DNA from: an uncultured Pseudomonadota bacterium
GTDB taxonomy: Bacteria; Oederibacteriota; Muellerivitia; Muellerivitales; Muellerivitaceae
Assembly (NCBI GenBank): GCA_963836235.1
Contig: CAWIIP010000005.1
Span: forward strand, 69,353 to 133,352
Length of the DNA stretch: 64,000 nt
Reading direction: 5' to 3'
The position numbers were made by a program, and so were the translations under genes. This document shows positions 1 through 64,000 of this stretch, in pieces; the first letter of the stretch is position 1; every line of letters begins with the position of its first letter. A model generated the notes under the pieces. That model had not been told where the DNA came from. It ran no database searches and saw only the letters and a list, made by a program, of their open reading frames with translations.

Positions 1-346
1 CATAGCGATATCGGGCGATTGGCGGTTGATGGCCACGGAAACCCCGCAGGTATCCGCATCCAAGCCGGCCTTGGCGTCGATATAACCGATCTTTCGGATC
101 GTATCCCGGACCACTTGGGTCCAGTTCACCTGGGCTTTGGTGGTGATTTCACCCGCCACCACCACCCAATTGCAAGTTAAAAGCGTTTCACAAGCGACAC
201 GGCTAAAGGGATCCTCTTTCAGGCAAGCGTCTAAAATTCCATCCGATACCGCGTCCGCCACCTTGTCCGGATGGCCTTCGGTTACTGATTCCGACGTGAA
301 AAAAAACTTTTCCTTGCCCAATGGCGAAAGCGCGGCACTCTTCATT
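1..346 (-). CDS. metK: S-adenosylmethionine synthetase, N-terminal part (gene continues past window start)
   Basis: Minus-strand translation from ATG at 344-346 (GGAG RBS at 352-356 on the plus coordinate) reads [41 protein letters not shown]..., which contains the MetK GHPDK motif. The frame stays open to position 1. The ORF track omits it because it runs off the edge. Confidence 0.85.
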
Positions 347-452
347 CCAAATCTCCTTTGAGGGATAAATTAACATCATTAGCTGCTAACGATCAGTGAA
401 GTTATGGCGTGGAGAAAACAATCATCCTTGTTAAAAGATACAGAAAATCATT

Positions 453-492
453 GACGAAAACGAAAGCCCTTATTCCATCTCTGGAAAAGGGC
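453..492 (-). terminator. Putative rho-independent terminator of the ABC transporter operon
   Basis: Perfect hairpin GCCCTT(465-470)/AAGGGC(487-492) with a 16-nt loop. On the minus strand it is followed by TTTCGTTTTCGTC (453-464). It lies 49 nt downstream of the permease stop at 541. Confidence 0.45.
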
Positions 493-540
493 CAATTCAG
501 AAAAGTAATTATAGGTTTTAAAGTCAAAATTTCAAACGAA

Positions 541-1482
541 CTATTTCAATCCCGTGGTCGCGATACCCTGAATAAAGTACCTCTGTCCTACCAAGAAGAT
601 AATCGCAATCGGGATGGATACCAACAAGGATGCCGCCATCAAGAGGTGGTAATCTTGTCCATAGAGCGAAACGAAGTTTTTTAAGCCTAAAGACAGTGTT
701 TTCTTGCTGTTGGAATCCAAATAAATCAGGGGGTTTAGGTAATCCATCCAGTTATAAACGAAGGCAAATACCGCAACGGTCGTAAGGGCTGGTTTACAAA
801 GCGGCAATAGAATCCGCCAATAAACTCCAAAATTACTGCAACCATCGATTTTAGCGGCTTCGTCCATCTCATAGGGAATGCTCATGAAAAACTGCCGCAT
901 CAGAAAAATGTTATAAGCTCCGCCCCCCAGAAAAGCAGGGACAATCAAGGGATAAAAGGTATCGTACCACCCCAAATTCTTAAAAAGTATGAAGGTCGGT
1001 ATCATAGTCACTTGAGCCGGAACCATCATGGTAGCCAGGCACAAAAGAAACAGTGGGCCCCGACCCGGAAAACGAAGACGGGCGAAAGCAAAAGCCACCA
1101 GTGAGGAAGACATTGTTGCCCCCAAGCAACTCAAAACGGAAATCGTGAGGGTATTCACAATATAGGTAGTGAAAGTGATTCCATGGAAAGTGATTCCGAG
1201 GAAACTCCAATCTTCTCCGGAGTACATTCCCGAAATGGTCCAGGCTGTAGGATAATTTTCAAAATGAAGAGGGTTCGGAATCCAAACAGGCGGAACCGAA
1301 AATACATCCGTCCTCGTTTTGAAAGAAGTGGAGAGCATCCAGACAATAGGCAACATCATGATGAAGGACCCAAAGATCAAAAGAGCTGAAACGACAATCT
1401 TAGTGATTTTCTCGGTGCGACGTTTGCTGGCCCAAAAGCCGTCTGGCGCGGCGGTCGGAGAGGCGATGGTTTGTTCGGTCAT
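541..1482 (-). CDS. Carbohydrate ABC transporter permease (MalG/UgpE-like)
   Basis: 313 aa with six predicted TM helices. It carries the EAA-like loop of sugar ABC permeases (AKIDGCSNFGVYWRILLP). It sits in an operon with a second permease and a substrate-binding protein. Confidence 0.85.
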   Translation of the reverse strand: MTEQTIASPTAAPDGFWASKRRTEKITKIVVSALLIFGSFIMMLPIVWMLSTSFKTRTDVFSVPPVWIPNPLHFENYPTAWTISGMYSGEDWSFLGITFHGITFTTYIVNTLTISVLSCLGATMSSSLVAFAFARLRFPGRGPLFLLCLATMMVPAQVTMIPTFILFKNLGWYDTFYPLIVPAFLGGGAYNIFLMRQFFMSIPYEMDEAAKIDGCSNFGVYWRILLPLCKPALTTVAVFAFVYNWMDYLNPLIYLDSNSKKTLSLGLKNFVSLYGQDYHLLMAASLLVSIPIAIIFLVGQRYFIQGIATTGLK

Positions 1483-1489
1483 ATTTTCC

Positions 1490-2401
1490 CTATTTTCTCA
1501 ATTCGCCTTCGTAGTAAACCCACTTGGAATATTTAAATTGAACCCAAGTGGCCAGCATAATCACGATGAATAAAACCCAAGACAAAGCCGAAGCGTAACC
1601 CATTTGGTAATATTTGAAAGCTTTTTGATAAATATAAAGAACCATCACCAAAGTGGAATCCGCCGGGCCGCCCAATCCATCAGTCATAACGTCTACTTGC
1701 GTAAAAATTTGAAAGGAACTGACAATGGAAATGATCAATTGAAAAAACATAACCGGCGAAAGACCAGGCAGGGTAACGGTTAAGAACTGTTGCCAACGAT
1801 TCGCCCCGTCAATTTCAGCGGCTTCATAAAGTGCCGTGGGAATACCCTGGAGTCCGGCCAGATAAATGATCATGCTACCGCCGACTCCCCAAAGACTCAT
1901 GATTACCAGTGCGGGCTTGCTCCAAACCTCGCTAGCCATCCACTTGGGGCAATCCGACATAGGAATGCCTGTCAAAAGGGAAATCATGTAGTTCAAAAGT
2001 CCGGAATCCGCGTTGAAAATCCATTTCCAAAGAACCGCAACGGCCACACCCGCACCCACAACGGACGGAAGATAAAAAAGCGTCCTGTAAAGGCCAATCC
2101 CTTTTACCTTTTGGTTCATCAAGAGGGCCACCACAATGGACAAAACCAATCCAGGAAGAACGGAAAGGATAGTGAAATAGGCCGTATTCCCCATGGCTTT
2201 CCAAAACCGCGGGTCATTGAAAAACATTTCTTTATAGTTGTCTAAACCCACAAACTGGATGGGAGTCAATATGTCCCATTTGCAGAAAGATAGGAAAAAA
2301 GCCGCCAATATGGGCCCACCCATAATAAAAACCATCCAAATCAAAAAAGGTATTAGGAAAATAAAAGCACTAATAGCTTCTTTACGTTCGGCGGATGTCA
2401 T
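1490..2401 (-). CDS. Carbohydrate ABC transporter permease (MalF/UgpA-like)
   Basis: 303 aa, multi-TM, with the conserved permease EAA motif (EAAEIDGANRWQQFLTVTLP). It is 8 nt upstream of the next permease. Confidence 0.85.
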   Translation of the reverse strand: MTSAERKEAISAFIFLIPFLIWMVFIMGGPILAAFFLSFCKWDILTPIQFVGLDNYKEMFFNDPRFWKAMGNTAYFTILSVLPGLVLSIVVALLMNQKVKGIGLYRTLFYLPSVVGAGVAVAVLWKWIFNADSGLLNYMISLLTGIPMSDCPKWMASEVWSKPALVIMSLWGVGGSMIIYLAGLQGIPTALYEAAEIDGANRWQQFLTVTLPGLSPVMFFQLIISIVSSFQIFTQVDVMTDGLGGPADSTLVMVLYIYQKAFKYYQMGYASALSWVLFIVIMLATWVQFKYSKWVYYEGELRK

Positions 2402-2416
2402 TCTTCGTCGGTCTCC

Positions 2417-3709
2417 CTATTGAACTTGCGGCGGATTTTTTTCAAGCAAAGGTTTTAGATTTTCCATGGCTTGTTCGGCCGTTTCCGTTCCGTTCCAAAC
2501 TTTATCCATCTCCGGGTTGATAATGCTGTCGTGGACTTCCAACCAGTTCTTGCACATGGGATTGTATTTCACGTACTTCATGGCTTCCAAAATCATTTTC
2601 TTATTTTTCGGGTCTTGACCATCGAGGAAAATGGGAGAATTTGATACCGACATGATGGCCGGTTGGGCCAGCCCAGTGGCCGCCAGTTTTTTCGCTCCCT
2701 CTTGGCCAGCGATATATTTCACTAAATCCCAAGCCTCTTTCTTGTTGGCCGAGGACTTTAATATCCCATAGCCCGATCCGCCCGAGGAAAATCCTCGGAA
2801 ACCGCTTGGGCTTTTAGGCAACATGACCACATCCCAATTGAGATCCTTGGCTCGGCGGAAGGTGGGGGTCTTCCAGAGCCCCGAGAGGAACATCGCCACG
2901 GTTCCATTCGTGAACATGTCACCCGTGCCCATGCCGCCCATGGCCGTCAACCCCGAAGGCGGAAGCATGACTTTGTATTTGTTAATCAAGTCGGCGCGGA
3001 ATTGGATTCCCTTGAGAGTGTTTGGATCTGTGGCAAAAGTCCACTTAGTGGGATGTTTCACGTCATCGGTAAAACTGCCGCCTGCGTCATAAACCCAGGC
3101 GTCAAAAAGTGGCCAATCTTCCACGTAGCCCCAACGGGTGACCTTGCCGGAAGCATCGGTTTTCATGACTTTCTTGCCAGCGGCCACGAATTGGCTCCAA
3201 TCCCAATCGTCGGCGGGATAAGGAACGCCGGCCTCGTCAAAAGCTTTCTTGTTGTAGTAAACCACTCCAATAGGAGCCGTGTCCCGCGGAATGACATAAG
3301 TTTGGTTATCAACCGTATAACGGTCTATGACCTGGGGATAATAAGCATTCAAGTCCAAATGGTCGGCTTGGATGTAAGGATTCAAGGGCTCCAAAGCCCC
3401 CCGCAAATAAAAGCTGACAAAATTATTGGCTTCCACAAAGATCACATCAGGGGCTTCCCCGCCAGCGATCTGAGTCAAAAGATGCTGAACGTAATCCGGA
3501 AATGCCGTGCGTTCCAAGACGGCGGTGACGCCAGGATGGGATTGGTTGTATTGGTTAATAAGATCAACGAGGATTTGATTTTCTTCGGGAGAACCCCAAG
3601 AAGAAACCCGGATTTTAGTCCCTCCGCCCTTGGAACATCCCGTCAAAACAAAAGTTGTCGCAAGAATCAAACATACAAAACCAGCCAAAACCAACCGAAG
3701 ATTTTTCAT
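2417..3709 (-). CDS. ABC transporter extracellular solute-binding lipoprotein (sugar-binding)
   Basis: Start chosen at ATG 3709, preceded by a GGGAGG RBS. This gives MKNLRLVLAGFVCLILATTFVLTGCSKGG, a lipoprotein signal with a lipobox Cys. The remainder resembles family-1 sugar-binding proteins. The ORF track begins it 57 nt further upstream. Confidence 0.8.
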   Translation of the reverse strand: MKNLRLVLAGFVCLILATTFVLTGCSKGGGTKIRVSSWGSPEENQILVDLINQYNQSHPGVTAVLERTAFPDYVQHLLTQIAGGEAPDVIFVEANNFVSFYLRGALEPLNPYIQADHLDLNAYYPQVIDRYTVDNQTYVIPRDTAPIGVVYYNKKAFDEAGVPYPADDWDWSQFVAAGKKVMKTDASGKVTRWGYVEDWPLFDAWVYDAGGSFTDDVKHPTKWTFATDPNTLKGIQFRADLINKYKVMLPPSGLTAMGGMGTGDMFTNGTVAMFLSGLWKTPTFRRAKDLNWDVVMLPKSPSGFRGFSSGGSGYGILKSSANKKEAWDLVKYIAGQEGAKKLAATGLAQPAIMSVSNSPIFLDGQDPKNKKMILEAMKYVKYNPMCKNWLEVHDSIINPEMDKVWNGTETAEQAMENLKPLLEKNPPQVQ

Positions 3710-4021
3710 GAAACCTCCCAAACAGGTACTGGGTGTCTTTTGTTGGATGAAACGGAAAGGGCTCAAACGGTGTACAGTATGTCATAGCCCCCAATGGTCG
3801 TCAACGAAGAAAACCCCGCCACCTTTATTCGACGAGAATTTTTTTAAAGAAAGCGCTTGCTAATACACGAACTCGGCAAGGTTCCCAATTCCTTCAAAAT
3901 GACCACAAGAAAAAATGAATTTTTCTTTGTGGTTAAGATGGTTAGGTTAGAATTGTTGCTCGGTTTTCCCTGCAATCTTTTACCATTGCTGAAAACCTTC
4001 AATCTTTTAAAGGAAACATCA

Positions 4022-6304
4022 ATGAAAAACCAATTTGTTGCAATGGCATTGTTGCTTTTATCAGCATCATCTTTAGTTGCGACTCAAAGCATTTCTTCTT
4101 CTAGTGCCAAGACACCTGCCAAACCCAAGGCTTCTCCAAGCCGTTCTCCTATCGATGCTAAAGTGAATGCCCTTTTGGCGAAAATGACCTTGGACGAAAA
4201 AATTGGCCAAATGGTTCAGTACGCGCCTTGGAAATCCACCGAAGACAAGATCAAGGGTGAAACAGCCCAAGGACAAGTCGGCTCCCTACTGAATGTATTC
4301 GGGGCGAAGAACGCCAATGAATACCAAAAAATCGCCGTCGATCAAACCCGCCTTCATATCCCTCTCTTGTTTGGTCTTGATGTAATCCACGGTTACAAAA
4401 CCATCTTTCCCATTCCCTTAGCGGAAGACTGCGCGTGGAATCCAGATTTGCTCCAAAAATGCGCTGGCGTGGCTGCCCAGGAAGCCTCTGCGGCAGGCGT
4501 ACGCTGGACTTTTGCTCCCATGGTAGATGTTTCTCGTGAACCCCGGTGGGGCCGCATTTCGGAAGGTTCGGGAGAAGATCCCACGCTAGGTTCGATTCTT
4601 GCCACCGCTCGAGTCCACGGTTTCCAGGGCCAGCATTTAAGTGATCCGGGTTCTATCGCGGCCTGCGCTAAGCATTTCGTGGGTTACGGCGCTCCTGTAG
4701 CCGGTCGGGAATACAACACCACCGACATGTCGGAAGTTACTTTGCGTGAAATCCACTTGCCTCCCTTTAAAGCCGCGGTGGAAGCGGGGGTGGAAACTTT
4801 AATGAGCGGCTTCAATGATCTCAATGGCGTGCCCGCTTCCGGAAACAAACATACTCTTCGAGAGATCCTAAAAGGCGAATGGGGGTTCAAAGGTTTCGTG
4901 GTTTCCGACTGGGCTTCCGTCCAACAACTTGTTACGCATGGGTTCGCGACCGATAACAAGGACGCAACCATGAAAGGAGTTTTAGCGGGCGTTGATATGG
5001 ATATGCAATCCCACGTTTATGGTGATTACATCTCCGAGTTGGTAAAAGAAAAGAAAATTCCCCTACGATTAATAAATGACGCGGTACGCCGCATCCTCAA
5101 GGTGAAATACGAATTGGGGCTTTTCGATAACCCTTATGCCGACGAATCTAAGGAAGCCGACCTCACCCTGACCCAGGCCAATCTCGACCTAGCCCTCCAA
5201 GAAGCGGAGCAATCCATCGTTCTTTTAAAAAACGACAAGAATCTGCTTCCACTTTCGAAGAACCTGAAAGCCATTGCCGTTATTGGATCGCTTGCCAATT
5301 CCAAGCTCGATCCCCTGGGTTCCTGGCATTGTCGCGGCGAAGATGTTTTGGATAAGGTCACCACCGTTCTGGACGGCATCAAGTCCAAGGTTTCGCCTGA
5401 TTGCAAGATCCTTTACGCCCCGGGGGTAGGCGTCACGACGGAAACAACAACCGATAAATCCTTGACCGAAGCGGTTGACACCGCCAAAAAATCTCAAATA
5501 GCCATCGTCGTCGTTGGCGAAACCCAGAACATGAGCGGTGAAGCCGCCGCCCGCACCTCCCTCGATCTACCAGGCCGCCAGGAAGAGATGGTGAAGGCCC
5601 TCCAAGCAACGGGCGTACCAGTAGTCTTGGTCTTGATGAACGGACGCCCCCTCACCATTCCTTGGGAAGCGGAACATCTCCCCGCCATCGTGGAAAGCTG
5701 GTTTTTGGGAACCCAACAGGGGAACGCCTTAGCCAATATTCTTTTCGGCGACACGAATCCTTCCGGCAAGTTAGTGGTAACTTTCCCCCGCAACTTGGGA
5801 CAAGTTCCCATTTACTACGCTCAAATGACCACGGGCCGCCCGAACATCGGGAAGGAAAAATGGGAATCAAGATATATCGATTCTCCCAATAGTCCGCAAT
5901 TTCCTTTCGGCTTCGGCTTAAGCTATACACAGTTTGATTACAGCAACCTGGTTTTAAGCGATAAAACCCTTGGCCTCTCCGGCCTGTTGAAGATCACCGC
6001 CATGGTGAAGAATACGGGCGCCATCAAGGGAAGCGAAATCGTCCAGCTTTATATCCAAGATATCGCGGCTAACATTACCCAACCCATTCGAAAGCTGATG
6101 GATTTCAAACGCCTGACGCTAGAAGCCGGTGAAAGCCAATTGGTGGAGTTTGATCTTCCCGCCTCCAAACTCGGTTATTACAACGAATTGGGAAAATATG
6201 TCGTGGAACCCGGAAAATTCAACCTTTGGGTGGCCAAGGATTCCACCGACAGCGCTTTGACAGACTCCTTCGAATTGACCGGAATTCTTAAAGCCGTCCA
6301 TTAA
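4022..6304 (+). CDS. Secreted glycoside hydrolase family 3 beta-glucosidase (BglX-like)
   Basis: GH3 hallmarks are present: GLDVIHGY, the catalytic-nucleophile region GFKGFVVSDWASV, and a C-terminal fibronectin-like domain. Start chosen at ATG 4022 (AGGAAA RBS), giving the signal peptide MKNQFVAMALLLLSASSLVA. The ORF track extends to 3857, which is probably spurious. Confidence 0.85.
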   Translation: MKNQFVAMALLLLSASSLVATQSISSSSAKTPAKPKASPSRSPIDAKVNALLAKMTLDEKIGQMVQYAPWKSTEDKIKGETAQGQVGSLLNVFGAKNANEYQKIAVDQTRLHIPLLFGLDVIHGYKTIFPIPLAEDCAWNPDLLQKCAGVAAQEASAAGVRWTFAPMVDVSREPRWGRISEGSGEDPTLGSILATARVHGFQGQHLSDPGSIAACAKHFVGYGAPVAGREYNTTDMSEVTLREIHLPPFKAAVEAGVETLMSGFNDLNGVPASGNKHTLREILKGEWGFKGFVVSDWASVQQLVTHGFATDNKDATMKGVLAGVDMDMQSHVYGDYISELVKEKKIPLRLINDAVRRILKVKYELGLFDNPYADESKEADLTLTQANLDLALQEAEQSIVLLKNDKNLLPLSKNLKAIAVIGSLANSKLDPLGSWHCRGEDVLDKVTTVLDGIKSKVSPDCKILYAPGVGVTTETTTDKSLTEAVDTAKKSQIAIVVVGETQNMSGEAAARTSLDLPGRQEEMVKALQATGVPVVLVLMNGRPLTIPWEAEHLPAIVESWFLGTQQGNALANILFGDTNPSGKLVVTFPRNLGQVPIYYAQMTTGRPNIGKEKWESRYIDSPNSPQFPFGFGLSYTQFDYSNLVLSDKTLGLSGLLKITAMVKNTGAIKGSEIVQLYIQDIAANITQPIRKLMDFKRLTLEAGESQLVEFDLPASKLGYYNELGKYVVEPGKFNLWVAKDSTDSALTDSFELTGILKAVH

Positions 6305-6312
6305 GGCTAATT

Positions 6313-7026
6313 ATGGGTTCGGTTAAAAAATGGGATGGTCAGCGCGAAACCCTGGATGATCTTTCCGAAGCCACCCATTACAACGAATGGATTTACAAGA
6401 TACTGAAGCCTTATGTTGGAACCCGCATTTTGGAGATCGGTTGTGGAACCGGAAACCTGACGGGATACCTCCAAAAGCACGGCCCAGTTTTGGCAGTGGA
6501 TTTTCACGCCGGGTATCTTCAGACGGCTCAAAAAAAGCTCAAGTTTCTTTCCGGCATAACTTATAAAAAAATTGATCTCGAAAAAAGTCTGACTTCCTTG
6601 CGCGCCTTTCATCCCGACACTCTCATTTGCGTTAATGTTTTAGAACATCTCTCAAACGATCAGCAAGTTTTAAATCGATGTTTCCGCCTTCTGCCACCCG
6701 GCGGAAGACTTTTATTATTCGTCCCCGCTTTCCAATTTCTTTTCGGCACCATGGACCTAAGTTACGGCCATTTCCGCCGCTATTCCCTTTCGGAGCTGAG
6801 GAATAAGATGGAAAGGACGGGATTCCAAGTCGACTATTGCCGTTACTTAAACTTATTGGGTGTTTTGGGTTGGTGGCTGAACGGAAAAATTCTCAAAAAG
6901 AAAATCATTCCCAAGTCACAGATGCTTCTTTACAACAAAGTAGTCCGGTACTCCTCAAAAATAGAAAAATTTCTTCCAAAACCATTAGGGCTTTCCCTTT
7001 TTTGCGTCGGCCAAAGGCCTAAGTGA
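6313..7026 (+). CDS. Class I SAM-dependent methyltransferase
   Basis: Motif I ILEIGCGTGNLTGYL and a post-I acidic residue. 237 aa. Confidence 0.75.
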   Translation: MGSVKKWDGQRETLDDLSEATHYNEWIYKILKPYVGTRILEIGCGTGNLTGYLQKHGPVLAVDFHAGYLQTAQKKLKFLSGITYKKIDLEKSLTSLRAFHPDTLICVNVLEHLSNDQQVLNRCFRLLPPGGRLLLFVPAFQFLFGTMDLSYGHFRRYSLSELRNKMERTGFQVDYCRYLNLLGVLGWWLNGKILKKKIIPKSQMLLYNKVVRYSSKIEKFLPKPLGLSLFCVGQRPK

Positions 7027-7123
7027 TTCCCTGGAAGAAAATTCGTTTTTATTTGCTCGTTGAATATTAATCTTATACAGTGAGGGCTAGCATTTCCTGA
7101 CATATTACGCGCCTGGAAAAAAA

Positions 7124-7828
7124 ATGGTTTTTCAAAAACCTCGATCCTTATCCATCATTGTTCCCGTTTATAACGAAGAAAAAACCCTTCTCCAACTTTT
7201 AAAAAAAGTCCAGGCGGTTAAACTTTTGGGGCTCAAAAAGCAAATTATTATTGTCAACGACGGCTCTACCGATAAAACTCCCCAAATTCTTAAAACCCTT
7301 AAGATTCCCGGCGGCAAGATCCTCCAACACGATAAAAACCGGGGTAAAGGTGCCGCCATCCGGACGGCCATTCCCCATACCACAGGCGACATCGTTATTA
7401 TTCAGGACGCGGACCTTGAATATGACCCTTCCGACTACAAAACCGTCTTAGCCCCAATTTTGGACGGGTCAGCGGACGTCGTTTACGGTTCCCGCTTCAA
7501 GGGCATCCATCGGGCGTTTCTTTTCTGGCATTACGTTGGAAATAAATTTTTGACCTTTTTGACAAACCTCTTATATGACACTGTTTTGACCGACATGGAA
7601 ACCTGTTACAAAGCCTTCCGAGGTGAAATTATCCGTTCCTTGCGATTACGATCGAATCGTTTTGATTTCGAGCCTGAAGTCACCGCCAAAGTCCTGAAGC
7701 GCGGATGCAAACTTTTCGAGGTCCCGATTTCGTTTCGCGGACGTGGGTTTGAGGAAGGTAAGAAAATCACCTGGCGAGACGGTGTTGTGGCACTATATTG
7801 CCTTATTCGTTACCGCTTCTTGGATTGA
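7124..7828 (+). CDS. GT2 polyprenol-phosphate sugar synthase (Dpm1/GtrB-like, soluble)
   Basis: GT-A motifs: SIIVPVYNEEKTL, DGSTD, and the DxD-type DADLEYDP. 234 aa with no TM helices, as for Dpm1-type dolichol/polyprenol-P-mannose synthases. Confidence 0.8.
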   Translation: MVFQKPRSLSIIVPVYNEEKTLLQLLKKVQAVKLLGLKKQIIIVNDGSTDKTPQILKTLKIPGGKILQHDKNRGKGAAIRTAIPHTTGDIVIIQDADLEYDPSDYKTVLAPILDGSADVVYGSRFKGIHRAFLFWHYVGNKFLTFLTNLLYDTVLTDMETCYKAFRGEIIRSLRLRSNRFDFEPEVTAKVLKRGCKLFEVPISFRGRGFEEGKKITWRDGVVALYCLIRYRFLD

Positions 7829-8028
7829 TCGTCTCCCCCCCATTAGAAGATTTCGAGCCATTTCAAAAGCCCTGAATACAAGGGTTTTGCCTTCTTTTAA
7901 AGGTTCCTAATTTCCCTGTTAAAAAAACCTTTACAAGCTCATTTTGCGGGCAAAAACTCCTGTAAACATGTTATCTTTACTTCTCTTTCGACCGACCGCC
8001 GTGATTCAACTATGGAGCGAGGAAAATC

Positions 8029-9033
8029 ATGCCAAAAATTTCAAGGAAAAAAAGCTCACTCAAAAGCAAATCTGCGGCCAAACGAACCCCGCGCAAAGGA
8101 TCAAGAAAAATATTATTCCTTTTCGTGATTTTGGGATTATTTATATCGGCAGATTTGATTTCGGTACTCTACAACAAATCCAACGAGGCCAAGATAATCA
8201 CCGTTCAGAAAATTCAGGAATTCACCGGTGACAGCCAAGCTTCCGGAGCTTTCAAAGGCTGGGATATTTTAGCCCTTCCAAACGCCATAGCCCTGACGGA
8301 CCAAGGCCAAAGCCGGATTCTCCTATTTGACCGACAGGGAAAATTTCTGAGTAAAATCGACCAAGACCAATCCGGCCCTCCTCCCTTCAAAGAACCTTCC
8401 TGTCTGACCGCCGATTCAAATGGAAATCTTTATGTAATGGATACCTGGAACACCATGATCCGCGGTTTCAACACCAAAGGAGATTCCATCCTCAAGCTTG
8501 ACCTAAGCGCCAAAAGTTTTTATGGTCCCCGGGGTTTGGCTTGGGATAACAACGCTTTCGTAATCGCCGATACCGGCAGTCATCGCGTCGCAAAGGTTTC
8601 ACCGGATGGAACGGTCTCCGGGGCTTGGGGGAGCCGAGGGTCAGGCAAAGTCATGTTTAACAACCCTTATGAAGTCGCCACCGATGGCCACAGTAATTAT
8701 TATGTGGTTGACCGGGATAATAACCGGATCGAAGTTCTTGATTCACAAGGCCGGTTTGTCCGCGAAATTCGCATTGGCGCTCCCCCAACGGCCGAAGCCA
8801 TTGATCCAGAGCGCAAACTGCTTTATGTCTCTTCCATGGACGGACAGTTTGTTAAGGTTTTCGACTTGGATGGCAAATTCATTGGCAGCGTCTCTGAATT
8901 AGGTCAAAAGGGACAGCCCTTGACGGGAATCAACGCCCTCAGTGTTTTCCCGGATGGAGATATTTTGGCCCTTCGTGACGGAAGCCGGGTCCAAATTTAC
9001 CACACTGTTCCCACACCCGAAAAGACACAATAG
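8029..9033 (+). CDS. Membrane-anchored NHL-repeat beta-propeller protein (paralog 1)
   Basis: Lys/Arg-rich N-terminal tail, one TM helix (ILFLFVILGLFISADLISVL), then repeated NHL-like blades (e.g. GNLYVMDTWN, FVIADTGSHRV, YYVVDRDNNRIEV). Paralogous to 28660-29682 and 37619-38641. Confidence 0.7.
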   Translation: MPKISRKKSSLKSKSAAKRTPRKGSRKILFLFVILGLFISADLISVLYNKSNEAKIITVQKIQEFTGDSQASGAFKGWDILALPNAIALTDQGQSRILLFDRQGKFLSKIDQDQSGPPPFKEPSCLTADSNGNLYVMDTWNTMIRGFNTKGDSILKLDLSAKSFYGPRGLAWDNNAFVIADTGSHRVAKVSPDGTVSGAWGSRGSGKVMFNNPYEVATDGHSNYYVVDRDNNRIEVLDSQGRFVREIRIGAPPTAEAIDPERKLLYVSSMDGQFVKVFDLDGKFIGSVSELGQKGQPLTGINALSVFPDGDILALRDGSRVQIYHTVPTPEKTQ

Positions 9034-9196
9034 AGATTCTTAGCATGCTTGTCTTACCCTATGGAAAACCCTTGATCAGAATGTATCTGCCTAAACAATC
9101 TGTACTTTGCATTTTACAAAGTTGTCTATTGAATTCGAAAAGTTTGTTCTTCGATTTTTTTAATTCTTCATTAAATTTATCCCAAGAAAGTACACT

Positions 9197-10321
9197 GTGA
9201 GCTTTTTCAAGCAAGATTGCAAACACTTCACTGGTGAGAAACCTTGTGCCCCCCACAAGGCCGAAGGCGTAGTCTGCCAGGACTGCCCTCGGTATGACTC
9301 CGTCAAGGAGCGGGTTTTAATCATCAAATTGGATGCTGCGGGGGACGTTTTGCGCTCCACTTCTATCCTCCCCGCCTTCAAAACCGGCAACCCAGGGCTT
9401 TCAGTCTGGTGGGTGACGGAAAACTCCTCAAAACCTCTTTTGGAAAAAAATCCCTATATCGATGTCCTTTTGGGAATCGACTCTGTTCTTCCAAGCCTTC
9501 TTTCCACCGTTTCTTTCGGCCGCGCCTTCAATTTCGATATGGGTCGAAAAGCCGCGGCCATTTTGGCCATGGCCAACAGCCAAGACAAAAAAGGTTTTGG
9601 CCTTTCCCCGGAAGGTTCCGTTATTCCCCTGGAAAAGTCGGCCGAAACCTGGTTTGAGATGGGCATTTTCGACACCATTAAGCGCGCCAACCAAAGAACT
9701 TACCAGGACCACTTATTCCAACTAGGTGGATTTAAATACCGGGGTGAAAAACCTCAATTGATCCTGACATCCAAGGAAAAAGAATGGGCCCAGGCTTTTG
9801 CCAAGAAAAACAAGCTTTCCAAGTTCAAAAAGATTGTGGGCCTCAACATTGGATCAGGCGGACGTTGGCCCATGAAACGCTGGCGTTTGGACGGGTTTGA
9901 GTGGCTGGCTAAGGCGCTAAAGAAAAAACAGCCACAAGCCGGCATCCTGCTCTATGGCGGTCCGGAAGAAAAAAACTTGATGCCGGACCTCGCCAAAAAA
10001 CTAAAAGGCCTTTGCCTGCCGACGGGCACGGAAAACACACTCCGCCAATTTGCTTCCCTAGTGGGTTTGGTTGACGTTCTGGTGACGGGCGACACCCTGG
10101 CCTTGCACGTGGCGGTAGCCTTGCAAAAGCGGCTCGTGGCTTATTTTGGTCCCACTTCGGATACTGAAATCGACCTTTATGAAAGTGGGGAAAAAGTGCT
10201 TCCCGTCTCTCCTTGCCAATGTTATTACCAGAGTCAATGCACCGTGAAGATTTCCTGTATGGACAACTTGAAGGAAAAAGACATGCTGGCGGCGGTTTTA
10301 AGGCAACTAAAACAAAGCTAA
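9197..10321 (+). CDS. GT9-family glycosyltransferase (heptosyltransferase-like) with N-terminal 4-Cys motif
   Basis: GT9 signatures: LIIKLDAAGDVLRSTSILPA near the N-terminal domain and VTGDTLALHVAVAL in the C-terminal domain. The first 35 aa carry C-x7-C-x10-C-x2-C. GTG start with no strong RBS. No alternative in-frame start occurs before the GT9 core. Confidence 0.7.
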   Translation: MSFFKQDCKHFTGEKPCAPHKAEGVVCQDCPRYDSVKERVLIIKLDAAGDVLRSTSILPAFKTGNPGLSVWWVTENSSKPLLEKNPYIDVLLGIDSVLPSLLSTVSFGRAFNFDMGRKAAAILAMANSQDKKGFGLSPEGSVIPLEKSAETWFEMGIFDTIKRANQRTYQDHLFQLGGFKYRGEKPQLILTSKEKEWAQAFAKKNKLSKFKKIVGLNIGSGGRWPMKRWRLDGFEWLAKALKKKQPQAGILLYGGPEEKNLMPDLAKKLKGLCLPTGTENTLRQFASLVGLVDVLVTGDTLALHVAVALQKRLVAYFGPTSDTEIDLYESGEKVLPVSPCQCYYQSQCTVKISCMDNLKEKDMLAAVLRQLKQS

Positions 10322-10356
10322 ATACGAATTTCAGATCATTGAGAGCGACTCCGCCA

Positions 10357-11085
10357 ATGAAGCTACTAAAAACCGTCATTATGGTTCCCACCTACAACGA
10401 AAGGGCCAATATTGCCGAATTGGTCAAACTGCTTCATAAAAGCGTTCCACAGGCTGAAATTTTGGTCGTTGACGACTCGTCTCCCGACGAAACTTTCACG
10501 GAAGTTAAAAAATTAATGAAGAGAGACAAAAAGCTGCATTTGCTATTAAGGGATCGATCCATCAAAGGCAGAGGCTGGGCTGGTCGGGATGGATTTATGA
10601 AAGGTCTTTTAATGGGGGCTGACGCTATAGTGGAAATGGACGCCGACTTGTCCCATCAGCCGAAATTTATCCCTGCTATGTTGAAGCCCCTTCTTATCAA
10701 GGAAGCGGATGTCGTCATCGGGAGCCGTTATATGGAGGGCGGTAAAGATATGGATCGCCCCTTTCACCGCCAATGGACCAGCAATTTTGCCCGCTATTAT
10801 TTGAAATTTTTCTTGGGTTTAAGCCCGAAGGATCCTACTTCCGGATTCCGTGTTTTTTCAAAAGAAGCTCTTAGAAAAATCAAGGTTGAAACCCTAACAG
10901 CCCGCGATCCCTTCACGGTTTCTGAAATCTTGTACCGTTGTTCACGGGCGAAATTGAGGATAAAAGAAGTCCCGATTGAATTTATCGACCGGACCCGGGG
11001 CGAATCCAAATTACACCTTACTACTCTTTTAAAATACCTGGGCCGAGCCCTCTTACTCAGGCTTGGCCCTAATCCTCTCAACTGA
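10357..11085 (+). CDS. GT2 polyprenol-phosphate mannose/glucose synthase (Dpm1-like)
   Basis: MKLLKTVIMVPTYNERANIAELV, VVDDSSPDET and the DAD motif (EMDADLSHQP) are typical of Dpm1/Ppm1-type synthases. Start chosen at ATG 10357. The ORF-track start at 10213 would overlap the GT9 gene by 109 nt. Confidence 0.75.
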   Translation: MKLLKTVIMVPTYNERANIAELVKLLHKSVPQAEILVVDDSSPDETFTEVKKLMKRDKKLHLLLRDRSIKGRGWAGRDGFMKGLLMGADAIVEMDADLSHQPKFIPAMLKPLLIKEADVVIGSRYMEGGKDMDRPFHRQWTSNFARYYLKFFLGLSPKDPTSGFRVFSKEALRKIKVETLTARDPFTVSEILYRCSRAKLRIKEVPIEFIDRTRGESKLHLTTLLKYLGRALLLRLGPNPLN

Positions 11086-11134
11086 TAAAACCAATCTTTA
11101 ATTCCGTCAGGTAAAAAAATAAAGCAAAATTGTA

Positions 11135-11174
11135 GAAATAAAATTTTTCGTTTAAGTGCTGAAAATTTTATTTC
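11135..11174. terminator. AT-rich perfect inverted repeat between convergent genes (possible bidirectional terminator)
   Basis: GAAATAAAATTTT (11135-11147) and AAAATTTTATTTC (11162-11174) are perfect reverse complements around a 14-nt loop. T-runs lie on both sides. The element sits between the GT2 stop (11085) and the convergent MTase stop (11168). Confidence 0.3.
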
Positions 11175-11887
11175 TTGGCGGCGACATAATACTGAGCGCC
11201 CAAAGGAAGCCAGCTGAGGCCCCGATCAAACGAGCGGAAAAGACCGCCTCGAAAAGGAGTGAATAAAATATATTTCTTTTCAACGACCTCCACTGGCGCC
11301 TGCCCCATAAGTTTTTCCACCTGTCTCGTCCTCAAAAGAATGGCATCGTCATCCATATCACAGTTAGAAACCGCGATTTGAGTAAGGGGATTCCAGGGAT
11401 TGTGCTCAAAAATGGCGATCAATCCCCCTTTTTTTGTCACCCGGGCCATCTCACTAACAAATTGGCTCAGTCCATCCGGCATCACGTGATGCATAACGCA
11501 AATGGCAAAGGTGATATCCATGGATTGGGAAGGATAAGGAAGGATTTTCCCAGCGTAATGGCGGTAAGACCCTTGGGAATTCAATGCGGCAGCTTTCTGA
11601 ACAACTCCCCGGCTTAAATCCACGCCATAAAGTTTACGGAAATACCTGATTAAATAATAATCGGTGATCCCCACCCCACAGCCGACATCCAAAATTTTCA
11701 GTTTCGAGGGATCGCCTACATGCCGGCGCGTTAAATCCAGAAGATAGTCCGCTTTGACTTGGGTAAAAAAATCCAAATCCTGGCCGATAAATGATATTGA
11801 CTCTTGGATTTCCTGACGATAAGTGTCTTTATAACGCTCAAATTCGACTCGAGATGGAATGTCTAATTTAAAACGTTTGGAATTCAT
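11168..11887 (-). CDS. Class I SAM-dependent methyltransferase
   Basis: Motif I LKILDVGCGVGITDYYL, acidic D in VDLS, and motif III-like ITFAICVMHHV. 239 aa. Confidence 0.75.
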   Translation of the reverse strand: MNSKRFKLDIPSRVEFERYKDTYRQEIQESISFIGQDLDFFTQVKADYLLDLTRRHVGDPSKLKILDVGCGVGITDYYLIRYFRKLYGVDLSRGVVQKAAALNSQGSYRHYAGKILPYPSQSMDITFAICVMHHVMPDGLSQFVSEMARVTKKGGLIAIFEHNPWNPLTQIAVSNCDMDDDAILLRTRQVEKLMGQAPVEVVEKKYILFTPFRGGLFRSFDRGLSWLPLGAQYYVAAKK

Positions 11888-12104
11888 GCATTTTCCAATT
11901 TTAAGCGTTATTGAAATACTCGATGGGTATTTTAAACTGGGATAAGTTTATCATAACTACTTTAGGATCCAGGCAAAATTTCAAAACCGCTTTCTCAAAA
12001 ACTCACCCGGTATTTTGAAAGTTTTCTCTATCCCGCGCCCATGGAAAAGAAGGCTCTATCAATTAACCGTGACTTCCTCCTTTTTTACTTTACTAAAAGT
12101 CATT

Positions 12105-12386
12105 TCAAAAACTTTTAAAGAACAATAGGTACATAGAACCACCATAGGTCTTCAATACCCGGTCATAGCGCACCAAGACACTCGGGAAATTGGCAATCAG
12201 CTGATAATTTGTTCCGCAACCACAGTTTCCGATACCGTTTGAGCATCTATCCTGGTCGATAACCTTCCGGTTGTTGCGTCGGACCAGAATAATGGGTTGA
12301 ATGCGCCTCCTCTTTAGAAGCTTTCGGACTTTATTGAAGTCGCATCCCCAGTCAGCGATCAGCCTTTCAGGTTTTCTCTCTACCAC
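12105..12386 (-). mobile_element. IS5-family (DDE_Tnp_1) transposase C-terminal remnant
   Basis: The 93-aa ORF ends ...LIADWGCDF...NCGCGTNYQLIANFPSVLVRYDRVLKTYGGSMYLLFF. This matches the conserved C-terminal block of IS5/IS4-type transposases (LIADKGYD ... ERTNxxLKxFKRLxxRYEK). The expected ~200-aa N-terminal part is missing. Only about 380 bp of non-coding DNA follows before the next gene. Confidence 0.55.
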
Positions 12387-12767
12387 TTGGACTATCCAAG
12401 GTCACTTCCAGAAGCTTCACTTCCGACAGGGACGCTGAGTCCCGATATGTTCGTAATGGAGCATCCGCGTCATCGACCAGAACCATACATTTTGTTCCTT
12501 TCCCCCTCTTGGTTTTCCTGATTTTAAAACACATTTTTTAGCCCGGAAAAAGGATCCGTCAAGGAAGCACTCAAATCCGTCCCGAATTGGTAGCCGCCTC
12601 TTTGAATGGATAGATTAAATTCTTGATGTGATTTTTCTACCAAGACATGGTAAGAAAAGACGAAACGTATCATCCTCTACCCAAGGTTTTGACAAACAAA
12701 AGTCCTAAAATTGATACCTCAACCCAAAACATTAAACAGCAAATATCCTGAGCGCCCCAACCAATAA

Positions 12768-14813
12768 TCATTTCGAAGTTTGGCTTTCAAAAGGAATTAG
12801 CTTTTGATGGATAAGTTCATGGGCAAATATGGTCCCCAGCAAAGTATGCCCATTATGGTTGAAATGATAAATACCGCCGTGCTCTGCGGTGGGATAGGAG
12901 CTCGCTTTCAAAACGGACATTTGATCCGTCAGATCCATGAACGAAAGACCACTTCTCGCGCAAACGTCTTTCCAGAAAAGACGGTAAGGTTCGTTAGGAT
13001 ATTCCGAATCACCAATATTTCCAATTGGAAGAAACCAAAGTCCAAACATCATTGGTTTCCCATCCTTCGTTTTCATCTTTTCAATCTTTTTTCCTAATAA
13101 AACCGATGGTTTGCCGACCAATTGAATCAAATCCTCCCGAACATCCCCATCTCCCAACATCTGGTCCATTGGGACAAAGGTTTCAAGATTGCCGGCCTTA
13201 CCGAAATGATTTTCGATACACCGATGGTAAAAATCCTTTAAGACAGGGCTTTCTTCCGCTCGCTGGTCCAACGGTTTCAAAAAAAATTCCGTGTCCACGT
13301 TTTCACCCGGAATCCCATCCTTCGTTAAAGGGCTAAAAAAATACGGTTTGTACTGATCCTCCGTGGAAGGCGTCATCACCAAAAGACAAAGATCGATGTC
13401 GTAGGTCTGGAGAACAGGTGGAACTTCATAATAGGGCCACAAACCTAGAAAAAAGGTTCCGTCACGCCCTAAGCTCAATACCTGGAAGTGAACCGGAACA
13501 TCCTCCAGGGCTCCCCAAGTGTTCAACATCTGCTCAAGCCGTTTGGGAAATGTTTCCATTCGGTTGTAACCCCAATCCCATCTTTTTTTATATTCATCAC
13601 TATTGGTATGAACAGTATGGGAATCCCCGACGATAAGGATCCGAAAAGTATTAGGGGGTTTTGCGGCGGGAAAATCAAAATCCGTAATGCCTCCCGCCGT
13701 TCTTCGATCCCATACAAAATCGGTGTCCTTGTACTTGTCAAAACGGTAATCCCGAAGACTGAAAATCACATTGCGGTTGGACATTGAAACAAAAAACCGC
13801 TTAGGATCCGCCGGATCGGCGACAAAACCTGGCAAGTAAGGTATGTAGTTCATCAAAACCGAGAGGTCGGGTTCACCTTTGTCTTGAATAAAGTCTCCCC
13901 AGACCGACATCATTTTAAGCGGACCGGCTTCGTTGGCGGGGGCGATTTGTACCCAATCGTTACCCTGACCCCAAGGCAATCCGTACAAAACGTCACCGGA
14001 AGAGGCTATAGCAGATATTGGGGTCACGCTTTTACCGACCATCGAAATTGCGACTTGGGCGGTTAGGGTTCCAGCGCCGGGTTCCAATTCATATACCGCA
14101 TTCGATACTCCGTCACCGACACAAACATGATTTCCGTAAACACATATTCCCCAAGGATGCGTCATTTCCAACCGGCCTTGGACAACGTTTGAAAACAACT
14201 GTTTTTCCATATCTAGTTTCGAAACTATTCCTTCACCGCTCCGGGTAAAATAAATAGAATTTTCCTCGGGAAAAAAAATCATGTCGCCCACGTCTGCGAT
14301 GGTATCTAACACACTGCCATCAGAAGTCTTAGGATGAAGCGTTGACACCATTTGCGTGTTCAAATTGACAAGGCGGAGACGGCCCTGATCGTAAACTACC
14401 AACTGGTTCGTTGGCAAGAAGACTAAAAGACTAGGTTTGTTAAAAGTAGTTTTTGGAAAAGAACCATCTTTGTTGCCCCTTATGGATGAACCCGCAAGCG
14501 TTTGGACTTCATTATTCTTGTCCAATCCGACAACCCGAATTCGGTGATTTTCAGCATCAGCTACAAAAAGTCGGGTTCCCTTTGCGTCAACCGCGAGGCC
14601 TTGTGGCGTGTCGAATAAAGCCGAAATAAACGAGCCGTCACGGAACCCCCTTGCCCCCTGTCCGGCAACAAGATCGTTATACTCCACCATGGGCGTTATT
14701 CCCCACAGTTTCGGGGAAAGTATTAGAAATAAAAAAATTATTTTTTTCAAAGTCCGCCTTATTGTGCAGGATTTCCGAAATGACCTTTCATCGACGCGAA
14801 ATACGTTTACCAA
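12768..14813 (-). CDS. Secreted/anchored NHL beta-propeller fused to SGNH/GDSL-type hydrolase domain
   Basis: N-terminal hydrophobic signal/anchor, then NHL blades (LAVDAKGTRLFVADAENHRIRVV). The C-terminal ~300 aa carry the SGNH block-I motif RILIVGDSHTVHTN. The true start may be an internal TTG/ATG near 14750. Confidence 0.65.
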   Translation of the reverse strand: MVNVFRVDERSFRKSCTIRRTLKKIIFLFLILSPKLWGITPMVEYNDLVAGQGARGFRDGSFISALFDTPQGLAVDAKGTRLFVADAENHRIRVVGLDKNNEVQTLAGSSIRGNKDGSFPKTTFNKPSLLVFLPTNQLVVYDQGRLRLVNLNTQMVSTLHPKTSDGSVLDTIADVGDMIFFPEENSIYFTRSGEGIVSKLDMEKQLFSNVVQGRLEMTHPWGICVYGNHVCVGDGVSNAVYELEPGAGTLTAQVAISMVGKSVTPISAIASSGDVLYGLPWGQGNDWVQIAPANEAGPLKMMSVWGDFIQDKGEPDLSVLMNYIPYLPGFVADPADPKRFFVSMSNRNVIFSLRDYRFDKYKDTDFVWDRRTAGGITDFDFPAAKPPNTFRILIVGDSHTVHTNSDEYKKRWDWGYNRMETFPKRLEQMLNTWGALEDVPVHFQVLSLGRDGTFFLGLWPYYEVPPVLQTYDIDLCLLVMTPSTEDQYKPYFFSPLTKDGIPGENVDTEFFLKPLDQRAEESPVLKDFYHRCIENHFGKAGNLETFVPMDQMLGDGDVREDLIQLVGKPSVLLGKKIEKMKTKDGKPMMFGLWFLPIGNIGDSEYPNEPYRLFWKDVCARSGLSFMDLTDQMSVLKASSYPTAEHGGIYHFNHNGHTLLGTIFAHELIHQKLIPFESQTSK

Positions 14814-15265
14814 TTACAACACACCCTTCCTGCCCTACCACTCTATGCTACCTGATCGTGTTTATGACCATTCGACATATCAGGAAGTCGATGCTCACTA
14901 GTTTGGTATCGTCATATTTTTAAGAAGCCAGGAAATCGAAGATCAATTGACGGCTAAATTCTTTCGTCTTTCATTGCGCATTCCCCTGAATTCAATCAGC
15001 CAGAAGGCGGTTTCCAATCAACTCTTTCAAACAACACTTTTTCCAACTCATAATGGTTGTCAACCCGTCATAAGTAGGATTTACCCTCATTAAGCTTCAT
15101 TTTAAAAACCCATCAAAAACCTCTGAAGATTCCTTTCGCCAGTTTATCCGTTGTTTTTTCTCCGGTAGTCTCCAAAGTGAAAGATGTCGCAACCATCATG
15201 CGAAAGATGTTCTATTTACTTTAAATAAATTTCATCTGAAAAACCCGAAATCGAAGCCTCTTAAC

Positions 15266-18200
15266 TCAAGGAACTTCACCAAAAACCGAGGTCGGCATGA
15301 CCTCTCGTTTACCGTCGGGCTTGACCCAATAAAGGTTAAAGTTTGAAAGGTTGGACCCGGTCCTCCAACCATAGATATCTATGGAATGCTTACCGGCCAT
15401 CAGATAGATTTCTTGGTTTTGTCCATTCGCCATTTCTGGAGTTTTATTATCAATCTTCAGTTCCTTTTGGCTGTCCGTTTGGATAAAAAACTGGTAATGC
15501 CCCGACTCCGCCACGTTGAACTTCCCGATCCAATGGACGGCGCTGGCAGGCACGGTGAAATCATTACCATTAGTATAATTTAAAATCGGGTCATATTCGG
15601 ACAAGTAGGGTGTTTCGCTCCAATTCGGCCCACGAAGATAGTCTCCCTTAAGCCCTCTGAAGGGTGGCAAGCTATCAAATGCGCCCGCGTCCAACAAAGT
15701 CGGAACTCCCTTCTCACTCACTTGTTGTATCTGGAGGTTGGGCTTAACTCCTTCCGGCACGTCCATTTTGACTTTCACCGGATAATAGCCCTTAATCAAG
15801 GACTCGAAACGGGAAGAAGAACGGGTCTTCCCTACTTTCAAAACGACCGGAAAATCCGCCTTAATCACCCATTGGTAATTCCCAGGTACATCCACGTAAA
15901 GATGCCCGGTTAAGGTCACGTGATAAGGTCCAGCCGGAAGACCCGATGGGAATTGGGCGATTTGCTGATCCGTTTTCCCGCCAACTTCTCGATCAAAATG
16001 AGCCGTCAGGCCCCGAACCTTAGCAACTTCTTCAGCTGGGACTTTATAGAAATACTCCACCGTGTTTCCCGCAGGATCCACCATGTACTCATCATGACCA
16101 CCCGGGTAAAAATATTGAAGCATAGGAATGAATCCCGTCTTCCCTTCTTCCATGGCAAAGTAGAGGCCCCGGGAAGTATCGGCACTATGAGAAATGAGGG
16201 AATTCGGCATTAACAATGGAAAGGTTTGCTTTTGATAAAAATAGCCTAAAAAATCAATGGTGTAATAATTGTAGTAGTCGGGCGAGACATAGTAATTATA
16301 GGCATCGCCGTTTTTTTGAATGATACGGCCTACCATTGTTTGCTGGGGGGCATATTCATGCCACCCGCCGAAGCTTTTGGCCTGTTTATTGAAATAAACA
16401 TCGAAATTCTGGGCGGCCATCAGCCACAGGAAGGGAGCCAAGAAAACAAGGAACATCCATTCATTTTTTTCTCCGCCAAAGCTTTTTATTCTTCCCCAAA
16501 AGGCAGATATCGGCGCGGCCACAAAAAAAGCGATGAAAGGCGTCAAGGCGAATAAACGATTGGCATGGGCGGCATCGATGGAAAGAACGCAAGGCAGGCT
16601 CATCACCAGGAAACCTACCACAACATAAAAATACTTCCGGCGGAACACGCGAAAAATGGAATAGGCAATTCCCAAAACAAAAAGGGCGCCTGAAATATCG
16701 TCCAGCATGCGATAATCCTGAAGATTATGGCGGGCATTGGGATCCCCCAGTCGGTTAAACATAATGGCGGTGCGCCCGACCACTTGCAGAAATTGTTTGA
16801 GGCCATGAACCATCAAGTCGTGCTCCCGAGTCTGGGGGTTCCAAATGACGGGAAGACAAAGAACTATGGATAATCCCGCGAATAATGCGATTTCTTTCCA
16901 AAGAATCCTGACTATCTTGAAATTAACAAAAACCTCATACAAACCATAAATAAGTATAAGTAGGGGAAAAACTTTATAAGCCTGGTAAGTGTATGCCCCT
17001 GCCACAAAAAAACCGGCCGCGATAAGGGTCGCCACAAGCGGCTCCCGATTTTTCGAGGTTTTAACTAAAAAGGTCAGAAAAGAAAGAACGGCTAGAGTTA
17101 AAACCCCCGATAAGATAGCCAGTGGTAAACGCATTTGTAATAACATCGAATAAAAAGAAAAAAAGGCGAAAGGGAAAACACCTAAGACAAAGAATGCGCA
17201 AGATCCAATGGTCATTGCGTAAAATAGCTGTTTCTTAGAAGACTTACTCCCATGAATGGCATAAATCAAAAAAGCAATGGTCCCAAACATATAAAGGGAC
17301 ATCTGAACGGTAGGAAACCCGTTCCGGCTGAAATTAATATTCCAACGCATGACAGCTAGGATGAAAAGAGAAAGCAAAGCTATGCGAATTCCCGCCAACT
17401 GCCGAAAAGTCCAATAAATAAGAGGAAAACCAAGAAGTCCTAAAAAGGCGTAAAAAAGCTTTAGGCTTACTTCGTTAGAACCAAACAGCTTAAACCAAAG
17501 AGCCAACTGGAAAAGGGCTAAAGAATAAGCGTGAAATACATCTTCCACATAAAAAGGATGCCAGCCTTCATGCAGAATCCGAAGAGCCGCAAGCCCCTCA
17601 AAACCCTGGTCAATAAATAATCCCGATGGGACAGAGGCAATTTGGTAAGCCCGCATGAAAATGGCCACAACCATGACAAAAACCAAAAAAAACATTTCCC
17701 ACTTAAAATCCAGGGATACCTTCTTCAACTGCTCACGGTACCAAGGCCAAAAGCTGGTTATAAATAAAATAACCGCCGCCAGGAAAAACCATGCTCCCTT
17801 AGGAAAAGTGGAGGCCTCCGCCGATTGGGCCCAATAATTCTGGCCAATCCCGGCCAGGACGAGCGAAACCACCGCCCCAAACCCTCGCAAAACAGCTAAA
17901 GGTTGGATAGTTTTAATGGGGAAGGATGAAAAGGATATCTTTGAAGGCCGTATTTTTATTTCCCTTCTCCTCTTTTGAGGGCGAATGAATGAATATCTCT
18001 TTTTTCGGAATAAGAAAATAATTTCTTCTTCAAAATACGTTGCCAATCCCAAACAAACCGCCAACAAGGAGATGGTTAAACCCCAACCGGATCGACCTTT
18101 AAAAATAAAAACTTGTCCAAGAACCAACAGACCTAAGGCGATAAAATATATAAAATTTATGACATTTTTATTTTTTTGAAGGGGCATTGCTCTATTTGAA

Positions 18201-18286
18201 AAAGCTGTCGGTAAGTTCTTCTTTGCCGCCAGCTTTCCTTTATGCTTTTTGGATGGCAAGCTCGGCTCCTCTTGACCAAAGTTCAA
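15266..18286 (-). CDS. PMT/ArnT-like GT-C membrane glycosyltransferase (GT39/GT83-like) with two C-terminal PA14-like domains
   Basis: About 13 TM helices. The first periplasmic loop is RAYQIASVPSGLFIDQGFEGLAALRILHEGWHPFYVEDVFHAYSLALFQL, typical of PMT_2/ArnT enzymes. The C-terminal soluble region has two PA14-like segments (GHLYVDVPGNYQWVIKADFPVVLKVG and GKFNVAESGHYQFFIQTDSQKELKIDNK). Confidence 0.7.
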   Translation of the reverse strand: MNFGQEEPSLPSKKHKGKLAAKKNLPTAFSNRAMPLQKNKNVINFIYFIALGLLVLGQVFIFKGRSGWGLTISLLAVCLGLATYFEEEIIFLFRKKRYSFIRPQKRRREIKIRPSKISFSSFPIKTIQPLAVLRGFGAVVSLVLAGIGQNYWAQSAEASTFPKGAWFFLAAVILFITSFWPWYREQLKKVSLDFKWEMFFLVFVMVVAIFMRAYQIASVPSGLFIDQGFEGLAALRILHEGWHPFYVEDVFHAYSLALFQLALWFKLFGSNEVSLKLFYAFLGLLGFPLIYWTFRQLAGIRIALLSLFILAVMRWNINFSRNGFPTVQMSLYMFGTIAFLIYAIHGSKSSKKQLFYAMTIGSCAFFVLGVFPFAFFSFYSMLLQMRLPLAILSGVLTLAVLSFLTFLVKTSKNREPLVATLIAAGFFVAGAYTYQAYKVFPLLILIYGLYEVFVNFKIVRILWKEIALFAGLSIVLCLPVIWNPQTREHDLMVHGLKQFLQVVGRTAIMFNRLGDPNARHNLQDYRMLDDISGALFVLGIAYSIFRVFRRKYFYVVVGFLVMSLPCVLSIDAAHANRLFALTPFIAFFVAAPISAFWGRIKSFGGEKNEWMFLVFLAPFLWLMAAQNFDVYFNKQAKSFGGWHEYAPQQTMVGRIIQKNGDAYNYYVSPDYYNYYTIDFLGYFYQKQTFPLLMPNSLISHSADTSRGLYFAMEEGKTGFIPMLQYFYPGGHDEYMVDPAGNTVEYFYKVPAEEVAKVRGLTAHFDREVGGKTDQQIAQFPSGLPAGPYHVTLTGHLYVDVPGNYQWVIKADFPVVLKVGKTRSSSRFESLIKGYYPVKVKMDVPEGVKPNLQIQQVSEKGVPTLLDAGAFDSLPPFRGLKGDYLRGPNWSETPYLSEYDPILNYTNGNDFTVPASAVHWIGKFNVAESGHYQFFIQTDSQKELKIDNKTPEMANGQNQEIYLMAGKHSIDIYGWRTGSNLSNFNLYWVKPDGKREVMPTSVFGEVP

Positions 18287-18718
18287 TCACGGTTTCTCAA
18301 ACAGGCTAGATTTTATTACCTTAACCAGCCTTAAAGAAGGATGAAATGTGATTTCAGCTGGTAAAACAAGTAAAAACCCTCAACTTTTTTAAAAAAATAT
18401 TTTCTTTTTCATCGGTTTTAAAAAATATACTCTTAAGCATAAAAGCTCTCTTCGTTTTATTCCAACTTACTCCCATGAAGCTTTAAAACCGAATAAGCAT
18501 CTATTTAAACAAGATGCCGGGCCAAAACCCCGGGAAGCCTTCCCTGACCGAAGAAATCATATTGAATATAGTTTGACTTCCGGCTTACAAAAAAATTTTA
18601 AAATCATTAAGAAGACCGCCCGTTAAAAAAACTAGTAACACGGTTAAAATGATCAACTTAATCATGATCATTTTTTGCGACTTTTTAAAAAATTTTAAAA
18701 ATTTTTTTCCAAATGTTA

Positions 18719-21070
18719 TTAAAGCTTTATCTTCTTGCCGCGGTTGGATCGTTTTGGGGAAAGAATTTCTTCTTTTGCCAATTCAACAGTTCTTGGACTC
18801 GTTTGTAAAGGCATGGAGAATGGCCAAATCCCTCCCAAAGAATCCCGGACCCACACTCCAAGACTCTGCCGCTTCAACCAGCCGATCAATAATACGACCC
18901 AGATAAAAAGTGAATACCAAAAGGTATAAACAATTATTCCCGGGTGATAGGACATTTTTACCGTATGATGACCTGGATTTTTAAGCTCCACAACACGGAA
19001 AGCTGAGTCGGCCTGATAAACAGTCTCTTCTTTTCCATCCACTGTGGCCCTCCAACCGGGATAGTAAGTGTCCGATAAAAATAGGAAACAAGGCCGGTTG
19101 TTAGTACAGTCCATCTCCAGGTCGTTGAAATCGTACTGGGTGATTTTCGCCGCTCCAACCCATCCCTGTGGCCAGGAAGGTTTTCCCTCCGGCTCGGCGG
19201 TCAAAATAACTTCTTGGTGCGCGTCCACCTTTGCATCGCGGATGTCGTAAACCGTTTGATCCGTATCGGGATCGACCTCATACCCCCCCACCATGAAGGC
19301 CCGGGGAAAGGCCTTCGTGTCCGTCATGTAACCCGCATTTCCAAGCAAGGGTTGCCATCGATCACTGACTTTCCACTCGGGTCGCTGAAAGCGGTAGGTC
19401 AACCGAATAAGATCAGGTAAAGGCGTTTCATTGTAACGCCATTGTTCCGCAAGATATTTATGGGAAGTCTGGATAAGTACGGGATACCCCGTCATAGCCG
19501 CAGAAATTCGGTGTAAAATTTCATAGTCCTCAATTCCTTCGGGTTGTACTCGCGGATAGCTATCGTCGAGCTGGATTTTTGCTAACAATGAAGGGTCCAT
19601 TATCGTTGCCGGGCTTAAAATAGAATAAGAATTGTCAACGACAAGATGCTTTTCGTCGAATCGCCAAAGATCTGTAATTGTTCCGATTAAAAGAAATCCG
19701 GGTGTCAAAAACAAAAGGAGGGCCCGAGATATCTGCCCAAGTTTCTGACCGCGCCAATACCTAAACCAAGCATCCAATCCCAGCCCCGCCAAACTCGATA
19801 GGGCAAAAGCGGTCACCACCATAATCCGCCCTATGCTTCGATTGTGGCCGAATCCAGGAAGATACTTGAAAAAAAAGAGGTAGAAGGAATGAGTAAAGGT
19901 GGTGGAGTCTCCCATAGCCAACAGAGTGCTGAAAAGAATAACAAGAAAAAGCCACCAAACAAAAGGTCGTTTCAAGAAAAGCCACAAAAATCCTAAAGAC
20001 GCCAAAAAAAATGGGATTAAACCAATATAGATAATGATCTCGTGATAACCCCAGCGCCCAATGTCACCTCCCGGCATCCCCAGAGCAAAAGGTTGAATGA
20101 GAATGCGTAAATACGAAGGAGAAAAATAATCTTTCATTAAATCGTTCCATTGCCAAACCCATCGATCACTCAATCGCGCAAACTGGTAGGCGGGGGCTAA
20201 TTGACACAAGGAAAGGGAGAAAGAGACAAAAACAAAAACTATCTCCGATAGCAGAAGTTGTTTAAACGTAATTTTTCGCCGCACCCATCCCCATCCAAGC
20301 AATAGTCCGCTAAACATCATGGCATACATGTTCATTTGCGGCATACCTTCCAGGACACAAAAACCCATAGCCACCGCAGCTAACAAAATGTCAGAAAAAA
20401 GGCCACTATTCGTGAACCGTTGGACACCAAAAAAAACGAAGGGAATCCAGCTGGCCGCCAAGACAATGCAAGTATGCCCAGCGAATAAGTGTCCAACAAA
20501 AAATCCAGAAAAAGCGAAGGATAGGCCGCCCAAACAACCCGCCAACCATACGCATCCCAAACCACGAATGAAAAAATAAGTTCCCACCGCGGCTAAAAGA
20601 AAATGGAAATAGTAACTTAAGGTGAAGGCATAAGAGACGGAAAAAATAAAAAATAGAAAATTGAGAGGAGCATAAGGACCAGACTCGGTCATAGCCAAGA
20701 AAGGTTGGCCTAAGGCACTAAAGGGGTCCCAAAATGCAGGATAAAAATTTTTGAGGCTTTGAATCCAAACATATTTGTAAGCATAGAAATAGGAAATATC
20801 CATGCAGCCAGGAACCATGTCCGGATGAGTCAAAGGCTTCCAAAAAACGAAGAGGGCAAAGACAGAAAACAGCAAGAACGCACTGAACGAACCTTTATTG
20901 AAAATTTTGGTCAAGGCTTGCTTTTCCAAGATATTTTCGTTTAATGAAATACTGGATATCCAAGAAAAGAAAGACTCACGCCGTCCGGGCGCTGGAAACG
21001 AAGTTGAAAATGACGGGTCTAAAATAATGCCTTTTGCCGGTACTTTCTGTTTTGGAATTGTTTTTTTCAC
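18719..21070 (-). CDS. YfhO-like GT-C membrane protein (paralog A)
   Basis: 783 aa with about 13 N-terminal TM helices. A large C-terminal extracytoplasmic domain is followed by a terminal TM (IIVYTFWYSLFIWVVLLIGWL). The N-terminal motif DISYFYAYKYVWIQSLKNFYPAFWDPFSALGQPFLA resembles the YfhO family. About 45% identical to the paralog at 32818-35148. Confidence 0.6.
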   Translation of the reverse strand: MKKTIPKQKVPAKGIILDPSFSTSFPAPGRRESFFSWISSISLNENILEKQALTKIFNKGSFSAFLLFSVFALFVFWKPLTHPDMVPGCMDISYFYAYKYVWIQSLKNFYPAFWDPFSALGQPFLAMTESGPYAPLNFLFFIFSVSYAFTLSYYFHFLLAAVGTYFFIRGLGCVWLAGCLGGLSFAFSGFFVGHLFAGHTCIVLAASWIPFVFFGVQRFTNSGLFSDILLAAVAMGFCVLEGMPQMNMYAMMFSGLLLGWGWVRRKITFKQLLLSEIVFVFVSFSLSLCQLAPAYQFARLSDRWVWQWNDLMKDYFSPSYLRILIQPFALGMPGGDIGRWGYHEIIIYIGLIPFFLASLGFLWLFLKRPFVWWLFLVILFSTLLAMGDSTTFTHSFYLFFFKYLPGFGHNRSIGRIMVVTAFALSSLAGLGLDAWFRYWRGQKLGQISRALLLFLTPGFLLIGTITDLWRFDEKHLVVDNSYSILSPATIMDPSLLAKIQLDDSYPRVQPEGIEDYEILHRISAAMTGYPVLIQTSHKYLAEQWRYNETPLPDLIRLTYRFQRPEWKVSDRWQPLLGNAGYMTDTKAFPRAFMVGGYEVDPDTDQTVYDIRDAKVDAHQEVILTAEPEGKPSWPQGWVGAAKITQYDFNDLEMDCTNNRPCFLFLSDTYYPGWRATVDGKEETVYQADSAFRVVELKNPGHHTVKMSYHPGIIVYTFWYSLFIWVVLLIGWLKRQSLGVWVRDSLGGIWPFSMPLQTSPRTVELAKEEILSPKRSNRGKKIKL

Positions 21071-21114
21071 ACGCTACTCCATTCCCTTTGAAAAGAAGGA
21101 ATTAAATAATTCGA

Positions 21115-23607
21115 TTAGGGGTTCTTAGCTGGTGTTACGAAAGAAGAGTTATTGTTCAAGTCTATGGAAAGTTCGTCCAAGGATTTATCCCATCCACCCG
21201 AAATGGAATGCACATGGACCGTTGGAAATTGGTGTTCCTGGATAAAAGCCGTCAAAATCTCAACCGAATGATTTCCTGCCGTGAGGTTTAACTTGGACTT
21301 TCGTGGAAGATTACCCTCGGGACTTTTGGTCACCAGTACTTCTCGCCCATCCACCCATAACTCGCTGGTATTGGCCGTTTGAAAACTGACTTCATATTCA
21401 CCCGGAGTGGTCACTTTCCATTCGCCCGTAATTCGGCCAACGTATCCGCCTTGTAGAAAAGGCGCGGGAACTGGATCGTTCCAACGAGCCTCCCGATCCT
21501 CGAATTGGATCATCCCCCGGCCCAAACCTAATCCCGCGTAAAAGCGCCGGAACCAATCAAAGGCGGGTTTGTACCGGACATAGAAATAATCAGTGGGATT
21601 CTGGGATAATTTTTCAAAGGGCACGATGATCCATTTAAGGGAAGTAATGGGCCAAGCGCTTACCCTTTCATGCCATGTTCCCTCAGGGAATGCCCTGCTT
21701 AATTTATCCTTCGCCGGATCATCTCCCCCCCAAATGACTATCGCCAAGTCTTTTCCCTTTTCCCCTTCCACGAGGTCGATGGGATTAGAGTCGATCGCCA
21801 GATGGGCGTCCCTTCCCTCGCAAACTAAGTCCAGTCCGCTTTCCCCAAAATGCGAAGGATTTGGAACTAGGTAAGCCCTTTTCCCGGCGATGGAAGGGTC
21901 ATCCAAAACATCCTGGGCCAGGGTATCGTTCCAGCGCATGTTCATCCATTTTTCCAAAATTTGGACGTTCGTAACCAATGACCAAACTCCGATAATCAAA
22001 AGTAGGACTGTCCCCCATTTCGCTCCATTCCGAATCGTGGAAAAACGAAAAGCTTGCCATAACCGGTAAGCCCCCCAGGCCGCGATCAGATACATTGGCA
22101 GAAGGGTCGCCATCAGGCGATTGGAATGGGCCCCGTGGGTCACGAAGAAGGCGGCGTATCCCACGAAGAAAAGACCAAGAGTAACGCTCTGAATGAGGCG
22201 GGGCCGCGCCAGGAAGGACGCTAAGGCCGCCAGGCCGAAAGCGGGCACGAAGAAATCCATATAGGAATCGCCCTTCATGGGGGGAATGTTCCAGAATGGA
22301 TTCTGGTCGTCCCAGCTGAATAAAAGCTTGAATCCATTCCAAAAATTCGCGATACAATATTTTGTCGCTTCCCATTTGGTCAACTCGAAGCGCGGATCGA
22401 AAATGACCATCTCATTGGGATGGGCCGAGTACCCAGGCTGCATCCAAAGGGGGCTTAACAACATGGCTGTTAGCAGGGACCCGGTGGCCCACTTCCAAAC
22501 CCAGTCATTTCCCCGGCTATCCAGCCCCACTCGAACATAAAGCGCGCCCAGGCCCGCCAAGATCATCCAGAGTCCCCAACCCGAACCGAAAAATTGCACC
22601 CATCCCCATTCGTGAGGCACAACTCGGTTCACGTAAAAAAAAGCGAAAGCCCAACTCAACATCACGGAGAAAGCCAGTGCCCAAGCCATCCGGTTTTTAG
22701 GCCTTAAGGACGGACTCCAAAGCATCCAAAGCCACAAACCTCCAATCAGGACAGGGGTCCAAAGACGAAAAGCCACATAGAGATAAGACCCCAGGGTCAA
22801 GGCCAACCCCCACGCGATGAAACGGGAAAGCTTTGGATTCTTCAAGAGCCGGAAGAGGAAAAGGACCACTAATGCGCAGGCCAAGACATCGGTGTGGAAG
22901 CCAAAATTAATTTTTGAAATTTGGATAAGGGTCTTGCTGATGGTCCCCATTACCATGAGGAGGATGCCTACCCGCCGCCCGCCCACTTCCTTGCCCAGAA
23001 GGTAAAAAGACCAAAGGATAAGAAGGTCCACCACAACGCAGGATATTCGCATGGCGACAATGGCGGTCGCGTGGGGCATAAGAGACCAAAGGGCAGCCGA
23101 AAAATAAGCAAAAAGCGGTTCTCTCGTACCATAAGGCAGGAGGATAGGCCGGTCTCCGGCCACCATGATTTGGAGCGCCTCATTGGCGTAAATCCAATGG
23201 TCATTGTCAATGCAACCCGATATCCGGTGCAGGTCATATAGCCGAAGGATGGCGCCTAACAAAAGAAGCCCGAAAAAAGCCGGTCGGGAAACAAGAGGAC
23301 CTATGTCACCTTCCGGCCCACTTTCGGGAATTTTCCGAAAGAAATAAACCATCCCGGCAAAACCCAGCAAAAGCAGCGGGTAAAATGGAAGTTTGGAAAA
23401 AAGATCCCAGCCAGGAATGAGGAGTTGGGCATTGGGAAGGGACAAGAGGGCCAGGAACGTCAAACCCCAAGAAGCCAACAAGCCCCAAAAAACAGGAGAC
23501 TTCACTATCACTTCGGAAGTCGAAAGAACGGGGACGGAAGTATTGATTTTTTTTACTCGAACGGACTTACGCTGCGGGACGGATTTGCGTCTTTTGGTGG
23601 ATGCCAT
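21115..23607 (-). CDS. PMT/ArnT-like GT-C glycosyltransferase with C-terminal PA14-like domain (tandem paralog 3)
   Basis: Basic N-terminal tail and 12-13 TM helices. GT39/83-like loop GTREPLFAYFSAALWSL. C-terminal GRGMIQFEDREARWNDP...GEYEVSFQTANTSELWVDGREVLV is a PA14-like fold motif. Confidence 0.7.
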   Translation of the reverse strand: MASTKRRKSVPQRKSVRVKKINTSVPVLSTSEVIVKSPVFWGLLASWGLTFLALLSLPNAQLLIPGWDLFSKLPFYPLLLLGFAGMVYFFRKIPESGPEGDIGPLVSRPAFFGLLLLGAILRLYDLHRISGCIDNDHWIYANEALQIMVAGDRPILLPYGTREPLFAYFSAALWSLMPHATAIVAMRISCVVVDLLILWSFYLLGKEVGGRRVGILLMVMGTISKTLIQISKINFGFHTDVLACALVVLFLFRLLKNPKLSRFIAWGLALTLGSYLYVAFRLWTPVLIGGLWLWMLWSPSLRPKNRMAWALAFSVMLSWAFAFFYVNRVVPHEWGWVQFFGSGWGLWMILAGLGALYVRVGLDSRGNDWVWKWATGSLLTAMLLSPLWMQPGYSAHPNEMVIFDPRFELTKWEATKYCIANFWNGFKLLFSWDDQNPFWNIPPMKGDSYMDFFVPAFGLAALASFLARPRLIQSVTLGLFFVGYAAFFVTHGAHSNRLMATLLPMYLIAAWGAYRLWQAFRFSTIRNGAKWGTVLLLIIGVWSLVTNVQILEKWMNMRWNDTLAQDVLDDPSIAGKRAYLVPNPSHFGESGLDLVCEGRDAHLAIDSNPIDLVEGEKGKDLAIVIWGGDDPAKDKLSRAFPEGTWHERVSAWPITSLKWIIVPFEKLSQNPTDYFYVRYKPAFDWFRRFYAGLGLGRGMIQFEDREARWNDPVPAPFLQGGYVGRITGEWKVTTPGEYEVSFQTANTSELWVDGREVLVTKSPEGNLPRKSKLNLTAGNHSVEILTAFIQEHQFPTVHVHSISGGWDKSLDELSIDLNNNSSFVTPAKNP

Positions 23608-23610
23608 AAG

Positions 23611-26157
23611 TTACCGAGTCCCCAGCACGGGGATGGATCCCTGCGAAGAAGCACCTGCCGCCAGTTCGTCCAAGGGAACTTCTCCTGCCGCTCCAGGAGC
23701 CGTAACCATGATCAGGGGAACTTGATGTTCCGCCGCGAAAGCCGTGACCAGTTCCACGTGATGGAGGCCCGCCGCCAGGGAAACCTCCCGAGTCTTCACC
23801 TGACTTTCATCGGGCTTCATTTCCAATACTTTTTTTCCATCCAGGAAAAATCGGAACACATCCCCGGTGTGTAGCTCCAATTTATATTCCCCGGGCGTTT
23901 GGACATTCCAATCCCCTTCCACCCGCATGGAATTATTCCAATCGATGAATTGGCGGGGGGGTAAGGAATCATTCCACCGGGCCGCACGGTCTTCATAAAG
24001 GATCAAACCACGGCCCAAGCCGTAATAACCATAGCACCTGCGCTTCCAAGTCTGGAGCGAAACCCGCCGGACATGAAAAAAAGCCTTCTCGTCTTGGGGA
24101 ATCCGGTTAAAGGGGATCTCGGTCCACCACATATATGGAATATCGCCTTCCCCTTGCAGATAATAACTCTTCTTTTGCCATTGGATTCCGGGAAACTCTT
24201 GCTCTATCTTTTTTTGGCTTTCCACGTCGCGTCCAGCCACGAAAACGGCCAAATCTTTTCCTTTTTCATCGGGCGTTAGGTCAATGCTATTACTATCGGT
24301 TGTTTGAAACAAATCGGCCCCGTCCGCCAAAACCTCCATGGCGCAAGCGGCATAAAAACCAGGATTGTGCTCCACAATATATACCCGGTGGTCGGGCATT
24401 TCCTTTCGGGCCTGATCCCAAACAATGGTGTTTTGGGCCTCCTGGGCGATCCACTCCCAAACGAGCTTATGATTCTGACCCGCTTCCCATCCCAAGCCCA
24501 AAAGGATCACGCCCACGAAAAGGCCGTTCACCCACTTTCCAGACCTGGTTTGAAGAAGGGCAAGCCAAAGCCTGTTAACACCCCAAGCACCCGTCAAGAG
24601 GAGGGGCAGATCGCAAATCACGTAACGGAAGGAATGAGGCCCGTTAGATAGGATTCCCGCCACCGTGCTGACGAAAAAAAGCGAAACGATAAAAGCGGAA
24701 AGCCACCTTGGTCTGGCGATAAAATAGGCGGCTCCCAATAGAGCGCAAGCGGCTACCATAAATTCGTAAAGCGAATCCCCGATGGCGGGCATGCGAGATA
24801 CGTGATCCACTTGCCCGAACAGAAGTTTGAAGGTGAAAGACGTGTTTCCGATAACCTTCGCCCAGCCTTGCCCCGGTTCGGTAAATTTGGAACTAAAAGC
24901 CGAGATATCCGCCACATGCTCCGAATAATGGGGATGAAGGTAAAAAGGAGCCATAATTAGCGCGGTCAAAAGAGCGCCGGTCGCCCACCCAAAAAGCTTG
25001 CTGAATCCCTTTTCTTTTTCCTCCAAGAAAACTTTCGCGTAACTTCCGGCTAAAGCCAGTGCCGCAAGGATGGCCCCGGGACCGGAAAGAAAGCGGACCC
25101 ACCCGCTGGTTTCGGGCAAGAAAGAGTTTTTATAAATGAAAAGGAACGCCCAAGCGACCAGGAGGCCTGGCCCCAGGACTAACCGATAAGGTCCAAATTT
25201 TCTTTCTTTTGGGTCGCTGAATACCCATAGCCAGGCCCCTCCCAAAAAAACTGGAACCCAAGGCCGGAAAGGCACGTAGGCAAAAGCCCCAAAACCGAGG
25301 GCCGCGCCCCATTCGAGGAAATGGGTCATATCGGGTTTCTTAAGAAGCCGGATGAAAAAGAGGGTCGCCGCCGCGCTGGCTAGGACCGCCGTATCGTTGC
25401 CATACTCAAACTTGGTAACCATAATCATGGTCTTGCAGATGGACCCCATGGCTAAAAGCAACAGACCCATCCTGCGTCCGCCGATTTCCTTGCCCAAAAG
25501 GTAAAAAAGCCAAAGTGCCGTCAGATCGATGATGACTGAGCTCCATAAAACGATGATCAGCCCGGGGGCCTTGGGAAATGGCACCCAAAGCAATGCGCTC
25601 AAATAGGGAAAGAGCGCTTCCCTCCATCCGACGGGAAAGAGGAAATAAAACTTGTGGAAGTCCAGCATGTTACGGATATCGGAATCGATCGTGTAATGAT
25701 CGTCCCAGAAAAACCCGACAGGTTGGTTAGGATTTTCCAATCGGAAGAAAGCCCCGACAGCCATAAAAAACCAGAAACCGGTTCGGGCTGCCCAAACAGG
25801 AATATCCCACTCTCCTTCCTGCACAGGTGGTATCAACCTAAAAAAAACTATCAACGCGATGAAGCCAACCGTAACCAGCAAGCCCCCGGGAAGCCTGGCA
25901 AACAAATTATCCGGAGGAAAAGCTTGGATTTGATTGAGAATAAAAGCGTTCCCCTCGTGGAAAAGCAGATTGTAATTAGGAAAAGCAAAAAGACCCGCCA
26001 TCACCACCAACCATGCGATGAGAAGGTATACGAATTTTTCCAGCCCGAAAGAAGCCGATTCGGGCGCCAAAACCGCCACAGCCCTTGGGGCCTTCGCCTT
26101 AGAGAACGGTTTAATATTCCGGGTAGATTTTTTTCTAGACGTTTTTCGGGTTGGCAT
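23611..26157 (-). CDS. PMT/ArnT-like GT-C glycosyltransferase with C-terminal PA14-like domain (tandem paralog 2)
   Basis: Same architecture as its neighbours (REALFPYLSALLWVPFP loop; C-terminal GLGRGLILYEDRAARWND...GEYKLELHTGDVFRFFLDGKKVLEM). It ends 3 nt before the next paralog starts. Confidence 0.7.
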   Translation of the reverse strand: MPTRKTSRKKSTRNIKPFSKAKAPRAVAVLAPESASFGLEKFVYLLIAWLVVMAGLFAFPNYNLLFHEGNAFILNQIQAFPPDNLFARLPGGLLVTVGFIALIVFFRLIPPVQEGEWDIPVWAARTGFWFFMAVGAFFRLENPNQPVGFFWDDHYTIDSDIRNMLDFHKFYFLFPVGWREALFPYLSALLWVPFPKAPGLIIVLWSSVIIDLTALWLFYLLGKEIGGRRMGLLLLAMGSICKTMIMVTKFEYGNDTAVLASAAATLFFIRLLKKPDMTHFLEWGAALGFGAFAYVPFRPWVPVFLGGAWLWVFSDPKERKFGPYRLVLGPGLLVAWAFLFIYKNSFLPETSGWVRFLSGPGAILAALALAGSYAKVFLEEKEKGFSKLFGWATGALLTALIMAPFYLHPHYSEHVADISAFSSKFTEPGQGWAKVIGNTSFTFKLLFGQVDHVSRMPAIGDSLYEFMVAACALLGAAYFIARPRWLSAFIVSLFFVSTVAGILSNGPHSFRYVICDLPLLLTGAWGVNRLWLALLQTRSGKWVNGLFVGVILLGLGWEAGQNHKLVWEWIAQEAQNTIVWDQARKEMPDHRVYIVEHNPGFYAACAMEVLADGADLFQTTDSNSIDLTPDEKGKDLAVFVAGRDVESQKKIEQEFPGIQWQKKSYYLQGEGDIPYMWWTEIPFNRIPQDEKAFFHVRRVSLQTWKRRCYGYYGLGRGLILYEDRAARWNDSLPPRQFIDWNNSMRVEGDWNVQTPGEYKLELHTGDVFRFFLDGKKVLEMKPDESQVKTREVSLAAGLHHVELVTAFAAEHQVPLIMVTAPGAAGEVPLDELAAGASSQGSIPVLGTR

Positions 26158-26179
26158 TTTTTCTCCCTCGCTTTAAAAC

Positions 26180-28621
26180 TTATTGACCCAGGACTTGGGA
26201 GAAACCAATTCCCGGATTTCTGATGGTGACGTCCTCAAACCAGGCGTTCGATATTAAAAAAGATAAATAATGAATTTGATGAGGGCCTTTTGAAAGAAAA
26301 CGAGTCTGAGAAACTGCGTGAGGCCTTATCCATTCGACCGGAATGGACGAAAGGGCTTTCTTCCCGTCGATCCAAATTTGAACCGGATTGGGACTGTTAA
26401 TGGTAAAGGTATATTTCCCATTCTCCGGTACCATCCATTGGCCGTCCGCTGATACAGAATGAGCCCCCATTCCCCCAGGTAACGGGTTCAATTTGGCGTT
26501 AGAATCTTCATACTGAATCATGCCTCGTCCCAAGCCAAAGTAAGTGACATAAACGCGTCGGAGCCACTTTTTTTCCGGAACCACCCGAAACATGAACAAC
26601 TTTCCTGGCTTTTCGGGTATGTCCCCTGCGGGAATGACCACGTCATACATGGTGGGAGGGTCCGCCTTTGATTGGTAATATTCCCACTTTGGAATCCATT
26701 GGGCCTTAGGAAAATCCTTCTTCAATATAGGGGCCCATTGTTTATCCAGCCCGGCAATAATAACGGATAAATCCTTACGAGGCTCGTTCGCAAGAACATC
26801 AATCACATTGGTGGTCTGTAGCAGGTAAAGAGGCTCGCCATCGTGAATGACCCCCTCCACTGCAGGAGAAGCATACCCCATTCCGTCATAAACCCCCATG
26901 TAAACCCGTTTCGTCGGAAGTTGATCCGATATTTCCTGGGAAACCAGGATGTCGGGCCGCATCATGTTCCACCACTTATCGTAAACCCTGGTGAAAGTGC
27001 TCTTCCCTTCCCACGCCCAAAAGACCGTCAGGCCCAGGATTAGAAGAATGCCCATCCAGCGCCGAACGCCCTTTCCGGCCATGAACCCAGAAACCCACTC
27101 TTCCAGTCCCCAGCAGGAAAGCAGCATCATGGCGGGAAAAGCCCCCAGAATTTTCGCGCTGGTGGGATCAACCGTCATAAGTCTGCCGGCCACGCCCACA
27201 AAACAACAAAGGACTAAAAACAACCTGGTCCAAGAAAAGCGGGAGACCGCGAAAACCAGTCCCACGAAGGCCAATACGGCCGCTTGGTAATCAAAAAAGG
27301 GATCGCCTTCCACGTTCATGTCCGAACGGTCATCACCGGTGACAAAAAGGGTCCGGACGCAGATGGACAACTGGGAGATCATGGCGCGTAAGGGGATACG
27401 TTCATCGTGGATTTTAATCGTGATTTCCGGGTCCATCGCCAGCGGATAAACCAAGAAGCCGGCCAAAAGAACGCCCAACCCCCAACTCACCCACAACCGT
27501 TCCTTGCCCTGGGCGGTCCGATAGAAATATCCCATGGCGGTAAAGAGCAAGACTTGGATCACCATCCAAACGGTGAGGTTCCAGCTCCAAAATTTGGAAA
27601 TGGGATTGCTTGGAAAAACGAAGAACAGCCTGTCCAGGAGGAAAAGAAAAAGCCCGGAAAAGGCCGGGATAAGGAAAATAGCCAGGGGCCAGCGGATGGA
27701 TCGGGCCCTCTCCTTCCAAAAAATCCAGGCGAAAGTGACGAAAGCCAGGAAAAGCATCCAAGGCCGATAGGCGATGTAACTATAGAAGCCAAAACCCAAG
27801 AGGAACCCCCATTGAAGAAAATGGGACAAGTCGGGCTTGCGGAATAGGCGGAATTGGAACCAAAGGATAAGGGTAATGATGAAGGGAAGGGTCAAGCCCG
27901 GCATCCCCCCGAGGTTCTGCATGATCATGGGCTTGCTGAAGGTGCCCAGAGCCGCCAGGAAAAGTCCCGTCATCCTTTTCCCCGTTATTTCCCGGCCTAA
28001 CCGGTAAAAGAGCCAGCCCGCCCCGACGTCAAATAGTGTTGAGGTGATTCTTTGCACCAAGAGACCTTTCATGGTCGGGAAAAGCGACCACAAACCCGCC
28101 GCTGCGTATGGGTAGAGGGGTTCCCGGTGGCCGATGGCGAAGGTCATTCGGAATACGTGGAGCTCAAAAATATTGCAGGGATCGATAATGCAAATGGCGG
28201 GATCGTCCCAATAACGTCCCATGGGTTGGTCGCCCCGGTAAAGCCTCATATAAGCGGTCAAGGCCAAGAGACCCAAGAGAGCCGGGTAGGCAATCAATCG
28301 GGGTACATCCAAAGAAGTGGGTTGGGAAGGAAGTCCTCGAAAACCCAAAAATAAAATAAAGGCCGCCAGCCACAGGAGAAAGTTTAAGTGATTGACCGGT
28401 AGCGGGAAAGGAACCCCCAACCACCGAAAGGCATCGAACTGCAGGAAAACCGCCCCCACCAGCAGGAAACCCAGTAAAAGAAGAAAAAAAGTTTCAGGCG
28501 CGACGCGGGTCGGTGGCGCGGCAAGTGTAGAAACGGCGGAAGGGTGGGCCGTCCCCCCTTCCTTTTTCAAAGGAAAGGTCTTCCGGCGGACGACTCTCCG
28601 TTTTCGGTTAGGCTTGGCCAA
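26180..28621 (-). CDS. PMT/ArnT-like GT-C glycosyltransferase with C-terminal PA14-like domain (tandem paralog 1)
   Basis: Same architecture (REPLYPYAAAGLWSLFP loop; C-terminal GLGRGMIQYEDSNAKLNP...GKYTFTINSPNPVQIWIDGKKAL). It starts 38 nt downstream of the NHL gene on the same strand. Confidence 0.7.
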   Translation of the reverse strand: MAKPNRKRRVVRRKTFPLKKEGGTAHPSAVSTLAAPPTRVAPETFFLLLLGFLLVGAVFLQFDAFRWLGVPFPLPVNHLNFLLWLAAFILFLGFRGLPSQPTSLDVPRLIAYPALLGLLALTAYMRLYRGDQPMGRYWDDPAICIIDPCNIFELHVFRMTFAIGHREPLYPYAAAGLWSLFPTMKGLLVQRITSTLFDVGAGWLFYRLGREITGKRMTGLFLAALGTFSKPMIMQNLGGMPGLTLPFIITLILWFQFRLFRKPDLSHFLQWGFLLGFGFYSYIAYRPWMLFLAFVTFAWIFWKERARSIRWPLAIFLIPAFSGLFLFLLDRLFFVFPSNPISKFWSWNLTVWMVIQVLLFTAMGYFYRTAQGKERLWVSWGLGVLLAGFLVYPLAMDPEITIKIHDERIPLRAMISQLSICVRTLFVTGDDRSDMNVEGDPFFDYQAAVLAFVGLVFAVSRFSWTRLFLVLCCFVGVAGRLMTVDPTSAKILGAFPAMMLLSCWGLEEWVSGFMAGKGVRRWMGILLILGLTVFWAWEGKSTFTRVYDKWWNMMRPDILVSQEISDQLPTKRVYMGVYDGMGYASPAVEGVIHDGEPLYLLQTTNVIDVLANEPRKDLSVIIAGLDKQWAPILKKDFPKAQWIPKWEYYQSKADPPTMYDVVIPAGDIPEKPGKLFMFRVVPEKKWLRRVYVTYFGLGRGMIQYEDSNAKLNPLPGGMGAHSVSADGQWMVPENGKYTFTINSPNPVQIWIDGKKALSSIPVEWIRPHAVSQTRFLSKGPHQIHYLSFLISNAWFEDVTIRNPGIGFSQVLGQ

Positions 28622-28659
28622 GTTAAAGAACCGCCCTCTGTGTCATGTTATCCGTTTAA

Positions 28660-29682
28660 TCAGGGAGTCGTTGGCGGCAATTGGTACAAGCCGACATGAT
28701 CGCCGCCGGCTATCATTAAAACATCGTCCGGGCTAACGGCCAAACCCCGGTCTCCCTGGATCAACACTCCTTTTTCATCCGTGAGGTCTCCCAGATAGCC
28801 GGTTTTAATACTATAGGCTTTCACGCAGCTGTTTCCGTTGGTGGCCGTGGAAACGAAGAATCTACCGTCTTTGTCCACCGCAACGGCAGCGACGCCGGCC
28901 TTGTACTTGAAAACCTTGAGTACTTTTCCGTCCTGGTCAAGCCATTGAAGACGCTCGTTTTCCGAATCGGCGACGAAATAATTCCCCTTCCCGTCCGAAG
29001 CCACGTCCAAAGGACTTTTGAATTGACCTTCGTCGGTGCCAAATCTTCCCCAAGAAGCGGCAACATGGCGATCAGGGGCGATCAAAAGAATTCTGTGGCT
29101 TCCCGTGTCGGCCAACAGGAAATTCTTCCCGTCGTAACCGATTCCCCGGGGGCCGTAAAGGTTTTTATCCCCTAAGTCGAGGTTTAATATTTGTTTTCCA
29201 TTTTCGTCATAACCCTTGATGGTACTGTTCCATGTATCGATTACATAACCGAACCCCTTATCGTCGGAAACCATTCCAGAGGGTTCATGAAAGCCCACAG
29301 AACCGCCTCCAGGCTTCCCCCAACTTTTTAAGAGGTTGCCCTTCCGGTCGAAAACCAAGACGCGGTTGTTTCCCTGGTCGACCACCATGACCTTGTCCTT
29401 CCCAACCGGCCCCACGCCCCAGGCGTTAAAGGGACCGCACTTGCTGTTTACACCCGAAAAGGTGCTGAGGGTCTGGACTTTGTAATCCTTAGGGACTTCC
29501 CCGTGGAAAAGGTTCATGCTTTCCACCAAGCAACCGATCAAGACCAGGGCTATCAATATCCGGATAACCGCCTTGCTTGAGCCAGACGCCGGGGGCGACA
29601 CCAGGGGTGGCGCTACGGGGGTTGTATACGCCGTCCCCCCCAAGTTCTTTTTTTTCGCGCTAGTTTTTTTCCGTGGCGGCAT
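28660..29682 (-). CDS. Membrane-anchored NHL-repeat beta-propeller protein (paralog 2)
   Basis: Lys-rich tail MPPRKKTSAKKKNL, a Pro/Ser-rich linker, one TM helix, then NHL blades. About 75% identical to the 37619-38641 product across the propeller. It is the first gene of the NHL/GT-C/GT-C/GT-C/YfhO gene string. Confidence 0.7.
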   Translation of the reverse strand: MPPRKKTSAKKKNLGGTAYTTPVAPPLVSPPASGSSKAVIRILIALVLIGCLVESMNLFHGEVPKDYKVQTLSTFSGVNSKCGPFNAWGVGPVGKDKVMVVDQGNNRVLVFDRKGNLLKSWGKPGGGSVGFHEPSGMVSDDKGFGYVIDTWNSTIKGYDENGKQILNLDLGDKNLYGPRGIGYDGKNFLLADTGSHRILLIAPDRHVAASWGRFGTDEGQFKSPLDVASDGKGNYFVADSENERLQWLDQDGKVLKVFKYKAGVAAVAVDKDGRFFVSTATNGNSCVKAYSIKTGYLGDLTDEKGVLIQGDRGLAVSPDDVLMIAGGDHVGLYQLPPTTP

Positions 29683-29715
29683 AAACCCTCCAATGAGATT
29701 CCAAATTTAGACGTC
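29683..29715 (-). promoter_or_regulatory. Conserved 5' leader/RBS element shared with the paralog at 37589-37618
   Basis: The 30 nt directly upstream of the ATG (GTCTAAATTTGGAATCTCATTGGAGGGTTT, minus strand) match the leader of the NHL paralog at 37589-37618 (GTCTAAGTTTGGGATCTCATCGGAGGGTTT) at 27 of 30 positions. Sequence further upstream and the first ~30 codons are unrelated. Confidence 0.4.
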
Positions 29716-30179
29716 CGACCCTGAATTCATTCTTTAATTTCAAAAAATAGAAGACCAAAAAAATCAACCCTTACCAGTGCCAGAATAAAAGCATAAAATC
29801 GGGCCCGCCCGAAACACGGGGTTTTTCACAAAAACACAGGGATTTTCCTTCGTAGAATGGCAAGGCCAGTAGGATATAACATCCTTTCGGCGATAACAAA
29901 GATTTTTTGGTGGTTGAACGCCTAAAACTTTCATGGCACCGTTCGAAAAAGGGCATTAACCAGGGGCAGTGGCATTGAGGGGGTGGAAGCCCAATCCGAA
30001 CGCTACCAACGGACACGCAAGCGTGTCTTCGCCTATTCTCAAGCCGTAAAAAATGGCTTTAAATTCAAACCTCAGGGCATCTTTACGTTTGTGTCCTACC
30101 CTTGACCCAAGTCAAGGGCCCCCCGACGCCAATTGGCAGCTGCATCCGGATTCAAAACCATCGGATGATCAAGTTTGAT

Positions 30180-32414
30180 TTAGTTCCATAGAGTTGTCCA
30201 TGAGTCCCTCTGCATGAACCAATCGGTCAAAGCCGGAAAATTGTGGCGCATGTAATAATATTCGTTGAAGGGGCAATCGTCGGTAATAACGATGCGCTTA
30301 TTCGAGTTGGTAAATCGGGCGTCCACGGAGTCCCCCAAAAAATCCCCCAGCAAGCTCTCGAGGGTTGTGCCAGAAGGCGCCCATTCCAGCATGTCGGCTT
30401 GGGCGGCAGGCGGTACCCTCGTAATCAACTCACTCACCGCAGGCACCTGGATGGGCTCCATGGAAGCGACATAATAAAGGCCGCCGACATTTCGGGTAAC
30501 AGTAGGAAAAACTTTGACATAGGGAAAGGACTCGAGGATGGTCCGGTTGAAAGCATTATCGGTATTGTAATTGTCCGCGTAATACCAAATTTGAAAAAGA
30601 CCTCCCTTTTTCAAGTGCGCCTTGATGATGCTAAAAAATTCCTTGGACAACAATAGGCTGCAGCCCGCGGCTTGCGGCGGCGGAGGCGGGTCAATGACAA
30701 TAACGTCATAAAGATCCTTCGTGCGCTTCAGGTATCTCCGGCCGTCGTCGATGACAACCTTGGCTTTGGGATTGCTCATTATTTTTTCGGCGTCGTCAAA
30801 AAAATACCCAAAGGAATCCCTCACGCTGGGGGTCAACTCCACGGCCGTGGTATCAATGCCCCAACTAACGAGAGACCGGAAGGACCCCCCCATCCCGAAA
30901 CAAATGGTCAAGGCGTTTTCAGGTTTGTGATCCAGCAAGCATAGGGGTATGTGGGCCATGAACTTGGTTGTGGTTCTAAGAACTGTCATTCTAATACCAT
31001 TGACGTATAACATCCGGTCAAAACCCGTGTCAGCGCAAATGACGGTAGCGTTGTAATCTCGGCGGACGACCCCCTTCACGAGCGTCTCATAACTATTGCT
31101 GATGAGAACAGAAACGAACATAAGAAGGATGGCGGCGGTGGGCACGGCCAGCTCACGAGGTTTCAGCGCCTTCCAATGCTTCAGTATCAGGATTAAAAAA
31201 GGGAAAGCCAAAAGCGCTAAGGAAAGCTTCACTCCCAGCCACGGAAGACAGAGATAGGAAGCGAGCAGGGGCCCCAAAATGCATCCAATCACGTTCACCG
31301 CATAAGCCTTCCCGGCGTTTTTGGGATTCCCTCGACCGATTTCGTCCACCAACTTGGGGGTCAGGTACCCCAGAATGGCGCAAAAAGGGACGATGGTCAG
31401 AAGAATGCAAAAAGTGGAATGGTTAAATCGGGGATCGGTGAACACGACCGGGAAAAGGGAAAAAACAGCCACCCAAGCCAGGAGCATTTGATGGGTGAGT
31501 TTCTTGGCAAAAACCCATCCGGACCGGTAAACAAGGGAGCCGATCCACGTCGACAAAAGATAGGTGAACAGGATCGCGCCGAAAGAATAGACCTCGTTTC
31601 CGATGATGGGAATGAAGGCCCTGGTCCATATCACTTCCATGGCCATGGAGCCGAAACCGCTGAGGAATAGAATGCTCACCATAAGTTTCGTGTCAGGCCG
31701 CCAAAATGGCCGGGAATCCAGTTCGGGCTTCGTTTTTTTACCCGCTCTGGGGGCGGCTTTGGTTTCCGATGGCCATATTCTCAATACGATACCCATGGCG
31801 ATCCCCAAGAAAGCGACGCTGAAATTCATCAAGGCCCCAATAATAAGGGTTCCTGAAAAGCCGAGTAGTTCGATGAAGGCAATGACGGTAAGAAAGGTCC
31901 CCCCCAGGGCGCCCAGTACATTCGCCACATAAAGATAGCTGAAACTGGTCGTCTCGGAAGGTACCCTTTCCTTAACAAAAGCCATCATGAGGGGAAAAGT
32001 CGCCCCCATAAAGAAGCACCAAGGAAGGATGGAAATCGCGATAAACATCGCCGAGGCAAGGAGATAACCGAACGAATTCATCTCGCCGAACCCCAAGAGA
32101 ACGCTCGAGCTCCAATGAAAAAGTTTAGGTACCGCGAAAGCTCCCAGGCCGATAAATAATTCCGCCAAGGCGTAGAAAAAGATCGGCGAGATTTTCAACT
32201 TTCCCGCTACGCGCGAAACCCAGACCCCGGCCAGCCAAGATCCAAGGGCTAAACCCATCATGAAGATGGAAATGACGACTGAGAGAACGGGGGTATTGAC
32301 CCCATAGGTGGCGTAGGCCAAGCGCACCCAGACGATTTGGTAAAGCAGCCCGCAAAATCCGGAAAAAAAGAACATAAGAAACACGAAGGGAAAAAGGATT
32401 TTATTTTTTTGCAA
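30180..32414 (-). CDS. Fused MFS-like transporter / spermidine-synthase-like (PABS-fold) protein
   Basis: N-terminal ~480 aa carry 12-14 TM helices of MFS type. The C-terminal ~260 aa have a class-I MTase/spermidine-synthase-like fold (ALTICFGMGGSF ... VVIDDGRRYL ... DVIVIDPPPP) with a degenerate GGGDG motif. Confidence 0.7.
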   Translation of the reverse strand: MQKNKILFPFVFLMFFFSGFCGLLYQIVWVRLAYATYGVNTPVLSVVISIFMMGLALGSWLAGVWVSRVAGKLKISPIFFYALAELFIGLGAFAVPKLFHWSSSVLLGFGEMNSFGYLLASAMFIAISILPWCFFMGATFPLMMAFVKERVPSETTSFSYLYVANVLGALGGTFLTVIAFIELLGFSGTLIIGALMNFSVAFLGIAMGIVLRIWPSETKAAPRAGKKTKPELDSRPFWRPDTKLMVSILFLSGFGSMAMEVIWTRAFIPIIGNEVYSFGAILFTYLLSTWIGSLVYRSGWVFAKKLTHQMLLAWVAVFSLFPVVFTDPRFNHSTFCILLTIVPFCAILGYLTPKLVDEIGRGNPKNAGKAYAVNVIGCILGPLLASYLCLPWLGVKLSLALLAFPFLILILKHWKALKPRELAVPTAAILLMFVSVLISNSYETLVKGVVRRDYNATVICADTGFDRMLYVNGIRMTVLRTTTKFMAHIPLCLLDHKPENALTICFGMGGSFRSLVSWGIDTTAVELTPSVRDSFGYFFDDAEKIMSNPKAKVVIDDGRRYLKRTKDLYDVIVIDPPPPPQAAGCSLLLSKEFFSIIKAHLKKGGLFQIWYYADNYNTDNAFNRTILESFPYVKVFPTVTRNVGGLYYVASMEPIQVPAVSELITRVPPAAQADMLEWAPSGTTLESLLGDFLGDSVDARFTNSNKRIVITDDCPFNEYYYMRHNFPALTDWFMQRDSWTTLWN

Positions 32415-32817
32415 AAGGAGTCCTCCGGGCGAATGATAAAAGACGGCTAAATTCCTAACAAAAATAAACTAAAACCACACAAAAAAAATTCCTTCAATCG
32501 GACCACCGCTCAATTTCCACCCCCGGCAATTATCAAAAGGGCTTAACCTCTCACCGACAAGACACCGGAGGGAGGAAGTCCTGAAAGGCTCTGCTCATGA
32601 CGGATAAAAACCGGATTTCAAAAACGGACTCTCCCAGAGGGGCAGCCGAATTATATCACAAAAGAATCAGGGGCGATCAATGAGCGGATTTCCAGCACCC
32701 TTTTAAAAACCACCTTTGAAATCTTCGAACCGACCGGGTTTGCGTGAGGCTTCATCTGCATAAAAAAAATTCATTTCCATTGTGGGTTTTAACGGCTCGG
32801 CCTTAAGACTCCATCCA

Positions 32818-35148
32818 CTACGATCGTTTTCCGGAAGGGCGCGGGCTTTTTCTACGGCCTTCAAAATTCGCGGCCACGGTTTTCACTGGTCGAGCTAAAG
32901 GGAAAACTCCTCCAAATCGGGTGGAGAACCATTGGTCCAACCGCCGGTGGAAGAACCAAGCGGCCACTAGGGCTATCCAGGTGAACAGTGAATAATAGAA
33001 AGTATAAACAATGATGGGTGGATAGAAGGACATTTTCACCTGATGGTGGCCTGTCATTAAAAGGGGGACCGCCCGGAAGGTTCCATCCGCCTGGTAAATG
33101 GGTTCCTCCTTGCCATCCACCCATGCCTTCCATCCCGGGAAGTAGGAATCCGAGAGGAAAAGAAAACAGGGCCGATCGTTCGAGCATTCCATTTCCACGT
33201 CGTTGTAATCGTAACGTGTGATCTTGGCTTCACCCACCCACCCTTTCAGCCCCTCTGGTTTTTCCACGGGCTCTCGGGCCAAGACCACTTCCTGCCGGGG
33301 GTCCAACTTCTCATCCCGGATGTCCTCAATGACTTGGTTATAATCCGGATTCACCCTGTAGCCGCCCACCATAAAGGCGCGAGGATAGGCCTTCATGTTG
33401 TTCCAAACCGACACCATGGCTCCTGGGATCGGTTGCCAACGATCAGTGGGATGGGAACCTTCCGGCCGGTAATTGTATTTAAGTCGTATCAAATCTACCA
33501 GCGGCGTTTCCTGATGGTAATATTCCTCATCCATGTATTTTTGGGTCGTCTGGATAAAAAGGGAACCGCACCCGGTAACAACGGAACTGATGTTTTGAAG
33601 GAGCTGGTATTCGCAATAGGTGCTTCCGGGCTGGGCTCTCGGATAGGTGGGGTCATCCTTGATCTTTTTGAGGAGGCCGGGCGGAAATAAATCGGTAAAG
33701 AAGAAATTGGACCCGCCCGAACCAATGGCATTTTTCGCGTCGAAACGGTAAAGGTCGATAGCCGTGCCCAAGAGCAGGAATGTGGGGACCCCAAATGCGA
33801 GAAAGAACCTAAAAAACCCGGTTAAGCGCTTTTGATTCCTCCAGTAGTTGGTCCAGACGTCCAAAGTCAGGCCAGCCATGCAAGCCAGCACGAAAGTCGT
33901 CAAAATCATAATACGGGAGGGAACCCGGTTACGCGCAAGCCCTGGAATGAATTTGGAAAAGAACAAATAAATATAATGGGTCGGCGTGGTGGTATCGGCC
34001 ATGGCCAAGGTCATGCTTAAAACGGCCACAAGGCCCAGCCACCAAACCACGGGCCTCTTCCGTAACCCTACAAAGCCCAAAAGGGCAAGGAAAATAGGGA
34101 TAAGTCCCAGGTAAGCAATGACTTCCGCGTATCCCCCTGTTCCATGGTAATTTCCCGGATCTCCAGCGAAAAAAGGATCGATAAAAAAACGGAAATTGGC
34201 AGGGACAAAAGCATCCCGCATAAAATCATGCGAATCCCAAAGCATGCGATTGCTTAAAAGGGCGAACTGATAGGTCGGCGCCATTTGGCACAACCCCAGG
34301 GAAAAACCAATCAGGATAAAAGCCGATTCCGCGCCCAAGAATTCCTTCCAATTGATTCCGCCTCTCATCCAGGCCCAAAGGAGAAAAAAACCGGTAATCA
34401 TCAGGACATATAGGCTGATTTGGGGCGTGCCATCCAGGATACACAAGCCGAAAGCCCCGGATGAAAATAATAGGGCGGAAATCCGGTGGTTATCCGTAAA
34501 TCGCTTGAGACCGTAAAGAGCAAACGGAAACCAAGCGGCCCCGGTAATAATGTTTAAGCCACCCATATAAAATTTACCCATAAAGTATCCGGAAAAGGCG
34601 AAAGCCAACCCGCCCAGGCAAGCCCCTATCCAACCGGTTCCCAGGCTTCGGATGAAAAGGTAGGTTCCGAAAGCCAAAATGATGAAATGGAAAAAGTAGC
34701 TCAACGTAAAGGCATAGCTGGTTGGATACATGAAAAAAAGGAAATTAAAAGGTGCATAGGGCCCAGAGCTGGCACTGGCCAAGAAAGGCTGGCCCATGCT
34801 GCTATAGGGATTCCACAGCGCAGGGTAGCCCCTTTTCAAGCTTTCGATCCAAACATACTTGTAGGGCCACGCGCATATCATGTCCCCAATGCCGGGGATC
34901 CACTCGCGATGGGTTAAAAAGGGCCAAAGGAAGAGGGCGCTAAATATGGCGAAAAAGACGCAGGCATAAAGGGATTCTAATTCAAAAACACGCCCATTAT
35001 TTTCCGTTTCCGAAACCGGCTCTTGACGCGGCAAGTCCAATGAATGGGACGCCCAAGACGAAACCTCGGGGGAACGTTTGGATCTAATTCCGCCTTTTTT
35101 CGACATGAATTTTTTTTTCAAAATAAATTCCTTGATATCCGGATTCAT
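32818..35148 (-). CDS. YfhO-like GT-C membrane protein (paralog B)
   Basis: 776 aa. N-terminal motif MICAWPYKYVWIESLKRGYPALWNPYSSMGQPFLASASSGPYAPFNFLFF parallels 18719-21070. Same topology, including a terminal TM helix. Confidence 0.6.
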   Translation of the reverse strand: MNPDIKEFILKKKFMSKKGGIRSKRSPEVSSWASHSLDLPRQEPVSETENNGRVFELESLYACVFFAIFSALFLWPFLTHREWIPGIGDMICAWPYKYVWIESLKRGYPALWNPYSSMGQPFLASASSGPYAPFNFLFFMYPTSYAFTLSYFFHFIILAFGTYLFIRSLGTGWIGACLGGLAFAFSGYFMGKFYMGGLNIITGAAWFPFALYGLKRFTDNHRISALLFSSGAFGLCILDGTPQISLYVLMITGFFLLWAWMRGGINWKEFLGAESAFILIGFSLGLCQMAPTYQFALLSNRMLWDSHDFMRDAFVPANFRFFIDPFFAGDPGNYHGTGGYAEVIAYLGLIPIFLALLGFVGLRKRPVVWWLGLVAVLSMTLAMADTTTPTHYIYLFFSKFIPGLARNRVPSRIMILTTFVLACMAGLTLDVWTNYWRNQKRLTGFFRFFLAFGVPTFLLLGTAIDLYRFDAKNAIGSGGSNFFFTDLFPPGLLKKIKDDPTYPRAQPGSTYCEYQLLQNISSVVTGCGSLFIQTTQKYMDEEYYHQETPLVDLIRLKYNYRPEGSHPTDRWQPIPGAMVSVWNNMKAYPRAFMVGGYRVNPDYNQVIEDIRDEKLDPRQEVVLAREPVEKPEGLKGWVGEAKITRYDYNDVEMECSNDRPCFLFLSDSYFPGWKAWVDGKEEPIYQADGTFRAVPLLMTGHHQVKMSFYPPIIVYTFYYSLFTWIALVAAWFFHRRLDQWFSTRFGGVFPLARPVKTVAANFEGRRKSPRPSGKRS

Positions 35149-35218
35149 TTCGACCGACTTAAATTATCGCATAAAATCACCGTCTGGGGTAAAGGCCAGC
35201 CATTTCAAAAGTTTGAAC

Positions 35219-36280
35219 TTACGTGTTTTGGGTCTTATGGGCAGTGGCATAGAGCAGAAGCCCGTTGACCACGAAAACTCTTTCCAGGGTAAAGCCATTC
35301 TCAGCCAAAGTCCTTTTTAACCGCACCTTGGTGAAATGGTGGATATGCCCGCAACGGTACTTATGGTAAACACTCCCTCGGATATAACCCATGTAAAGGC
35401 AGTTCAAGTTGAAAAGGATGAAGAAGGGCCCGAGGAAGAAATCGTAAGGAACGGTGATGAGAAATTTTCCATTGTCCTTCAGTATCCGGCGGACCTCCCC
35501 CAAAACATCCTTTTGGTTGAAGACATGCTCCAAAACCTCGGACATAAGCACCACGTCAAACCCCTTGGATTTTAAGCCCGTTTTGGACAGGTCCGCCGCG
35601 ACCTTGAAACCCGTCAGCCGCTTGTTCTTTTTCGCCCATTTCAACATTTGGGCATTGATGTCCACCCCGAAGACCGGCAGGTGGTGGATGTTCCATTTGC
35701 AGTTTCCGCAGCCCAGGTCCGCCATCTTCATACCCTTTTGGAAGGACTCGGATACGAATTGGGTTAACCGCTCATAACGGGAACGGTGATACCAAGCCCT
35801 GAACTTGCTCACTTTGGTTTCATCCGTCATTTCATCGTAATAACTTTCGTTCATCTCCTTGTATTCCACCTCGGCCATCTTTGCCGAGCTAAAAGTGGAG
35901 ATGCGGTTCAAAAAGGCGTTGGAAACCGCCAGGATGATCAGGCAGGTAATGAGCCCCTCGGGCAGGCTGAAGCCCTGGCTCATGAAAACCCAAAGCATGG
36001 CCGCGCTCCCTACCGAAACCCAAAAACTCATGAACAAATGCAGGGGGAACGAGGTTTTCATTTGAATTTCGTGGTTCACATAGACCACGTTGTAATAAAC
36101 GAAGTGGAAGGCTTGGTTGAAAAAGGTCCCGATGAAAAAAGCGATCATGGGATTCCAACCGAGGCGGAGGGCCAGGAAAAGGGTCACTCCCAAATTGAGC
36201 GCGGCGCCCAAAAATCCCCCCAGCAGGAAAATGAGGATCGCGGGGTGTCGCCAGCGTTGGACCACGGCATGCTCAGGCAT
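35219..36280 (-). CDS. GtrA-like membrane domain fused to class I SAM-dependent methyltransferase
   Basis: The N-terminal ~150 aa form a 4-TM GtrA-like module (ILIFLLGGFLGAALNLGVTLFLAL...). The C-terminal domain has MTase motif I MADLGCGNCKW and motif III DVVLMSEVLEHV. Confidence 0.65.
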   Translation of the reverse strand: MPEHAVVQRWRHPAILIFLLGGFLGAALNLGVTLFLALRLGWNPMIAFFIGTFFNQAFHFVYYNVVYVNHEIQMKTSFPLHLFMSFWVSVGSAAMLWVFMSQGFSLPEGLITCLIILAVSNAFLNRISTFSSAKMAEVEYKEMNESYYDEMTDETKVSKFRAWYHRSRYERLTQFVSESFQKGMKMADLGCGNCKWNIHHLPVFGVDINAQMLKWAKKNKRLTGFKVAADLSKTGLKSKGFDVVLMSEVLEHVFNQKDVLGEVRRILKDNGKFLITVPYDFFLGPFFILFNLNCLYMGYIRGSVYHKYRCGHIHHFTKVRLKRTLAENGFTLERVFVVNGLLLYATAHKTQNT

Positions 36281-36283
36281 GGT

Positions 36284-37093
36284 TTATCCTTTACGCGCGA
36301 CGATGAAGTAACAGGCTCCCGGCGCGCCATCGGTGTTGAGGTCTTTGCGCAACCAATTCGTCGCGAACCACTTGACCGGCCCACGGGGGCCGACGACCCA
36401 CCGTCCAAATAGAAGTTTGATGATCTTGGAAGGAAAGGCCAGGATCATCCAGCGTTCATAGGTATGAAAAGTCTTCAGGGGAATAATGTAGTCGGCCTTT
36501 TCCATTTTGAGCCCGGCTTTTTTCAAGCGTTTTTTCCAGATTTCGGCGTTGTCTACATGGAAGTGCTTGAAGGTTTGATTCAGTTTGTCCACATACAACT
36601 TGCCCAAGCCAGAAAGACCCACTTTCGAAAGCAGGTTACGGAAGAAGGAATCGTTGCTGAAGCATTCGCTAGGGACGGTAATTATCAGGCGGCCCTTAGG
36701 CTTCAGCACCCGGTGAATTTCCTTTAAGGCGCCGTCGATATCCGGAATATGTTCCAACACACAATTACTGACCACGGTCTTAAAGGAGTTTTTGGGGAAA
36801 GGCAGTTCAGTGGCGCTGGCGCAAAGAGCCTTTTTGTAGCTTTTACTCTCAACCGCTCTTTTAACCTCGTCCGGGTCTAGGTCAATGCCAGCTTCCAAGT
36901 TGCCACCAAAGGCGACCCTAGCCAGGAAGCCATCCCCGCAACCCACGTCCAAAACAGGATGTTCCAACTTTTCCTTCGAGAATCGGTGGCATTCCATCGA
37001 ACGCCAAAAAGCCATGGCGATGGGTGTTTTTTCCAGGTATTGGCGAAAAAATTCCTCACGGCTTCTTGGGTCAATTTTCAAATGCTTCTCCAT
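36284..37093 (-). CDS. Class I SAM-dependent methyltransferase
   Basis: Motif I VLDVGCGDGFLA, VVSNCVLEHIPD, and RVLKPKGRLIITVP. It stops 3 nt upstream of the GtrA-MTase gene. Confidence 0.75.
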   Translation of the reverse strand: MEKHLKIDPRSREEFFRQYLEKTPIAMAFWRSMECHRFSKEKLEHPVLDVGCGDGFLARVAFGGNLEAGIDLDPDEVKRAVESKSYKKALCASATELPFPKNSFKTVVSNCVLEHIPDIDGALKEIHRVLKPKGRLIITVPSECFSNDSFFRNLLSKVGLSGLGKLYVDKLNQTFKHFHVDNAEIWKKRLKKAGLKMEKADYIIPLKTFHTYERWMILAFPSKIIKLLFGRWVVGPRGPVKWFATNWLRKDLNTDGAPGACYFIVARKG

Positions 37094-37588
37094 AAAGGAC
37101 TTGGTTTACTAAAAAGGTACCGAAAATACTTTTAAGCAACCTGTTAAAAGTATCTTAGTTTACCAGTAAAGGGTCGTTTCCGGATTGCCAACTTTAAAAT
37201 CTTCTAAAAAATTGTGCTGAACTACCTTCCCGGCACTAATGTAATCAGCCAATTCTTCGCTCGGTCCGAACTCCCGGAGACCAACAACGCGGCGTCAAAA
37301 TCCGAATGACAAAGCGAAACTTTCCTCCCTTTTGACATTTAACTGGAAAATTGGTCTTGATCGGCTCCGAAGCTTAAAGCCAAAAGACTTAAAGTGATTG
37401 ACCTTCTAAAACTGGATCGTAAAATCATGTCTCGGGATATTTGTTTAGCTTTAGTCAATTTGATTCAGTGGATGAGAGCTAAAACTCGATTGGGTGGTTG
37501 ATGTCCATTTGCCGCAAGCTCCAAATCCGGGTTAATACGCCAACAAAGCTTCTAACGATATAATCATGGGAATGTATCAACCTAAAAT

Positions 37589-37618
37589 GTCTAAGTTTGG
37601 GATCTCATCGGAGGGTTT
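37589..37618 (+). promoter_or_regulatory. Conserved 5' leader/RBS element (partner of 29683-29715)
   Basis: See 29683-29715. The two 30-nt leaders of inverted NHL paralogs match at 27 of 30 positions and include the GGAGGG RBS. Confidence 0.4.
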
Positions 37619-38641
37619 ATGTCGTCGTTGAAAAGCACAAACACCAGTCAAGAAAACTTGGGAAATTCCAACCATCAACCGGCGCCAATGCCGCTTCAGG
37701 GAACGCCCCGGGCATCAGGCGGGGGCAAAACCTTCGTCCGGATTTTGATCGCCCTCGTGTTGATTGCGGGCGTGGCGGGAAGCTTGTATTTTTTCCTGGG
37801 GAAAACCCCTAAAGATTTCAAAGTCCAGTCCCTCGTTACCTTTTACGGAAATAACAACAAATGCGGGGCTTTTAATGCCTGGGGCATCGGGCCCGTTGGG
37901 AAGGACAAGGTGATGGTGGTGGACCAAGCGAACAACCGCATCTTGGTTTTCGATCGAAAAGGTAACTTCTTAAAAAGCTGGGGAAAACTCGGATCGGGCC
38001 CTATGGGCTTTCATAGCCCCACTGGAATGGTTTCGGACGACAAAATCGGCTACGTGATCGACTCCTGGAACAGCGCCATCAAAGGTTATGACGAAAATGG
38101 AAAACAAGTGTTTAAGCTTGATTTGGGAGACAAAAAGCTTTACGGCCCCCGGGGAATCGGCTTTGACGGAAAGAATTTCCTCCTGGCCGACACGGGAAAC
38201 CATCGGATCCTTTTGATCACACCCGATGGCCATACCGCCGTCTTTTGGGGAACAATGGGTGCAGAAGAAGGTCAATTCAATGAACCCGCTGATGTCGTTT
38301 CAGACGGCAAAGGAAATTATTTCGTGGCGGACACGCTAAACAACCGCGTCCAATGGTTAGATCAAGATGGAAAGGTGGTTAAAGTTTTTAAATTAGAAAA
38401 GAATGTAGCGGTTGTAACCCTGGATCAGGACGGAAGGCTTTATGTGTCAACCGCTACCAAGGATGGAGCCAGTTGCGTAATGGTTTACAGTCTCAAAAAG
38501 GGTTACTTGGGCGAACTTAAGGACGAAAACGGCTCTTTGGTTCCGGTGGACCGAGGCATGGCGGTTAGTTCAGATGATGTTTTAATGATTGCAGACAGTG
38601 ACCACGTTAATTTGTACCAAGTGCCTGCCACTGACCCCTGA
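37619..38641 (+). CDS. Membrane-anchored NHL-repeat beta-propeller protein (paralog 3)
   Basis: N-terminal tail, one TM helix (FVRILIALVLIAGVAGSLYFFL), then NHL blades. About 75% identical to 28660-29682. Confidence 0.7.
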   Translation: MSSLKSTNTSQENLGNSNHQPAPMPLQGTPRASGGGKTFVRILIALVLIAGVAGSLYFFLGKTPKDFKVQSLVTFYGNNNKCGAFNAWGIGPVGKDKVMVVDQANNRILVFDRKGNFLKSWGKLGSGPMGFHSPTGMVSDDKIGYVIDSWNSAIKGYDENGKQVFKLDLGDKKLYGPRGIGFDGKNFLLADTGNHRILLITPDGHTAVFWGTMGAEEGQFNEPADVVSDGKGNYFVADTLNNRVQWLDQDGKVVKVFKLEKNVAVVTLDQDGRLYVSTATKDGASCVMVYSLKKGYLGELKDENGSLVPVDRGMAVSSDDVLMIADSDHVNLYQVPATDP

Positions 38642-38744
38642 TGGTTGTAAATTCGATCTTATTAGAAAACGTTCACCGAATCGGGCGAGCTTTAAAAAGC
38701 TTCCTGCCGACAGAATTTAAAAAAAAGTTAAACCTTAATTCGCA

Positions 38745-40639
38745 TTATCTACGCTTCTTAACCTTCGGCTTCTTCCCTAGAACGCGCCATATCCCATAGG
38801 ACAAGAATCCCGCGCAGGTGGCGAAGGCATCTCCGGTAGCGGCCTCGCCGGTATTCTCATCCACCGATTCACAGGCGATCCCATTGTCCATTTTGGCGTT
38901 CTTGAGAAACTTCAAGGCCCTGTCTTTTTGCTCCGCCAGCAGGCTGTTCACCGAAGCCAAAACCCAGGGGTGGGGGGCGTGGGCGCAGCCCACTTCCTCA
39001 AAGGGCTTGCCCGGGAAGGAATAGGGATAGTCCGCCGAGTAAATCCAATCCCGGCACCTCTTCCAAAGGGGGTAAGAAACCTTGCAAAATCCGTAATGGG
39101 GCAGAAGCAAAAGACTTCCGGGCGGTTCGTCGTAAAGCATGTGGCCGTTTTTCGGTTCCAGGTCCGCCGACCAGGCGAACATGCGGCCCTTGGGGCCCTT
39201 CACCACGCAATAGCGGATGATGGCGGCCTTCACCAGGCCCGCTTGGCGTTGGAGGCGGCTGATTTTGACCGACAAAAGCTTGTTCTTCTCCATGCGGTAA
39301 ATCTGAGCTAAGTCCATCAAGGCCCGCCAGACCAGGACGTTGTCGTAGGTCACATAGCGTTGGGGCCAAGGGTCATCGGAGGGCAGTAGCCAGGTTTGGT
39401 ACAGGTCTTTCTTAGGGTGCTTCTTCAGCTGCCAATTCCCTCTCGAACCTCTCCAGGCTTTCCCGAACCCCCGGCTGGTTTAAAAAGCCCAGGTCCCGGG
39501 TGGCCTCCAGGTAATTCCTCAGGGCGATCAACTGGCGCGCAAAACTCATCCAGTTCAAACCCCGGTTCCAATACCGCCCCGTTCAAATAACGGCTATGCA
39601 CTCCGAAATTCCTCGCCTGCCGGGTAAAGACGTAACCCAGGACTTTCCGGGCCCATTCCGGGTCCAAGGCCAGAATCGAGGGGAAGGACCAAAGCAGGGT
39701 ATCCCTGTCCCAATAGGCCCCACTGACATAATAACGGTTGCTTCGGGAAGTCAGGCAAACCGTTTCTTCCGTGTCGATGGTCACCCCGGTCGCGTAAAAG
39801 CGGTTGAAGAAGGCGTTCACGTTCATCAGGCTATCCAGCTGGGGGTCCTTGGTTTTGGTGGTCCGCTGTTTCTCTCCCAGCCACTTCACCGTTTGCTGCC
39901 GGAGGGCCTTCCCGCCCGTCCTTTGCAGTTCCCTAGCGGAGGAGAAGGCGCCGATCTCATCCAACCCGAGCCCGAAATAAAAGTGGGCCTGCCAGGCCTC
40001 TCCCTTTTTCACTTCCTTGGATTGAAGCCAATGTAAAAGCAGGCTCTCCTCCCCTTCCAATAAGGTTTCCCGTCCCGTGGGATTTAAGGCTTGAAGGCCT
40101 TTGCGGAAGAAGAAGCGGCTGGTCTTATCTTGGGGATAGGGTGCCAAGGCAACCAGGGGGGCGGGCGAACGGAATTCGAGGGCCGGCATGTCCTCCCAAG
40201 TCTTGGCCACTAAAAAGCGGCTTCCTTGGAGGGGTTTGGTGACATTGATGCTATGCAAAAGGGAAGACCAAGCTATATCCGCAGAAAGGCCGCAATAGAA
40301 GGAGTTCTGGGAAAGGTTGGAGATCCTCAGGGAAAGAACAAAACCCCTTTGGCCGAAGGGGCAAAAGTAAAGACCTTCCACTTCCAGCCAATCTTCCTTC
40401 AGACGGAACTTCGGCAGCCAGTCCCCTTCCCTTTCCCAGGTGAAGCGGCCATCCAGGACCAAATCCTCGTCATTGATGGTGATCCGGGGGGTCAAAAAGG
40501 GGGTCGCCCCTCCTGAAAAAGCCAATAGGCCGTTCGCGCCCATGTGAATGACATTCACCTGTTCCACCGCCCCATCCCTTTCACGGATGGTTGGCAGGGC
40601 CACATACTCGTTGCCAGTCGGGATGTATTTTTCTTTCAT
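38745..40639 (-). pseudogene. Frameshift-disrupted glycoside-hydrolase-like gene: N-terminal beta-sandwich plus (alpha/alpha)6-barrel; GH15/GH125/GDE-type, family uncertain
   Basis: Two adjacent ORFs (39425-40639 and 38745-39353) lie in different frames. The upstream ORF ends in a low-complexity tail (DRPEELPGGHPGPGLFKPAGGSGKPG). The downstream frame stays open upstream to 39479 (…DLYQTWLLPSDDPWPQRYVTYDNVLVWRAL). Both pieces look like parts of one (alpha/alpha)6 glycosidase (YVSGAYWDRDTLLW; NVLVWRAL). Confidence 0.4.
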
Positions 40640-40711
40640 TCAATCATTTCCTTTAAGCCGTCTTTGCCGGGGATTTCCGGAACATCATAACGATGTTTTG
40701 AAGCCGTATCC

Positions 40712-42805
40712 TCACTGATTCGATGGCCGGTAAGCCCCCTGTTGCACCAGGTAATCCAGGCCCCTTTTGGCCTCCGCGTGATCCGGTTGGAGTTTCAACA
40801 CCTTTTCGAATAATTTGCCCGCCAGGGCATTATTGCCCGTCTGTAAAGCCACGACGGCCCAGTTGAAATAAGCGACGATATATTGGGGATCGAGTTGGGC
40901 GGCCTTTTCATACCAAGCCAAGGCATCGTTCACCCGGCCTACGTGGTAACAAGCGTTCCCCAGGTTATAGGCATATTGAGCATTTTGGGGGTCCCATTTC
41001 TGGGCCCACTGGAAACAATTCAAAGACCTCTCATAATCCTGTTCAAGTGTCAACAAATCAGCGGCCTTGGAATGGGACGTGAGTTGGGCCTTGGCGTCGT
41101 CCCCCTTGTCCTCATAAAAAGTCCCCAGGCTGTTGCGGAAAACGCCGTAATCCTTATAAATAAAATTGCGAGTCTGATCATCCATGACAAACCCGGCTTC
41201 CACCATGTGCCTCAACCTCAGGGCGTTCCAAACCGCGTCGGAACGGGCCTCGTCCAGAACCAGCTTTTCCCCCGGCAAAAAACCCTTACCCGTCACCCCA
41301 TAAAGAACCATTTTAATTTCCGGCAGGGGCCCGTCTTTATAACGGTTATAGCTGAAATAAAGTTCCCGGTCCGGGTTCTTATCGATCATCCATTTCGCCA
41401 AGGGGGATACCGCTTCATTACCCATCGGCTGGGTGGTTCGGGGAACTTTCAAACCCGGATGGAATCGGGCCAGATTCGCCCGTACCCATTCCATAGGCAA
41501 GCCGTCGATACCCACCATCGCGACGTCGGGACGCTTTTGTTCCACCCATTGGAAATACCAGGCGGGAAAAATGATGGTGTCGCCCCGGCAAAGGTACAAG
41601 GCGTTTCGGGGAAGGGCCTTGAATCCGTTCAAAACCGAATCGTAGGAATAGGTGTAATCAGTCTGCCTTTCGGTGGAAAAACGATGGACGGCCAACCCCA
41701 CCAGCCAAAGAAGAACAAAGCCAAAAATTATTTTTTCAATCCTCGGTCTCCATTCCGCCTTCAAAATTGAAAGACCGGTTTCCAAACCCCAGGCCGAAAA
41801 CAGAAGAATGAACAAATGGGCGGTCATCCCATACTCTTGGATGAGAAAAAACTTTTCCTTTGAGAGATTCAGGTAAATTCCTAAAATCAAAACGATGGAA
41901 ACCCACGGCGCGATAAATACCCAAGCCCAGGATTTCAGGGGAGACCACCGTCGAACCGCGTAGATTCCCCCGAAAGCCGCCAAAAGCATTCCCCCAAATT
42001 CCCAGAAAGCCGCTTGAAGATAGGTCCACCACTGTTGAAACCAGACCAAGGGACCCCCACCCACATCGGGCGCCAGATATTGGCTTCTTAAAAAGTCATA
42101 AACAAAGTTATGCCACGTGACGGGATTGCCCCAATTCAAAGCCGGGCCTTGAAGCGACCTCAGGGGAAGTAAAAGATAAAGGGAAAGGCCCAATAAGCCG
42201 GCGGAAGCCAATTGGATCAAGGGCTTTTGTTCAAACCCTTTTTCCTTCCATCTAAAATAAAAGAAAAGGCTGAAGCCCGGAAGGTAAGCCATCATGGTCA
42301 TCCAGTGATTGGCGAAGGAAAGCCCCAAAAGAAAGCCAAAAAATAATAGGCGCCCTTCGAAGAAGGCCCAAAGGATCGCCAGAACGAAAAGAGCCGTCAA
42401 TTGATAGATACCGGTCTTGGCGCTTAAGGCGGCCGGAAAGGTGGTGGCCCCGGCCAGCCAAAAGAGGGCGAAAAGGGCGGCCCATCGGTTGGAGACATGG
42501 AGTTTTTGCCTCAAAAAACCGTAAAGCAGCAGGCAAACCCCCGCCGCCAGACAGGCGGACAAGAGGTTCACCCGGAAGGGGTAATGGGACAGGGGAAGGC
42601 GGGAGAAAAGGAACCCCATTAGGGTGAAAAGGGGGTAACCGGGCGGGTGGGGTATCCCCAAACTCACACTGGCGGTGACTGTTTCCGGGCTGTCATCCGC
42701 GTAGAAAGTGGGATTCAGCCCCACCAGAGCGAAGGAAAAAACCAGAAAAACCAGGAGAAAGGGCGTCAGCCGCTCCCATCGGTTGGTTGGGGGAAGGTTG
42801 TCCAT
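40712..42805 (-). CDS. DUF2723 (TMEM260-like) GT-C-fold membrane protein with C-terminal TPR repeats
   Basis: N-terminal motif YADDSPETVTASVSLGIPHPPGYPLFTLMGFLF is the DUF2723 signature, followed by about 11 TM helices. The C-terminal ~180 aa have 3-4 TPR repeats (AQYAYNLGNACYHVGRVNDALAWYEKAAQLDPQY...). Confidence 0.7.
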   Translation of the reverse strand: MDNLPPTNRWERLTPFLLVFLVFSFALVGLNPTFYADDSPETVTASVSLGIPHPPGYPLFTLMGFLFSRLPLSHYPFRVNLLSACLAAGVCLLLYGFLRQKLHVSNRWAALFALFWLAGATTFPAALSAKTGIYQLTALFVLAILWAFFEGRLLFFGFLLGLSFANHWMTMMAYLPGFSLFFYFRWKEKGFEQKPLIQLASAGLLGLSLYLLLPLRSLQGPALNWGNPVTWHNFVYDFLRSQYLAPDVGGGPLVWFQQWWTYLQAAFWEFGGMLLAAFGGIYAVRRWSPLKSWAWVFIAPWVSIVLILGIYLNLSKEKFFLIQEYGMTAHLFILLFSAWGLETGLSILKAEWRPRIEKIIFGFVLLWLVGLAVHRFSTERQTDYTYSYDSVLNGFKALPRNALYLCRGDTIIFPAWYFQWVEQKRPDVAMVGIDGLPMEWVRANLARFHPGLKVPRTTQPMGNEAVSPLAKWMIDKNPDRELYFSYNRYKDGPLPEIKMVLYGVTGKGFLPGEKLVLDEARSDAVWNALRLRHMVEAGFVMDDQTRNFIYKDYGVFRNSLGTFYEDKGDDAKAQLTSHSKAADLLTLEQDYERSLNCFQWAQKWDPQNAQYAYNLGNACYHVGRVNDALAWYEKAAQLDPQYIVAYFNWAVVALQTGNNALAGKLFEKVLKLQPDHAEAKRGLDYLVQQGAYRPSNQ

Positions 42806-43081
42806 AGACGGGACATTTTAACCAAGGATGAATAAAGAAGAGTTTAAATTTTAAGAATTTACGGCCATATCAACCACGACTATTGGAGTTAACCCAACTT
42901 CGTCGCGATTAGTTGCTCCGGCGTCCACCGGATCGGCGGTCCCCTTTGCGCGGAGCCCCGGGGCGTTTGTCGATCAACCGGCCCGGAAAACGCCGGTCAC
43001 CTGGTTTCCGGCGTTCAGCTTTTCGTTTATTGATAACGGCACCGGTCTTTTTCTTTTTCAACATGCCCAAGCCTCCTTACC

Positions 43082-44836
43082 CTAAAACAAAATGGCCCGT
43101 AACTCGGACGGAACGTTATCTCGGATCAGCTTCAACACCTCATCGGAGGTCTTCATTTGCAGGGCGGCCTTGGCGATTTCCTTGGATTTCTCGAAGGGCA
43201 TCATGCGGATGACCTTCTTGATTTCCGGGATGACGGAAACGCTCACCGAAAACTCATCCAGCCCCATCCCCAGCAGAAGCGGGACAAACTGTGGGTCGCC
43301 GGCCATCTCGCCGCACATGCCTACCCATTTCCCGGCGTTGTGGCAGGCGTCCACCGTCATCCGAATCAGCCGCAGGATAGCGGGATTAAGCGGGTCATAA
43401 AGATAAGCCACCGATTCGTTCACCCGGTCCACCGCCAGGGTATATTGGATGAGGTCGTTGGTACCAATCGAAAGGAAGTCCAGTTCTTGAATGAGAATAT
43501 CCGCCACTACCGCCGCGGAGGGGATTTCGATCATGGCGCCCACCTCGATGCCGGAACGGAAAATCTGCCCCTCTTTCTTCAACTGTTGAACGCACTGGTT
43601 GAGGAGCACTTTTGATTCACGAACTTCCGCCAAGGTGGAAATCATCGGAAACATAACTTTGATAGGCCCATGGGCCGCGGCTTTGAGGATGGCCCGAAGC
43701 TGGGCCTTAAAAAGGTCCGGGCGCTTCAGGCATAAACGGATGGCCCTTAACCCCAGGAAAGGATTACTTTCGTTGAAGGCGTTGAGGTGGGATAAAAACT
43801 TATCCCCGCCCAGGTCGAGTGTCCGGATGATGGCTGGATTGACCCCCGTTTTGGTAGCCAGTTCTTTGTAGGCTAAGTACTGTTCCTCTTCCGTCGGAAT
43901 CTCCTCCCGGTTCAGGAACAAAAACTCGGTTCGGAAGAGCCCAATCCCTTCCGCGCCATGCTTGAAAATTTCATCCAATTCCTGGGGAATCTCAATATTG
44001 GCGGCCAGGGTCACTTGGTGCCCATCCGGGGTTGTCGCGGGAAGGTTGCGCAGTTCTTCCAGGCTCTTCTGAAAAGCCTCGTAACTGTCTTTTAACCGCT
44101 GATACTGCTTAAGCGTGGGGGGGAGGGGGTTTACCACCACCAGGCCCTTGTTGCCGTCCACGATGATCATGTCCCCGTCTTGTACTTCGGCGGTAAGAGT
44201 TTGCATGCCCAGGACCGCCGGAAGCCCCAAGGAACGGGCGACGATAGCCACGTGGGAAGTCCGCCCCCCCACATCCGTGCAGAAGCCCTTGACGGTGCCG
44301 GTTTGCATGCTGACCGTATCGGAAGGCGCCAGGTCGTTGGCGATAACAATGACTTCCCGGTCCAGTTTCTTTAGTTGGTCCTTCTCGGCGCCGGTTAGGT
44401 TCTGGACAAGACGATTACCTACGTCCTGGATATCCCCGCCCCTTTCCCGGAAATAATTATCGTCGAGGGACGCCATAACCGTTTTAAACTTTTCCAGCCC
44501 CTCATACAGGAGGAACTCGGCGTTCAAACGGCGGGTTTGGATAGATTTGGGGATTTCCTCCATGAAAAGGGGGTCATCCAGGACCACTTGGTGGGCTTGG
44601 AATATCGCGGCGTGTTCTTCCCCTAATTTCGCCTTCATCTTTTCTTCAAGTTCCGAGATTTGGACACGGGTTTTCTCGAGCGATAACTGGTAACGGTCCA
44701 GTTCGTCCTTGATCTCCTCGGCCCTTAAATTCCGCCGGGGCGCGGAAAGACCTTGCGGATGGTAAAGAAAAGCGGGGCCGATGGCGATGCCGCCGGAAGC
44801 CGGAATTCCATTGTAAATTTTCTCTGCCACGAACAA
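43082..44836 (-). CDS. ptsI: Phosphoenolpyruvate-protein phosphotransferase (PTS Enzyme I)
   Basis: 584 aa. Phosphohistidine-domain motif GGRTSHVAIVARSLGLP and the PEP-utilizing C-terminal domain. Confidence 0.9.
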   Translation of the reverse strand: MFVAEKIYNGIPASGGIAIGPAFLYHPQGLSAPRRNLRAEEIKDELDRYQLSLEKTRVQISELEEKMKAKLGEEHAAIFQAHQVVLDDPLFMEEIPKSIQTRRLNAEFLLYEGLEKFKTVMASLDDNYFRERGGDIQDVGNRLVQNLTGAEKDQLKKLDREVIVIANDLAPSDTVSMQTGTVKGFCTDVGGRTSHVAIVARSLGLPAVLGMQTLTAEVQDGDMIIVDGNKGLVVVNPLPPTLKQYQRLKDSYEAFQKSLEELRNLPATTPDGHQVTLAANIEIPQELDEIFKHGAEGIGLFRTEFLFLNREEIPTEEEQYLAYKELATKTGVNPAIIRTLDLGGDKFLSHLNAFNESNPFLGLRAIRLCLKRPDLFKAQLRAILKAAAHGPIKVMFPMISTLAEVRESKVLLNQCVQQLKKEGQIFRSGIEVGAMIEIPSAAVVADILIQELDFLSIGTNDLIQYTLAVDRVNESVAYLYDPLNPAILRLIRMTVDACHNAGKWVGMCGEMAGDPQFVPLLLGMGLDEFSVSVSVIPEIKKVIRMMPFEKSKEIAKAALQMKTSDEVLKLIRDNVPSELRAILF

Positions 44837-44935
44837 CTCCTTTAAATTTCAGCCATTGGCGGTCAGCGGGTGGCTGGCAGCTTGTTTATCTTTCATATTT
44901 TGCTGACAGCCATCGGCTGCCGGCTAAAAGCCGGT

Positions 44936-45208
44936 TTATTCCTTTTCCCCGAACTTGTTTGCGAATAGCTGTTTTAAAGCCGCCAAGGCTTCTTTGGCGT
45001 CGTCACCCTCGGCCGTCATTTCCAATTCCGTTCCCTTGGCCGCGGCCAAAGTCATCAGGCCCATCAGGCTTTTAGCATTTACGTTTTGAATGCCGTGGTT
45101 GATAAAAATCTGGCTTTTGAATTTATTGGACACCTTCACCAACTCCGCGGCGGCCCTTAAATGAAGCCCCAGCTTATTGATGATGGGCAATTTTTCGGTT
45201 ACTTTCAT
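44936..45208 (-). CDS. ptsH: HPr-family phosphocarrier protein
   Basis: 90 aa. Active-site region NKLGLHLRAAAELV contains the catalytic His. Confidence 0.85.
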   Translation of the reverse strand: MKVTEKLPIINKLGLHLRAAAELVKVSNKFKSQIFINHGIQNVNAKSLMGLMTLAAAKGTELEMTAEGDDAKEALAALKQLFANKFGEKE

Positions 45209-45329
45209 TGGACTCCCCTTTGATCCTTCATTCTCCTACCCCCAAAAGAAGAGGGGGCGCCATCTTGTCTTTCATAAAAGGGTTGAACTTCAACCCGAAA
45301 ACGAGAAAGAAGATGGCATGTCCCCTGTT

Positions 45330-46181
45330 TCATTGCCCACTTCCCAGCGGGAGAACAGGGGGCGCACTCAGTGTCGGCCAAAAAGCCAGCATGAGAGCGA
45401 ATAAAACCGCGGCGTAAAACATTTGGCTGGGGCTGATCTTGCGGTGCAGGGCAAAGGTAAAAAGCCCTACAATCGCGGTAAAAAAAGTCAGCTTGAGAAT
45501 GAACAACCCCACTTCTTTTTCCAATACCGACAAGTTGACGAAAACAATCAAAACACCCAAAAGCAGGATGGAAGCCAGCTTTAAACCCCGAATCGCTTCC
45601 TGAAAACCATACTTTCGGAGGGTCAAAACCACCTGGTCGCTATGGCGATACCCTTGCAGGAATCCCATGAGCCGGATGCCCACATGGGCGATATTGAAAA
45701 CCGCCAGGAAGAGGAGCGGGATAATCCAATATTGCCCCTTGATCTGAAACGCGTGGGACAAAACCAGCGTCACCGCGATCAACCCGCAATAAGGGCGGAT
45801 GGTGGCCCAAAAAAGGTTGTCCCCCATGGCCGCGATAGGGCCCATCATTCCAATTTTTAGCGCGCTGATCTCGTCCTCTTTCTGCTTTTGCTTGTTTCTG
45901 GGCTCCTTCTGTTTGTCCTCTTCCATTCGAAGGATAGCCCCCAACACGAAGGAAGCCATGTAAGGATGGGTATTGAAATACTCCATGTGCCGGGTCATGG
46001 CCTGGGCCCTCTCCTCGCGCGAAGTGTAAATTTTTCTCAAGACCGGCATCAAGACAAAGGTTACCCCATAGCTCAAATAACGCTCGAAATTCCAAACCAC
46101 CTGGAGAAAAAAGACCCTCCAAAAACAATGGGCCAAGTCAAAGACCGTAACCCGGGCCGCGGGCTTCTCGTCGGGGGTCAA
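45330..46181 (-). CDS. PTS mannose/fructose/sorbose-family IID component
   Basis: EIID signature HMEYFNTHPYMASFVLGAILRMEE. 283 aa. Confidence 0.8.
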   Translation of the reverse strand: MTPDEKPAARVTVFDLAHCFWRVFFLQVVWNFERYLSYGVTFVLMPVLRKIYTSREERAQAMTRHMEYFNTHPYMASFVLGAILRMEEDKQKEPRNKQKQKEDEISALKIGMMGPIAAMGDNLFWATIRPYCGLIAVTLVLSHAFQIKGQYWIIPLLFLAVFNIAHVGIRLMGFLQGYRHSDQVVLTLRKYGFQEAIRGLKLASILLLGVLIVFVNLSVLEKEVGLFILKLTFFTAIVGLFTFALHRKISPSQMFYAAVLFALMLAFWPTLSAPPVLPLGSGQ

Positions 46182-46957
46182 GCGGGTTCCCCTTTCCCCA
46201 CGTAAAACAAGGTGAGGATAAACCCCGCGAAGAGGGCAATGGCGACGAGGTAAACTCCCGGCAAGGGCGACAAGACCGCCAGGGTCATCATGGACACAAT
46301 GGACAGGATCAAATAGATGGCGGTCTTTTTTTCAACCAAGAGGTCGATGACCGCCGAGCACCCTAGGGCCAAGAGAAGCCAATGGGCATAGTAAAAACCT
46401 TCTATGACCTTGCCATCCAAAAGGCTGCCTAAAAGCGTATAAAACCCGGCGCTGAAATGGGCGATGGTCAGGCAAGCCGCCGACACGAGGAACCCTTTCA
46501 ATAGTTGTTCCATCAACACGAAAAAGTTAATCCACTCAAATGTTTTTAAATGGGAGCTGAAGGCCATCCGCTGCGCGAAATGGAGCCACCGGACATGGAA
46601 CTTACGTAGGGCCACTTCGACCTCCGTGCTCAAAACCGCCAGGGGGATCGCGATTCCCAAAGCATAGGTCATGACGGCTTCGGGGCTTTGGCCTTTTACC
46701 AACCCACAGGCCAGGGCGACGGCGGTGCCCGTTAACATCGTCAGGTCCAGGGGTAAATGGGCGCCCACCGGCAAATCACCGATCCAAATGAGTTCTATCA
46801 AAGCCCCCATTTCCAATCCGATGTCGGCCCGTCCAATAAGCCAGCCCACCACCGGGCCGGTCACAATAGGCCTTGAAACCATAAACTGGCCGACCGCCGT
46901 CTCGTCTAAACTTAAAAAGGCCATCACGAGCGCGATGGAAAACCAGTGATCCATCAT
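46178..46957 (-). CDS. PTS mannose-family IIC component
   Basis: 259 aa with 6-7 TM helices. It lies between the IIB/GH57 genes and IID and overlaps both neighbours by 4 nt. Confidence 0.7.
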   Translation of the reverse strand: MMDHWFSIALVMAFLSLDETAVGQFMVSRPIVTGPVVGWLIGRADIGLEMGALIELIWIGDLPVGAHLPLDLTMLTGTAVALACGLVKGQSPEAVMTYALGIAIPLAVLSTEVEVALRKFHVRWLHFAQRMAFSSHLKTFEWINFFVLMEQLLKGFLVSAACLTIAHFSAGFYTLLGSLLDGKVIEGFYYAHWLLLALGCSAVIDLLVEKKTAIYLILSIVSMMTLAVLSPLPGVYLVAIALFAGFILTLFYVGKGEPA

Positions 46958-49119
46958 TTGCCTTTTTTCTCCAATAGCTGGGTGACCACCTTCGTTTTAA
47001 AGGTTTCCGCGGGTTTGAGGGAGACTTCCCATCCCAATAAAAGACAGGAGCCTTGATAGACCTTCTCAAAACCACCCTCGGATTGGGAAATGGTTTCAAC
47101 CGGATACCGCCAAAACTTGGCCGGATGGGGAGACTTAAAGTTGATTTCCAATTCCAACCAGCCGTCCCGCATGCCCATCTCCGTCACTCCCGTTTCCTCT
47201 CCAACACTGTTTAACCGGGGCTGGAGGAGATCCCGTCCTTTCACAAAATAATTCCGGTCCGGAGAATCTCCCGCAAGGAGGGTAAGGTTCCATTCCACGA
47301 GAAAAAGGAAATTCTGGCTGTGAGGGCCCTTATTTTGGAGTTCGTAGCCTGCTTCCAGCGTGAAATCTCCTGCCTCAAACTCGAGTTTTTTAGCCAACTT
47401 TAACGGCAGTCCCTCCACATGCCCCAACCGGGATAGGACCACTTGTGCCGGTTGGCCTTTTTTCTTGGGTGCTTGGATTTTCGATTCAAATAGGCCGTTA
47501 CGAAAATCCCCCCGTTCCTCGTAACGATTCGTCATCATTTGCTCAACCGTGGTTAAATCCGTCACGAAATGTTCGGTCAGGCTAACTCGGCGGGCCGAAT
47601 CATAGAAAAGTTTCTTGTCCAGTCCTGGTTCCTTCATACGGACCATGTCATGGATGCTGGACACCCCACCCTGGGGCTGGCCCTGGTTTGCGGCGGCCAC
47701 GAGTTTGTTATGGTAGGCCTCTTTGCGGCGGGTCAGGGTATCGGAAAGGTTGATTGGGTTTTTCAGGTAATCTAACTCGGTCAAGACCCCGCCAACAGTT
47801 TCCAACAGGGCGTGATAATTCAGGCTCTCCACGACAATTTCATCTCTTCCATCTTTATTGAAGTCCGTCTCTTGGACTTGTACCCCAAAAGTCGAAGAAG
47901 GCAGGAGGGATTCTGCCAGTTTTTCCGCTTCAATCAATTCACGGTAAACGGCAAATCGCAAATGGTTCAAGTAAAGACCACCGAAAACACCATGCCAGTA
48001 AGGGCAATTGCACTCTCCCCGGTAAAGAGCCCGAACGGCTTTATCCAAAACCGCTTTTTGCTTAGAGGTGGCTTTTTTAGACAACCTCTGCCGGGCTTTC
48101 TCGACCTTGGCGGAGACCCATAAAAGCTTTTTATGCATATGACTGCTCTCGACATATTTGGTGAAAAAGTTTCGCCAAAATCCACCTTTTAAATAACGCT
48201 CGTAACGGGGCATTTCTCCCCGATCTCTCACCTCATGGCGGATGTGCTCAAATTCCTCGGCCGCGTCTGCCGGTAAAGCCCATTCTCCCATTTCGGTATA
48301 GGAACCCGTGGGCAGACTGAGGATGCCCTTTGGCGCCTGCTGGGCGACATATTCGGAGAATGTGGCCAGATTCAGCCAGGAGGAATTATCTTCCAGAGCG
48401 GTAAAGAACCTCTCCAACCAACCTTCCTCGTAAACCCACTTGTAGGTATCAGGCCATCCCCCGAACTTTTCACCGTCGTCCATCAAGACCACGCAACGGT
48501 CCCCCTCTTCCGTGGCGACGGACTGGAGATATTGAAGGCTTTCTTCCACGGCCTTGAAAGGAACCATGTATCGCATCTTTTCAGAAATGGGAAAAACACC
48601 CGCCGTTTCACCCTGCTCTTCCATGAGGTAATAGCCGAAGGTTTCCTCTTCCTTTAATCCCACGGCCTTGAAGTGAGCGTCGTCCATCACGATATATTTC
48701 ACGCCAGCATCCGCGAGGTTTTTGGTCAAATGGGGTTCCCAAACACGCTCAGCGGTCCACATACCTTTCGCCTCAACTTTAAAATGCTTCCTTAGATAGT
48801 CGGTCAGCATCCGGATTTGTCCCGCCTTATCCCGATCCGGAAGAACCGACAGAATAGGCTCATACATGCCCCCCGTAAAAAACTCAATCTGGCCCCGGTC
48901 GGCCATTTCCTTCAACATTTTGAAATAGGGGGGACGGTTTTGTTCCAGCCATTCCAAAAGGGGTCCGGTCACGTGAAAAGTGCATTTCACCTTGGGATGC
49001 CTATGGAGAATGTGGAGGAAGGGTTCATAAGACTTCTTGAACAATTCCTCAAAAACTTGACCGAAATTGCCTACCGGTTGATGGTTGTGGACACCGAAGA
49101 TAAACGTGACTTTTTTCAC
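46954..49119 (-). CDS. Glycoside hydrolase family 57 alpha-glucan-active enzyme (4-alpha-glucanotransferase/amylopullulanase-like) with C-terminal extension
   Basis: The N-terminus MKKVTFIFGVHNHQPVGNF matches the GH57 HxHQP start. A (beta/alpha)7 region follows, then about 250 extra C-terminal residues. 721 aa. Confidence 0.75.
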   Translation of the reverse strand: MKKVTFIFGVHNHQPVGNFGQVFEELFKKSYEPFLHILHRHPKVKCTFHVTGPLLEWLEQNRPPYFKMLKEMADRGQIEFFTGGMYEPILSVLPDRDKAGQIRMLTDYLRKHFKVEAKGMWTAERVWEPHLTKNLADAGVKYIVMDDAHFKAVGLKEEETFGYYLMEEQGETAGVFPISEKMRYMVPFKAVEESLQYLQSVATEEGDRCVVLMDDGEKFGGWPDTYKWVYEEGWLERFFTALEDNSSWLNLATFSEYVAQQAPKGILSLPTGSYTEMGEWALPADAAEEFEHIRHEVRDRGEMPRYERYLKGGFWRNFFTKYVESSHMHKKLLWVSAKVEKARQRLSKKATSKQKAVLDKAVRALYRGECNCPYWHGVFGGLYLNHLRFAVYRELIEAEKLAESLLPSSTFGVQVQETDFNKDGRDEIVVESLNYHALLETVGGVLTELDYLKNPINLSDTLTRRKEAYHNKLVAAANQGQPQGGVSSIHDMVRMKEPGLDKKLFYDSARRVSLTEHFVTDLTTVEQMMTNRYEERGDFRNGLFESKIQAPKKKGQPAQVVLSRLGHVEGLPLKLAKKLEFEAGDFTLEAGYELQNKGPHSQNFLFLVEWNLTLLAGDSPDRNYFVKGRDLLQPRLNSVGEETGVTEMGMRDGWLELEINFKSPHPAKFWRYPVETISQSEGGFEKVYQGSCLLLGWEVSLKPAETFKTKVVTQLLEKKGK

Positions 49120-49129
49120 TTTAGACCTC

Positions 49130-49624
49130 TCACTGACCGCTGTTCTTCAACTGATGAATGTATTTTTCCAATGATTCTTTGACATCACCTGGCACCGCTC
49201 GCACTTCCAGTTCCACTCCCTGCCTTTTTAGTTCTTTAAAGGACTCAATATCAGCTTCATGAACGCAAACCGTTTTACTAACTTGTTGTTTCCCCTCACA
49301 AAAATGCATCCCCCCAACATTCACCGCCGATAAGGCCCCACCCCTCTTGCCAAACTCCACCACATCCGAAGGATTAGAAAAAAGAAGGAGGCTACGATCC
49401 TTGGAATCCCCCTTGCGACAGTTTTGGGCCGCCTCTTCCACGGTATAAAAACTCACCTTTAACCCCGAGGGAACCGCCATCTCCATGAGGGTCTTTTGCA
49501 TCGAATTTTTGGCAATAACGTCATTTACCACGACCAGACGCTCAATTCCCAGGGCCTTAACCCAACCCACAACCACTTGCCCATGTATAAGCCGGTCATC
49601 AATTCGAATCAGTTGGATTTCCAT
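49130..49624 (-). CDS. PTS mannose/sorbose-family IIB component
   Basis: IRIDDRLIHGQVVVGW contains the phosphorylatable His of EIIB-Man. Confidence 0.8.
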   Translation of the reverse strand: MEIQLIRIDDRLIHGQVVVGWVKALGIERLVVVNDVIAKNSMQKTLMEMAVPSGLKVSFYTVEEAAQNCRKGDSKDRSLLLFSNPSDVVEFGKRGGALSAVNVGGMHFCEGKQQVSKTVCVHEADIESFKELKRQGVELEVRAVPGDVKESLEKYIHQLKNSGQ

Positions 49625-49650
49625 TCGGCCTCTCGAATCCAGAGTTAGCC

Positions 49651-50052
49651 CTATTTTTTAAGGAGTTCTAACGACGTCACAATACTTTCTCGGGTCGCGC
49701 TTTGAATCTCCGGAATCAACCGGTTCATTTCGGCTTCATCCCGACTCGAAACGACCTTGATCAGCATCGGCAGGTTCACTCCAGTCACAATCTGAAGTTT
49801 ACGGGTTTGAGCCAACCGAAGAGCCACATTAAAAGGCGTGCCACCCAGCATATCCACCAATACCAGCGTCCCCGTTCCCATTGGATCCACGGTTTCAAGA
49901 GCTTTCTCCATTTTAACCTGGAAAGACTCCATAGAATCCTGTGAAATTAGATCGATCGCCAAAATGGCTTCCGTTTCACCCAAAATCATTCGGAGGGTGG
50001 AAAGAAGGGCGAGGCCGAGTTCCCCGTGGGTTGCCACAATCACGCCTATCAT
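49651..50052 (-). CDS. PTS mannose-family IIA component
   Basis: MIGVIVATHGELG contains the EIIA-Man active-site His. 133 aa. Confidence 0.75.
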   Translation of the reverse strand: MIGVIVATHGELGLALLSTLRMILGETEAILAIDLISQDSMESFQVKMEKALETVDPMGTGTLVLVDMLGGTPFNVALRLAQTRKLQIVTGVNLPMLIKVVSSRDEAEMNRLIPEIQSATRESIVTSLELLKK

Positions 50053-50400
50053 TAAAAATCTCCTTTAAAATCGCCAAAAGGTTTTTTGAGTCTGTTTCAA
50101 TAGTCCGAAGATGCTTTTTTTCACCAAGAGATTAAAAGGAACCCCCGGCATTATCAACTTAATGTTCCCGGGAATGGGGATATAACCGAGAAATCCCAGC
50201 GGAGAGCCAGAAAAATCAGAGTAAATACATGGTTTTCAATAATAAAAATCGACTGCTTGTTACTTTTTGGGCACTGAAATTGAAAAAAGCGGAAACCTCT
50301 CCACGTTGACATTCACCATTTCAATGGACAATCTTATGAAGGAAAGCATTTCTTGGCGCCTGTTAAAGATAAAGCTGCTCAGGTATCGTTCGAACATTAA

Positions 50401-51672
50401 TTACATTACCAGCCTTCGGACAATGGCTTTTCCCAGCTTTTCCGGGCTATGCCGCACGTAATCTTCCTGATGGAGTAAATTCACTTGTATTAATTCAACA
50501 TCAAGAGCCTTAACTGCTTCTTCATCCACCACAACGGGCTTCTGTCCATTAGCTTCGTAACGGGCCAATAGTTGCGCGGGAACCTTTTCCTTGTTAGCGA
50601 TGACGTAGTGGATAAACCCAGGACTGGTGTGCTTGAGGATGGCTTTCACGTGGTCAGAAACGGTAAGGTTATCCGTTTCTCCCGGTTGTGTCATGACATT
50701 ACAAACATACATTTTCACCGCGCGGGCCAGGGCGATCGTTTCGGCCACTTCCGGAATCAAAAGATTCGGAAGAATGCTGGTATAAAGACTACCCGGCCCA
50801 AAGACAATGGCGTCCGCTTCCAATATGGCCTTCAAAACATCTTTGTTGGGGCGGATTTTTTTTTCTTTTAGCATAATCCGGTCAATAGGGGATTTTCCGT
50901 TTGGAATCCGGGATTCCCCAGTAATAATTTTTCCATTTTTCAGCTTGGCCTGGAGCGTCATATTCTCGAAAGTGACGGGCATGACGGTGCCCCGGGTCGC
51001 CAATACACGGCTGGATTCCTCCACGGCCCTGCCAAAATCACCCGTGATTTCCTTCATAACTGTAATAAAAAGATTTCCAAAACTATGGCCCTTCAGGTCG
51101 CCGTGGCCCTTGAACCGATATTGGAAAAGATCTTTGAGGAGGGTTTCCTGGTCGGATAAAGCAACAATGCAATTGCGGATGTCCCCCGGAGGCGGGGTTC
51201 CAAAATCCCTTCTGAGCCTACCCGAACTTCCGCCGTCATCGGCGACCGTCACAACCGCGGTAAGGTTGCTGGTGTAGTGTTTGAGGCTGGAAAGGACATT
51301 GGGAAGCCCCGTACCCCCGCCCACCGCCACAATCCGGGGCCCGCGCTTGAGGCGTGTTCGCTGATAGGCGATATTGATGAATTCCTTCTCCCTCGCAGGA
51401 GCGTAAACCGTGAGTACCGAAAAGATCAAACGCCTTATACCCAAAATCAGCCCCCAAAAAGCCAGGAGCATGAAAAGAAAATCGACGAACTTGAGGTGTT
51501 TGAGGTGATCTTCCAGTTCGACAATTACCGGTGGGCGCAAATGGATACCCCCCGTATGTTGACTCATGACGCCTGAGAATCCGACGTAAAGGACAATCAT
51601 CGAGAGGACAATGAGAAAAATCCAGCGTTTGAGACGCAAACCAGGATAGAGCCAGGGGAAACTCAACATCAA
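50401..51672 (-). CDS. YvcK/CofD-like (UPF0052) gluconeogenesis-factor family protein with N-terminal TM extension
   Basis: VAVGGGTGLPNVLSSLK ... VVTVADDGGSSGRLRRDFG ... GDIRNCIVAL are YvcK family motifs. The first ~90 aa carry two TM helices. It overlaps hprK by 4 nt. Confidence 0.8.
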   Translation of the reverse strand: MMLSFPWLYPGLRLKRWIFLIVLSMIVLYVGFSGVMSQHTGGIHLRPPVIVELEDHLKHLKFVDFLFMLLAFWGLILGIRRLIFSVLTVYAPAREKEFINIAYQRTRLKRGPRIVAVGGGTGLPNVLSSLKHYTSNLTAVVTVADDGGSSGRLRRDFGTPPPGDIRNCIVALSDQETLLKDLFQYRFKGHGDLKGHSFGNLFITVMKEITGDFGRAVEESSRVLATRGTVMPVTFENMTLQAKLKNGKIITGESRIPNGKSPIDRIMLKEKKIRPNKDVLKAILEADAIVFGPGSLYTSILPNLLIPEVAETIALARAVKMYVCNVMTQPGETDNLTVSDHVKAILKHTSPGFIHYVIANKEKVPAQLLARYEANGQKPVVVDEEAVKALDVELIQVNLLHQEDYVRHSPEKLGKAIVRRLVM

Positions 51673-52640
51673 ATTTTGCCCTTGAGTTTGGGAGAATTGC
51701 GCCTGGCCGTTTCCTCCGCCATCATACGGGAAACTCGGTCGGCAAACTCCTGGGCAGTGAAGTAACCCAGTTTCATCAGGCGGTGGTTCATGGCCGCTAC
51801 TTCGATGATCACCGCCAGGTTCCGGCCCGGCCTCACCGGAATAAGGAACATGGGAATTTCCACGTCAAAAATCTTGTGCGTGGCGGGCGTCAAGCCCAGC
51901 CGGTCGTATTCCTTTTTATTGTCCCATTCTTCTAACCGGATAATCAGTTCGATACGTTTTTTGTCGCGAATCGCTCCCACACCAAAGAGACTTTCAATAT
52001 TAATGATCCCCAAGCCTCTTATCTCCATGTGATGCTTGATGATTTCAGACCGGGAACCCATCAATATCCGGTTGGCCAGCCGCTTGATGTAAACCAGGTC
52101 GTCCGCCACCAGCCGGTGGCCACGTTCTACCAGATCCAAGGCGCACTCACTTTTCCCGATGCCCGAGTTTCCCAAAATAAGTATCCCCACTCCATAGACA
52201 TCCAAAAGCGTCCCATGGATGGTCGTTTCAGGGGCGAATTCCTCCTCAAGGAAAACCGAAATTTCAGAAACAAACTTGGTCGTGGGCGTAACAGTCGAGA
52301 AAAGGGGGATTTTCCGCGCCTCGGCCTCGGAAACCAAATCTGTGGGCGGTTTCATTTTGTGGGTCACTACGATGCAGGGAAGCCGATGGGACAATAGGGT
52401 CTTCAATATTTTTTTACGCTGGGTTGGTTTTAGCGTTCGAAGGAAATGGATTTCGGTTTTCCCCAAAATCTGGAGGCGTTCGTAAGGAAACCACTTGAGG
52501 TACCCGGTCAGGGCCATTCCCATCCGGTTGATGTCCACACTGACGATAAACCGATCGGACATTCCCGCTTCGGCCACGGGGGAAAGATGGAGCCGTTCCT
52601 TGGCCTGTTGAAAAAAAGACTCCACGGAAATTTTCTTCAT
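51669..52640 (-). CDS. hprK: HPr kinase/phosphorylase
   Basis: P-loop GILILGNSGIGKSECALDL and the HprK C-terminal signature. 323 aa. Confidence 0.9.
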   Translation of the reverse strand: MKKISVESFFQQAKERLHLSPVAEAGMSDRFIVSVDINRMGMALTGYLKWFPYERLQILGKTEIHFLRTLKPTQRKKILKTLLSHRLPCIVVTHKMKPPTDLVSEAEARKIPLFSTVTPTTKFVSEISVFLEEEFAPETTIHGTLLDVYGVGILILGNSGIGKSECALDLVERGHRLVADDLVYIKRLANRILMGSRSEIIKHHMEIRGLGIINIESLFGVGAIRDKKRIELIIRLEEWDNKKEYDRLGLTPATHKIFDVEIPMFLIPVRPGRNLAVIIEVAAMNHRLMKLGYFTAQEFADRVSRMMAEETARRNSPKLKGKI

Positions 52641-52680
52641 GGTCCCCGTCGCTTTGGCTTTTTCCCTGCCGGGAAGCCGG

Positions 52681-53145
52681 TCAATGCTTAAGTTTTTCTT
52701 CTTCTTGGATGATTTTGACCACGTCCTCGGGGGTTTTCGCCGAGAGGAGCGACTTGCGGAAATATTTATCTTTTAAGAGGCTGGAAATACGGGCCAAGGC
52801 TTTCAAGTGGGCCCCCGCAGCTCCTTCCGGGGCCACCAGCAGGAAAAAAATATTCACAGGCTCACCATCCAATGAGTCAAAGCTGATCCCGTCGACAGAA
52901 AGCCCGAAAGCCGCCGCCAAATCCGAAACGGTATCCGACTTTCCATGGGGAATGGCTATTCCCTGGCCAATTCCTGTGGAGCCAAGCTCTTCACGCTCCA
53001 TGAGTGTCTGAAGCATTTTCTTTTTGTCCTTCACTTTGCCCGTTTTGACCAAAAGTTCCACCATCTCTTTAATGGCGTCTTTCTTGTTTTTGGATTCCAG
53101 GGACATCTTGATGGCGTCAGCCGTTAAAAAATCCAATATCTGCAT
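52681..53145 (-). CDS. ptsN: PTS IIA-like nitrogen-regulatory protein (EIIA-Ntr, fructose/mannitol-type IIA)
   Basis: 154 aa. GIAIPHGKSD contains the phospho-His. It lies directly downstream of hpf, as in the rpoN operon. Confidence 0.8.
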   Translation of the reverse strand: MQILDFLTADAIKMSLESKNKKDAIKEMVELLVKTGKVKDKKKMLQTLMEREELGSTGIGQGIAIPHGKSDTVSDLAAAFGLSVDGISFDSLDGEPVNIFFLLVAPEGAAGAHLKALARISSLLKDKYFRKSLLSAKTPEDVVKIIQEEEKLKH

Positions 53146-53202
53146 GAAACTTCCTCCCGAAAAGCCAGTTGATAACTTTCAGCCGCAACTAAAACCCGCC
53201 GT

Positions 53203-53742
53203 TCAATATTCCGGCTCAATCAGACCGATATGATGATCCTTCCGCTTGTAAACCACTCCCGTTCGTTCGGTCTCGGCATTCGAAAAAACCAAAAACTCAT
53301 CTTTGGAAGAAGCCAATTGTAAAGCTGCTTCCTCAATCGTCATGGGCTTCACTGCGTATTTTTTAGTTCGTAAAACCTTGACTCCATCTCCTTCCATCGA
53401 TGCCGGAACAAGTCCAAAAGGTTTCGAACTCATGGCTTTAGGATGTTCGGGTCGATGATGTTCCGCTCGTTTGTCTTTTTGCTTGTGCGCCTGCTTCTCC
53501 AATCTTTGCAGCGCCACGTCAATGGATTGATACATATCGTGGGAGGAAGCCTTGGCGCTTAATTTCAAGCCCTTTGCGCTCAAGGTTACTTCGCAAATAT
53601 GCAACTTCCTCTCAAAGTTCAATACCACATGAGCTTCTTTGATTTTTCCCAAGTATCTTTCCACTCGCTGAATCTTGTCCTCAATGTGGATTCTTAATCC
53701 ATCGGTGAGTTGCTCATGGCGGCTGGTAATATGAATTTTCAT
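53203..53742 (-). CDS. hpf: Ribosome hibernation-promoting factor, long form
   Basis: MKIHITSRHEQLTDGLRIHIEDKIQRVERYL matches the RaiA/HPF fold N-terminus. The C-terminal extension is typical of long HPF. Confidence 0.85.
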   Translation of the reverse strand: MKIHITSRHEQLTDGLRIHIEDKIQRVERYLGKIKEAHVVLNFERKLHICEVTLSAKGLKLSAKASSHDMYQSIDVALQRLEKQAHKQKDKRAEHHRPEHPKAMSSKPFGLVPASMEGDGVKVLRTKKYAVKPMTIEEAALQLASSKDEFLVFSNAETERTGVVYKRKDHHIGLIEPEY

Positions 53743-53931
53743 TATTTTTCCTATTGGATAAAAAAGACCGGATTTCTTCAGCCCTATTCGGGCGGAAAAA
53801 CCCTATAAAAGAATTGTCATTCTAACACTCGAAAACCGGAAGTCAATCCGCACTCGGTTTTCATAACATTGGACAGCCAGAAGTTCCAAGAGGAATCACT
53901 TTGTCTCCAAATAGAATGTTCAATTGATTTG

Positions 53932-55461
53932 TCACAATTTTCGCCGTTGGGAAGCCGAAGGAATCTTGAGTTCTTCACGGTATTTGGCGATGGTACGGCG
54001 AGCGATACTGAGTCCCTGGTCGTTTAAGACTTGCATGATCTTTTGATCCGAAAAGGGTTTTTGAGGGGATTCCTGAGAAACCAGTTCCTTTATCTTTTCC
54101 TTGACCGACAAAGAAGACACATCCAAACCGTCCACCGATTCTAACCCGCTGGTGAAAAAATATTTTAATTCAAATAATCCCCGAGGAGTCTGAACGTACT
54201 TGTGGGTGGTCACCCGACTGACCGTGGATTCATGCATGCCGATGATGTCGGCAACTTGCTTTAACGTCAGGGGCTTTAAAACACTGATTCCAATTTCAAG
54301 AAAATCCCTTTGAATGCGGAAAATGGCTTCCGTAACCCGGAAGATGGTTTTACGCCGTTGCTCGATATTCTTGATCAGCCAAATAGCGGATTGAATCTTA
54401 TTTTCCAAAAACTTTTTGGTTTCTTTCCCCTCAAGAGCTTTTTTGTCCTTCATTAGCCTTCGGTAATAAGGCGAAATCCGAAGTTTTGGCACCGGTTCGT
54501 CGTTCAAAACCACAACGTACTCCCCGTCCATTTTACGAATGTACACATCCGGCGTGATGTACTTAGTCTCATTCTCCTGAAAGGACCTTCCCGGCTTCGG
54601 CTCCAGCGTTGCGATAAAAGTCAAAATTTCCCTTAATTGTTCATCGGTGCAACCCAAGGCTTTGGTAATAGCGGGATATTTTCTCTTTTCCATTTCCTCG
54701 AAATGGTCATGCACCACTTGGTAGGATTTGCGGGCCGTTTCTCCAGTTTTATTTTCCAATTGGAGCAAAAGACACTCCCTTAAATTTCGCGCACCCACCC
54801 CCGCCGGCTCAAAGGTCTGGATCAACCCCAAAATCCTCTCTATCTCTAGGGGTGATACTTCTTGTGATGTCGCGATATCCTCCACCTTGTCCGTTAAATA
54901 CCCGTTATCGTCCAAGTTTCCGATGATGACTTTACCAAGGATCTTTTCCTGATCATCCTTGGCAACCAGCAGTAACTGCCATTCCAAGCTTTCAGAGAGA
55001 GTCTGAGAACGGGTGATGGAAGCTTCAATAAAATCCCGTTTTTCTTGGTCGGTTTGGGAACTCTCCCTGCCGCCATATTCGGTGTCGTTGGATTCCCCAT
55101 ATTCCTCCGACTCTCTGTAAAGATTCCAGGTGTCGTCGCTGAATCGATCGCCATCCTTTAAATGCTCCACCAAGTCAGTCTGATGACGGTCGCGAGCCAA
55201 TTCCAAAAGTTTGTCGGAATCAGGATTGGATTGTTCTGCGGGAGGAGCATCTAATGGTTCGGTAGGAGAAGCTTTATCAATGGTCTCAACTGGAGTTTCT
55301 TCATTTTCTTCCTCCAAGGTGGGGTTCTCCAGCATTTCCTTTTCCACCCATTCCTTCAATTCCAGAGTGGAAAGTTGAAGGATCTTCATGGCTTGTTGCA
55401 GCATCGGAGTCATAATCATCCGTTGCTGCATCTTTTGGTTCATTCCGAACTGCTGCCGCAT
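53932..55461 (-). CDS. rpoN: RNA polymerase sigma-54 factor
   Basis: N-terminal Gln/Leu-rich region I, core-binding domain, HTH, and the C-terminal RpoN box ARRTIAKYRE. Confidence 0.9.
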   Translation of the reverse strand: MRQQFGMNQKMQQRMIMTPMLQQAMKILQLSTLELKEWVEKEMLENPTLEEENEETPVETIDKASPTEPLDAPPAEQSNPDSDKLLELARDRHQTDLVEHLKDGDRFSDDTWNLYRESEEYGESNDTEYGGRESSQTDQEKRDFIEASITRSQTLSESLEWQLLLVAKDDQEKILGKVIIGNLDDNGYLTDKVEDIATSQEVSPLEIERILGLIQTFEPAGVGARNLRECLLLQLENKTGETARKSYQVVHDHFEEMEKRKYPAITKALGCTDEQLREILTFIATLEPKPGRSFQENETKYITPDVYIRKMDGEYVVVLNDEPVPKLRISPYYRRLMKDKKALEGKETKKFLENKIQSAIWLIKNIEQRRKTIFRVTEAIFRIQRDFLEIGISVLKPLTLKQVADIIGMHESTVSRVTTHKYVQTPRGLFELKYFFTSGLESVDGLDVSSLSVKEKIKELVSQESPQKPFSDQKIMQVLNDQGLSIARRTIAKYREELKIPSASQRRKL

Positions 55462-55585
55462 AACTCATGCCACCTAAAGAAGAATGTCTTGAGCAAGAAT
55501 TATACCTTTTTATGGTTTAGAGGTACCCATTAAAAGGATCAAGTTCCAGGCAGTATAGACAATCAAAACAACTGAAGAAATTCGC

Positions 55586-55906
55586 TTAACGAATCCACAA
55601 AAGGTATACCAAGAAGTTTAGGGATAAAACCAAGATCGCCCCATAAAGAACACCCTTGGCGACATACGGTTGATTTTTTTTCCTAAAAAAAAGAAAACAG
55701 GGGATGACATAAACCCACTGGCTTAATCCACAAAATCCCAGGACAAGCATGGGGAAAGTCGCCCAATCGTTGGTAGGGCCATTAGGGCCCCAATCCGCCC
55801 AAGTGTCAAAAATAGCGAAGGCAAAAAGAAACAAAGCAAAAAGAACGGCAAGAACAATCCCCATACCTTCAAATACCTGATAGCGCCGGGAAGATTCCTC
55901 AACCAT
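55586..55906 (-). CDS. Small integral membrane protein (3 TM), function unknown
   Basis: Start chosen at the internal ATG 55906, preceded by a GGGGGAGGAG RBS and beginning just past the upstream gene's stop at 55899. The ORF-track start at 55987 would overlap the amidohydrolase gene by 89 nt. Confidence 0.4.
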   Translation of the reverse strand: MVEESSRRYQVFEGMGIVLAVLFALFLFAFAIFDTWADWGPNGPTNDWATFPMLVLGFCGLSQWVYVIPCFLFFRKKNQPYVAKGVLYGAILVLSLNFLVYLLWIR

Positions 55907-57257
55907 TTTTCTCCTCCCCCGAACTTTCCTGCCAACCCTTTTTGAATTTTGTCTTTTCCCATTGACGAATCCAAAAATCCAAGTCAAAAGGTTGGGGAAA
56001 CTCCAGTTCCCCCGCCGGATAAGGGCGTCCCCCTTTAAGAACCAGTTTTAATGTCCGGAAATACTGCGGGTCTTTTAATGGATCGTGTTGATAAAGAGCC
56101 AAATCGGCGAATTTCCCTTTTTCAACCGTACCTAGTTTCTCTTCCATTCCCAATAGTTTCGCCGCGTCCCGAGTGGCCATTTTCAAACACTGGAAAGGAG
56201 TCAACCCCGTGGATTGCAAATCTTTCCATTCTTTTACGGAAACGCCAAAAGGCATGTGGGGATTCCCCGCGTCCGTTCCGTAAGCTACTTGGCCTCCGAG
56301 ACTCAAGAACCTCTCCAGGTTTTTTTGGCATTGGTGGTGCCCCGCCCTAAACCCATGCTGGCAATACTGACCGAAAGGATGATCAGCCCGGCGTTTCCAC
56401 TCTTCCGCCCAACCCGCATGGGCGTGAAGTGTCGGAATGATCACGACTTTCCTTTTAATGGCTTCCTTCCAAAGATCATCGGAAACGGGGCGGGCTGGAA
56501 TGTGTGCCACTTCATTAACACCACTTTTCACGCAAACTTCAAAATCATCCTCATTGGTGATGTGGGCGGTAACCCGTTTGGAATGAGTGTGGGCCGCGGT
56601 CACGATGGCCGAAACCTCTGTCTCCGAAAGACAAGCGCCCAACTCATGTTCCATCCCCAGTTTAATAATATCCACACCCATTCCAATCAATTTTTTAACT
56701 TTATCCTGAGATTGGTAGCGCCCCTGGACGGGTGCCGAAACTTTGGGACCCCAAACGTTTTCAGGATAACCTTTGGGACAGGTTAAAACAGGCCCGGAAA
56801 TAAAAATTCGCGGCGCGGCAATGAGCCCCGATTGCTCCTTGGCCTTCCAAGCGAGCGCGTCAAAGATATCACTGGCAAGATCCCTGACGCTGGTAACACC
56901 ATTCTTTAAAAAACTCGATAGAGTTTTTTCGTCCACGAGGCCGTGGACATGCAGGTCAATTAAACCCGGAAGAACAAAAAGTCCACGACCATCAATGACT
57001 TCCACCGCCTGATAGGCCGGGGCTTTGGAATGGTTCCCGGCATATATTATTTTTTCCCCCGATACGAGGATGGTGGAATTCGCGGCAGCCTTATCTTTGG
57101 CGCCGTCATAGAGAGTCACATTTTCAATTGCGGTGTTAATTTGAAGCATAGAACCCCAAAATCCATCCATGGATTTGTGCGGACAAGTCAAACAATCAAC
57201 ATCATTTTCATTCGGAGCGAGAAGGCTTTGGCCAAAGAAAGTCGGAGTCCCTATCAT
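55899..57257 (-). CDS. Amidohydrolase-family metal-dependent hydrolase
   Basis: VIDGRGLFVLPGLIDLHVHG carries the HxH metal ligands. AYGTDAGNP carries the distal Asp. The N-terminal ~45 aa may be a signal sequence or an over-extension. Confidence 0.7.
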   Translation of the reverse strand: MIGTPTFFGQSLLAPNENDVDCLTCPHKSMDGFWGSMLQINTAIENVTLYDGAKDKAAANSTILVSGEKIIYAGNHSKAPAYQAVEVIDGRGLFVLPGLIDLHVHGLVDEKTLSSFLKNGVTSVRDLASDIFDALAWKAKEQSGLIAAPRIFISGPVLTCPKGYPENVWGPKVSAPVQGRYQSQDKVKKLIGMGVDIIKLGMEHELGACLSETEVSAIVTAAHTHSKRVTAHITNEDDFEVCVKSGVNEVAHIPARPVSDDLWKEAIKRKVVIIPTLHAHAGWAEEWKRRADHPFGQYCQHGFRAGHHQCQKNLERFLSLGGQVAYGTDAGNPHMPFGVSVKEWKDLQSTGLTPFQCLKMATRDAAKLLGMEEKLGTVEKGKFADLALYQHDPLKDPQYFRTLKLVLKGGRPYPAGELEFPQPFDLDFWIRQWEKTKFKKGWQESSGEEKNG

Positions 57258-57277
57258 TAATCCATTTTGATCCGTGG

Positions 57278-58159
57278 CTATGGTTGTGGTTTTTCAAAAA
57301 TTCCATTTAACAAATAAGCCAGCCTAACTCCAGCCTTTTCCAACTGATCGTCCACGATCAAACGCATCTTACCCGAATAGTAGTCTTCCGGCAGATCCTT
57401 TCCCCACCGATTCCGTTCTAAAAGCTGACCTTCGGGAAGTTCCTTGTAAATCTTGTTTTGGGCCGTAAGAAAACTTTCATAGGCCCAATCAGATGCCTTT
57501 CCTTGGGCCCAATTTTTCTCATCCCCTGGTTTGATTTCCTTCTCTAACCGGGAAGCAAGCCAGCGTGGGTTTTCATTGGCTTTAGGCTGAAGAAGATTGT
57601 CCCAAAAACTGTGGAATTCGATCCAGGAATAATGACGTGAACGTCCACGGGAACCATGATACCGAAACCATTTATCGTTTCCGCCGCGATCATGATCATC
57701 CGAGCAATGAAGAGGCTGATGAATATCCCCCATGAAATGGACAAGGAACTTCAGCGCTTCTTTCTTATCCCTGGGCGAGGCAAAAGGTTCCCGGAGGACC
57801 ACTAGATCTTTCTCGATTTGGTCAACGACACAATCATGGTGGGGACAAACATCAGAAATGTCATATTCGCTCTGGTCTTGGCGAACATCCAGGTTGAAAA
57901 AATGCCACGACGCGGTTTCAGGCCTCGCTCTCACAATAGCATCCGCCCAGGTGGAAACGCTCACCAAATCCTCTTCTGGCCCCAGAATTCCCGCCACCGC
58001 TCTTTGGGTGTCGAGAGTCAATCGGTCCTGGGCGATATAAGCCACAGTCTGGTGCCCCACACGCCCCCAGGCCCCAACTCGGGACGCGATCGGCATAATC
58101 ACAGCCGCAATCAAAGAGATATTCAAGCATGCTTTAACCCGCAATAGAATTTCTCCCAA
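57278..58159 (-). CDS. S1/P1-family nuclease (secreted)
   Basis: The mature N-terminus WGRVGHQTVAYIA matches S1-P1 nuclease Zn-ligand Trp/His. Conserved HFMGDIHQPLH and a signal peptide are present. Confidence 0.7.
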   Translation of the reverse strand: MGEILLRVKACLNISLIAAVIMPIASRVGAWGRVGHQTVAYIAQDRLTLDTQRAVAGILGPEEDLVSVSTWADAIVRARPETASWHFFNLDVRQDQSEYDISDVCPHHDCVVDQIEKDLVVLREPFASPRDKKEALKFLVHFMGDIHQPLHCSDDHDRGGNDKWFRYHGSRGRSRHYSWIEFHSFWDNLLQPKANENPRWLASRLEKEIKPGDEKNWAQGKASDWAYESFLTAQNKIYKELPEGQLLERNRWGKDLPEDYYSGKMRLIVDDQLEKAGVRLAYLLNGIFEKPQP

Positions 58160-58211
58160 ATAAAAAAGCCCGGGATTTTTCCCGGGCTTTGAGAATTAAG
58201 TTCGCTTTTTC

Positions 58212-59312
58212 TTACCGCGCCTTTACAGGCTCCCCGGCTTTGGCGTACTTGGCGATAAAAGTTTCCACCAACTCATGGGCCTCTGCGTCCGAATATTGGA
58301 CCGGAGGTGTTTTAAAGAAATAAGAAGACGGACCTTCTAAGGAGCCCGCCAATTTCGAATCCAATGCCAATTTACAGCAACGGATGGCATCAATACCGAC
58401 TCCGGCGCTATTGGGAGAATCCCATACTTCTAATTTCAATTCGATCGTCACGGGTACATTCCCAAATTCCCTACCTTCCAAACGGATATGGGCCCATTTG
58501 CGGTCCTGCAACCAAGGAACATAATCCGAAGGGCCTATATAAATGTTGTCCGGATCAATGGGATGGGATAATTGACTGACCACGGCGCCGGTCTTGGAGA
58601 TTTTCTTAGATTCCAACCGTTCTCGTTCCAACATATTCTTGAAATCCATATTTCCACCGAAATTCAATTGGGACGTGCGGTCCAAAGTGACGCCCCGATC
58701 AGAAAACATCTTGGCTAGTATTCGATGGGTGATGGTGGCGCCAACTTGGGCCTTGATATCGTCGCCTAAGATCGGCAGGCCCGCTTGCTCGAATTTCTTA
58801 GCCCAAGCGGGATTGGAGGCGATAAAAACCGGCATGCAGTTGACTACCCCGACTCCCGCCTTTATGGCTTCATTCATATAAAACTTCGTGGCTTCCTCAC
58901 TCCCCACTGGAAGGTAATTGATAAGGACATCGGTTTTAGTTTCTTTGAGGATTTGGGCAATGTCGGCTGGCTTTTCAGCGGATTCCGTGACGACTTCCCG
59001 GTAATACTTGCCAAGACCATCATAAGTATGGCCGCGATAAACCTTGATACCCAGCTTGGGAACATCACAAAACTTGATAGTATTATTGATGGGAGTAAAA
59101 ATGGCCTCTCCCAAGTCTTTGCCGACTTTGTTGGAGTCCACGTCGAAGGCGCAGGAAAACTCGATGTCACCCACGTGGTATTTGCCCAAACGCACGTGCA
59201 TCAGCCCTGGGACAAACCCCTCTTCTTCGGCGTTTTGATAAAAACGGACACCCTGAACCAAAGAAGAAGCGCAACAGCCAACGCCCACGACCGCAACCCG
59301 AATTTTAGCCAT
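58212..59312 (-). CDS. myo-Inositol-1-phosphate synthase (bacterial/archaeal short type)
   Basis: [21 protein letters not shown] is the NAD-binding Rossmann start typical of MIPS. 366 aa. Confidence 0.8.
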
Positions 59313-59344
59313 AACCTCAGGAACCTCCCGACAAGATGACAGCT

Positions 59345-59896
59345 TTACCTGCTTTTAACATTCTGCGTTTTAGTCCAGACCCAATGTACCCGTTGGGCCA
59401 CTGTCACCAAGGACAATATTCCTACGACTTCCAGGGCCAATATCGGTTTGGCGAAAAAAAAACCGAGCGCCAGCAGGATGACTCTTCCTGGCCGGGGTAA
59501 CCACCCGACCTCGCAATCAATGCCAAGCCCTTCCGCCCGAGCCCTTGTATAGGAAACCAACAGGGACAATATACAGACGCCAAAAGCCAATAAAAAAACC
59601 TGAGGATTCTGGTGTTGGTAATAATACAATAGAAATCCGCCAAAAACGACCGCTTCCGACACCCGGTCCAAAGTGGAATCCCAAAACGCCCCAAAAAGCT
59701 TCGGTTGCCCGTTATTCCGGGCTAAAGATCCATCAAGGACATCAAAGAATCCGGCCCCCAAAAGCCAAAGCCCCGAGGGGATCCATCTTTCCTTTAAAAA
59801 CTCAACGGGCACCATGAAGGTCACCAAAGCCCCAGTAAAAGTCACCGTATTCGGTCCTATATGCATGGCGCTTAATACCCCACAAAAGGGTTTCAA
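59345..59896 (-). CDS. CDP-alcohol phosphatidyltransferase (candidate phosphatidylinositol-phosphate synthase)
   Basis: CDP-OH_P_transf motif [30 protein letters not shown] (D-x2-DG-x2-AR...G-x3-D-x3-D). 183 aa with 5-6 TM helices. It is adjacent to MIPS. Confidence 0.75.
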
Positions 59897-59965
59897 AGTA
59901 TTGTCAATCCATGTTTTAAGCCGACTTTTCTTTTTGGAAGGTCTCTTGATAAAAATCTCCTGGAA

Positions 59966-60703
59966 CTACTTCAGCGAAAACCGTTCGCCCAAGTAAATCT
60001 CGCGGGCTTTCTTGTTGGACGCCAATTTTGCTGCCGTACCCGAAAGAAGGATTTTTCCCTCGAACATGATATAGGCCCGGTCCACGATAGAAAGGGTTTC
60101 CCGAACATTGTGGTCCGTAATGAGGATTCCGATTTTCTTTTTCTTAAGAAAACGAATGATGACTTGGATATCCTGAACGGCGATGGGGTCGATACCCACA
60201 AAAGGTTCATCCAAAAGGATAAAATTAGGTTGGAGTACCAGGGCCCTGGCAATTTCCACCCGCCGCCTCTCCCCTCCCGACAAGGTATAGGCTTTTTGTT
60301 TGGATAGATGGGAAACTTTCAGCTCCTCCAATAACTCCTGTTTCCTTTTCTCTCGGTCTACTTTTGAGAGAGGTGTCAATTCGAGAATCGCCATTAGGTT
60401 CTCTTCCACCGAGAGCTTTCGGAAAATAGAAGCTTCCTGGGGAAGATAAGCGATCCCCATCCTAGCTCGTTTGTACATGGGCATATGGGTAATGTCATGG
60501 GCTTGGCCCTCTTCCTCAAAAAAAACCAGGCCAGCGTCGGGAGCGATAAACCCAGTTGTCATATAAAAAGTAGTGGTCTTTCCGGCTCCGTTGGGTCCCA
60601 AAAGCCCGACGACTTCTCCTTGGTGGACTTCGATCGATACGTGATCCACCACTTTTTTCTTGGAATAAAGTTTCACTAGATTTTGAGTCCGAAGAATTTT
60701 CAC
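59966..60703 (-). CDS. lptB: LPS export ABC transporter ATP-binding protein
   Basis: Walker [13 protein letters not shown] signature [15 protein letters not shown], Walker B ILLDEP. It sits adjacent to lptA/lptC-like genes and rpoN. Confidence 0.85.
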
Positions 60704-60747
60704 CGGTACGGCCTCACGTTCATTTTTCAGGCTTTAGATAACATACT

Positions 60748-61698
60748 TCAAAACCCACCCGGATGCTGGGGTGAACCAGTATTATTCGGCATAATGGCAT
60801 TATTACCTAAACCGTTGGGATTCGTCATCGGGGCCGAAGGACTAGTAACCGTACTGGGACCAGAAGTCCCGGAAGTCGGGCTTCCGCCAAGCCCGGCTTT
60901 TTTATCCGTTTGAGTAGTCACAGGCTTTCCGTTGGGATTGAAAATAGCGTCGGCCATTCCTTCCACAAAAACGCTCCTATCTCCTCCCATAGTGGTAACA
61001 ATCCGCCGACCTGACAAAAGGCCATTTTCGGCATAAACCTTCGGATCATCTTCCAGGACGAACTTATCGTCTTGCGAAAGAAAAGTCGCCTTTTGGGCCT
61101 CCGCATGCCCGTCTTTATGAAGGATTTGGATATTTTGGTTGATAACCACCGTCTTTTTCTTGGAATCCACCTCCATTTGCCGCCCAGTAACCGTAACGGG
61201 ACTCCCGTTTTCATCCAAAGTGGTTAAAACCGGATGGTCGTGGGCCGTCATCAAATTCATAAGATCTTGGTATTCCAAATTCCCGCAAGTAAGAGTGATG
61301 CCCTGGCTCGAATCCACCACATAGACATGGCCGTTGGCGGTGGCCTCCCGATTATCTTCCATTGCATGGATCTCGTCGGATATCAGGACAATCTTGTCAT
61401 GTATAGCTTTCACATTGCCCGAAAAAAGGGTAAGCCCCTTGGGCTTGTCGAACATGAGCCGGTGGGATGAAATATTAACCGGTTTTTTGGACGAAATTTG
61501 CTGGTCTTTTTCAACTTCAAAAGCCGAAAGAAAAACAGCGGTCCCAAAAAAAGTCGCTATAAACGTAAATAAAAACCAAGTCTTGGAAAACGATGCGATT
61601 TTTTCAAAAAGGGCACAACGAACTAACCGATAGAATAGTATCGCCGTCCCTGATTCACGATCAGGTATCAAAATTTTTATTTTCTGTTTTAAAATCAT
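60748..61698 (-). CDS. LptA/OstA-N-like periplasmic LPS transport protein with Ser/Thr/Pro-rich C-terminal tail
   Basis: Hydrophobic N-terminus, then a beta-jellyroll-like OstA-N repeat region (HAMEDNREATANGHVYVVDS...ITLTCGNLEY...). Assigned by position between lptC and lptB. The true start is probably internal. Confidence 0.55.
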   Translation of the reverse strand: MILKQKIKILIPDRESGTAILFYRLVRCALFEKIASFSKTWFLFTFIATFFGTAVFLSAFEVEKDQQISSKKPVNISSHRLMFDKPKGLTLFSGNVKAIHDKIVLISDEIHAMEDNREATANGHVYVVDSSQGITLTCGNLEYQDLMNLMTAHDHPVLTTLDENGSPVTVTGRQMEVDSKKKTVVINQNIQILHKDGHAEAQKATFLSQDDKFVLEDDPKVYAENGLLSGRRIVTTMGGDRSVFVEGMADAIFNPNGKPVTTQTDKKAGLGGSPTSGTSGPSTVTSPSAPMTNPNGLGNNAIMPNNTGSPQHPGGF

Positions 61699-61712
61699 TT
61701 TAACCGTATTTT

Positions 61713-62375
61713 CTAAAAAGGTTTGGCTTTTGAAAAATCCTGGATCTCCTGCATATCCCTCACTTGAGTCCTTACGTCTTTATTAAAGCGGATGTTATTG
61801 AGTTGCGTATCGGCAACCAATCCAACGGCAGTGATATCGTCCATCCCCTTAAAAACATGGACCAATCCATCAGTTTTGATCTGGTCCGTATCCGGATCCC
61901 AGTTGAGCTTGTCGGTCTCCAGCTTCGATCCATTTTCCACGATCAATTCCACATGGCCTTCGGCTTGAGTGGCGTTAGTCTCCGTATTCACAATGGCGCT
62001 GTCGGCAGTCAGGGTTGAGACTAACTTATCCTTTTTATAGTACTGGGCATAAACATTGTCTGAGTAGGCTTGTTTTTGATTTTGGTACATCCTGGCCACA
62101 TCAGAAAACAACTCCCACCGCTTTTGACCTTGCACGGTGGAAACCAAGTGGAATTTTTCAATCGTGGCATCGGGAGAATTCGCCCCCTCGAACACTGTTT
62201 CAGGATTTGTGGGCGAGGGATCATTTTTGACCAATCCTAACGCCAAAATAACCATGGTCATAACCGCCGCCCCTAAAAGCCAAAAATACCTTTTAAGGCG
62301 GACAGATCGGGGTTCTTCCTCGGGGACTTCCGTAATAGGTTCCAAAGGAACTGAAAGATTTTTATTTTTCGGCAT
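61713..62375 (-). CDS. LptC-like membrane-anchored LPS transport protein
   Basis: Single N-terminal TM helix (YFWLLGAAVMTMVILALGL), then an ~180-aa periplasmic beta-rich domain. Assigned by its position upstream of the lptA-like gene. Confidence 0.55.
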   Translation of the reverse strand: MPKNKNLSVPLEPITEVPEEEPRSVRLKRYFWLLGAAVMTMVILALGLVKNDPSPTNPETVFEGANSPDATIEKFHLVSTVQGQKRWELFSDVARMYQNQKQAYSDNVYAQYYKKDKLVSTLTADSAIVNTETNATQAEGHVELIVENGSKLETDKLNWDPDTDQIKTDGLVHVFKGMDDITAVGLVADTQLNNIRFNKDVRTQVRDMQEIQDFSKAKPF

Positions 62376-62476
62376 TTACCAGCCCCTGTTCACAATTCAA
62401 TACTTCTTCCATAATTTGGACGCGCCCATCGGCAAAGGCGGGCTTATCCCGAGCGGAACCCCAAGTATACTCCTGA

Positions 62477-63445
62477 TCAAAAGGGCCAATCATCCTTCTT
62501 AGGCTTGGTTTTCCAACGTTCGTGCATCCACATCCATTGGTCGGGATAGGCCCGGACATAGGATTCAATGACTTCGGTATAGCTTTGGACGATTTCCAGA
62601 ATATCTTTTTCCTTATTTATCGTTTGGGGAACTTCTATTTCTTTTTCCACGAGAAGCTCATACTTCCCATCCTTTCCTCGAACCGCAAAGGCCGGCACCA
62701 AGGCAGCCCCGGTCTTTCGGGCGATCCGGGCTACCCCCGATTGGGTCCAAGCCAGTTTCCCAAAAAAAGGGACGAAGACACCCTCGTTCCCTGTGTCCTG
62801 GTCGCACAGAGCCAGGATAAACTGTTTTTCTTTTAACGCGTCCAAAATACCCCTCAAGGCCAATCCCCTCTTGATCATCAATGTGGCGCCCAACTTCTCG
62901 CTGCGAAACCAATTCACCAGATCGTCAAACCGCGGGTCATAAAGACTTTGGGCCAGCGCCGATCCCTTGCCTTGGGTGCCCAAATACCCCCCCAATAACT
63001 CCCAATTGCCCAAATGGGCGGTCACGACGAAAAGACCCTTGCCGCGCTTTAAGGCTTCTTCGAAATGTTCCAGCCCTTGAACCCGGACAACCTGGGACAC
63101 AATTTCCTCCCGGGTCCAATTCAATTGTCGAATGATCTCGAAAAGATTTTGACCCACCCGCGCCCACACGGCTTTTGCCAATTGCTTTTTTTCCATCTCT
63201 TTTAGTTGGGTAGGATAAGCCGTAGAAATGCTTTCAAGGGTTTTGCGCCTTTCATCTTCCGAAAAGGCAAAAACCAAGTTTCCAAATATCTTTCCCAAAA
63301 CGCTAACCCACTGCTCAGGCAAAAACAAAAGGATGGCGATAATCAGTTGAGCGGAGTAATAAATCAGGTGATTTTTGAATTTTTTCATATCATTTTTCTC
63401 TTCCCAACCGCTAAATGAATCACGTTTGGAAAACAACCAATTCAA
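62477..63445 (-). CDS. Lipid A biosynthesis lauroyl/myristoyl acyltransferase family (LpxL/HtrB-like)
   Basis: N-terminal TM helix. Acyltransferase HX4D-type motif VVTAHLGNWELLG. 322 aa. Confidence 0.7.
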   Translation of the reverse strand: MNWLFSKRDSFSGWEEKNDMKKFKNHLIYYSAQLIIAILLFLPEQWVSVLGKIFGNLVFAFSEDERRKTLESISTAYPTQLKEMEKKQLAKAVWARVGQNLFEIIRQLNWTREEIVSQVVRVQGLEHFEEALKRGKGLFVVTAHLGNWELLGGYLGTQGKGSALAQSLYDPRFDDLVNWFRSEKLGATLMIKRGLALRGILDALKEKQFILALCDQDTGNEGVFVPFFGKLAWTQSGVARIARKTGAALVPAFAVRGKDGKYELLVEKEIEVPQTINKEKDILEIVQSYTEVIESYVRAYPDQWMWMHERWKTKPKKDDWPF

Positions 63446-63473
63446 ATGGGTGGTTTAAATTGGACAAAAACCC

Positions 63474-64000
63474 TTAGATAAAAAGACTGTTCGCAGAGGA
63501 AGCTTTCTGGCTATTGGCCCGGTGAAAAAGTCTGACGGTTTGATTCCACCGACCCTGGGCCTTCAATATTTTTTCCACCACTTCCCGGAAAGCTCCTCCC
63601 CCCGCGGGAGTCCGCGTGACGTAATGAACGGCTTTTTTCACCTCAGAACGGCCATAAGGTACGGTAGCGGACCACCCCACTTGGGTTAAAAGGGGCAGAT
63701 CGATTAAGTCATCCCCCATATAAGCCACCTGGGAAAGTTTCAACCCAAGCTTTTGGCAGAGATTTTGGGCGACGGTCAGTTTGTCCAGCTTACCCTGATA
63801 AAGGAAGGGAACCTTCAAGTGCTTAGCGCGCTTTTCCACCGGTTTGGAAAGTCGTCCCGAGAGCCAGCCTACGGGAAGATTTCCATAGGCTGCCAAGCGA
63901 TGGCCAATACCATCTTGGATGTCAAACCCGACAAATTCTTCCTTGACGCCCAGGCAAACTTTTCCATCGGTTAATATCCCGTCGACATCTGTCAAAAGCA
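63474..64000 (-). CDS. kdsC: 3-deoxy-D-manno-octulosonate 8-phosphate phosphatase (HAD superfamily), 5' end beyond window
   Basis: DVDGILTDGKV is HAD motif I and YMGDDLIDLP is motif III, as in KdsC. The frame stays open to the window end, so the N-terminus is probably truncated. Confidence 0.8.
   Translation of the reverse strand, partial: LLTDVDGILTDGKVCLGVKEEFVGFDIQDGIGHRLAAYGNLPVGWLSGRLSKPVEKRAKHLKVPFLYQGKLDKLTVAQNLCQKLGLKLSQVAYMGDDLIDLPLLTQVGWSATVPYGRSEVKKAVHYVTRTPAGGGAFREVVEKILKAQGRWNQTVRLFHRANSQKASSANSLFI

Follow-up and report, generated by a model that had tools for sequence, protein, structure and literature searches.

Four near-adjacent genes (G1, G3, G4 and G5) in a 64,000-nucleotide stretch of DNA (the window) from an uncultured soil or peat bacterium of the candidate phylum FCPU426 encode membrane glycosyltransferases of the GT-C fold, and each protein continues beyond its last transmembrane (TM) helix into a soluble C-terminal region. 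What are these regions, on which side of the membrane do they lie, and what could they contribute to a glycosyltransferase? The first-pass annotation regarded them as carbohydrate-binding PA14 domains fused to PMT/ArnT-like enzymes; the four open reading frames and the motifs that it quoted (GEYEVSFQT..ELWVDG, GEYKLELHTGDVFRFFLDGKKV and GKYTFTINSPNPVQIWIDGKKAL) were found as described. The genes and their predicted domains are arranged as follows.

15266-18286, minus strand: G1, a 1006-aa GT-C protein with four extra N-terminal TM helices, a 13-TM core, an alpha/beta domain and two PA14 domains (open reading frame; PMT_2 26.7 bits, PA14 27.7 bits; AF2 model; Foldseek)
16397-18169, minus strand: G1 membrane domain, aa 40-630 (helices and topology; acidic FIDQGFEG in the first outer loop, aa 224-231)
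16016-16396, minus strand: G1 alpha/beta domain, predicted extracytoplasmic, aa ~631-757 (helices mixed with strands according to the DSSP assignment of the model, straight after the last TM helix)
15662-16015, minus strand: G1 first PA14 domain, divergent, aa ~758-875 (profile against the second-domain profile; model on 6qe7)
15269-15661, minus strand: G1 second, terminal PA14 domain, aa 876-1006 (Pfam PF07691, 27.2-27.7 bits, model positions 4-144 of 147)
18719-21070, minus strand: G2, a YfhO-type membrane glycosyltransferase between G1 and G3 (Pfam YfhO, 36 bits)
21115-23607, minus strand: G3, an 830-aa GT-C protein with one C-terminal PA14 domain (open reading frame; PA14 22.1 and 24.5 bits)
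21118-21567, minus strand: G3 PA14 domain, aa 681-830 (Pfam match aa 709-779; included in the G3-G5 C-terminal profile)
23611-26157, minus strand: G4, an 848-aa GT-C protein with two extra TM helices, a 13-TM core, an alpha/beta domain and a PA14 domain
23614-24060, minus strand: G4 PA14 domain, aa 700-848, including the WxRRxYxxYGLGRGxIxYEDRxxxWND segment (aa 700-735)
26180-28621, minus strand: G5, an 813-aa GT-C protein with one C-terminal PA14 domain (open reading frame; PA14 25.2 and 26.1 bits)
26183-26578, minus strand: G5 PA14 domain, aa 682-813 (Pfam match aa 718-757; included in the G3-G5 C-terminal profile)

The interval also holds a fifth membrane transferase, the YfhO protein G2, in which a Pfam search detected no PA14 match at E<=0.1. 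In the public annotation, G1 begins at a later start codon and is 973 aa long.

The GT-C fold and membrane topology

All four proteins are GT-C-fold glycosyltransferases and paralogues of one another. G3 is 36% identical to G4 and 28% identical to G5, and homology between the G1 family and the G3-G5 family extends over 625 columns (hhalign 99.8%, E=5.5e-28). AlphaFold models with a pLDDT of about 89 (AF2, 88.6 for G1) were compared by Foldseek for G1 and G4, and the matches of the G1 model include ArnT, AglB, STT3, PglB and Pmt4. The fold, whose first outer loop carries two juxtamembrane helices, is thus shared with ArnT and the PMTs, which bears out the PMT/ArnT-like assignment. The core comprises 13 helices and is preceded by two extra helices in G3-G5 and four in G1. 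At the level of sequence, PMT_2 (PF13231) exceeds its threshold only in G1 (26.7 versus 26.1 bits), scores 20.2 bits in G4 and has no match in G3 and G5, and Pfam matched neither PF02366 nor MIR in any of the four. Family profiles searched against the PDB gave no sequence-level match of the membrane domains to solved GT-C enzymes at E<=0.01; ArnT was found neither among these matches nor by NCBIfam, and the fold alone is held in common. The donor type is therefore one that we infer from fold and neighbourhood. Both families conserve an acidic residue where the first outer loop begins, namely D153 in FWDDHY (invariant in 47 G3-G5 relatives) and D226 in FIDQGFEG (nearly invariant in 56 G1 relatives, with G228 and G231 also conserved), and this residue probably has a catalytic role.

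The topology was built by hand from hydropathy and DSSP, and yields 15 TM helices for G4 and 17 for G1. Lysine and arginine make up 27-28% of the predicted inner loops versus 6-10% of the outer ones (22/81 inside versus 11/180 outside in G4; 35/127 versus 14/143 in G1). The odd helix counts and the strong positive-inside bias argue that the PA14 domains lie outside the membrane, as does the catalytic loop. Accordingly, the N-terminus would be inside, whereas the C-terminal module and the catalytic first loop would both be outside, the extracytoplasmic location that the first-pass annotation had expected. Eight helices run from the first outer loop to a large late loop and four follow it, as in the 13-helix structures of ArnT and PglB, in which the C-terminal domains are periplasmic. 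In the G1 model, residues 575-635 are given as one continuous helix, yet this stretch must hold two membrane passes. Judging from the fold matches of the model, the G1 alpha/beta domain probably corresponds in position to the periplasmic domains of ArnT and PglB.

Identity of the C-terminal domains

The soluble region of all four proteins consists of the alpha/beta domain followed by PA14 and is accordingly longer (~280 aa in G3-G5, ~375 aa in G1) than the ~150 aa initially ascribed to it, while the PA14 assignment itself holds. Against PF07691 (gathering score 24 bits), G1 scores 27.7 bits (aa 880-998, E=2.7e-6, model positions 6-144 of 147) and G5 25.2 bits (26.1 for the C-terminus alone), in a match that spans 40 residues. 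G3 reaches 22.1 bits as a whole protein and 24.5 as an isolated C-terminus, G4 falls below the gathering score (12.5 bits, E=0.13), and the first PA14 domain of G1 (aa ~758-875) has no Pfam match. Such values, with G3 and G4 at or below the threshold and only 40 residues matched in G5, could be read as false positives of weak motif matches on some other beta-sandwich. This reading is hardly credible in view of the profile searches, whose family-level signal greatly exceeds chance, and of the structure searches. A profile of the last ~150 aa of the G3-G5 relatives matches the PA14 dyad of RsgI3 (6qe7, E=1.7e-10), 6qdi (1.8e-10) and a GH31 PA14 domain (1.7e-6), and the G1-family profile matches RsgI3 in two stretches (E=7.6e-28) and the anthrax protective antigen (2e-11). 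The PA14 matches of the AlphaFold models lie at 2.7-2.9 A, and the second PA14 domain of G1 superposes on domain 1 of the anthrax protective antigen at about 3 A over 140 columns, placing the C-termini on the PA14 beta-sandwich fold. Hence, despite marginal Pfam scores, the C-terminal domains of G1, G3, G4 and G5 are, judged from profiles and models, PA14 domains.

The presence of two PA14 domains in the 1006-aa protein was likewise upheld. The profile of the first domain aligns with that of the second (hhalign 98.6%, E=1.4e-15) and weakly with PA14 domains of the PDB (RsgI3, E=0.0019; anthrax protective antigen, 0.0025). Furthermore, the G1 model aligns with the entire PA14 tandem of 6qe7, both modules included (292 columns, E=7e-10).

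In a library of 1.84 billion proteins, the G3-G5 C-terminal profile matched 4377; the top scorers were multi-repeat proteins in which as many as 14 stretches matched. Residues 700-735 of G4 form the most conserved stretch of the family, exceeding the catalytic loops (63% mean identity; at least 90% in 10 of 36 columns), from which the PA14 domain is evidently under constraint.

[quoted passage not shown] None of the five window domains has this pair when the strand-5 dipeptides are compared: the equivalent positions read AN in G3, GD in G4, PN in G5, and AD and DS in the first and second domains of G1. The first Asp is present in none of the 47 G3-G5 relatives and is poorly conserved among those of G1. 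The 'lectin-like' carbohydrate binding is thus without support in the form first proposed, as the domains lack the pair of every proven PA14 lectin that was checked.

That the domains are nevertheless classic lectins, using the standard PA14 sugar pocket to read a sugar of the acceptor or product, appears improbable. Such a role would agree with fold matches to the sugar-bound lectins MpPA14 (2.9 A), Flo5, Cea1A and Epa, with the retention of D-E or N-D at the motif position in some G1-family relatives, and with B4GALNT3, a glycosyltransferase whose PA14 domain is a proven lectin needed for activity. Against it stand the replaced dipeptides and the behaviour of RsgI3 PA14-B, which also lacks the pair and on its own binds neither calcium nor pectin (PMC6852018). 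With the pair missing, binding of an acceptor or product is something that we infer; such binding, if any, must involve another surface and would differ from the calcium-dependent mode of classic PA14 lectins.

Gene neighbourhood

Three further genes of the window bear on the function of the cluster.

7124-7828, plus strand: GT2 polyprenyl-phosphate sugar synthase that probably makes the lipid-linked donor (best PDB matches)
12768-14813, minus strand: 681-aa NHL-repeat propeller, immediately downstream of G1 (Pfam NHL)
28660-29682, minus strand: 340-aa membrane-anchored NHL-repeat propeller, immediately upstream of G5 (Pfam NHL, 62.6 bits)

The GT2 protein matches ArnC (E=1.4e-16), an archaeal dolichol-P-mannose synthase (2e-16) and the GT2 glycosyltransferase sll0501 (2e-10), which we take to be GtrB-type; no gene for a GtrA-type flippase was found in the window. 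GT2 genes are co-located with G1-type genes in three loci (L001, L014 and L016), and the order G5-G4-G3-YfhO-G1 is kept in L001 and L011. At more than 15 loci, G1-type genes have genes for GT9, GT2, methyltransferase and NHL proteins as recurrent neighbours. Homologues of the 681-aa NHL protein adjoin G1-type genes in L002 and L003, the 340-aa protein has the same place beside G5 in L005, L006 and L010, and in two proteins (P0100 and P0105) NHL is fused after PA14. The cluster, with its YfhO, ArnC/DPMS-like GT2, GT9, methyltransferases and NHL propellers, is probably one of envelope glycosylation and is conserved across FCPU426.

Proposed function and comparison with known systems

The scheme that we favour, and consider rather probable as a whole, is one of outer-face GT-C transferases equipped with non-catalytic PA14 accessory modules. 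As suggested by the fold of the enzymes and their neighbourhood, the nearby ArnC/DPMS-like GT2 would make a polyprenyl-phosphate sugar carrier, from which G1 and G3-G5 would each draw a single sugar. At the membrane's outer face they would add this sugar to an envelope glycan or glycoconjugate under construction, with different linkages made by different paralogues. By analogy with mycobacterial EmbC, whose C-terminal domain binds carbohydrate, and with GH3 and GH31 glycosidases, in which PA14 inserts shape the active site, the PA14 domains may retain the acceptor or nascent product, or orient it, beside the active site. The segment WxRRxY..GLGRGxIxYEDRxxxWND, which is specific to the family and opens the domain, would be the best candidate for a binding surface.

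Accessory binding domains on glycosyltransferases have precedents in the C-terminal domain of EmbC, which binds the growing glycan (PMC3044687), and in the PA14 domain of B4GALNT3 (PMC13018970). The mycobacterial arabinosyltransferases EmbA/B/C and AftD resemble the window proteins in their GT-C fold, in their polyprenyl-phosphate sugar and large non-catalytic extracytoplasmic C-terminal domain (both presumed for the window proteins) and, as proposed here, in the action of several paralogues on one envelope polymer; EmbB, EmbC and AftD are among the fold matches of G4. ArnT (GT83) and PglB/STT3 are likewise 13-helix GT-C enzymes with a periplasmic C-terminal domain, whereas the window proteins have two to four extra N-terminal helices and PA14, and match them in sequence nowhere at E<=0.01. 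In the animal Golgi enzymes B4GALNT3 and B4GALNT4, PA14 is also fused to a glycosyltransferase, which needs it to act on glycoprotein substrates (PMC13018970, PMC11254600). However, these are soluble-domain enzymes that use a nucleotide sugar, and the B4GALNT3 domain keeps its D189-D190/N252 triad, whereas the window domains lack the Asp-cis-Asp pair. The RsgI3 and RsgI4 dyads (6qe7 and 6qdi), the best sequence and structure match of the G1 tandem, are extracytoplasmic and membrane-tethered, as predicted for G1, but belong to polysaccharide sensors rather than enzymes and bind pectin or xylan via calcium on DcisD/N (PMC6852018). In the GH3 beta-glucosidase KmBglI and the GH31 alpha-xylosidases (structure match of GH31 PA14 at 3.5-3.7 A, 14-21% identity), PA14 is attached to a carbohydrate-active catalytic domain as well, but these are hydrolases and the PA14 is inserted within that domain rather than C-terminal. 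The GH3 and GH31 inserts shape the substrate pocket rather than act as free lectins.

Two other readings involve the NHL propellers. The four enzymes might be protein glycosyltransferases in the style of PMT, TMTC or TMEM260, with PA14 docking the neighbouring NHL beta-propellers as substrates or complex subunits, which seems doubtful. The GT39 PMTs of eukaryotes and actinobacteria differ from the window proteins in carrying a lectin-like MIR beta-trefoil, a fold unrelated to PA14, in loop 5 rather than at the C-terminus, and the window proteins have neither MIR nor PF02366. Alternatively, and unlikely in our estimate, the PA14 domains may not be lectins but integral parts of a so far undescribed extracytoplasmic glycosylation machine peculiar to FCPU426 and some Chloroflexota, in which GT-C paralogues, YfhO and anchored NHL propellers are complexed and the calcium-free PA14, through the uniquely conserved segment noted above, is part of the acceptor site or the propeller interface. 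If real, such a machine would show PA14 in a new functional mode and give GT-C enzymes a new type of accessory architecture. Under the favoured scheme of accessory modules, the PA14-bearing proteins would be a variant of GT-C enzymes with an external accessory domain.

Occurrence of the fusion in public databases

Our searches found no publication on a PA14/GT-C fusion. The novelty implied for it is nonetheless reduced, given that automatic annotation already flags PF07691 together with PF13231 in dozens of relatives: most of 100 G1 relatives carry this precomputed pair, and one is named 'Dolichyl-phosphate-mannose-protein mannosyltransferase/PA14 domain'.

Gene content of the GT-C locus

The minus strand at 15266-28621 is occupied by five large ORFs, four of which encode GT-C membrane glycosyltransferases:

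15266-18286, minus strand: G1, GT-C glycosyltransferase, 1006 aa
18719-21070, minus strand: G2, YfhO-type membrane protein, 783 aa
21115-23607, minus strand: G3, GT-C glycosyltransferase, 830 aa
23611-26157, minus strand: G4, GT-C glycosyltransferase, 848 aa
26180-28621, minus strand: G5, GT-C glycosyltransferase, 813 aa

G3-G5 are paralogues: identity to G3 is 36% for G4 and 28% for G5. G1 shares 17% identity with G3, and the G1 and G3-G5 families are homologous across 625 columns (hhalign, 99.8%, E=5.5e-28). The G+C content is 0.42-0.45 over ~12000-22000, which includes the genes for G1, G2 and the NHL-repeat protein NHL681, versus 0.50-0.53 over ~22000-34000, which covers G3-G5 and the genes beyond, and the two GT-C families may therefore differ in history. 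No convincing ORF was found in the two ~430-450-bp gaps on either side of G1, and an Rfam scan of the window returned zero matches. In the public gene call (P0016), G1 begins at Met34, an internal residue, and has 973 aa; the longest ORF, which starts from TTG and yields the 1006-aa form, differs from this call by the N-terminal stretch encoded at 18188-18286. The longer form may be real, given that orthologues of 998-1001 aa span 99% of it.

Identity of the C-terminal domains

The first-pass annotation assigned a C-terminal PA14 domain (PF07691) to each of the four GT-C proteins and two to G1, and the motifs that it quoted are indeed present in the G1, G3, G4 and G5 ORFs. At the level of single proteins, the Pfam evidence is marginal: against a gathering score of 24 bits, G1 aa 880-998 scores 27.7 bits with nearly the whole model spanned, G5 25.2 bits, G3 22.1 bits at full length and 24.5 bits for the C-terminus alone, and G4 12.5 bits (E=0.13). 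Pfam detected no PA14 signal in G2. At the family level, the evidence is decisive. A profile of the C-terminal ~150 residues, built from 26 relatives of G3, G4 and G5, matches the solved PA14 dyads of the anti-sigma factors RsgI3 and RsgI4 (E about 1.7e-10), a GH31 PA14 domain (1.7e-6) and the anthrax protective antigen (about 1e-3). The G1-family profile matches RsgI3 in two stretches (E=7.6e-28) and the full domain of the anthrax protective antigen (2e-11). AlphaFold models of G1 (56 homologues; pLDDT 88.6, pTM 0.85) and G4 (47 homologues; pLDDT 88.7, pTM 0.89) are confident, and a Foldseek search with the former ranked the tandem PA14 dyad 6qe7 first, with 292 columns aligned that cover both modules.

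The presence of two PA14 domains in G1 was likewise upheld, the profile of the first domain matching that of the second (98.6%, E=1.4e-15, 110 columns). Pfam does not match the first domain (about aa 758-875), which gives weak profile matches to RsgI3 and the anthrax protective antigen. By position in the collinear hhalign alignment, the single PA14 domain of G3-G5 would be the counterpart of the first domain of G1; this pairing was rejected because the G3-G5 profile matches the second domain more strongly (E=5.8e-15) than the first (2.5e-8). Among 1.84 billion representative proteins, the G3-G5 C-terminal profile matches 4377, and many of those ranked highest are large and match in 5-14 stretches each.

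Membrane domain and topology

Profiles of the G1 and G3-G5 families yielded no sequence-level match to solved GT-C structures at E<=0.01, NCBIfam assigned no family to any of the five proteins, and the matches to PMT_2 (PF13231) are borderline (26.7 vs a threshold of 26.1 for G1; 20.2 for G4), which together mark G1 and G3-G5 as divergent GT-C enzymes. Thus, the initial description 'PMT/ArnT-like' holds for the fold, not for the family, as the proteins cannot be filed in GT39 or GT83. A conserved acidic motif sits right after the helix preceding the first long loop: all 47 sequences of the G3-G5 family have D153 (in FWDDHY), and nearly all of the 56 sequences of the G1 family have D226 (in FIDQGFEG).

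The topology was drawn by hand from the DSSP helices of the models and hydropathy; residues 575-635 of G1, modelled as one continuous helix, must hold two passes. The count is 15 membrane helices for G4 and 17 for G1, corresponding to a 13-helix core after two or four extra helices, and in both proteins, eight helices lead from the first outer loop to the large late loop and four follow, which is the arrangement of ArnT and PglB. Lysine and arginine account for 22 of the 81 residues in the short inner loops of G4 and 35 of 127 in those of G1, with the K/R-rich N-terminus placed inside, as against 11 of 180 and 14 of 143, respectively, in the outer loops. The helix counts and this bias place the catalytic loop and the C-terminal module on the outer side of the membrane, the latter in agreement with the first-pass proposal.

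Absence of the canonical PA14 sugar site

In proven PA14 lectins, the sugar is held via calcium on a strand-5 Asp-cis-Asp (or Asp-cis-Asn) pair together with an Asn of CBL2, and the second module of RsgI3, which has N-G instead of the pair, neither binds calcium nor, on its own, pectin (PMC6852018). In the profile alignment to RsgI3 (chain index offset by 17 from the published numbering), the residues opposite its TDDG are T-A-N in G3, T-G-D in G4 and S-P-N in G5, and the first position of the pair is A, G or P, with Asp in none of the 47 G3-G5 relatives. The pair reads D-S in the second domain of G1 and A-D in the first, and the position varies across the G1 family (DE in 10 sequences, ND in 6, DS in 5, and others). 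With the pair replaced in all five domains of G1 and G3-G5, the canonical sugar site is absent. Hence, of the proposed glycan-binding fusion, a real, external PA14 domain on a GT-C enzyme stands, and the canonical PA14 lectin does not; carbohydrate binding by these domains is an inference.

Conservation across the whole G3-G5 family peaks where the domain begins (WxRRxYxxYGLGRGxIxYEDRxxxWND; G4 aa 700-735); there, the mean identity is 63% and 10 of 36 columns reach at least 90%, above both catalytic loops. Such conservation points to a family-specific function, with the segment possibly located at the interface with the catalytic domain.

Precedents and database coverage

Databases already show the GT-C/PA14 fusion: PF07691 and PF13231 are precomputed for most of the 100 G1 relatives, and source names among these relatives include 'PA14 domain-containing protein', 'glycosyltransferase family 39 protein' and 'Dolichyl-phosphate-mannose-protein mannosyltransferase/PA14 domain'. 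The G3-G5 subfamily is small (15 and 46 matches among 5.8 billion proteins) and much more poorly annotated than the G1 relatives, its members being mostly 'hypothetical protein' or nameless, with few flagged as PA14. A literature search of partial coverage for PA14 with GT39 or GT-C, which does not prove absence, found no publication on such a fusion; its matches concerned Pseudomonas strain PA14. The MIR domains of PMTs are a precedent for accessory domains. Others are AftD and EmbC, the latter with its C-terminal lectin-like module (PMC3044687). For PA14 in a glycosyltransferase, the precedent is the animal Golgi enzyme B4GALNT3, which retains D189-D190 and N252 (PMC13018970).

Genomic neighbourhood and possible function

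The five genes lie within a large envelope-glycosylation island, which also includes four methyltransferases and the following genes:

7124-7828, plus strand: GT2; best matches are to ArnC, dolichol-P-mannose synthase and the GT2 glycosyltransferase sll0501
8029-9033, plus strand: NHL-repeat beta-propeller
9197-10321, plus strand: GT9 (heptosyltransferase-like)
10213-11085, plus strand: GT2; overlaps the GT9 ORF as listed by 109 nt
12768-14813, minus strand: NHL-repeat beta-propeller (NHL681), 681 aa
28660-29682, minus strand: NHL-repeat beta-propeller, 340 aa, visible N-terminal membrane anchor
30180-32414, minus strand: membrane domain (multi-helix, weak MFS match) fused to a spermidine-synthase-like domain, 744 aa
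32818-35148, minus strand: second YfhO
37619-38641, plus strand: NHL-repeat beta-propeller
38745-39353, minus strand: 202-aa ORF matching only the C-terminal half of a GH125 alpha-mannosidase model (227-407 of 414)
39425-40639, minus strand: 404-aa ORF adjoining the GH125-like ORF, no Pfam match
40712-42805, minus strand: TMEM260-like (protein O-mannosyltransferase-like) GT-C with C-terminal TPR repeats

Close relatives come almost exclusively from soil, peat and bog MAGs of candidate division FCPU426, where a genome carries several paralogues; full-length relatives at greater distance are found in Dehalococcoidia, Anaerolineae and a locus (L050) labelled Thermoflexus hugenholtzii JAD2, a cultured organism, whose homologue is 24% identical up to residue 1000. 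The order G5-G4-G3-YfhO-G1 is kept in two related loci (L001 and L011) and in part in two others (L002 and L005), and the YfhO gene between G3 and G1 has the same position in related genomes. Pfam covers only the last ~75 residues of both YfhO-type membrane glycosyltransferase paralogues, which are thus very divergent members of that family. GT9, GT2, methyltransferase and NHL-propeller genes recur next to G1-type genes in more than 15 loci, and the GT9 and GT2 genes at 9197-10321 and 10213-11085 are such companions in many related loci; given the overlap of their ORFs, the GT2 gene probably begins downstream of its listed start. The GT2 at 7124-7828, whose best matches include the GtrB-type sll0501, is a polyprenyl-phosphate sugar synthase that could supply the lipid-linked donor. 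Scanning the surroundings of the cluster for a GtrA-like flippase, a small multi-helix protein, gave no candidate.

The best explanation, and in our view a fairly probable one, is that the PA14 domains would be accessory modules positioning the acceptor or product on paralogous polyprenyl-phosphate-sugar transferases, which would act in a conserved envelope-glycan cluster. The main rival, protein-directed glycosylation or docking that involves the NHL propellers, seems unlikely to us. Propellers with N-terminal membrane anchors flank the G1-G5 block, and NHL genes adjoin G1-type genes in many FCPU426 loci. Two distant relatives (P0100 and P0105) combine PMT_2, PA14 and NHL, in that order, in one polypeptide, a fusion which argues that propeller and transferase/PA14 unit cooperate on the outer side of the membrane. 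Bacterial envelopes and glycoproteins are built by GT-C enzymes, whose acceptor choice is understood mainly in a few model systems. External PA14 domains on several paralogues of one conserved cluster offer a tangible way to study how acceptors are recognised in an uncultured phylum, and would be the second case, after B4GALNT3, of PA14 at work within a glycosyltransferase. In practical terms, the value is modest: automatic annotation already flags this architecture, and the domains lack the sugar-binding site expected of PA14. Because of that lack, a rule equating PA14 with lectin would mis-annotate these proteins.

Several further features of the island were noted. The TMEM260-like/TPR protein adds another GT-C, one whose accessory domain differs, and homologues of the MFS-like/spermidine-synthase-like fusion occur near GT-C genes in three related loci (L003, L025 and L028). 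The GH125-like ORF may be truncated, a pseudogene or called from a misplaced start. The C-terminal half of NHL681, which has no Pfam match, contains RILIVGDSHT, resembling block I of SGNH/GDSL hydrolases or acyl-esterases. Similar lysine/arginine-rich tails (MPTRKTSRKKSTR.., MPPRKKTSAKKK.., MASTKRRKSVPQRK..) precede the first membrane helix in G1-G5 and in the NHL protein at 28660-29682, and may be merely a positive-inside signal or a common targeting feature.

Follow-up and report, generated by a model that had tools for sequence, protein, structure and literature searches.

A conserved string of NHL propeller and tandem GT-C genes suggests a surface-sugar assembly line not described before in candidate division FCPU426

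Background

Among described systems, the mycobacterial embC-embA-embB genes (GT-C, CAZy family GT53) are a close parallel to the locus studied here: they too are three tandem, co-directional paralogs of about 15 transmembrane (TM) helices, each ending in a periplasmic domain that binds carbohydrate. Polyprenyl-phosphate sugars serve the Emb enzymes as donors, and two of these enzymes work together as a heterodimer. The C-terminal domain of EmbC is a lectin-like carbohydrate-binding module (PMC3044687). Our locus lies in a 64,000-nucleotide window, the whole stretch of DNA analysed, from an uncultivated soil bacterium of candidate division FCPU426. It comprises an NHL gene (NHL_C), three GT-C genes (GTC1, GTC2 and GTC3) and a YfhO-like gene (YfhO2), and this conserved string points to a surface-sugar assembly line as yet undescribed. 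Foldseek matches of GTC2 include the structures of EmbC, EmbA/B and AftD. At the sequence level, however, there is no kinship, as a PDB search with the GTC family profile retrieves no Emb protein; the C-terminal domain is of the PA14 type and differs from the Emb carbohydrate-binding fold, the GTC proteins, at about 830 aa, fall short of the Emb enzymes (about 1,100), and the emb genes, found in another phylum, are not known to have an NHL partner.

Three-component systems of extracytoplasmic glycosylation combine a GT2 polyprenyl-phosphate sugar synthase, a GtrA-type flippase and a GT-C enzyme (for example YfhO or GtrC) (PMC5836110, PMC11127046). Our locus shares with them a YfhO-like protein, two GT2s in the surrounding island that resemble ArnC, Dol-P-Man synthase and GtrB, and the predicted logic of a lipid-linked single sugar transferred outside the cytoplasm. 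It differs in that the island has eight GT-C-type genes instead of one, with no Pfam match to a GtrA-type flippase among the scanned window ORFs of at least 150 aa and no teichoic-acid context evident in the window. The YfhO match itself (PF09586, cut-off 28.5; 36.0 bits for YfhO2) is limited to the C-terminal 75 residues or so, profile positions 756-831 of 835 being the only ones aligned in YfhO2 and its paralog YfhO1.

Protein O-mannosyltransferases of the GT-C class (PMT/GT39, TMTC and TMEM260) have an additional recognition domain, MIR or TPR, on their lumenal or periplasmic side. On their side, we find weak PMT_2 matches in GTC2 and GTC4, Pmt4 among the fold matches of GTC2, and a TMEM260-like gene with TPR repeats that belongs to the island and recurs beside NHL genes. 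However, PMT_2 scores below its cut-off of 26.1 in GTC2 (20.2 bits) and gives no Pfam match in GTC1 and GTC3, leaving GTC4 as the only protein that passes, by a small margin; no MIR domain is found with Pfam, and what the proteins carry instead, at the C-terminus, is a domain of the carbohydrate-binding PA14 type, not a protein-binding repeat. Profile scores and domain content thus do not place GTC1, GTC2 and GTC3 among the GT39/PMT protein O-mannosyltransferases.

In pilA-tfpO of Pseudomonas and comP-pglS of Acinetobacter, the gene for the substrate precedes that for its dedicated transferase. TfpO and PglS belong to an O-antigen-ligase-like family and move preassembled oligosaccharides, and their substrates are pilins. 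In our string, too, a gene for a small secreted or membrane protein immediately precedes a co-directional membrane glycosyltransferase gene, with a short gap between them; the product of the first gene is, however, a propeller and not a pilin, and neither pair is known to be followed by a string of paralogous transferases.

Organization of the gene string

We re-derived the coordinates of the five minus-strand ORFs reported in the earlier note and obtained the same values, with spacers of 38, 22, 3 and 44 nt (Table 1). A purine-rich stretch resembling a ribosome-binding site precedes all five starts (GGAGG at NHL_C), and the TTG and GTG starts are backed by basic N-termini that align with those of homologs. 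Internal promoters or terminators had been named as features that would speak against a single transcript; a pattern scan of the four short spacers detected neither promoter-like sites nor terminator-like sites or hairpins. Together with the shortness of the spacers and the conservation of spacing in relatives, this makes co-transcription of the string as one unit plausible. The transcription unit may be bounded at its 5' end by the hairpin ahead of NHL_C and at its 3' end by the one beyond YfhO2, in a region where the pattern scan finds no more terminator-like hairpins than in shuffled sequence.

Table 1. Features of the gene string and of the island around it
Feature	Position	Strand	Details
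GT2, polyprenyl-phosphate glycosyltransferase-like	7124..7828	plus	Best PDB matches ArnC, Dol-P-Man synthase 5mlz, GtrB; E ~1e-16
NHL_A, small membrane-anchored NHL propeller	8029..9033	plus	Pfam; 33% identity to NHL_C (BLASTP)
GT9 (heptosyltransferase family) and second GT2, Dol-P-Man synthase-like	9197..11085	plus	Pfam
NHL_B	12768..14813	minus	681 aa; signal peptide, NHL propeller (Pfam NHL), ~300-aa C-terminal domain
GTC4	15266..18286	minus	1006 aa; Pfam PMT_2 26.7 bits; C-terminal PA14 27.7 bits
Hairpin and weak T-run	18517..18533	minus	In 432-nt AT-rich gap past YfhO2
YfhO2, YfhO-like polytopic membrane protein (GT-C type)	18719..21070	minus	783 aa; Pfam YfhO
GTC3, GT-C/PA14 paralog	21115..23607	minus	830 aa; starts 3 nt past GTC2 stop
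GTC2, GT-C/PA14 paralog	23611..26157	minus	848 aa; AF2-modelled
GTC1, GT-C with C-terminal PA14	26180..28621	minus	813 aa; Pfam PA14 25.2 bits
NHL_C	28660..29682	minus	340 aa; Pfam NHL 62.6 bits
GC-rich hairpin then T-run	29799..29812	minus	117 nt upstream of NHL_C start; pattern scan
MFS-like membrane domain fused to spermidine-synthase-like domain	30180..32414	minus	Pfam Spermine_synth; NCBIfam NF037959 62.5 bits
YfhO1	32818..35148	minus	Pfam YfhO 36.1 bits
Class-I SAM methyltransferase	35219-36280	minus	Pfam Methyltransf_11 and related families
Class-I SAM methyltransferase	36284-37093	minus	Pfam Methyltransf_11 and related families
NHL_D, inverted NHL_C paralog	37619..38641	plus	66% aa, 76% nt identity; inverted repeats I1-I3
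GH125 alpha-mannosidase-like, interrupted by two frameshifts	38745..40639	minus	Pfam GH125 on 202-aa ORF
TMEM260-like GT-C with C-terminal TPR repeats	40712..42805	minus	Pfam PF11028 66 bits; TPR families

Three old paralogs with a GT-C fold and a PA14 domain

The GTC proteins are membrane glycosyltransferases of a small, as yet uncharacterised family, and an NCBIfam search returned no match for them. That the three genes are related but diverged, as initially noticed, is borne out by pairwise BLASTP alignment: they are full-length paralogs of 813-848 aa, related far beyond chance, with 35% identity between GTC2 and GTC3 (E 3e-143), 29% between GTC1 and GTC2 (E 5e-89) and 27% between GTC1 and GTC3 (E 2e-60). 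The loop motifs quoted at that time were recovered as HREPLYPY, WREALFPY and TREPLFAY, a block in which R179 is invariant and E180 nearly so. GTC1, GTC2 and GTC3 fall into clades of their own, and several other FCPU426 genomes have orthologs of each, at 55-87% identity and in the same gene order. There is no DNA-level similarity among the three genes, and dN/dS against the closest relative is 0.07-0.13, each gene being under purifying selection. The duplications are ancient, and the earlier proposal of tandem duplication followed by specialisation stands as ancient paralogy only. The GTC2-GTC3 junction measures 0-7 nt in six genomes (among them L003, L007, L009, L010 and L011), and one locus (L017) contains three GTC2-like/GTC3-like pairs; judged by sequence, translation of GTC3 is coupled to that of GTC2.

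The AF2 model of GTC2 (pLDDT 88.5, pTM 0.89) has about 15 TM helices followed by a C-terminal beta domain. Foldseek matches it with probability 1.0 to AglB, PglB, STT3, ArnT, AftD, EmbC, ALG9/12, AftA and Pmt4 (E 1e-7 to 1e-3), and GTC2, as modelled, thus has the fold of the GT-C superfamily. Protein oligosaccharyltransferases, not polysaccharide enzymes, top these matches; the acceptor, however, cannot be read off a GT-C fold. Two residues, D153 in a WDD motif and R179 in an RE motif, are invariant in 35 sequences. In the model they follow helix 121-140, in a segment with two short helices that leads up to the next TM helix, placing the conserved acidic residue D153 in the first long extracytoplasmic loop, with sidedness deduced from the basic N-terminus. 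The GTC proteins may use a lipid-phosphate-linked sugar donor, a possibility indirectly backed by two polyprenyl-phosphate glycosyltransferase-like GT2 genes in the window. An assignment to the oligosaccharyltransferases of the STT3/PglB/AglB type is not borne out: the conserved C-terminal residues of two family alignments include no WWDYG-like motif, and the family profile retrieves no STT3, PglB or AglB sequence from the PDB, the likeness being at the fold level only.

At the C-terminus, the Pfam PA14 score is above the cut-off of 24 in GTC1 and below it in GTC3 (22.1 bits), with no match in GTC2. The family profile finds the PA14 domains of 6qdi (E 2e-7) and RsgI3 (E 4e-7) in the PDB, and the C-terminal beta-barrel of the GTC2 model matches PA14 lectins, Cea1A, Epa9 and the PA14 domains of GH31 glycosidases with Foldseek. 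Going by the family to which they belong, these domains would bind sugars.

NHL genes adjoin GTC1-type genes

NHL_C begins with a basic tail, followed by a single TM helix (residues 36-59) and an NHL propeller, which the AF2 model (pLDDT 88.8) shows with six four-stranded blades. Its best Foldseek matches are the NHL domains of TRIM2/3, Thin and Brat, with target-normalised TM-scores of 0.76-0.83. From the positive-inside rule, the propeller is predicted to be periplasmic and anchored in the inner membrane. Other NHL domains of these loci are fused to further modules (a GDS...H domain in NHL_B, PA14 in P0115, an Agl23-like GT-C tail in P0143), a pattern that fits a binding module.

An NHL gene is found directly upstream of 12 of 21 GTC1-type genes, with gaps of roughly 30-110 nt, versus 2 of 48 genes in the other clades, a contrast for which Fisher's test treats genes of shared ancestry as independent. 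Fifteen of the 20 distinct GT-C loci have an NHL gene within 10 kb, and a reverse search from three NHL homologs led to adjoining GT-C genes in all three cases. The position of the NHL gene at the head of the string had been taken as the main hint of a functional link. This order is kept in all seven near relatives with a readable upstream region (L003, L007, L009, L011, L013, L018 and L029). In more distant loci it is not: the NHL gene follows the GT-C genes or sits between them in five (L006, L020, L021, L022 and L024) and is absent within 10 kb of them in five others (L001, L005, L015, L025 and L026), including two cases with GTC1-type genes (L005 and L025/L026). As five related GT-C arrays do without a nearby NHL gene, it is not universally required in cis. 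Orthologous loci lacking the NHL gene had been singled out as evidence against the link; the link survives this comparison in the close clade and fails it in part of the phylum. It is real, but narrower than earlier proposed, the pairing being specific to the GTC1 type.

How the module may work

We are inclined, without great assurance, to see the string as the core of a periplasmic glycosylation module that is specific to the FCPU426 lineage and draws on lipid-linked sugars, GTC1 having the NHL protein as its dedicated partner. In the cytoplasm, GT2 enzymes from neighbouring genes would load sugars onto polyprenyl phosphate, and the lipid-linked sugars would be flipped to the periplasmic face, where the GT-C enzymes would transfer them. 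As old, non-redundant paralogs, GTC1, GTC2 and GTC3 would probably each perform a distinct linkage or step, and GTC2 and GTC3 may act as a pair. The PA14 domain of each would hold a carbohydrate acceptor, by analogy with the C-terminal modules of EmbA/B/C, while the YfhO-like enzyme and GTC4 may supply further steps. The NHL protein would present the acceptor to the GTC1-type enzyme or be the first acceptor itself; between these roles we lean slightly towards a non-catalytic adaptor.

Is the NHL propeller instead the substrate, primed by GTC1 and extended by the downstream GT-C paralogs into a membrane-anchored glycoprotein or proteoglycan? We regard this as possible but doubtful. The idea arises from the NHL gene lying directly upstream of GTC1-type genes, which resembles the pilA-tfpO and comP-pglS pairs, and it would account for a locus (L024) where one GT-C gene is followed by three tandem NHL paralogs, as if one enzyme served several substrates. 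The TMEM260-like/TPR genes found near NHL genes, both in the window and in L023, L028 and L029, belong to a protein O-mannosyltransferase family according to Pfam, and the oligosaccharyltransferases heading the GTC2 fold matches, like an archaeal S-layer YVTN propeller among those of NHL_C, also speak for a protein acceptor. Against this, no Ser/Thr-rich linker is present on the periplasmic side of NHL_C, where the propeller begins about 10 residues past the TM helix, and WNST, the one N-x-S/T sequon checked, lacks conservation across the NHL family. Furthermore, GTC1 bears a PA14 domain like its paralogs, suggesting a carbohydrate acceptor, and the NHL fusions mentioned above are to enzyme-like modules. 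A stronger version, in which the propeller is an obligate and dedicated protein primer that receives its first sugar from the GTC1-type enzyme and a long glycan from GTC2/GTC3, the YfhO-like enzyme and GTC4, seems improbable to us; if true, it would amount to a membrane-anchored bacterial proteoglycan made wholly by periplasmic GT-C enzymes, a kind of protein glycosylation undescribed so far.

An array like the mycobacterial Emb/Aft/Mpt enzymes that builds an envelope polysaccharide or lipoglycan, with the NHL proteins as further envelope proteins of the same island that do not touch the enzymes directly, is unlikely as well. The clade-specific, tight adjacency of NHL and GTC1-type genes is not explained by island co-location alone, and the three NHL homologs all lead back to GT-C neighbours. 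This holds in spite of the parallel with embCAB in tandem arrangement, TM helix number and C-terminal domains, the existence of arrays without an NHL gene (L001 and L005), and the presence in the window of genes that could supply a phosphatidylinositol lipid anchor. Lastly, we consider it very unlikely that the NHL protein is a pathway enzyme with the glycan or its precursor as substrate, for example a lyase, lactonase or esterase: sub-threshold SGL/gluconolactonase and ScyF matches, PAL and virginiamycin B lyase among the fold matches, and homologs labelled 'sugar lactone lactonase YvrE' in some database sources hint at it, but every enzyme-family score is under its cut-off, NHL domains that bind ligands without catalysis give the best fold matches, and the family-conserved residues are structural positions of the NHL repeat, with no metal-binding or catalytic set identified.

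The surrounding glycosylation island

The string is part of an island of about 37 kb with eight membrane GT-C-type genes, four NHL genes, two GT2s and four methyltransferases. On both sides of the string, its strand carries further related genes absent from the earlier note, namely YfhO1, the MFS/spermidine-synthase-like fusion, GTC4 and NHL_B. GTC4 orthologs lie downstream in L003, L007, L009, L010, L011 and L018. Directly upstream of the NHL gene we found an ortholog of the fusion gene in L013 and of YfhO1 in L011. YfhO1 and YfhO2 are 49% identical (BLASTP), and the YfhO2 position holds a PMT_2-type gene in L003, L005 and L029.

NHL_B resembles SOQ1 and NHLRC2 most closely among PDB sequences. 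Its C-terminal domain, in which a GDS...H motif can be read from the alignment, has no PDB sequence match, and Pfam (E <= 0.01) returns the NHL repeat only. On the plus strand, the NHL-GT9-GT2 order is kept in L006, and the second GT2 matches 5mlz with an E-value of 4e-28. The window also encodes an inositol-1-phosphate synthase and a CDP-alcohol phosphatidyltransferase. At the GH125 gene, a tblastn search with the intact ortholog of L029 gives matches in three different frames.

A string of five co-directional genes

The earlier note described five minus-strand genes as consistent with a single transcript: NHL_C, encoding an NHL propeller protein, three genes for paralogous GT-C/PA14 membrane proteins (GTC1, GTC2 and GTC3) and the YfhO-like gene YfhO2. 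All five open reading frames were recovered where it had placed them, with gaps of 38, 22, 3 and 44 nucleotides between successive genes. A purine-rich stretch precedes the start of each. TTG and GTG starts are supported because the Lys/Arg-rich N-termini of the string proteins line up with those of their homologs in alignment. The internal promoters or terminators of which the note had warned were absent from the four short spacers in consensus scans, where sigma-70 promoter-like and terminator-like sites occurred at chance level in total. Intergenic hairpins with a T-run are found only outside the string, at two sites, the scan counts overall being again at chance level. The 497-nucleotide region upstream of NHL_C has no convincing open reading frame, no unusual RNA fold (z = -0.16) and no match in a pattern search for sigma-54 promoters, whose window-wide counts were below chance; Rfam gave no match across the whole window.

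Base composition changes within the proposed operon. G+C is about 0.42-0.45 at positions ~6000-22000 (NHL_B, GTC4, YfhO2 and lower-coordinate genes) and about 0.50-0.53 at 22000-48000 (GTC3 and higher-coordinate genes), with a step near the GTC3/YfhO2 junction; the YfhO slot also varies between relatives.

Features of the window discussed in the text, by position
Feature	Position	Strand	Length	Remarks
NHL_A, GT9, GT2	8029-11085	+		NHL_A at 8029-9033
NHL_B	12768-14813	-		NHL gene
GTC4	15266-18286	-		fourth PA14-bearing GT-C
Hairpin + T-run	18533-18517	-		in 432-nt AT-rich gap after YfhO2
YfhO2	18719-21070	-	783 aa	YfhO-like
GTC3	21115-23607	-	830 aa	long membrane protein
GTC2	23611-26157	-	848 aa	long membrane protein
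GTC1	26180-28621	-	813 aa	long membrane protein
NHL_C	28660-29682	-	340 aa	NHL propeller
Hairpin + T-run	29812-29799	-		117 nt upstream of NHL_C start
YfhO1	32818-35148	-		second YfhO-like gene, 49% identical to YfhO2
NHL_D	37619-38641	+		NHL gene
GH125	38745-40639	-		two frameshifts ~100 nt apart near 39431-39531
PTS, GH57, rpoN cluster	43082-55461	-		beside the island
Inositol synthase, phosphatidyltransferase	58212-59896	-		adjoining genes

An uncharacterised family of PA14-bearing GT-C proteins

The paralogy of the three GT-C genes is borne out over their full length by BLASTP, with 35% identity between GTC2 and GTC3 (E 3e-143), 29% between GTC1 and GTC2 (E 5e-89) and 27% between GTC1 and GTC3 (E 2e-60), and the loop motifs quoted in the note are present as HREPLYPY, WREALFPY and TREPLFAY. 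In Pfam, PA14 narrowly passes the cut-off in GTC1 and narrowly misses it in GTC3, and the PMT_2 match in GTC2 is sub-threshold; in YfhO2, the YfhO match exceeds the cut-off but is confined to the C-terminal ~75 residues. None of GTC1 to GTC4 is matched by an NCBIfam model.

GTC2 was modelled with AlphaFold from 35 family members at high confidence (pLDDT 88.5, pTM 0.89); the model has about 15 membrane helices and then a beta-rich domain at the C-terminus. When compared with the PDB by Foldseek, the membrane part matched GT-C enzymes only (AglB, PglB, STT3, ArnT, AftD, EmbC/A/B, ALG9/12, AftA and Pmt4), and the C-terminus matched the PA14 domains of fungal adhesins, GH31 xylosidases, yeast beta-glucosidase and RsgI3. 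At the sequence level, a family profile found solved relatives in the PDB for the PA14 part only (6qdi at 2e-7, RsgI3 at 4e-7). Two residues invariant in the alignment, D153 of a WDD motif and R179 of the RE motif, lie in the model in the loop after helix 121-140, which is where GT-C enzymes keep catalytic acidic residues. Because the alignments display no WWDYG-like motif among the conserved C-terminal residues, and Pfam finds no MIR domain, we did not assign these proteins to the STT3 or PMT family.

A search with the family profile against 1.84 billion cluster representatives (50% identity) returned 183 clusters (E <= 1e-30), mostly full-length, and a word-indexed search of 5.8 billion proteins gave 38 matches. 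The PA14-bearing GT-C family is thus small and uncharacterised and, as far as named genome records go, largely confined to MAGs of candidate division FCPU426.

Ancient paralogs in a conserved order

Open reading frames from 20 distinct related loci were classified by comparison with the proteins of the window, and their GT-C members were placed in a neighbour-joining tree. Related contigs are named as belonging to FCPU426 MAGs of soil, peat and groundwater. GTC1, GTC2, GTC3 and GTC4 form separate old clades in the tree, and the near relatives (loci L003, L007, L009, L011 and L013) preserve the gene order NHL-GTC1-GTC2-GTC3-(YfhO or PMT_2-type gene)-GTC4, with orthologs 55-87% identical to the window proteins. 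There are no DNA-level repeats between the GT-C paralogs, and the six genes compared with L007 all have dN/dS of 0.07-0.13, ratios that are rough since dS (1.1-1.9) is near saturation. The tandem duplication and specialisation proposed in the note are therefore right only as an ancient event, each copy having been long retained; recent duplication or gene conversion is ruled out by the old clades and the lack of common DNA repeats.

The GTC2-GTC3 junction measures 0-7 nucleotides in every genome having both genes, and in locus L017 three GTC2-like/GTC3-like pairs stand in succession. Both are as expected of two subunits made in a fixed ratio, which we infer GTC2 and GTC3 to be; EmbA/EmbB is the precedent for such a pairing.

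Several loci differ in content. Positions 1-21906 of L017 hold seven tandem GT-C genes in which the GTC2-like and GTC3-like types alternate, followed on the same strand by three NHL_B-like genes of 485-665 aa. A PMT_2-type GT-C of 679-685 aa occupies the GTC3-GTC4 slot instead of the YfhO-like gene in L003 (14983-17040), L005 (12553-14592) and L029 (14301-16352), and L011 has neither type there; to judge by gene content, it looks like one membrane transferase type has been replaced by another. In L007, the closest relative, the GTC1 ortholog is split into two overlapping reading frames (7545-8222 and 8128-9978, spanning 7545-9978), which is a frameshift or an assembly error.

The NHL protein and GTC1

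NHL_C has a clear Pfam NHL match (62.6 bits), and in its confident model (pLDDT 88.8) a basic, disordered tail is followed by a single membrane helix (36-59) and then a six-bladed propeller, which by the positive-inside rule would lie on the periplasmic side. The closest structures in a fold search are the ligand-binding NHL domains of TRIM2/3/71, Thin and Brat, with enzymes such as PAL and virginiamycin B lyase ranking lower.

An NHL gene lies within 10 kb of GT-C genes in 15 of the 20 loci and, in the reverse direction, all three NHL homologs taken as starting points on long contigs adjoin GT-C genes. The leading position of the NHL gene, which the note had stressed, holds in the near relatives (L003, L007, L009, L011 and L013), but distant loci place the gene after or between GT-C genes (L006, L020, L021, L022 and L024) or lack it within 10 kb (L001/L012, L005, L015, L025 and L026). 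In the MAG of the NHL-less L001 array, an NHL gene occurs at another site, next to a TMEM260-like GT-C. Of the 21 GTC1-supergroup genes, 12 are directly preceded on the same strand by an NHL gene, versus 2 of 48 in the other clades (Fisher p 2e-6, genes being counted without correction for shared ancestry). From this adjacency, the NHL protein appears to be tied to the GTC1-type enzyme and not to the whole array.

GT-C periplasmic glycosylation and tandem GT-C paralogs are well known. New here are the uncharacterised PA14-bearing GT-C family and the fact that a membrane-anchored NHL propeller is paired with it in a conserved and clade-specific way. A full-text literature search found no paper combining 'NHL repeat', 'GT-C' and 'glycosyltransferase', and among the titles and abstracts listed for FCPU426 none dealt with this locus. 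To our knowledge, this soil and peat candidate phylum has no cultured member and no characterised cell envelope, and we know of no account of how most bacterial GT-C enzymes choose their acceptors. The NHL-GTC1 pairing is a concrete and testable case of a partner protein for such an enzyme.

NHL_C also has an inverted copy, NHL_D (28907-29712 versus 37589-38391; 76% DNA and 66% protein identity), with similarity extending ~30 nucleotides upstream of each start. The two flank a block of ~8 kb containing a fused MFS/spermidine-synthase gene, YfhO1 and two methyltransferase genes. On the 273,567-nucleotide contig of L007, two proteins of the NHL_C family are encoded, with 77% (P0040) and 63% (P0044) identity to NHL_C, so the duplicate may be common to the window and this relative.

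Adaptor or acceptor?

Is the propeller a partner of GTC1 or its first acceptor? The note had entertained a substrate, a scaffold and an acceptor-recognition partner, and its observation is confirmed while its interpretation is supported in part. We slightly favour an adaptor. Fusions link NHL domains to other modules: to a ~300-aa GDS...H domain in NHL_B, and to PA14 and an Agl23-like GT-C tail in the proteins P0115 and P0143, respectively. The alignment and the model show no linker rich in Ser/Thr in the periplasmic part of NHL_C, and a PA14 domain is present in GTC1 itself. Only slightly less favoured is the propeller as a glycosylation substrate, first acceptor of GTC1. Three tandem NHL copies follow one GT-C in L024, a TMEM260-like/TPR gene recurs as a neighbour, and protein oligosaccharyltransferases head the fold matches of GTC2; the NHL-then-GTC1 order also resembles that of pilin glycosylation, where the substrate gene precedes the transferase gene. 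An acceptor would be a new type of bacterial glycoprotein, and the adaptor that we prefer would define a new accessory-subunit class for GT-C enzymes.

In the partial protein P0143, a weak Agl23/TIGR03663-like tail (E 7e-4) and then NHL share one reading frame. A search with this tail returned one protein, on contig L027 from another lineage, where Agl23-like fragments precede an NHL propeller (2510-7895) on a contig full of frameshifts. These sequences are suggestive of a possible fusion of the two partners, GT-C and NHL. No fusion occurs among the close NHL homologs, each of ~340 aa, and alignment inspection ruled out a conserved N-glycosylation sequon in NHL_C.

A proposed periplasmic glycan-assembly module in a larger island

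The best-supported account of the locus is a periplasmic glycan-assembly module using lipid-linked sugars. GT2 enzymes would make polyprenyl-phosphate sugars, each GT-C paralog would add a distinct residue or linkage to the growing carbohydrate, PA14 domains would hold that carbohydrate, and the propeller would act together with GTC1. In layout the module comes closest to mycobacterial embCAB, in which C-terminal modules bind the acceptor glycan (PMC3044687). Such donor logic for GT-C enzymes is described in mycobacteria and Firmicutes (PMC3485146, PMC5836110).

The string sits within an island of roughly 37 kb, at about 6.3-42.8 kb of the window, which also contains YfhO1, the fused MFS/spermidine-synthase-like gene, GTC4, a TMEM260-like GT-C with TPR repeats, three more NHL genes (NHL_A, NHL_B and NHL_D), four methyltransferases, a GT9 gene and two GT2 genes. 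The best solved relatives of the latter are ArnC, Dol-P-Man synthase and GtrB, and they are expected to supply the GT-C enzymes with polyprenyl-phosphate sugar donors. Eight GT-C-type membrane transferases in 37 kb amount to a heavy investment in a single task.

A second conserved NHL arrangement, comprising NHL_A, GT9 (heptosyltransferase family) and a Dol-P-Man-synthase-like GT2, recurs in L006 (2862-5703), so that NHL genes of this phylum also accompany cytoplasmic glycosyltransferases. The TTG start of this GT2 is probably too far upstream, since the GT9 and GT2 reading frames as called overlap by 109 nucleotides. NHL_B combines a signal peptide and an NHL propeller resembling SOQ1/NHLRC2 with a C-terminal domain whose IVGDSHT and C-terminal xH(F/Y)NxxG motifs are reminiscent of SGNH/GDSL hydrolases, a likeness resting on a GDS...H motif in which the Ser varies among five homologs. 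In Pfam, NHL_B matches the NHL repeat and nothing else, and its C-terminal domain, searched by itself, has no match among PDB sequences. The GH125 gene (exo-alpha-1,6-mannosidase family) is broken, and is either a pseudogene or an assembly error; its ortholog in L029, intact at 622 aa, aligns to it in three different frames, and the order TMEM260-like, GH125, NHL is common to both loci.

Outside the island, a myo-inositol-1-phosphate synthase gene adjoins a CDP-alcohol phosphatidyltransferase gene, and the pair could jointly make phosphatidylinositol. This lipid is uncommon in bacteria; in mycobacteria it is the anchor extended by GT-C enzymes into lipomannan and lipoarabinomannan. Beside the island lie genes for a mannose-type PTS (EI, IIB, IIC and IID), a GH57 amylase/glucanotransferase and a cluster of rpoN, hpf, a PTS EIIA_2-family gene (ptsN-like) and hprK.

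Follow-up and report, generated by a model that had tools for sequence, protein, structure and literature searches.

The inverted pair of NHL beta-propeller genes in this window (the whole stretch of 64,000 nt that was analysed) belongs to a family that forms a core component of a conserved module for envelope glycosylation. The pair goes back to an old inverted duplication, in which one gene was copied together with its 30-nt leader in an ancestor shared by this MAG and a single sister MAG of candidate phylum FCPU426; a role for the pair as a recombination switch is not supported. The data show the paralogy, how old the duplication is and in which direction it went, the selection, the synteny, the folds and the variable slot. 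With regard to function, we infer that the propeller and the GT-C enzymes are physical partners, that the propeller binds a ligand, and what kind of acceptor is used: the NHL propeller may be a membrane-tethered glycan- or acceptor-binding partner, a reading to which we assign a probability of about 0.45.

NHL-A lies at 28660-29682 on the minus strand and NHL-B at 37619-38641 on the plus strand, both ORFs being found where the first-pass annotation had placed an inverted pair. The NHL-A protein is 340 residues long and combines a cytoplasmic tail rich in K/R with one TM helix and an NHL propeller of six blades; NHL-B, also of 340 residues, is its lineage-specific inverted duplicate and is transcribed divergently from the methyltransferase operon. 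The two proteins are 66% identical over 341 columns by BLASTP (E = 4e-166), in an alignment that stays collinear over the full length, Met1 to C-terminus. The cytoplasmic tails are 31% identical, the TM helices 50% and the propellers 72.6%, the last in agreement with the approximately 75% estimated earlier. At the DNA level, blastn produced a single 1,054-nt alignment of 71% identity that begins 30 nt before each ATG and ends at the stop codon, and a repeat search of the window DNA delimited three inverted-repeat blocks of 74-76% identity (28907-29252 with 38046-38391, 29258-29597 with 37704-38043, and 29639-29712 with 37589-37662). The conserved 30-nt leaders of the two genes are identical at 27 of 30 nt. 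That of NHL-A (29683-29712, minus strand) reads GTCTAAATTTGGAATCTCATTGGAGGGTTT, including a GGAGG ribosome-binding site; that of NHL-B (37589-37618, plus strand) was defined by the repeat search, blastn and comparison with orthologs. The motif CGTCTAAA is also present upstream of the NHL orthologs in L003, L006 and L007, with a variant form in L005. The similarity of the pair goes well past a generic NHL-repeat consensus, spanning the TM anchor and the ribosome-binding leader. An AlphaFold2 model of NHL-B (overall pLDDT 86) places the TM helix at residues 36-59 and contains a six-bladed propeller, modelled with a pLDDT above 90 as 24 strands whose six blades close into a ring; the top Foldseek matches of the model were solved NHL domains. 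An Rfam scan of the whole window gave no match, so that the long intergenic regions preceding NHL-A and NHL-B contain no known riboswitch or other RNA, and a promoter and terminator scan of 28.5-39 kb gave counts at or below shuffle expectation.

An older paralog, NHL-C (8029-9033, plus strand), is 33% identical to NHL-B over 315 columns (E = 3e-57). The BLASTP matches, the common tail-TM-propeller layout and the Pfam NHL matches (PF01436; 62.6 bits for NHL-A, 50.8 for NHL-B and 46.3 for NHL-C, gathering cutoff 20) bear out the proposal that the three propellers are true paralogs. NHL-C sits in a conserved operon of methyltransferase (MT), GT2, NHL-C, GT9 and GT2 genes (6313-11085), a context repeated in L017, L018 and L021 and, without the first GT2 gene, in L019. 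A fourth NHL protein of 681 residues (12768-14813, minus strand), which had been overlooked earlier, carries an NHL propeller of similar kind fused to a C-terminal domain that, from its GDSH motif, is a putative SGNH hydrolase; we counted this fusion on the side of a partner role. An NCBIfam scan of the GT-C, YfhO-like and 681-residue NHL proteins found no family.

Linkage of the NHL genes to glycosylation is strongly supported. Members of the family are about 340 residues long and share a basic tail in the cytoplasm, one conserved TM helix and, in the periplasm, an NHL propeller with six blades. In 14 loci (L003, L005, L006, L007, L008, L010, L011, L012, L013, L015, L020, L023, L024/L025 and L027) the next gene after NHL, in the same orientation, encodes a GT-C/PA14 protein, and in the remaining loci (L009, L014, L016 and L026) a GT-C gene is found within about 3 kb. 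GT2 genes like those for polyprenyl-phosphate-sugar synthases occupy the same clusters, and L024/L025 contains a compact seven-gene operon of GT9, MT, GT2, MT, 4TM-MT, NHL and GT-C. The orthologous loci keep NHL beside glycosyltransferases rather than unlinked from them, and this tight neighbourhood confirms the earlier observation that the propellers are embedded in glycosylation genes. In most loci the NHL protein and the neighbouring GT-C enzyme show parallel levels of identity to their counterparts in the window (NHL/GT-C 62/62, 59/59, 50/55, 44/37, 44/42 and 41/35%); in the closest relative, L023, NHL is 77% identical and the GT-C enzymes are 84-91% identical. NHL has been duplicated independently as a tandem pair in L009 (55% identity), a triple tandem in L014 (65-70%) and the NHL-A/NHL-B pair. 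The nearest outgroup proteins have an NHL propeller fused to a PrsW membrane protease. When the family alignment was used as a profile to search for fusions of NHL with GT-C, the top 150 matches were dominated by giant multi-NHL-repeat proteins. Our literature search gave no direct precedent for NHL with GT-C, for PA14 with GT-C, or for a fused MFS/spermidine synthase in glycosylation; the FCPU426 papers, judged by title and abstract, look like community surveys.

In a neighbor-joining tree, NHL-B and its sister-MAG ortholog (P0002) were sister to a clade of NHL-A, P0003, P0005 and P0006, and form a young offshoot beside the NHL-A clade. NHL-A is the ortholog of the single-copy gene in relatives, and the copies of other genomes match NHL-A best. 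A single-copy NHL gene followed by GT-C is the widespread arrangement across FCPU426 and one Firestonebacteria genome. These data indicate that a single NHL gene with downstream GT-C genes is the older state and that NHL-B is a recent, lineage-specific extra copy, contrary to the suggestion that the duplication had seeded the island. A metagenome scan for additional genomes with the inverted pair found none, only two distant single-copy loci. Both NHL-A and NHL-B are maintained by purifying selection, dN/dS between them being 0.14 overall and 0.09 for the propeller alone. On the tree and the identity matrix we rejected gene conversion between the two copies, and A/B identity within a genome is not raised, indicating that there is no concerted evolution. 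A horizontally acquired island was rejected on the basis of the absence of mobile-element genes, the phylum-wide conserved synteny and the modest shift in G+C (0.48-0.53 compared to 0.42-0.51 in the flanks).

The first-pass annotation had raised the possibility that the inverted paralogs mediate segment inversion, such that recombination between the two NHL genes would flip the 7.9-kb block between them. The geometry permits this, the paralogs being inverted and in frame with collinear homology, and the slot upstream of NHL-A does contain genes whose orientation varies among lineages. However, the longest exact match between the 71%-identical arms is 24 nt, and recombinase, integrase and transposase domains are absent among the ORFs scanned, these being the window's larger ORFs (at least 180 aa, outside the small ORFs on the 11168 side and 61713-62375). 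Comparison of three assemblies, namely the window, the sister MAG and an independent Logan assembly of the sister, revealed a single orientation; in the sister MAG, which is about 20% diverged, gene order and orientation are unchanged on both sides. In the tree the A and B copies separate cleanly into two clades, and neither chimeras nor conversion are seen; the orientation differences in relatives are limited to the YfhO-like and MFS genes rather than the whole block, and fall in loci showing one NHL copy at the site. We consider it extremely improbable that the block inverts, and equally so that flipping makes chimeric propellers and changes which genes the methyltransferase operon reads into downstream.

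The variability stems instead from a separate exchange slot (29909-35224, minus strand; breakpoints determined by blastn against the sister MAG). The slot contains an MFS/spermidine-synthase-like gene (30180-32414, minus strand) and a YfhO-like gene (32818-35148, minus strand); the MFS-like domain of the former is a flippase candidate, as is the 4-TM N-terminus encoded at 35219-36280. At this position the sister MAG has a 6.9-kb aminosugar-biosynthesis cassette and a GT2 gene, and L005-L008 and L023 show yet other gene contents and orientations. The segment beside NHL-A is thus a slot that exchanges and rearranges accessory glyco-genes between lineages. Also enclosed by the NHL pair are a gene for a 4-TM N-terminal domain fused to a class I SAM methyltransferase (4TM-MT; 35219-36280, minus strand), which is immediately upstream of NHL in relatives, and a class I SAM methyltransferase gene (36284-37093, minus strand), which is the first gene of the conserved module MT, 4TM-MT, NHL and GT-C. 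Four enclosed genes had been described previously, and the MFS/spermidine-synthase-like, YfhO-like and two methyltransferase assignments stand. The 'GtrA' label given to one of the methyltransferases does not: residues 1-130 of 35219-36280 matched no Pfam family at E <= 1, and a GtrA (PF04138) identity was rejected for want of a profile match.

The gene that begins 38 nt past the NHL-A stop codon (26180-28621, minus strand) encodes a predicted GT-C-fold glycosyltransferase with a C-terminal PA14 lectin-like domain (profile match at 2.6e-11). Its AlphaFold2 model (pLDDT 84.6) was matched by Foldseek to STT3/PglB, EmbA/B/C, ArnT, AftD and ALG9 as well as to PA14 lectins, the best structural matches (STT3/PglB, Emb and ArnT) having low TM-scores of 0.36-0.43. 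When the protein and its family profile were compared with PDB sequences, the PA14 domain alone was matched and the membrane part matched nothing, so that the GT-C fold is established by AlphaFold2 and Foldseek. The operon continues through 15266-26157 on the minus strand, where it contains three GT-C/PA14 paralogs (23611-26157, 21115-23607 and 15266-18286) and a second YfhO-like gene (18719-21070). The 26180 and 23611 GT-C families each have a conserved WDD motif in their first loop. The PMT_2 profile matched 23611-26157 at 20.2 bits and 15266-18286 at 26.7 bits (gathering cutoff 26.1), with no match to 26180-28621 or 21115-23607, and a MIR domain is absent from the GT-C/PA14 proteins, their C-terminus being PA14; with PMT_2 weak or absent and no MIR, membership in the protein O-mannosyltransferases (PMT, GT39) is not supported. 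Two GT2 enzymes are putative polyprenyl-phosphate-sugar synthases by resemblance, that at 7124-7828 (plus strand) to ArnC, DPMS and GtrB (1e-16) and that at 10369-11085 (plus strand) to dolichol-phosphate mannose synthase, its best solved relative (1e-27). A profile scan also identified a TMEM260-like GT-C protein with C-terminal TPR repeats (40712-42805, minus strand), alongside which is a GH125 alpha-mannosidase gene. At a distance of about 20 kb there are genes for inositol-1-phosphate synthase and a CDP-alcohol phosphatidyltransferase. The window contains LPS genes, indicating a diderm.

A partner role for the propeller could operate as follows. The GT2 enzymes would charge polyprenyl phosphate with sugars at the cytoplasmic face, the lipid-linked sugars would be flipped across the membrane, and in the periplasm the GT-C/PA14 enzymes would pass them on to an acceptor, such as an envelope glycan. 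Held at the inner membrane next to these enzymes, the NHL propeller would bind or present the acceptor as a specificity or scaffolding partner, and extra paralogs (NHL-B, NHL-C and the tandem copies elsewhere) may broaden or divide acceptor specificity. Across the NHL family the TM helix is better conserved than the tail (entropy of 1.69 versus 2.48 bits), and most members have a Glu/Asn pair at the outer end of the helix. The family-invariant residues W150 and R178 belong to the B-C and D-A loops; the usual convention for propellers assigns these loops to the top face. Trp and Arg are typical of sugar-binding sites, and we regard W150 and R178 as candidate sugar-binding residues. Conservation of the TM helix, the tracking of NHL and GT-C identities, and W150/R178 argue for a partner rather than a passenger, and the PrsW fusion in the outgroup suggests that membrane enzymes repeatedly use the propeller as their ectodomain. 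One three-component system that has been characterised has a GT-C enzyme whose C-terminal CBM binds the acceptor glycan (PMC11127046). Against a partner role, the GT-C enzymes here carry their own PA14 domain, so a separate binding subunit is not obviously needed, and the fold search with NHL-B gave generic NHL propellers only and no lectin (Foldseek). NHL-B has lost the conserved Glu/Asn at the TM end, both of which are retained in its sister ortholog, and this loss argues against a strict intramembrane contact for NHL-B. A bolder form of the partner role, likened to the accessory subunits of eukaryotic oligosaccharyltransferase, is somewhat unlikely: that the propeller is an obligatory non-catalytic subunit of the GT-C enzymes that selects or presents the acceptor, its paralogs diversifying specificity, or, more strongly, that it primes a periplasmic glycan, which would give a bacterial proteoglycan-like molecule.

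The propeller could alternatively be a dedicated substrate, the membrane-anchored acceptor or primer for an O-linked glycan built by serial GT-C enzymes, as might be compared with folded-domain O-mannosylation (eukaryotic PMT, TMTC and TMEM260) or with bacterial targets encoded beside their glycosyltransferase. The strict adjacency of NHL to GT-C genes would fit such a role, as would the presence of TMEM260-like and PMT_2-like GT-C proteins and DPMS-like GT2 enzymes. Repeated independent duplication of NHL is a pattern common for surface proteins, and the faster evolution of NHL than of the GT-C enzymes in L023 would likewise fit a surface-exposed substrate. Many members end in a Pro-rich tail with Ser or Thr, LP(P/S)x(T/A)P, but the C-terminal Ser/Thr is not conserved in the family, some tails being LPNFNQK or VPPAR, and the NHL proteins have no Ser/Thr-rich linker. 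The PA14 domain of the GT-C enzymes points to a carbohydrate acceptor, as with CBM-bearing GT-C enzymes, and a lipid or LPS acceptor is suggested by the GT9 gene and the LPS genes of the module and window. Purifying selection on the propeller loops is also stronger than a passive carrier needs, and we consider a dedicated substrate unlikely. Catalysis by the propeller, for example as a lyase, esterase, lactonase or oxidase on the nascent glycan, is improbable. There are parallels among NHL or six-bladed enzymes (PAL, virginiamycin B lyase), and GlxA of Streptomyces is a membrane-anchored propeller enzyme encoded beside a glycan synthase. The Foldseek matches include PAL (3fvz) and streptogramin lyase (2z2p, 2qc5), and the B-C and D-A loops are conserved. 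However, no His, Cys, Ser or Tyr is invariant that could supply a metal site or nucleophile (H132 and H195 vary), most of the invariant Asp, Gly and Arg residues belong to the repeated structural NHL motif, and the weak Pfam SGL/lactonase matches include SGL matches below gathering score.

Bacterial GT-C glycosyltransferases are generally viewed as working by themselves or with no partners other than a lipid-sugar synthase and a flippase. The tethered beta-propeller is a fourth component, kept beside GT-C genes across a whole candidate phylum; it is a conserved, so far undescribed part of the glycosylation cluster and represents a concrete candidate for an acceptor-recognition subunit or a dedicated glycoprotein target. 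The locus also carries a caution, in that inverted paralogs bracketing a variable gene block resemble a switch, even where the repeats, as here, are too diverged to recombine.

Comparison with known systems places the locus as follows. Invertible segments (shufflons, phase-variable promoters, hsdS switches) likewise have inverted homologous arms bracketing a gene block, but differ from this locus with its diverged arms, lack of a detected recombinase and single orientation. O-antigen and capsule cassettes resemble the slot in that a 5-7-kb glyco-gene block differs between close relatives while both flanks are collinear; such cassettes lie between conserved flanking genes. Here the exchanged block is delimited on one side by the 3' end of the 4TM-MT gene and on the other by a position some 226 nt upstream of NHL-A, and the two NHL paralogs are not its limits. 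Solved NHL propellers (TRIM2/3/71, Brat, Thin, the PknD sensor domain and PAL) have the same fold as NHL-B (Foldseek E = 1e-18 to 1e-11, TM-score about 0.8 on the target), but identity is 17-28% and the context here is bacterial, membrane-anchored and periplasmic, so their functions are not transferable. Eukaryotic O-mannosylation (PMT/POMT, TMTC1-4, TMEM260, Dol-P-Man synthase) has counterparts here in the TMEM260-like N-terminus with TPR repeats, the weak PMT_2 matches in GT-C/PA14 proteins, the DPMS-like GT2 enzyme and the GH125 gene, but differs with respect to the MIR domain, the PMT_2 scores (about or below gathering score here) and the best folds, which are STT3/PglB, Emb and ArnT. The mycobacterial lipomannan and arabinan lines (PimE, MptA/B/C, EmbA-C, AftD) also employ serial GT-C enzymes on polyprenyl-phosphate sugars, some with carbohydrate-binding modules, and inositol-1-phosphate synthase and CDP-alcohol phosphatidyltransferase genes are nearby here; these pathways are found in a different phylum and have no NHL component, and the diderm enzymes described here have no sequence-level relationship to them. 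Three-component systems (GtrA/B/C, ArnC/ArnT, CsbB/YfhO and the GT136 system of Citrobacter youngae; PMC11127046) share with this cluster, by sequence similarity, GT2 enzymes resembling polyprenyl-phosphate-sugar synthases, together with GT-C-fold transferases having a C-terminal carbohydrate-binding-type domain and a first-loop WDD motif, and YfhO-like proteins. In contrast to these systems, Pfam found no recognisable flippase of the GtrA, MATE or SMR type in the cluster, each cluster contains three to seven GT-C enzymes, and the core includes two to three SAM methyltransferases and the conserved membrane-anchored NHL propeller.

The two genes of the inverted pair, NHL-A (28660-29682, minus strand) and NHL-B (37619-38641, plus strand), are open reading frames of 340 amino acids each, located and oriented as the first-pass annotation described and paralogous end to end. 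Their proteins are 66% identical over the full length (E = 4e-166), and identity rises from 31% in the cytoplasmic tail to 50% in the transmembrane (TM) helix and 72.6% across the propeller. At the DNA level the inverted repeat consists of three blocks of 74–76% identity, and Blastn yielded a single 1,054-nt alignment (71%) extending from 30 nt before each ATG to the stop codon. Nucleotide differences by codon position are 78/54/170, third positions dominating, and the dN/dS ratio, 0.14 for the whole gene and 0.09 for the propeller, indicates that both copies are under purifying selection. The third paralog that had been proposed, NHL-C (8029-9033), was confirmed by its shared architecture and its 33% identity to NHL-B (E = 3e-57). 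All three score above the Pfam threshold for NHL, but the earlier count of three propellers had overlooked a fourth, 681-aa NHL protein (12768-14813, minus strand), whose C-terminal domain contains a GDSH motif and, judging from this motif only, may be SGNH-like. The sister MAG, a related genome that carries the inverted pair, encodes between NHL-B and GH125 a different NHL protein (663 aa, 30% identical to the 681-aa one) that is absent from the window.

An AlphaFold2 model of NHL-B (pLDDT 86) contains a TM helix (residues 36–59) and a six-bladed propeller, its closest structural matches being the solved NHL domains of TRIM2, Thin, Brat, PAL and PknD. Approximately 33 close full-length relatives (E < 1e-66) were found in the database, all of 328–346 aa and of one layout: a K/R-rich tail, a TM helix and a propeller. 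In most of them the outer TM end bears a Glu/Asn pair. This pair is retained by the sister NHL-B ortholog and most of the family and is lost from NHL-B of the window (residues 36–59; 37724-37795), which reads VAGSLYFFL against VAESLNFFL and VESMNLFH in the sister ortholog and the family.

The 30-nt leaders of the two genes (29683-29712 and 37589-37618) are identical at 27 of 30 positions, including a GGAGG ribosome-binding site, and are thus more conserved than the coding sequence (71%). An Rfam scan gave no match there. In several NHL orthologs (L003, L006 and L007, and as a variant in L005) the motif CGTCTAAA occurs about 30 nt before the ATG, possibly serving in translational or promoter-proximal control. 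NHL-B and its sister ortholog (10001-11026 of locus L001) are 86% identical in nucleotide sequence (dS 0.45), compared with 75% (dS 1.55) for NHL-A and its own sister ortholog and 70–83% for the surrounding genes; the raised similarity of NHL-B may reflect high expression that constrains its codon usage, or else a more recent exchange.

The gene that starts 38 nt downstream of NHL-A encodes an 813-aa protein combining a GT-C-fold transferase with a PA14 domain. Outside the PA14 domain it has no sequence relative among solved structures, but its AlphaFold2 model (pLDDT 84.6) matches the GT-C enzymes STT3/PglB, EmbA/B/C, ArnT, AftD and ALG9, with low TM-scores, and its C-terminus structurally matches PA14 lectins. 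A first-loop WDD motif and a YRLGRE..GKR motif are kept in the 26180 and 23611 families, and two more distant GT-C paralogs have variant forms of the first-loop motif. The cluster also contains two short GT2 enzymes similar to ArnC, Pyrococcus dolichol-phosphate mannose synthase and GtrB, two YfhO-like proteins and a TMEM260-like/TPR protein. Together, these GT-C, GT2, YfhO-like and TMEM260-like/TPR proteins agree with a scheme of extracytoplasmic glycosylation that uses polyprenyl-phosphate sugars.

To compare gene context, ORFs were called in 22 related loci, compared with the window proteins and supplemented with precomputed annotations; the loci come from candidate division FCPU426, plus one Candidatus Firestonebacteria MAG. 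In 14 loci (L003, L005-L008, L010-L013, L015, L020, L023, L024/L025, L027) NHL is directly followed, on the same strand, by a gene homologous to 26180-28621 or 15266-18286, and after it there are usually homologs of 23611-26157 and 21115-23607; in four others (L009, L014, L016, L026) a GT-C gene lies within about 3 kb of NHL. The NHL genes are thus clearly linked to glycosyltransferases in orthologous loci. Directly before NHL in L009, L011, L013, L015, L024 and L027 is a methyltransferase pair corresponding to 36284-37093 and 35219-36280; the latter, 4TM-MT, has a four-TM N-terminal domain fused to a SAM methyltransferase, and its earlier label of 'GtrA' is unsupported. L024/L025 forms a compact operon of GT9, methyltransferase, GT2, methyltransferase, 4TM-MT, NHL and GT-C. 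NHL-C orthologs occur in an operon of methyltransferase, GT2, NHL-C, GT9 and GT2 (L017, L018, L021), which in L019 lacks the first GT2. In L026 (contig_14992, 918 kb, of an FCPU426 MAG) the region around the NHL gene is rearranged and also contains fragments of NHL genes and two transposase genes of the IS1595 family; a TMEM260-like gene is about 2 kb away.

We tentatively favor, at a probability of roughly 45%, a propeller that acts as a membrane-tethered partner, binding or presenting the acceptor for the GT-C enzymes. This reading is based on the strict operon linkage of NHL and GT-C, the conserved TM helix, the way NHL identity to the window rises and falls with that of the neighbouring GT-C in most loci, and two residues invariant across the family, W150 and R178, located in the conserved B-C and D-A loops that we infer to form the top face of the propeller; NHL ectodomains also recur fused to a GDSH-motif domain or a PrsW protease. 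The adjoining GT-C genes, the repeated NHL duplication and the faster evolution of NHL than of the GT-C enzymes in the closest relative would suit a propeller that is itself the dedicated acceptor of the cluster's glycosylation, a less probable reading, but the lack of a conserved Ser/Thr site, the PA14 modules, which point toward a carbohydrate acceptor, and the nearby GT9 and LPS genes weaken it. A catalytic propeller is less probable still, the family having no invariant His, Cys, Ser or Tyr.

Recombination between the inverted arms, flipping the segment between them as the first-pass annotation had suggested, is very improbable. Over 18942-29908 and 35225-46238 the window and the sister MAG, approximately 20% diverged at the DNA level, are collinear and all genes have the same orientation in both; an independent Logan assembly of the sister concurs. 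RecA-dependent recombination drops with sequence divergence, so that between arms of 71% identity, whose longest exact match is 24 nt, it is expected to be very rare; a scan of the window's larger ORFs turned up neither a recombinase nor an IS gene. Nor did the duplication seed the island. In a neighbour-joining tree NHL-B and its sister-MAG ortholog, on the longer branch for NHL-B, are sister to a clade of NHL-A with three related propellers (P0003, P0005, P0006), and both clades are nested in a larger clade of single-copy genes, indicating a recent, lineage-specific duplication within a much older cluster. Independent duplications in other lineages (a tandem pair of 55% identity in L009; three tandem copies of 65–70% in L014) support this conclusion, and the tree gave no sign of gene conversion between NHL-A and NHL-B.

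The region 29909-35224, containing the MFS/spermidine-synthase-like and YfhO-like genes, is swapped in the sister MAG for a 6.9-kb cassette encoding two DegT-type aminotransferases, an epimerase/dehydratase, a GFO/Idh oxidoreductase, two hexapeptide-repeat (LbH-type) proteins and a GT2. It is bounded not by the NHL genes but by the 3' end of 4TM-MT on one side and, on the other, by a point some 226 nt upstream of NHL-A. In L005, L007 and L023 the slot is taken by a YfhO-like gene on the opposite strand, and L006 and L008 are arranged differently again. Genes are exchanged and rearranged at this hot spot independently of the inverted repeat. The MFS-like/spermidine-synthase-like fusion (30180-32414, minus strand), which scores 62.5 bits with NCBIfam NF037959, whose cutoff is 40, recurs beside NHL/GT-C genes in L006 and L008 and is a possible transporter or flippase candidate.

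Other genes of the window code for LptA, LptB, a lipid A acyltransferase, sigma-54 and HPr kinase, indicating core chromosome of a diderm bacterium rather than a mobile island. The G+C content of the GT-C/NHL cluster (22000-48000) is 0.48–0.53 compared with 0.42–0.51 in the flanks, a modest shift with no mobile-element genes. The GH125 alpha-mannosidase gene (38745-40639, minus strand) is interrupted by two frameshifts in a stretch of about 120 nt (frames -3, -1, -2 around 39425-39543) and is intact in the sister MAG (629 aa), so it is either a pseudogene or affected by long-read indel errors in the assembly. In the GT9 (heptosyltransferase-family) protein at 9197-10321 (plus strand) Cys residues cluster near the N-terminus (DCKHFTGEKPCAPHKAEGVVCQDCP) and again near the C-terminus (PCQCYYQSQCTVKISC), and these clusters may be metal-binding sites; the ORF as listed overlaps the next GT2 ORF by 109 nt, and orthologs of 239 aa suggest a true GT2 start near 10369. 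Myo-inositol-1-phosphate synthase adjoins a CDP-alcohol phosphatidyltransferase (58212-59896, minus strand), suggesting inositol phospholipid synthesis; speculatively, an inositol lipid could anchor a mannan-type glycolipid built by the GT-C cluster.

The inverted pair alone is mostly ordinary, two diverged paralogs rather than a switch; what deserves experiment is the conserved module of NHL and GT-C genes to which it belongs. We found no literature linking NHL propellers to GT-C systems. The extracytoplasmic glycosylation scheme has been reviewed and extended, including a GT-C enzyme whose C-terminal CBM binds the acceptor glycan (PMC11127046). What is new here is that the known combination of polyprenyl-phosphate sugars and GT-C glycosylation is joined by a conserved propeller and methyltransferases.
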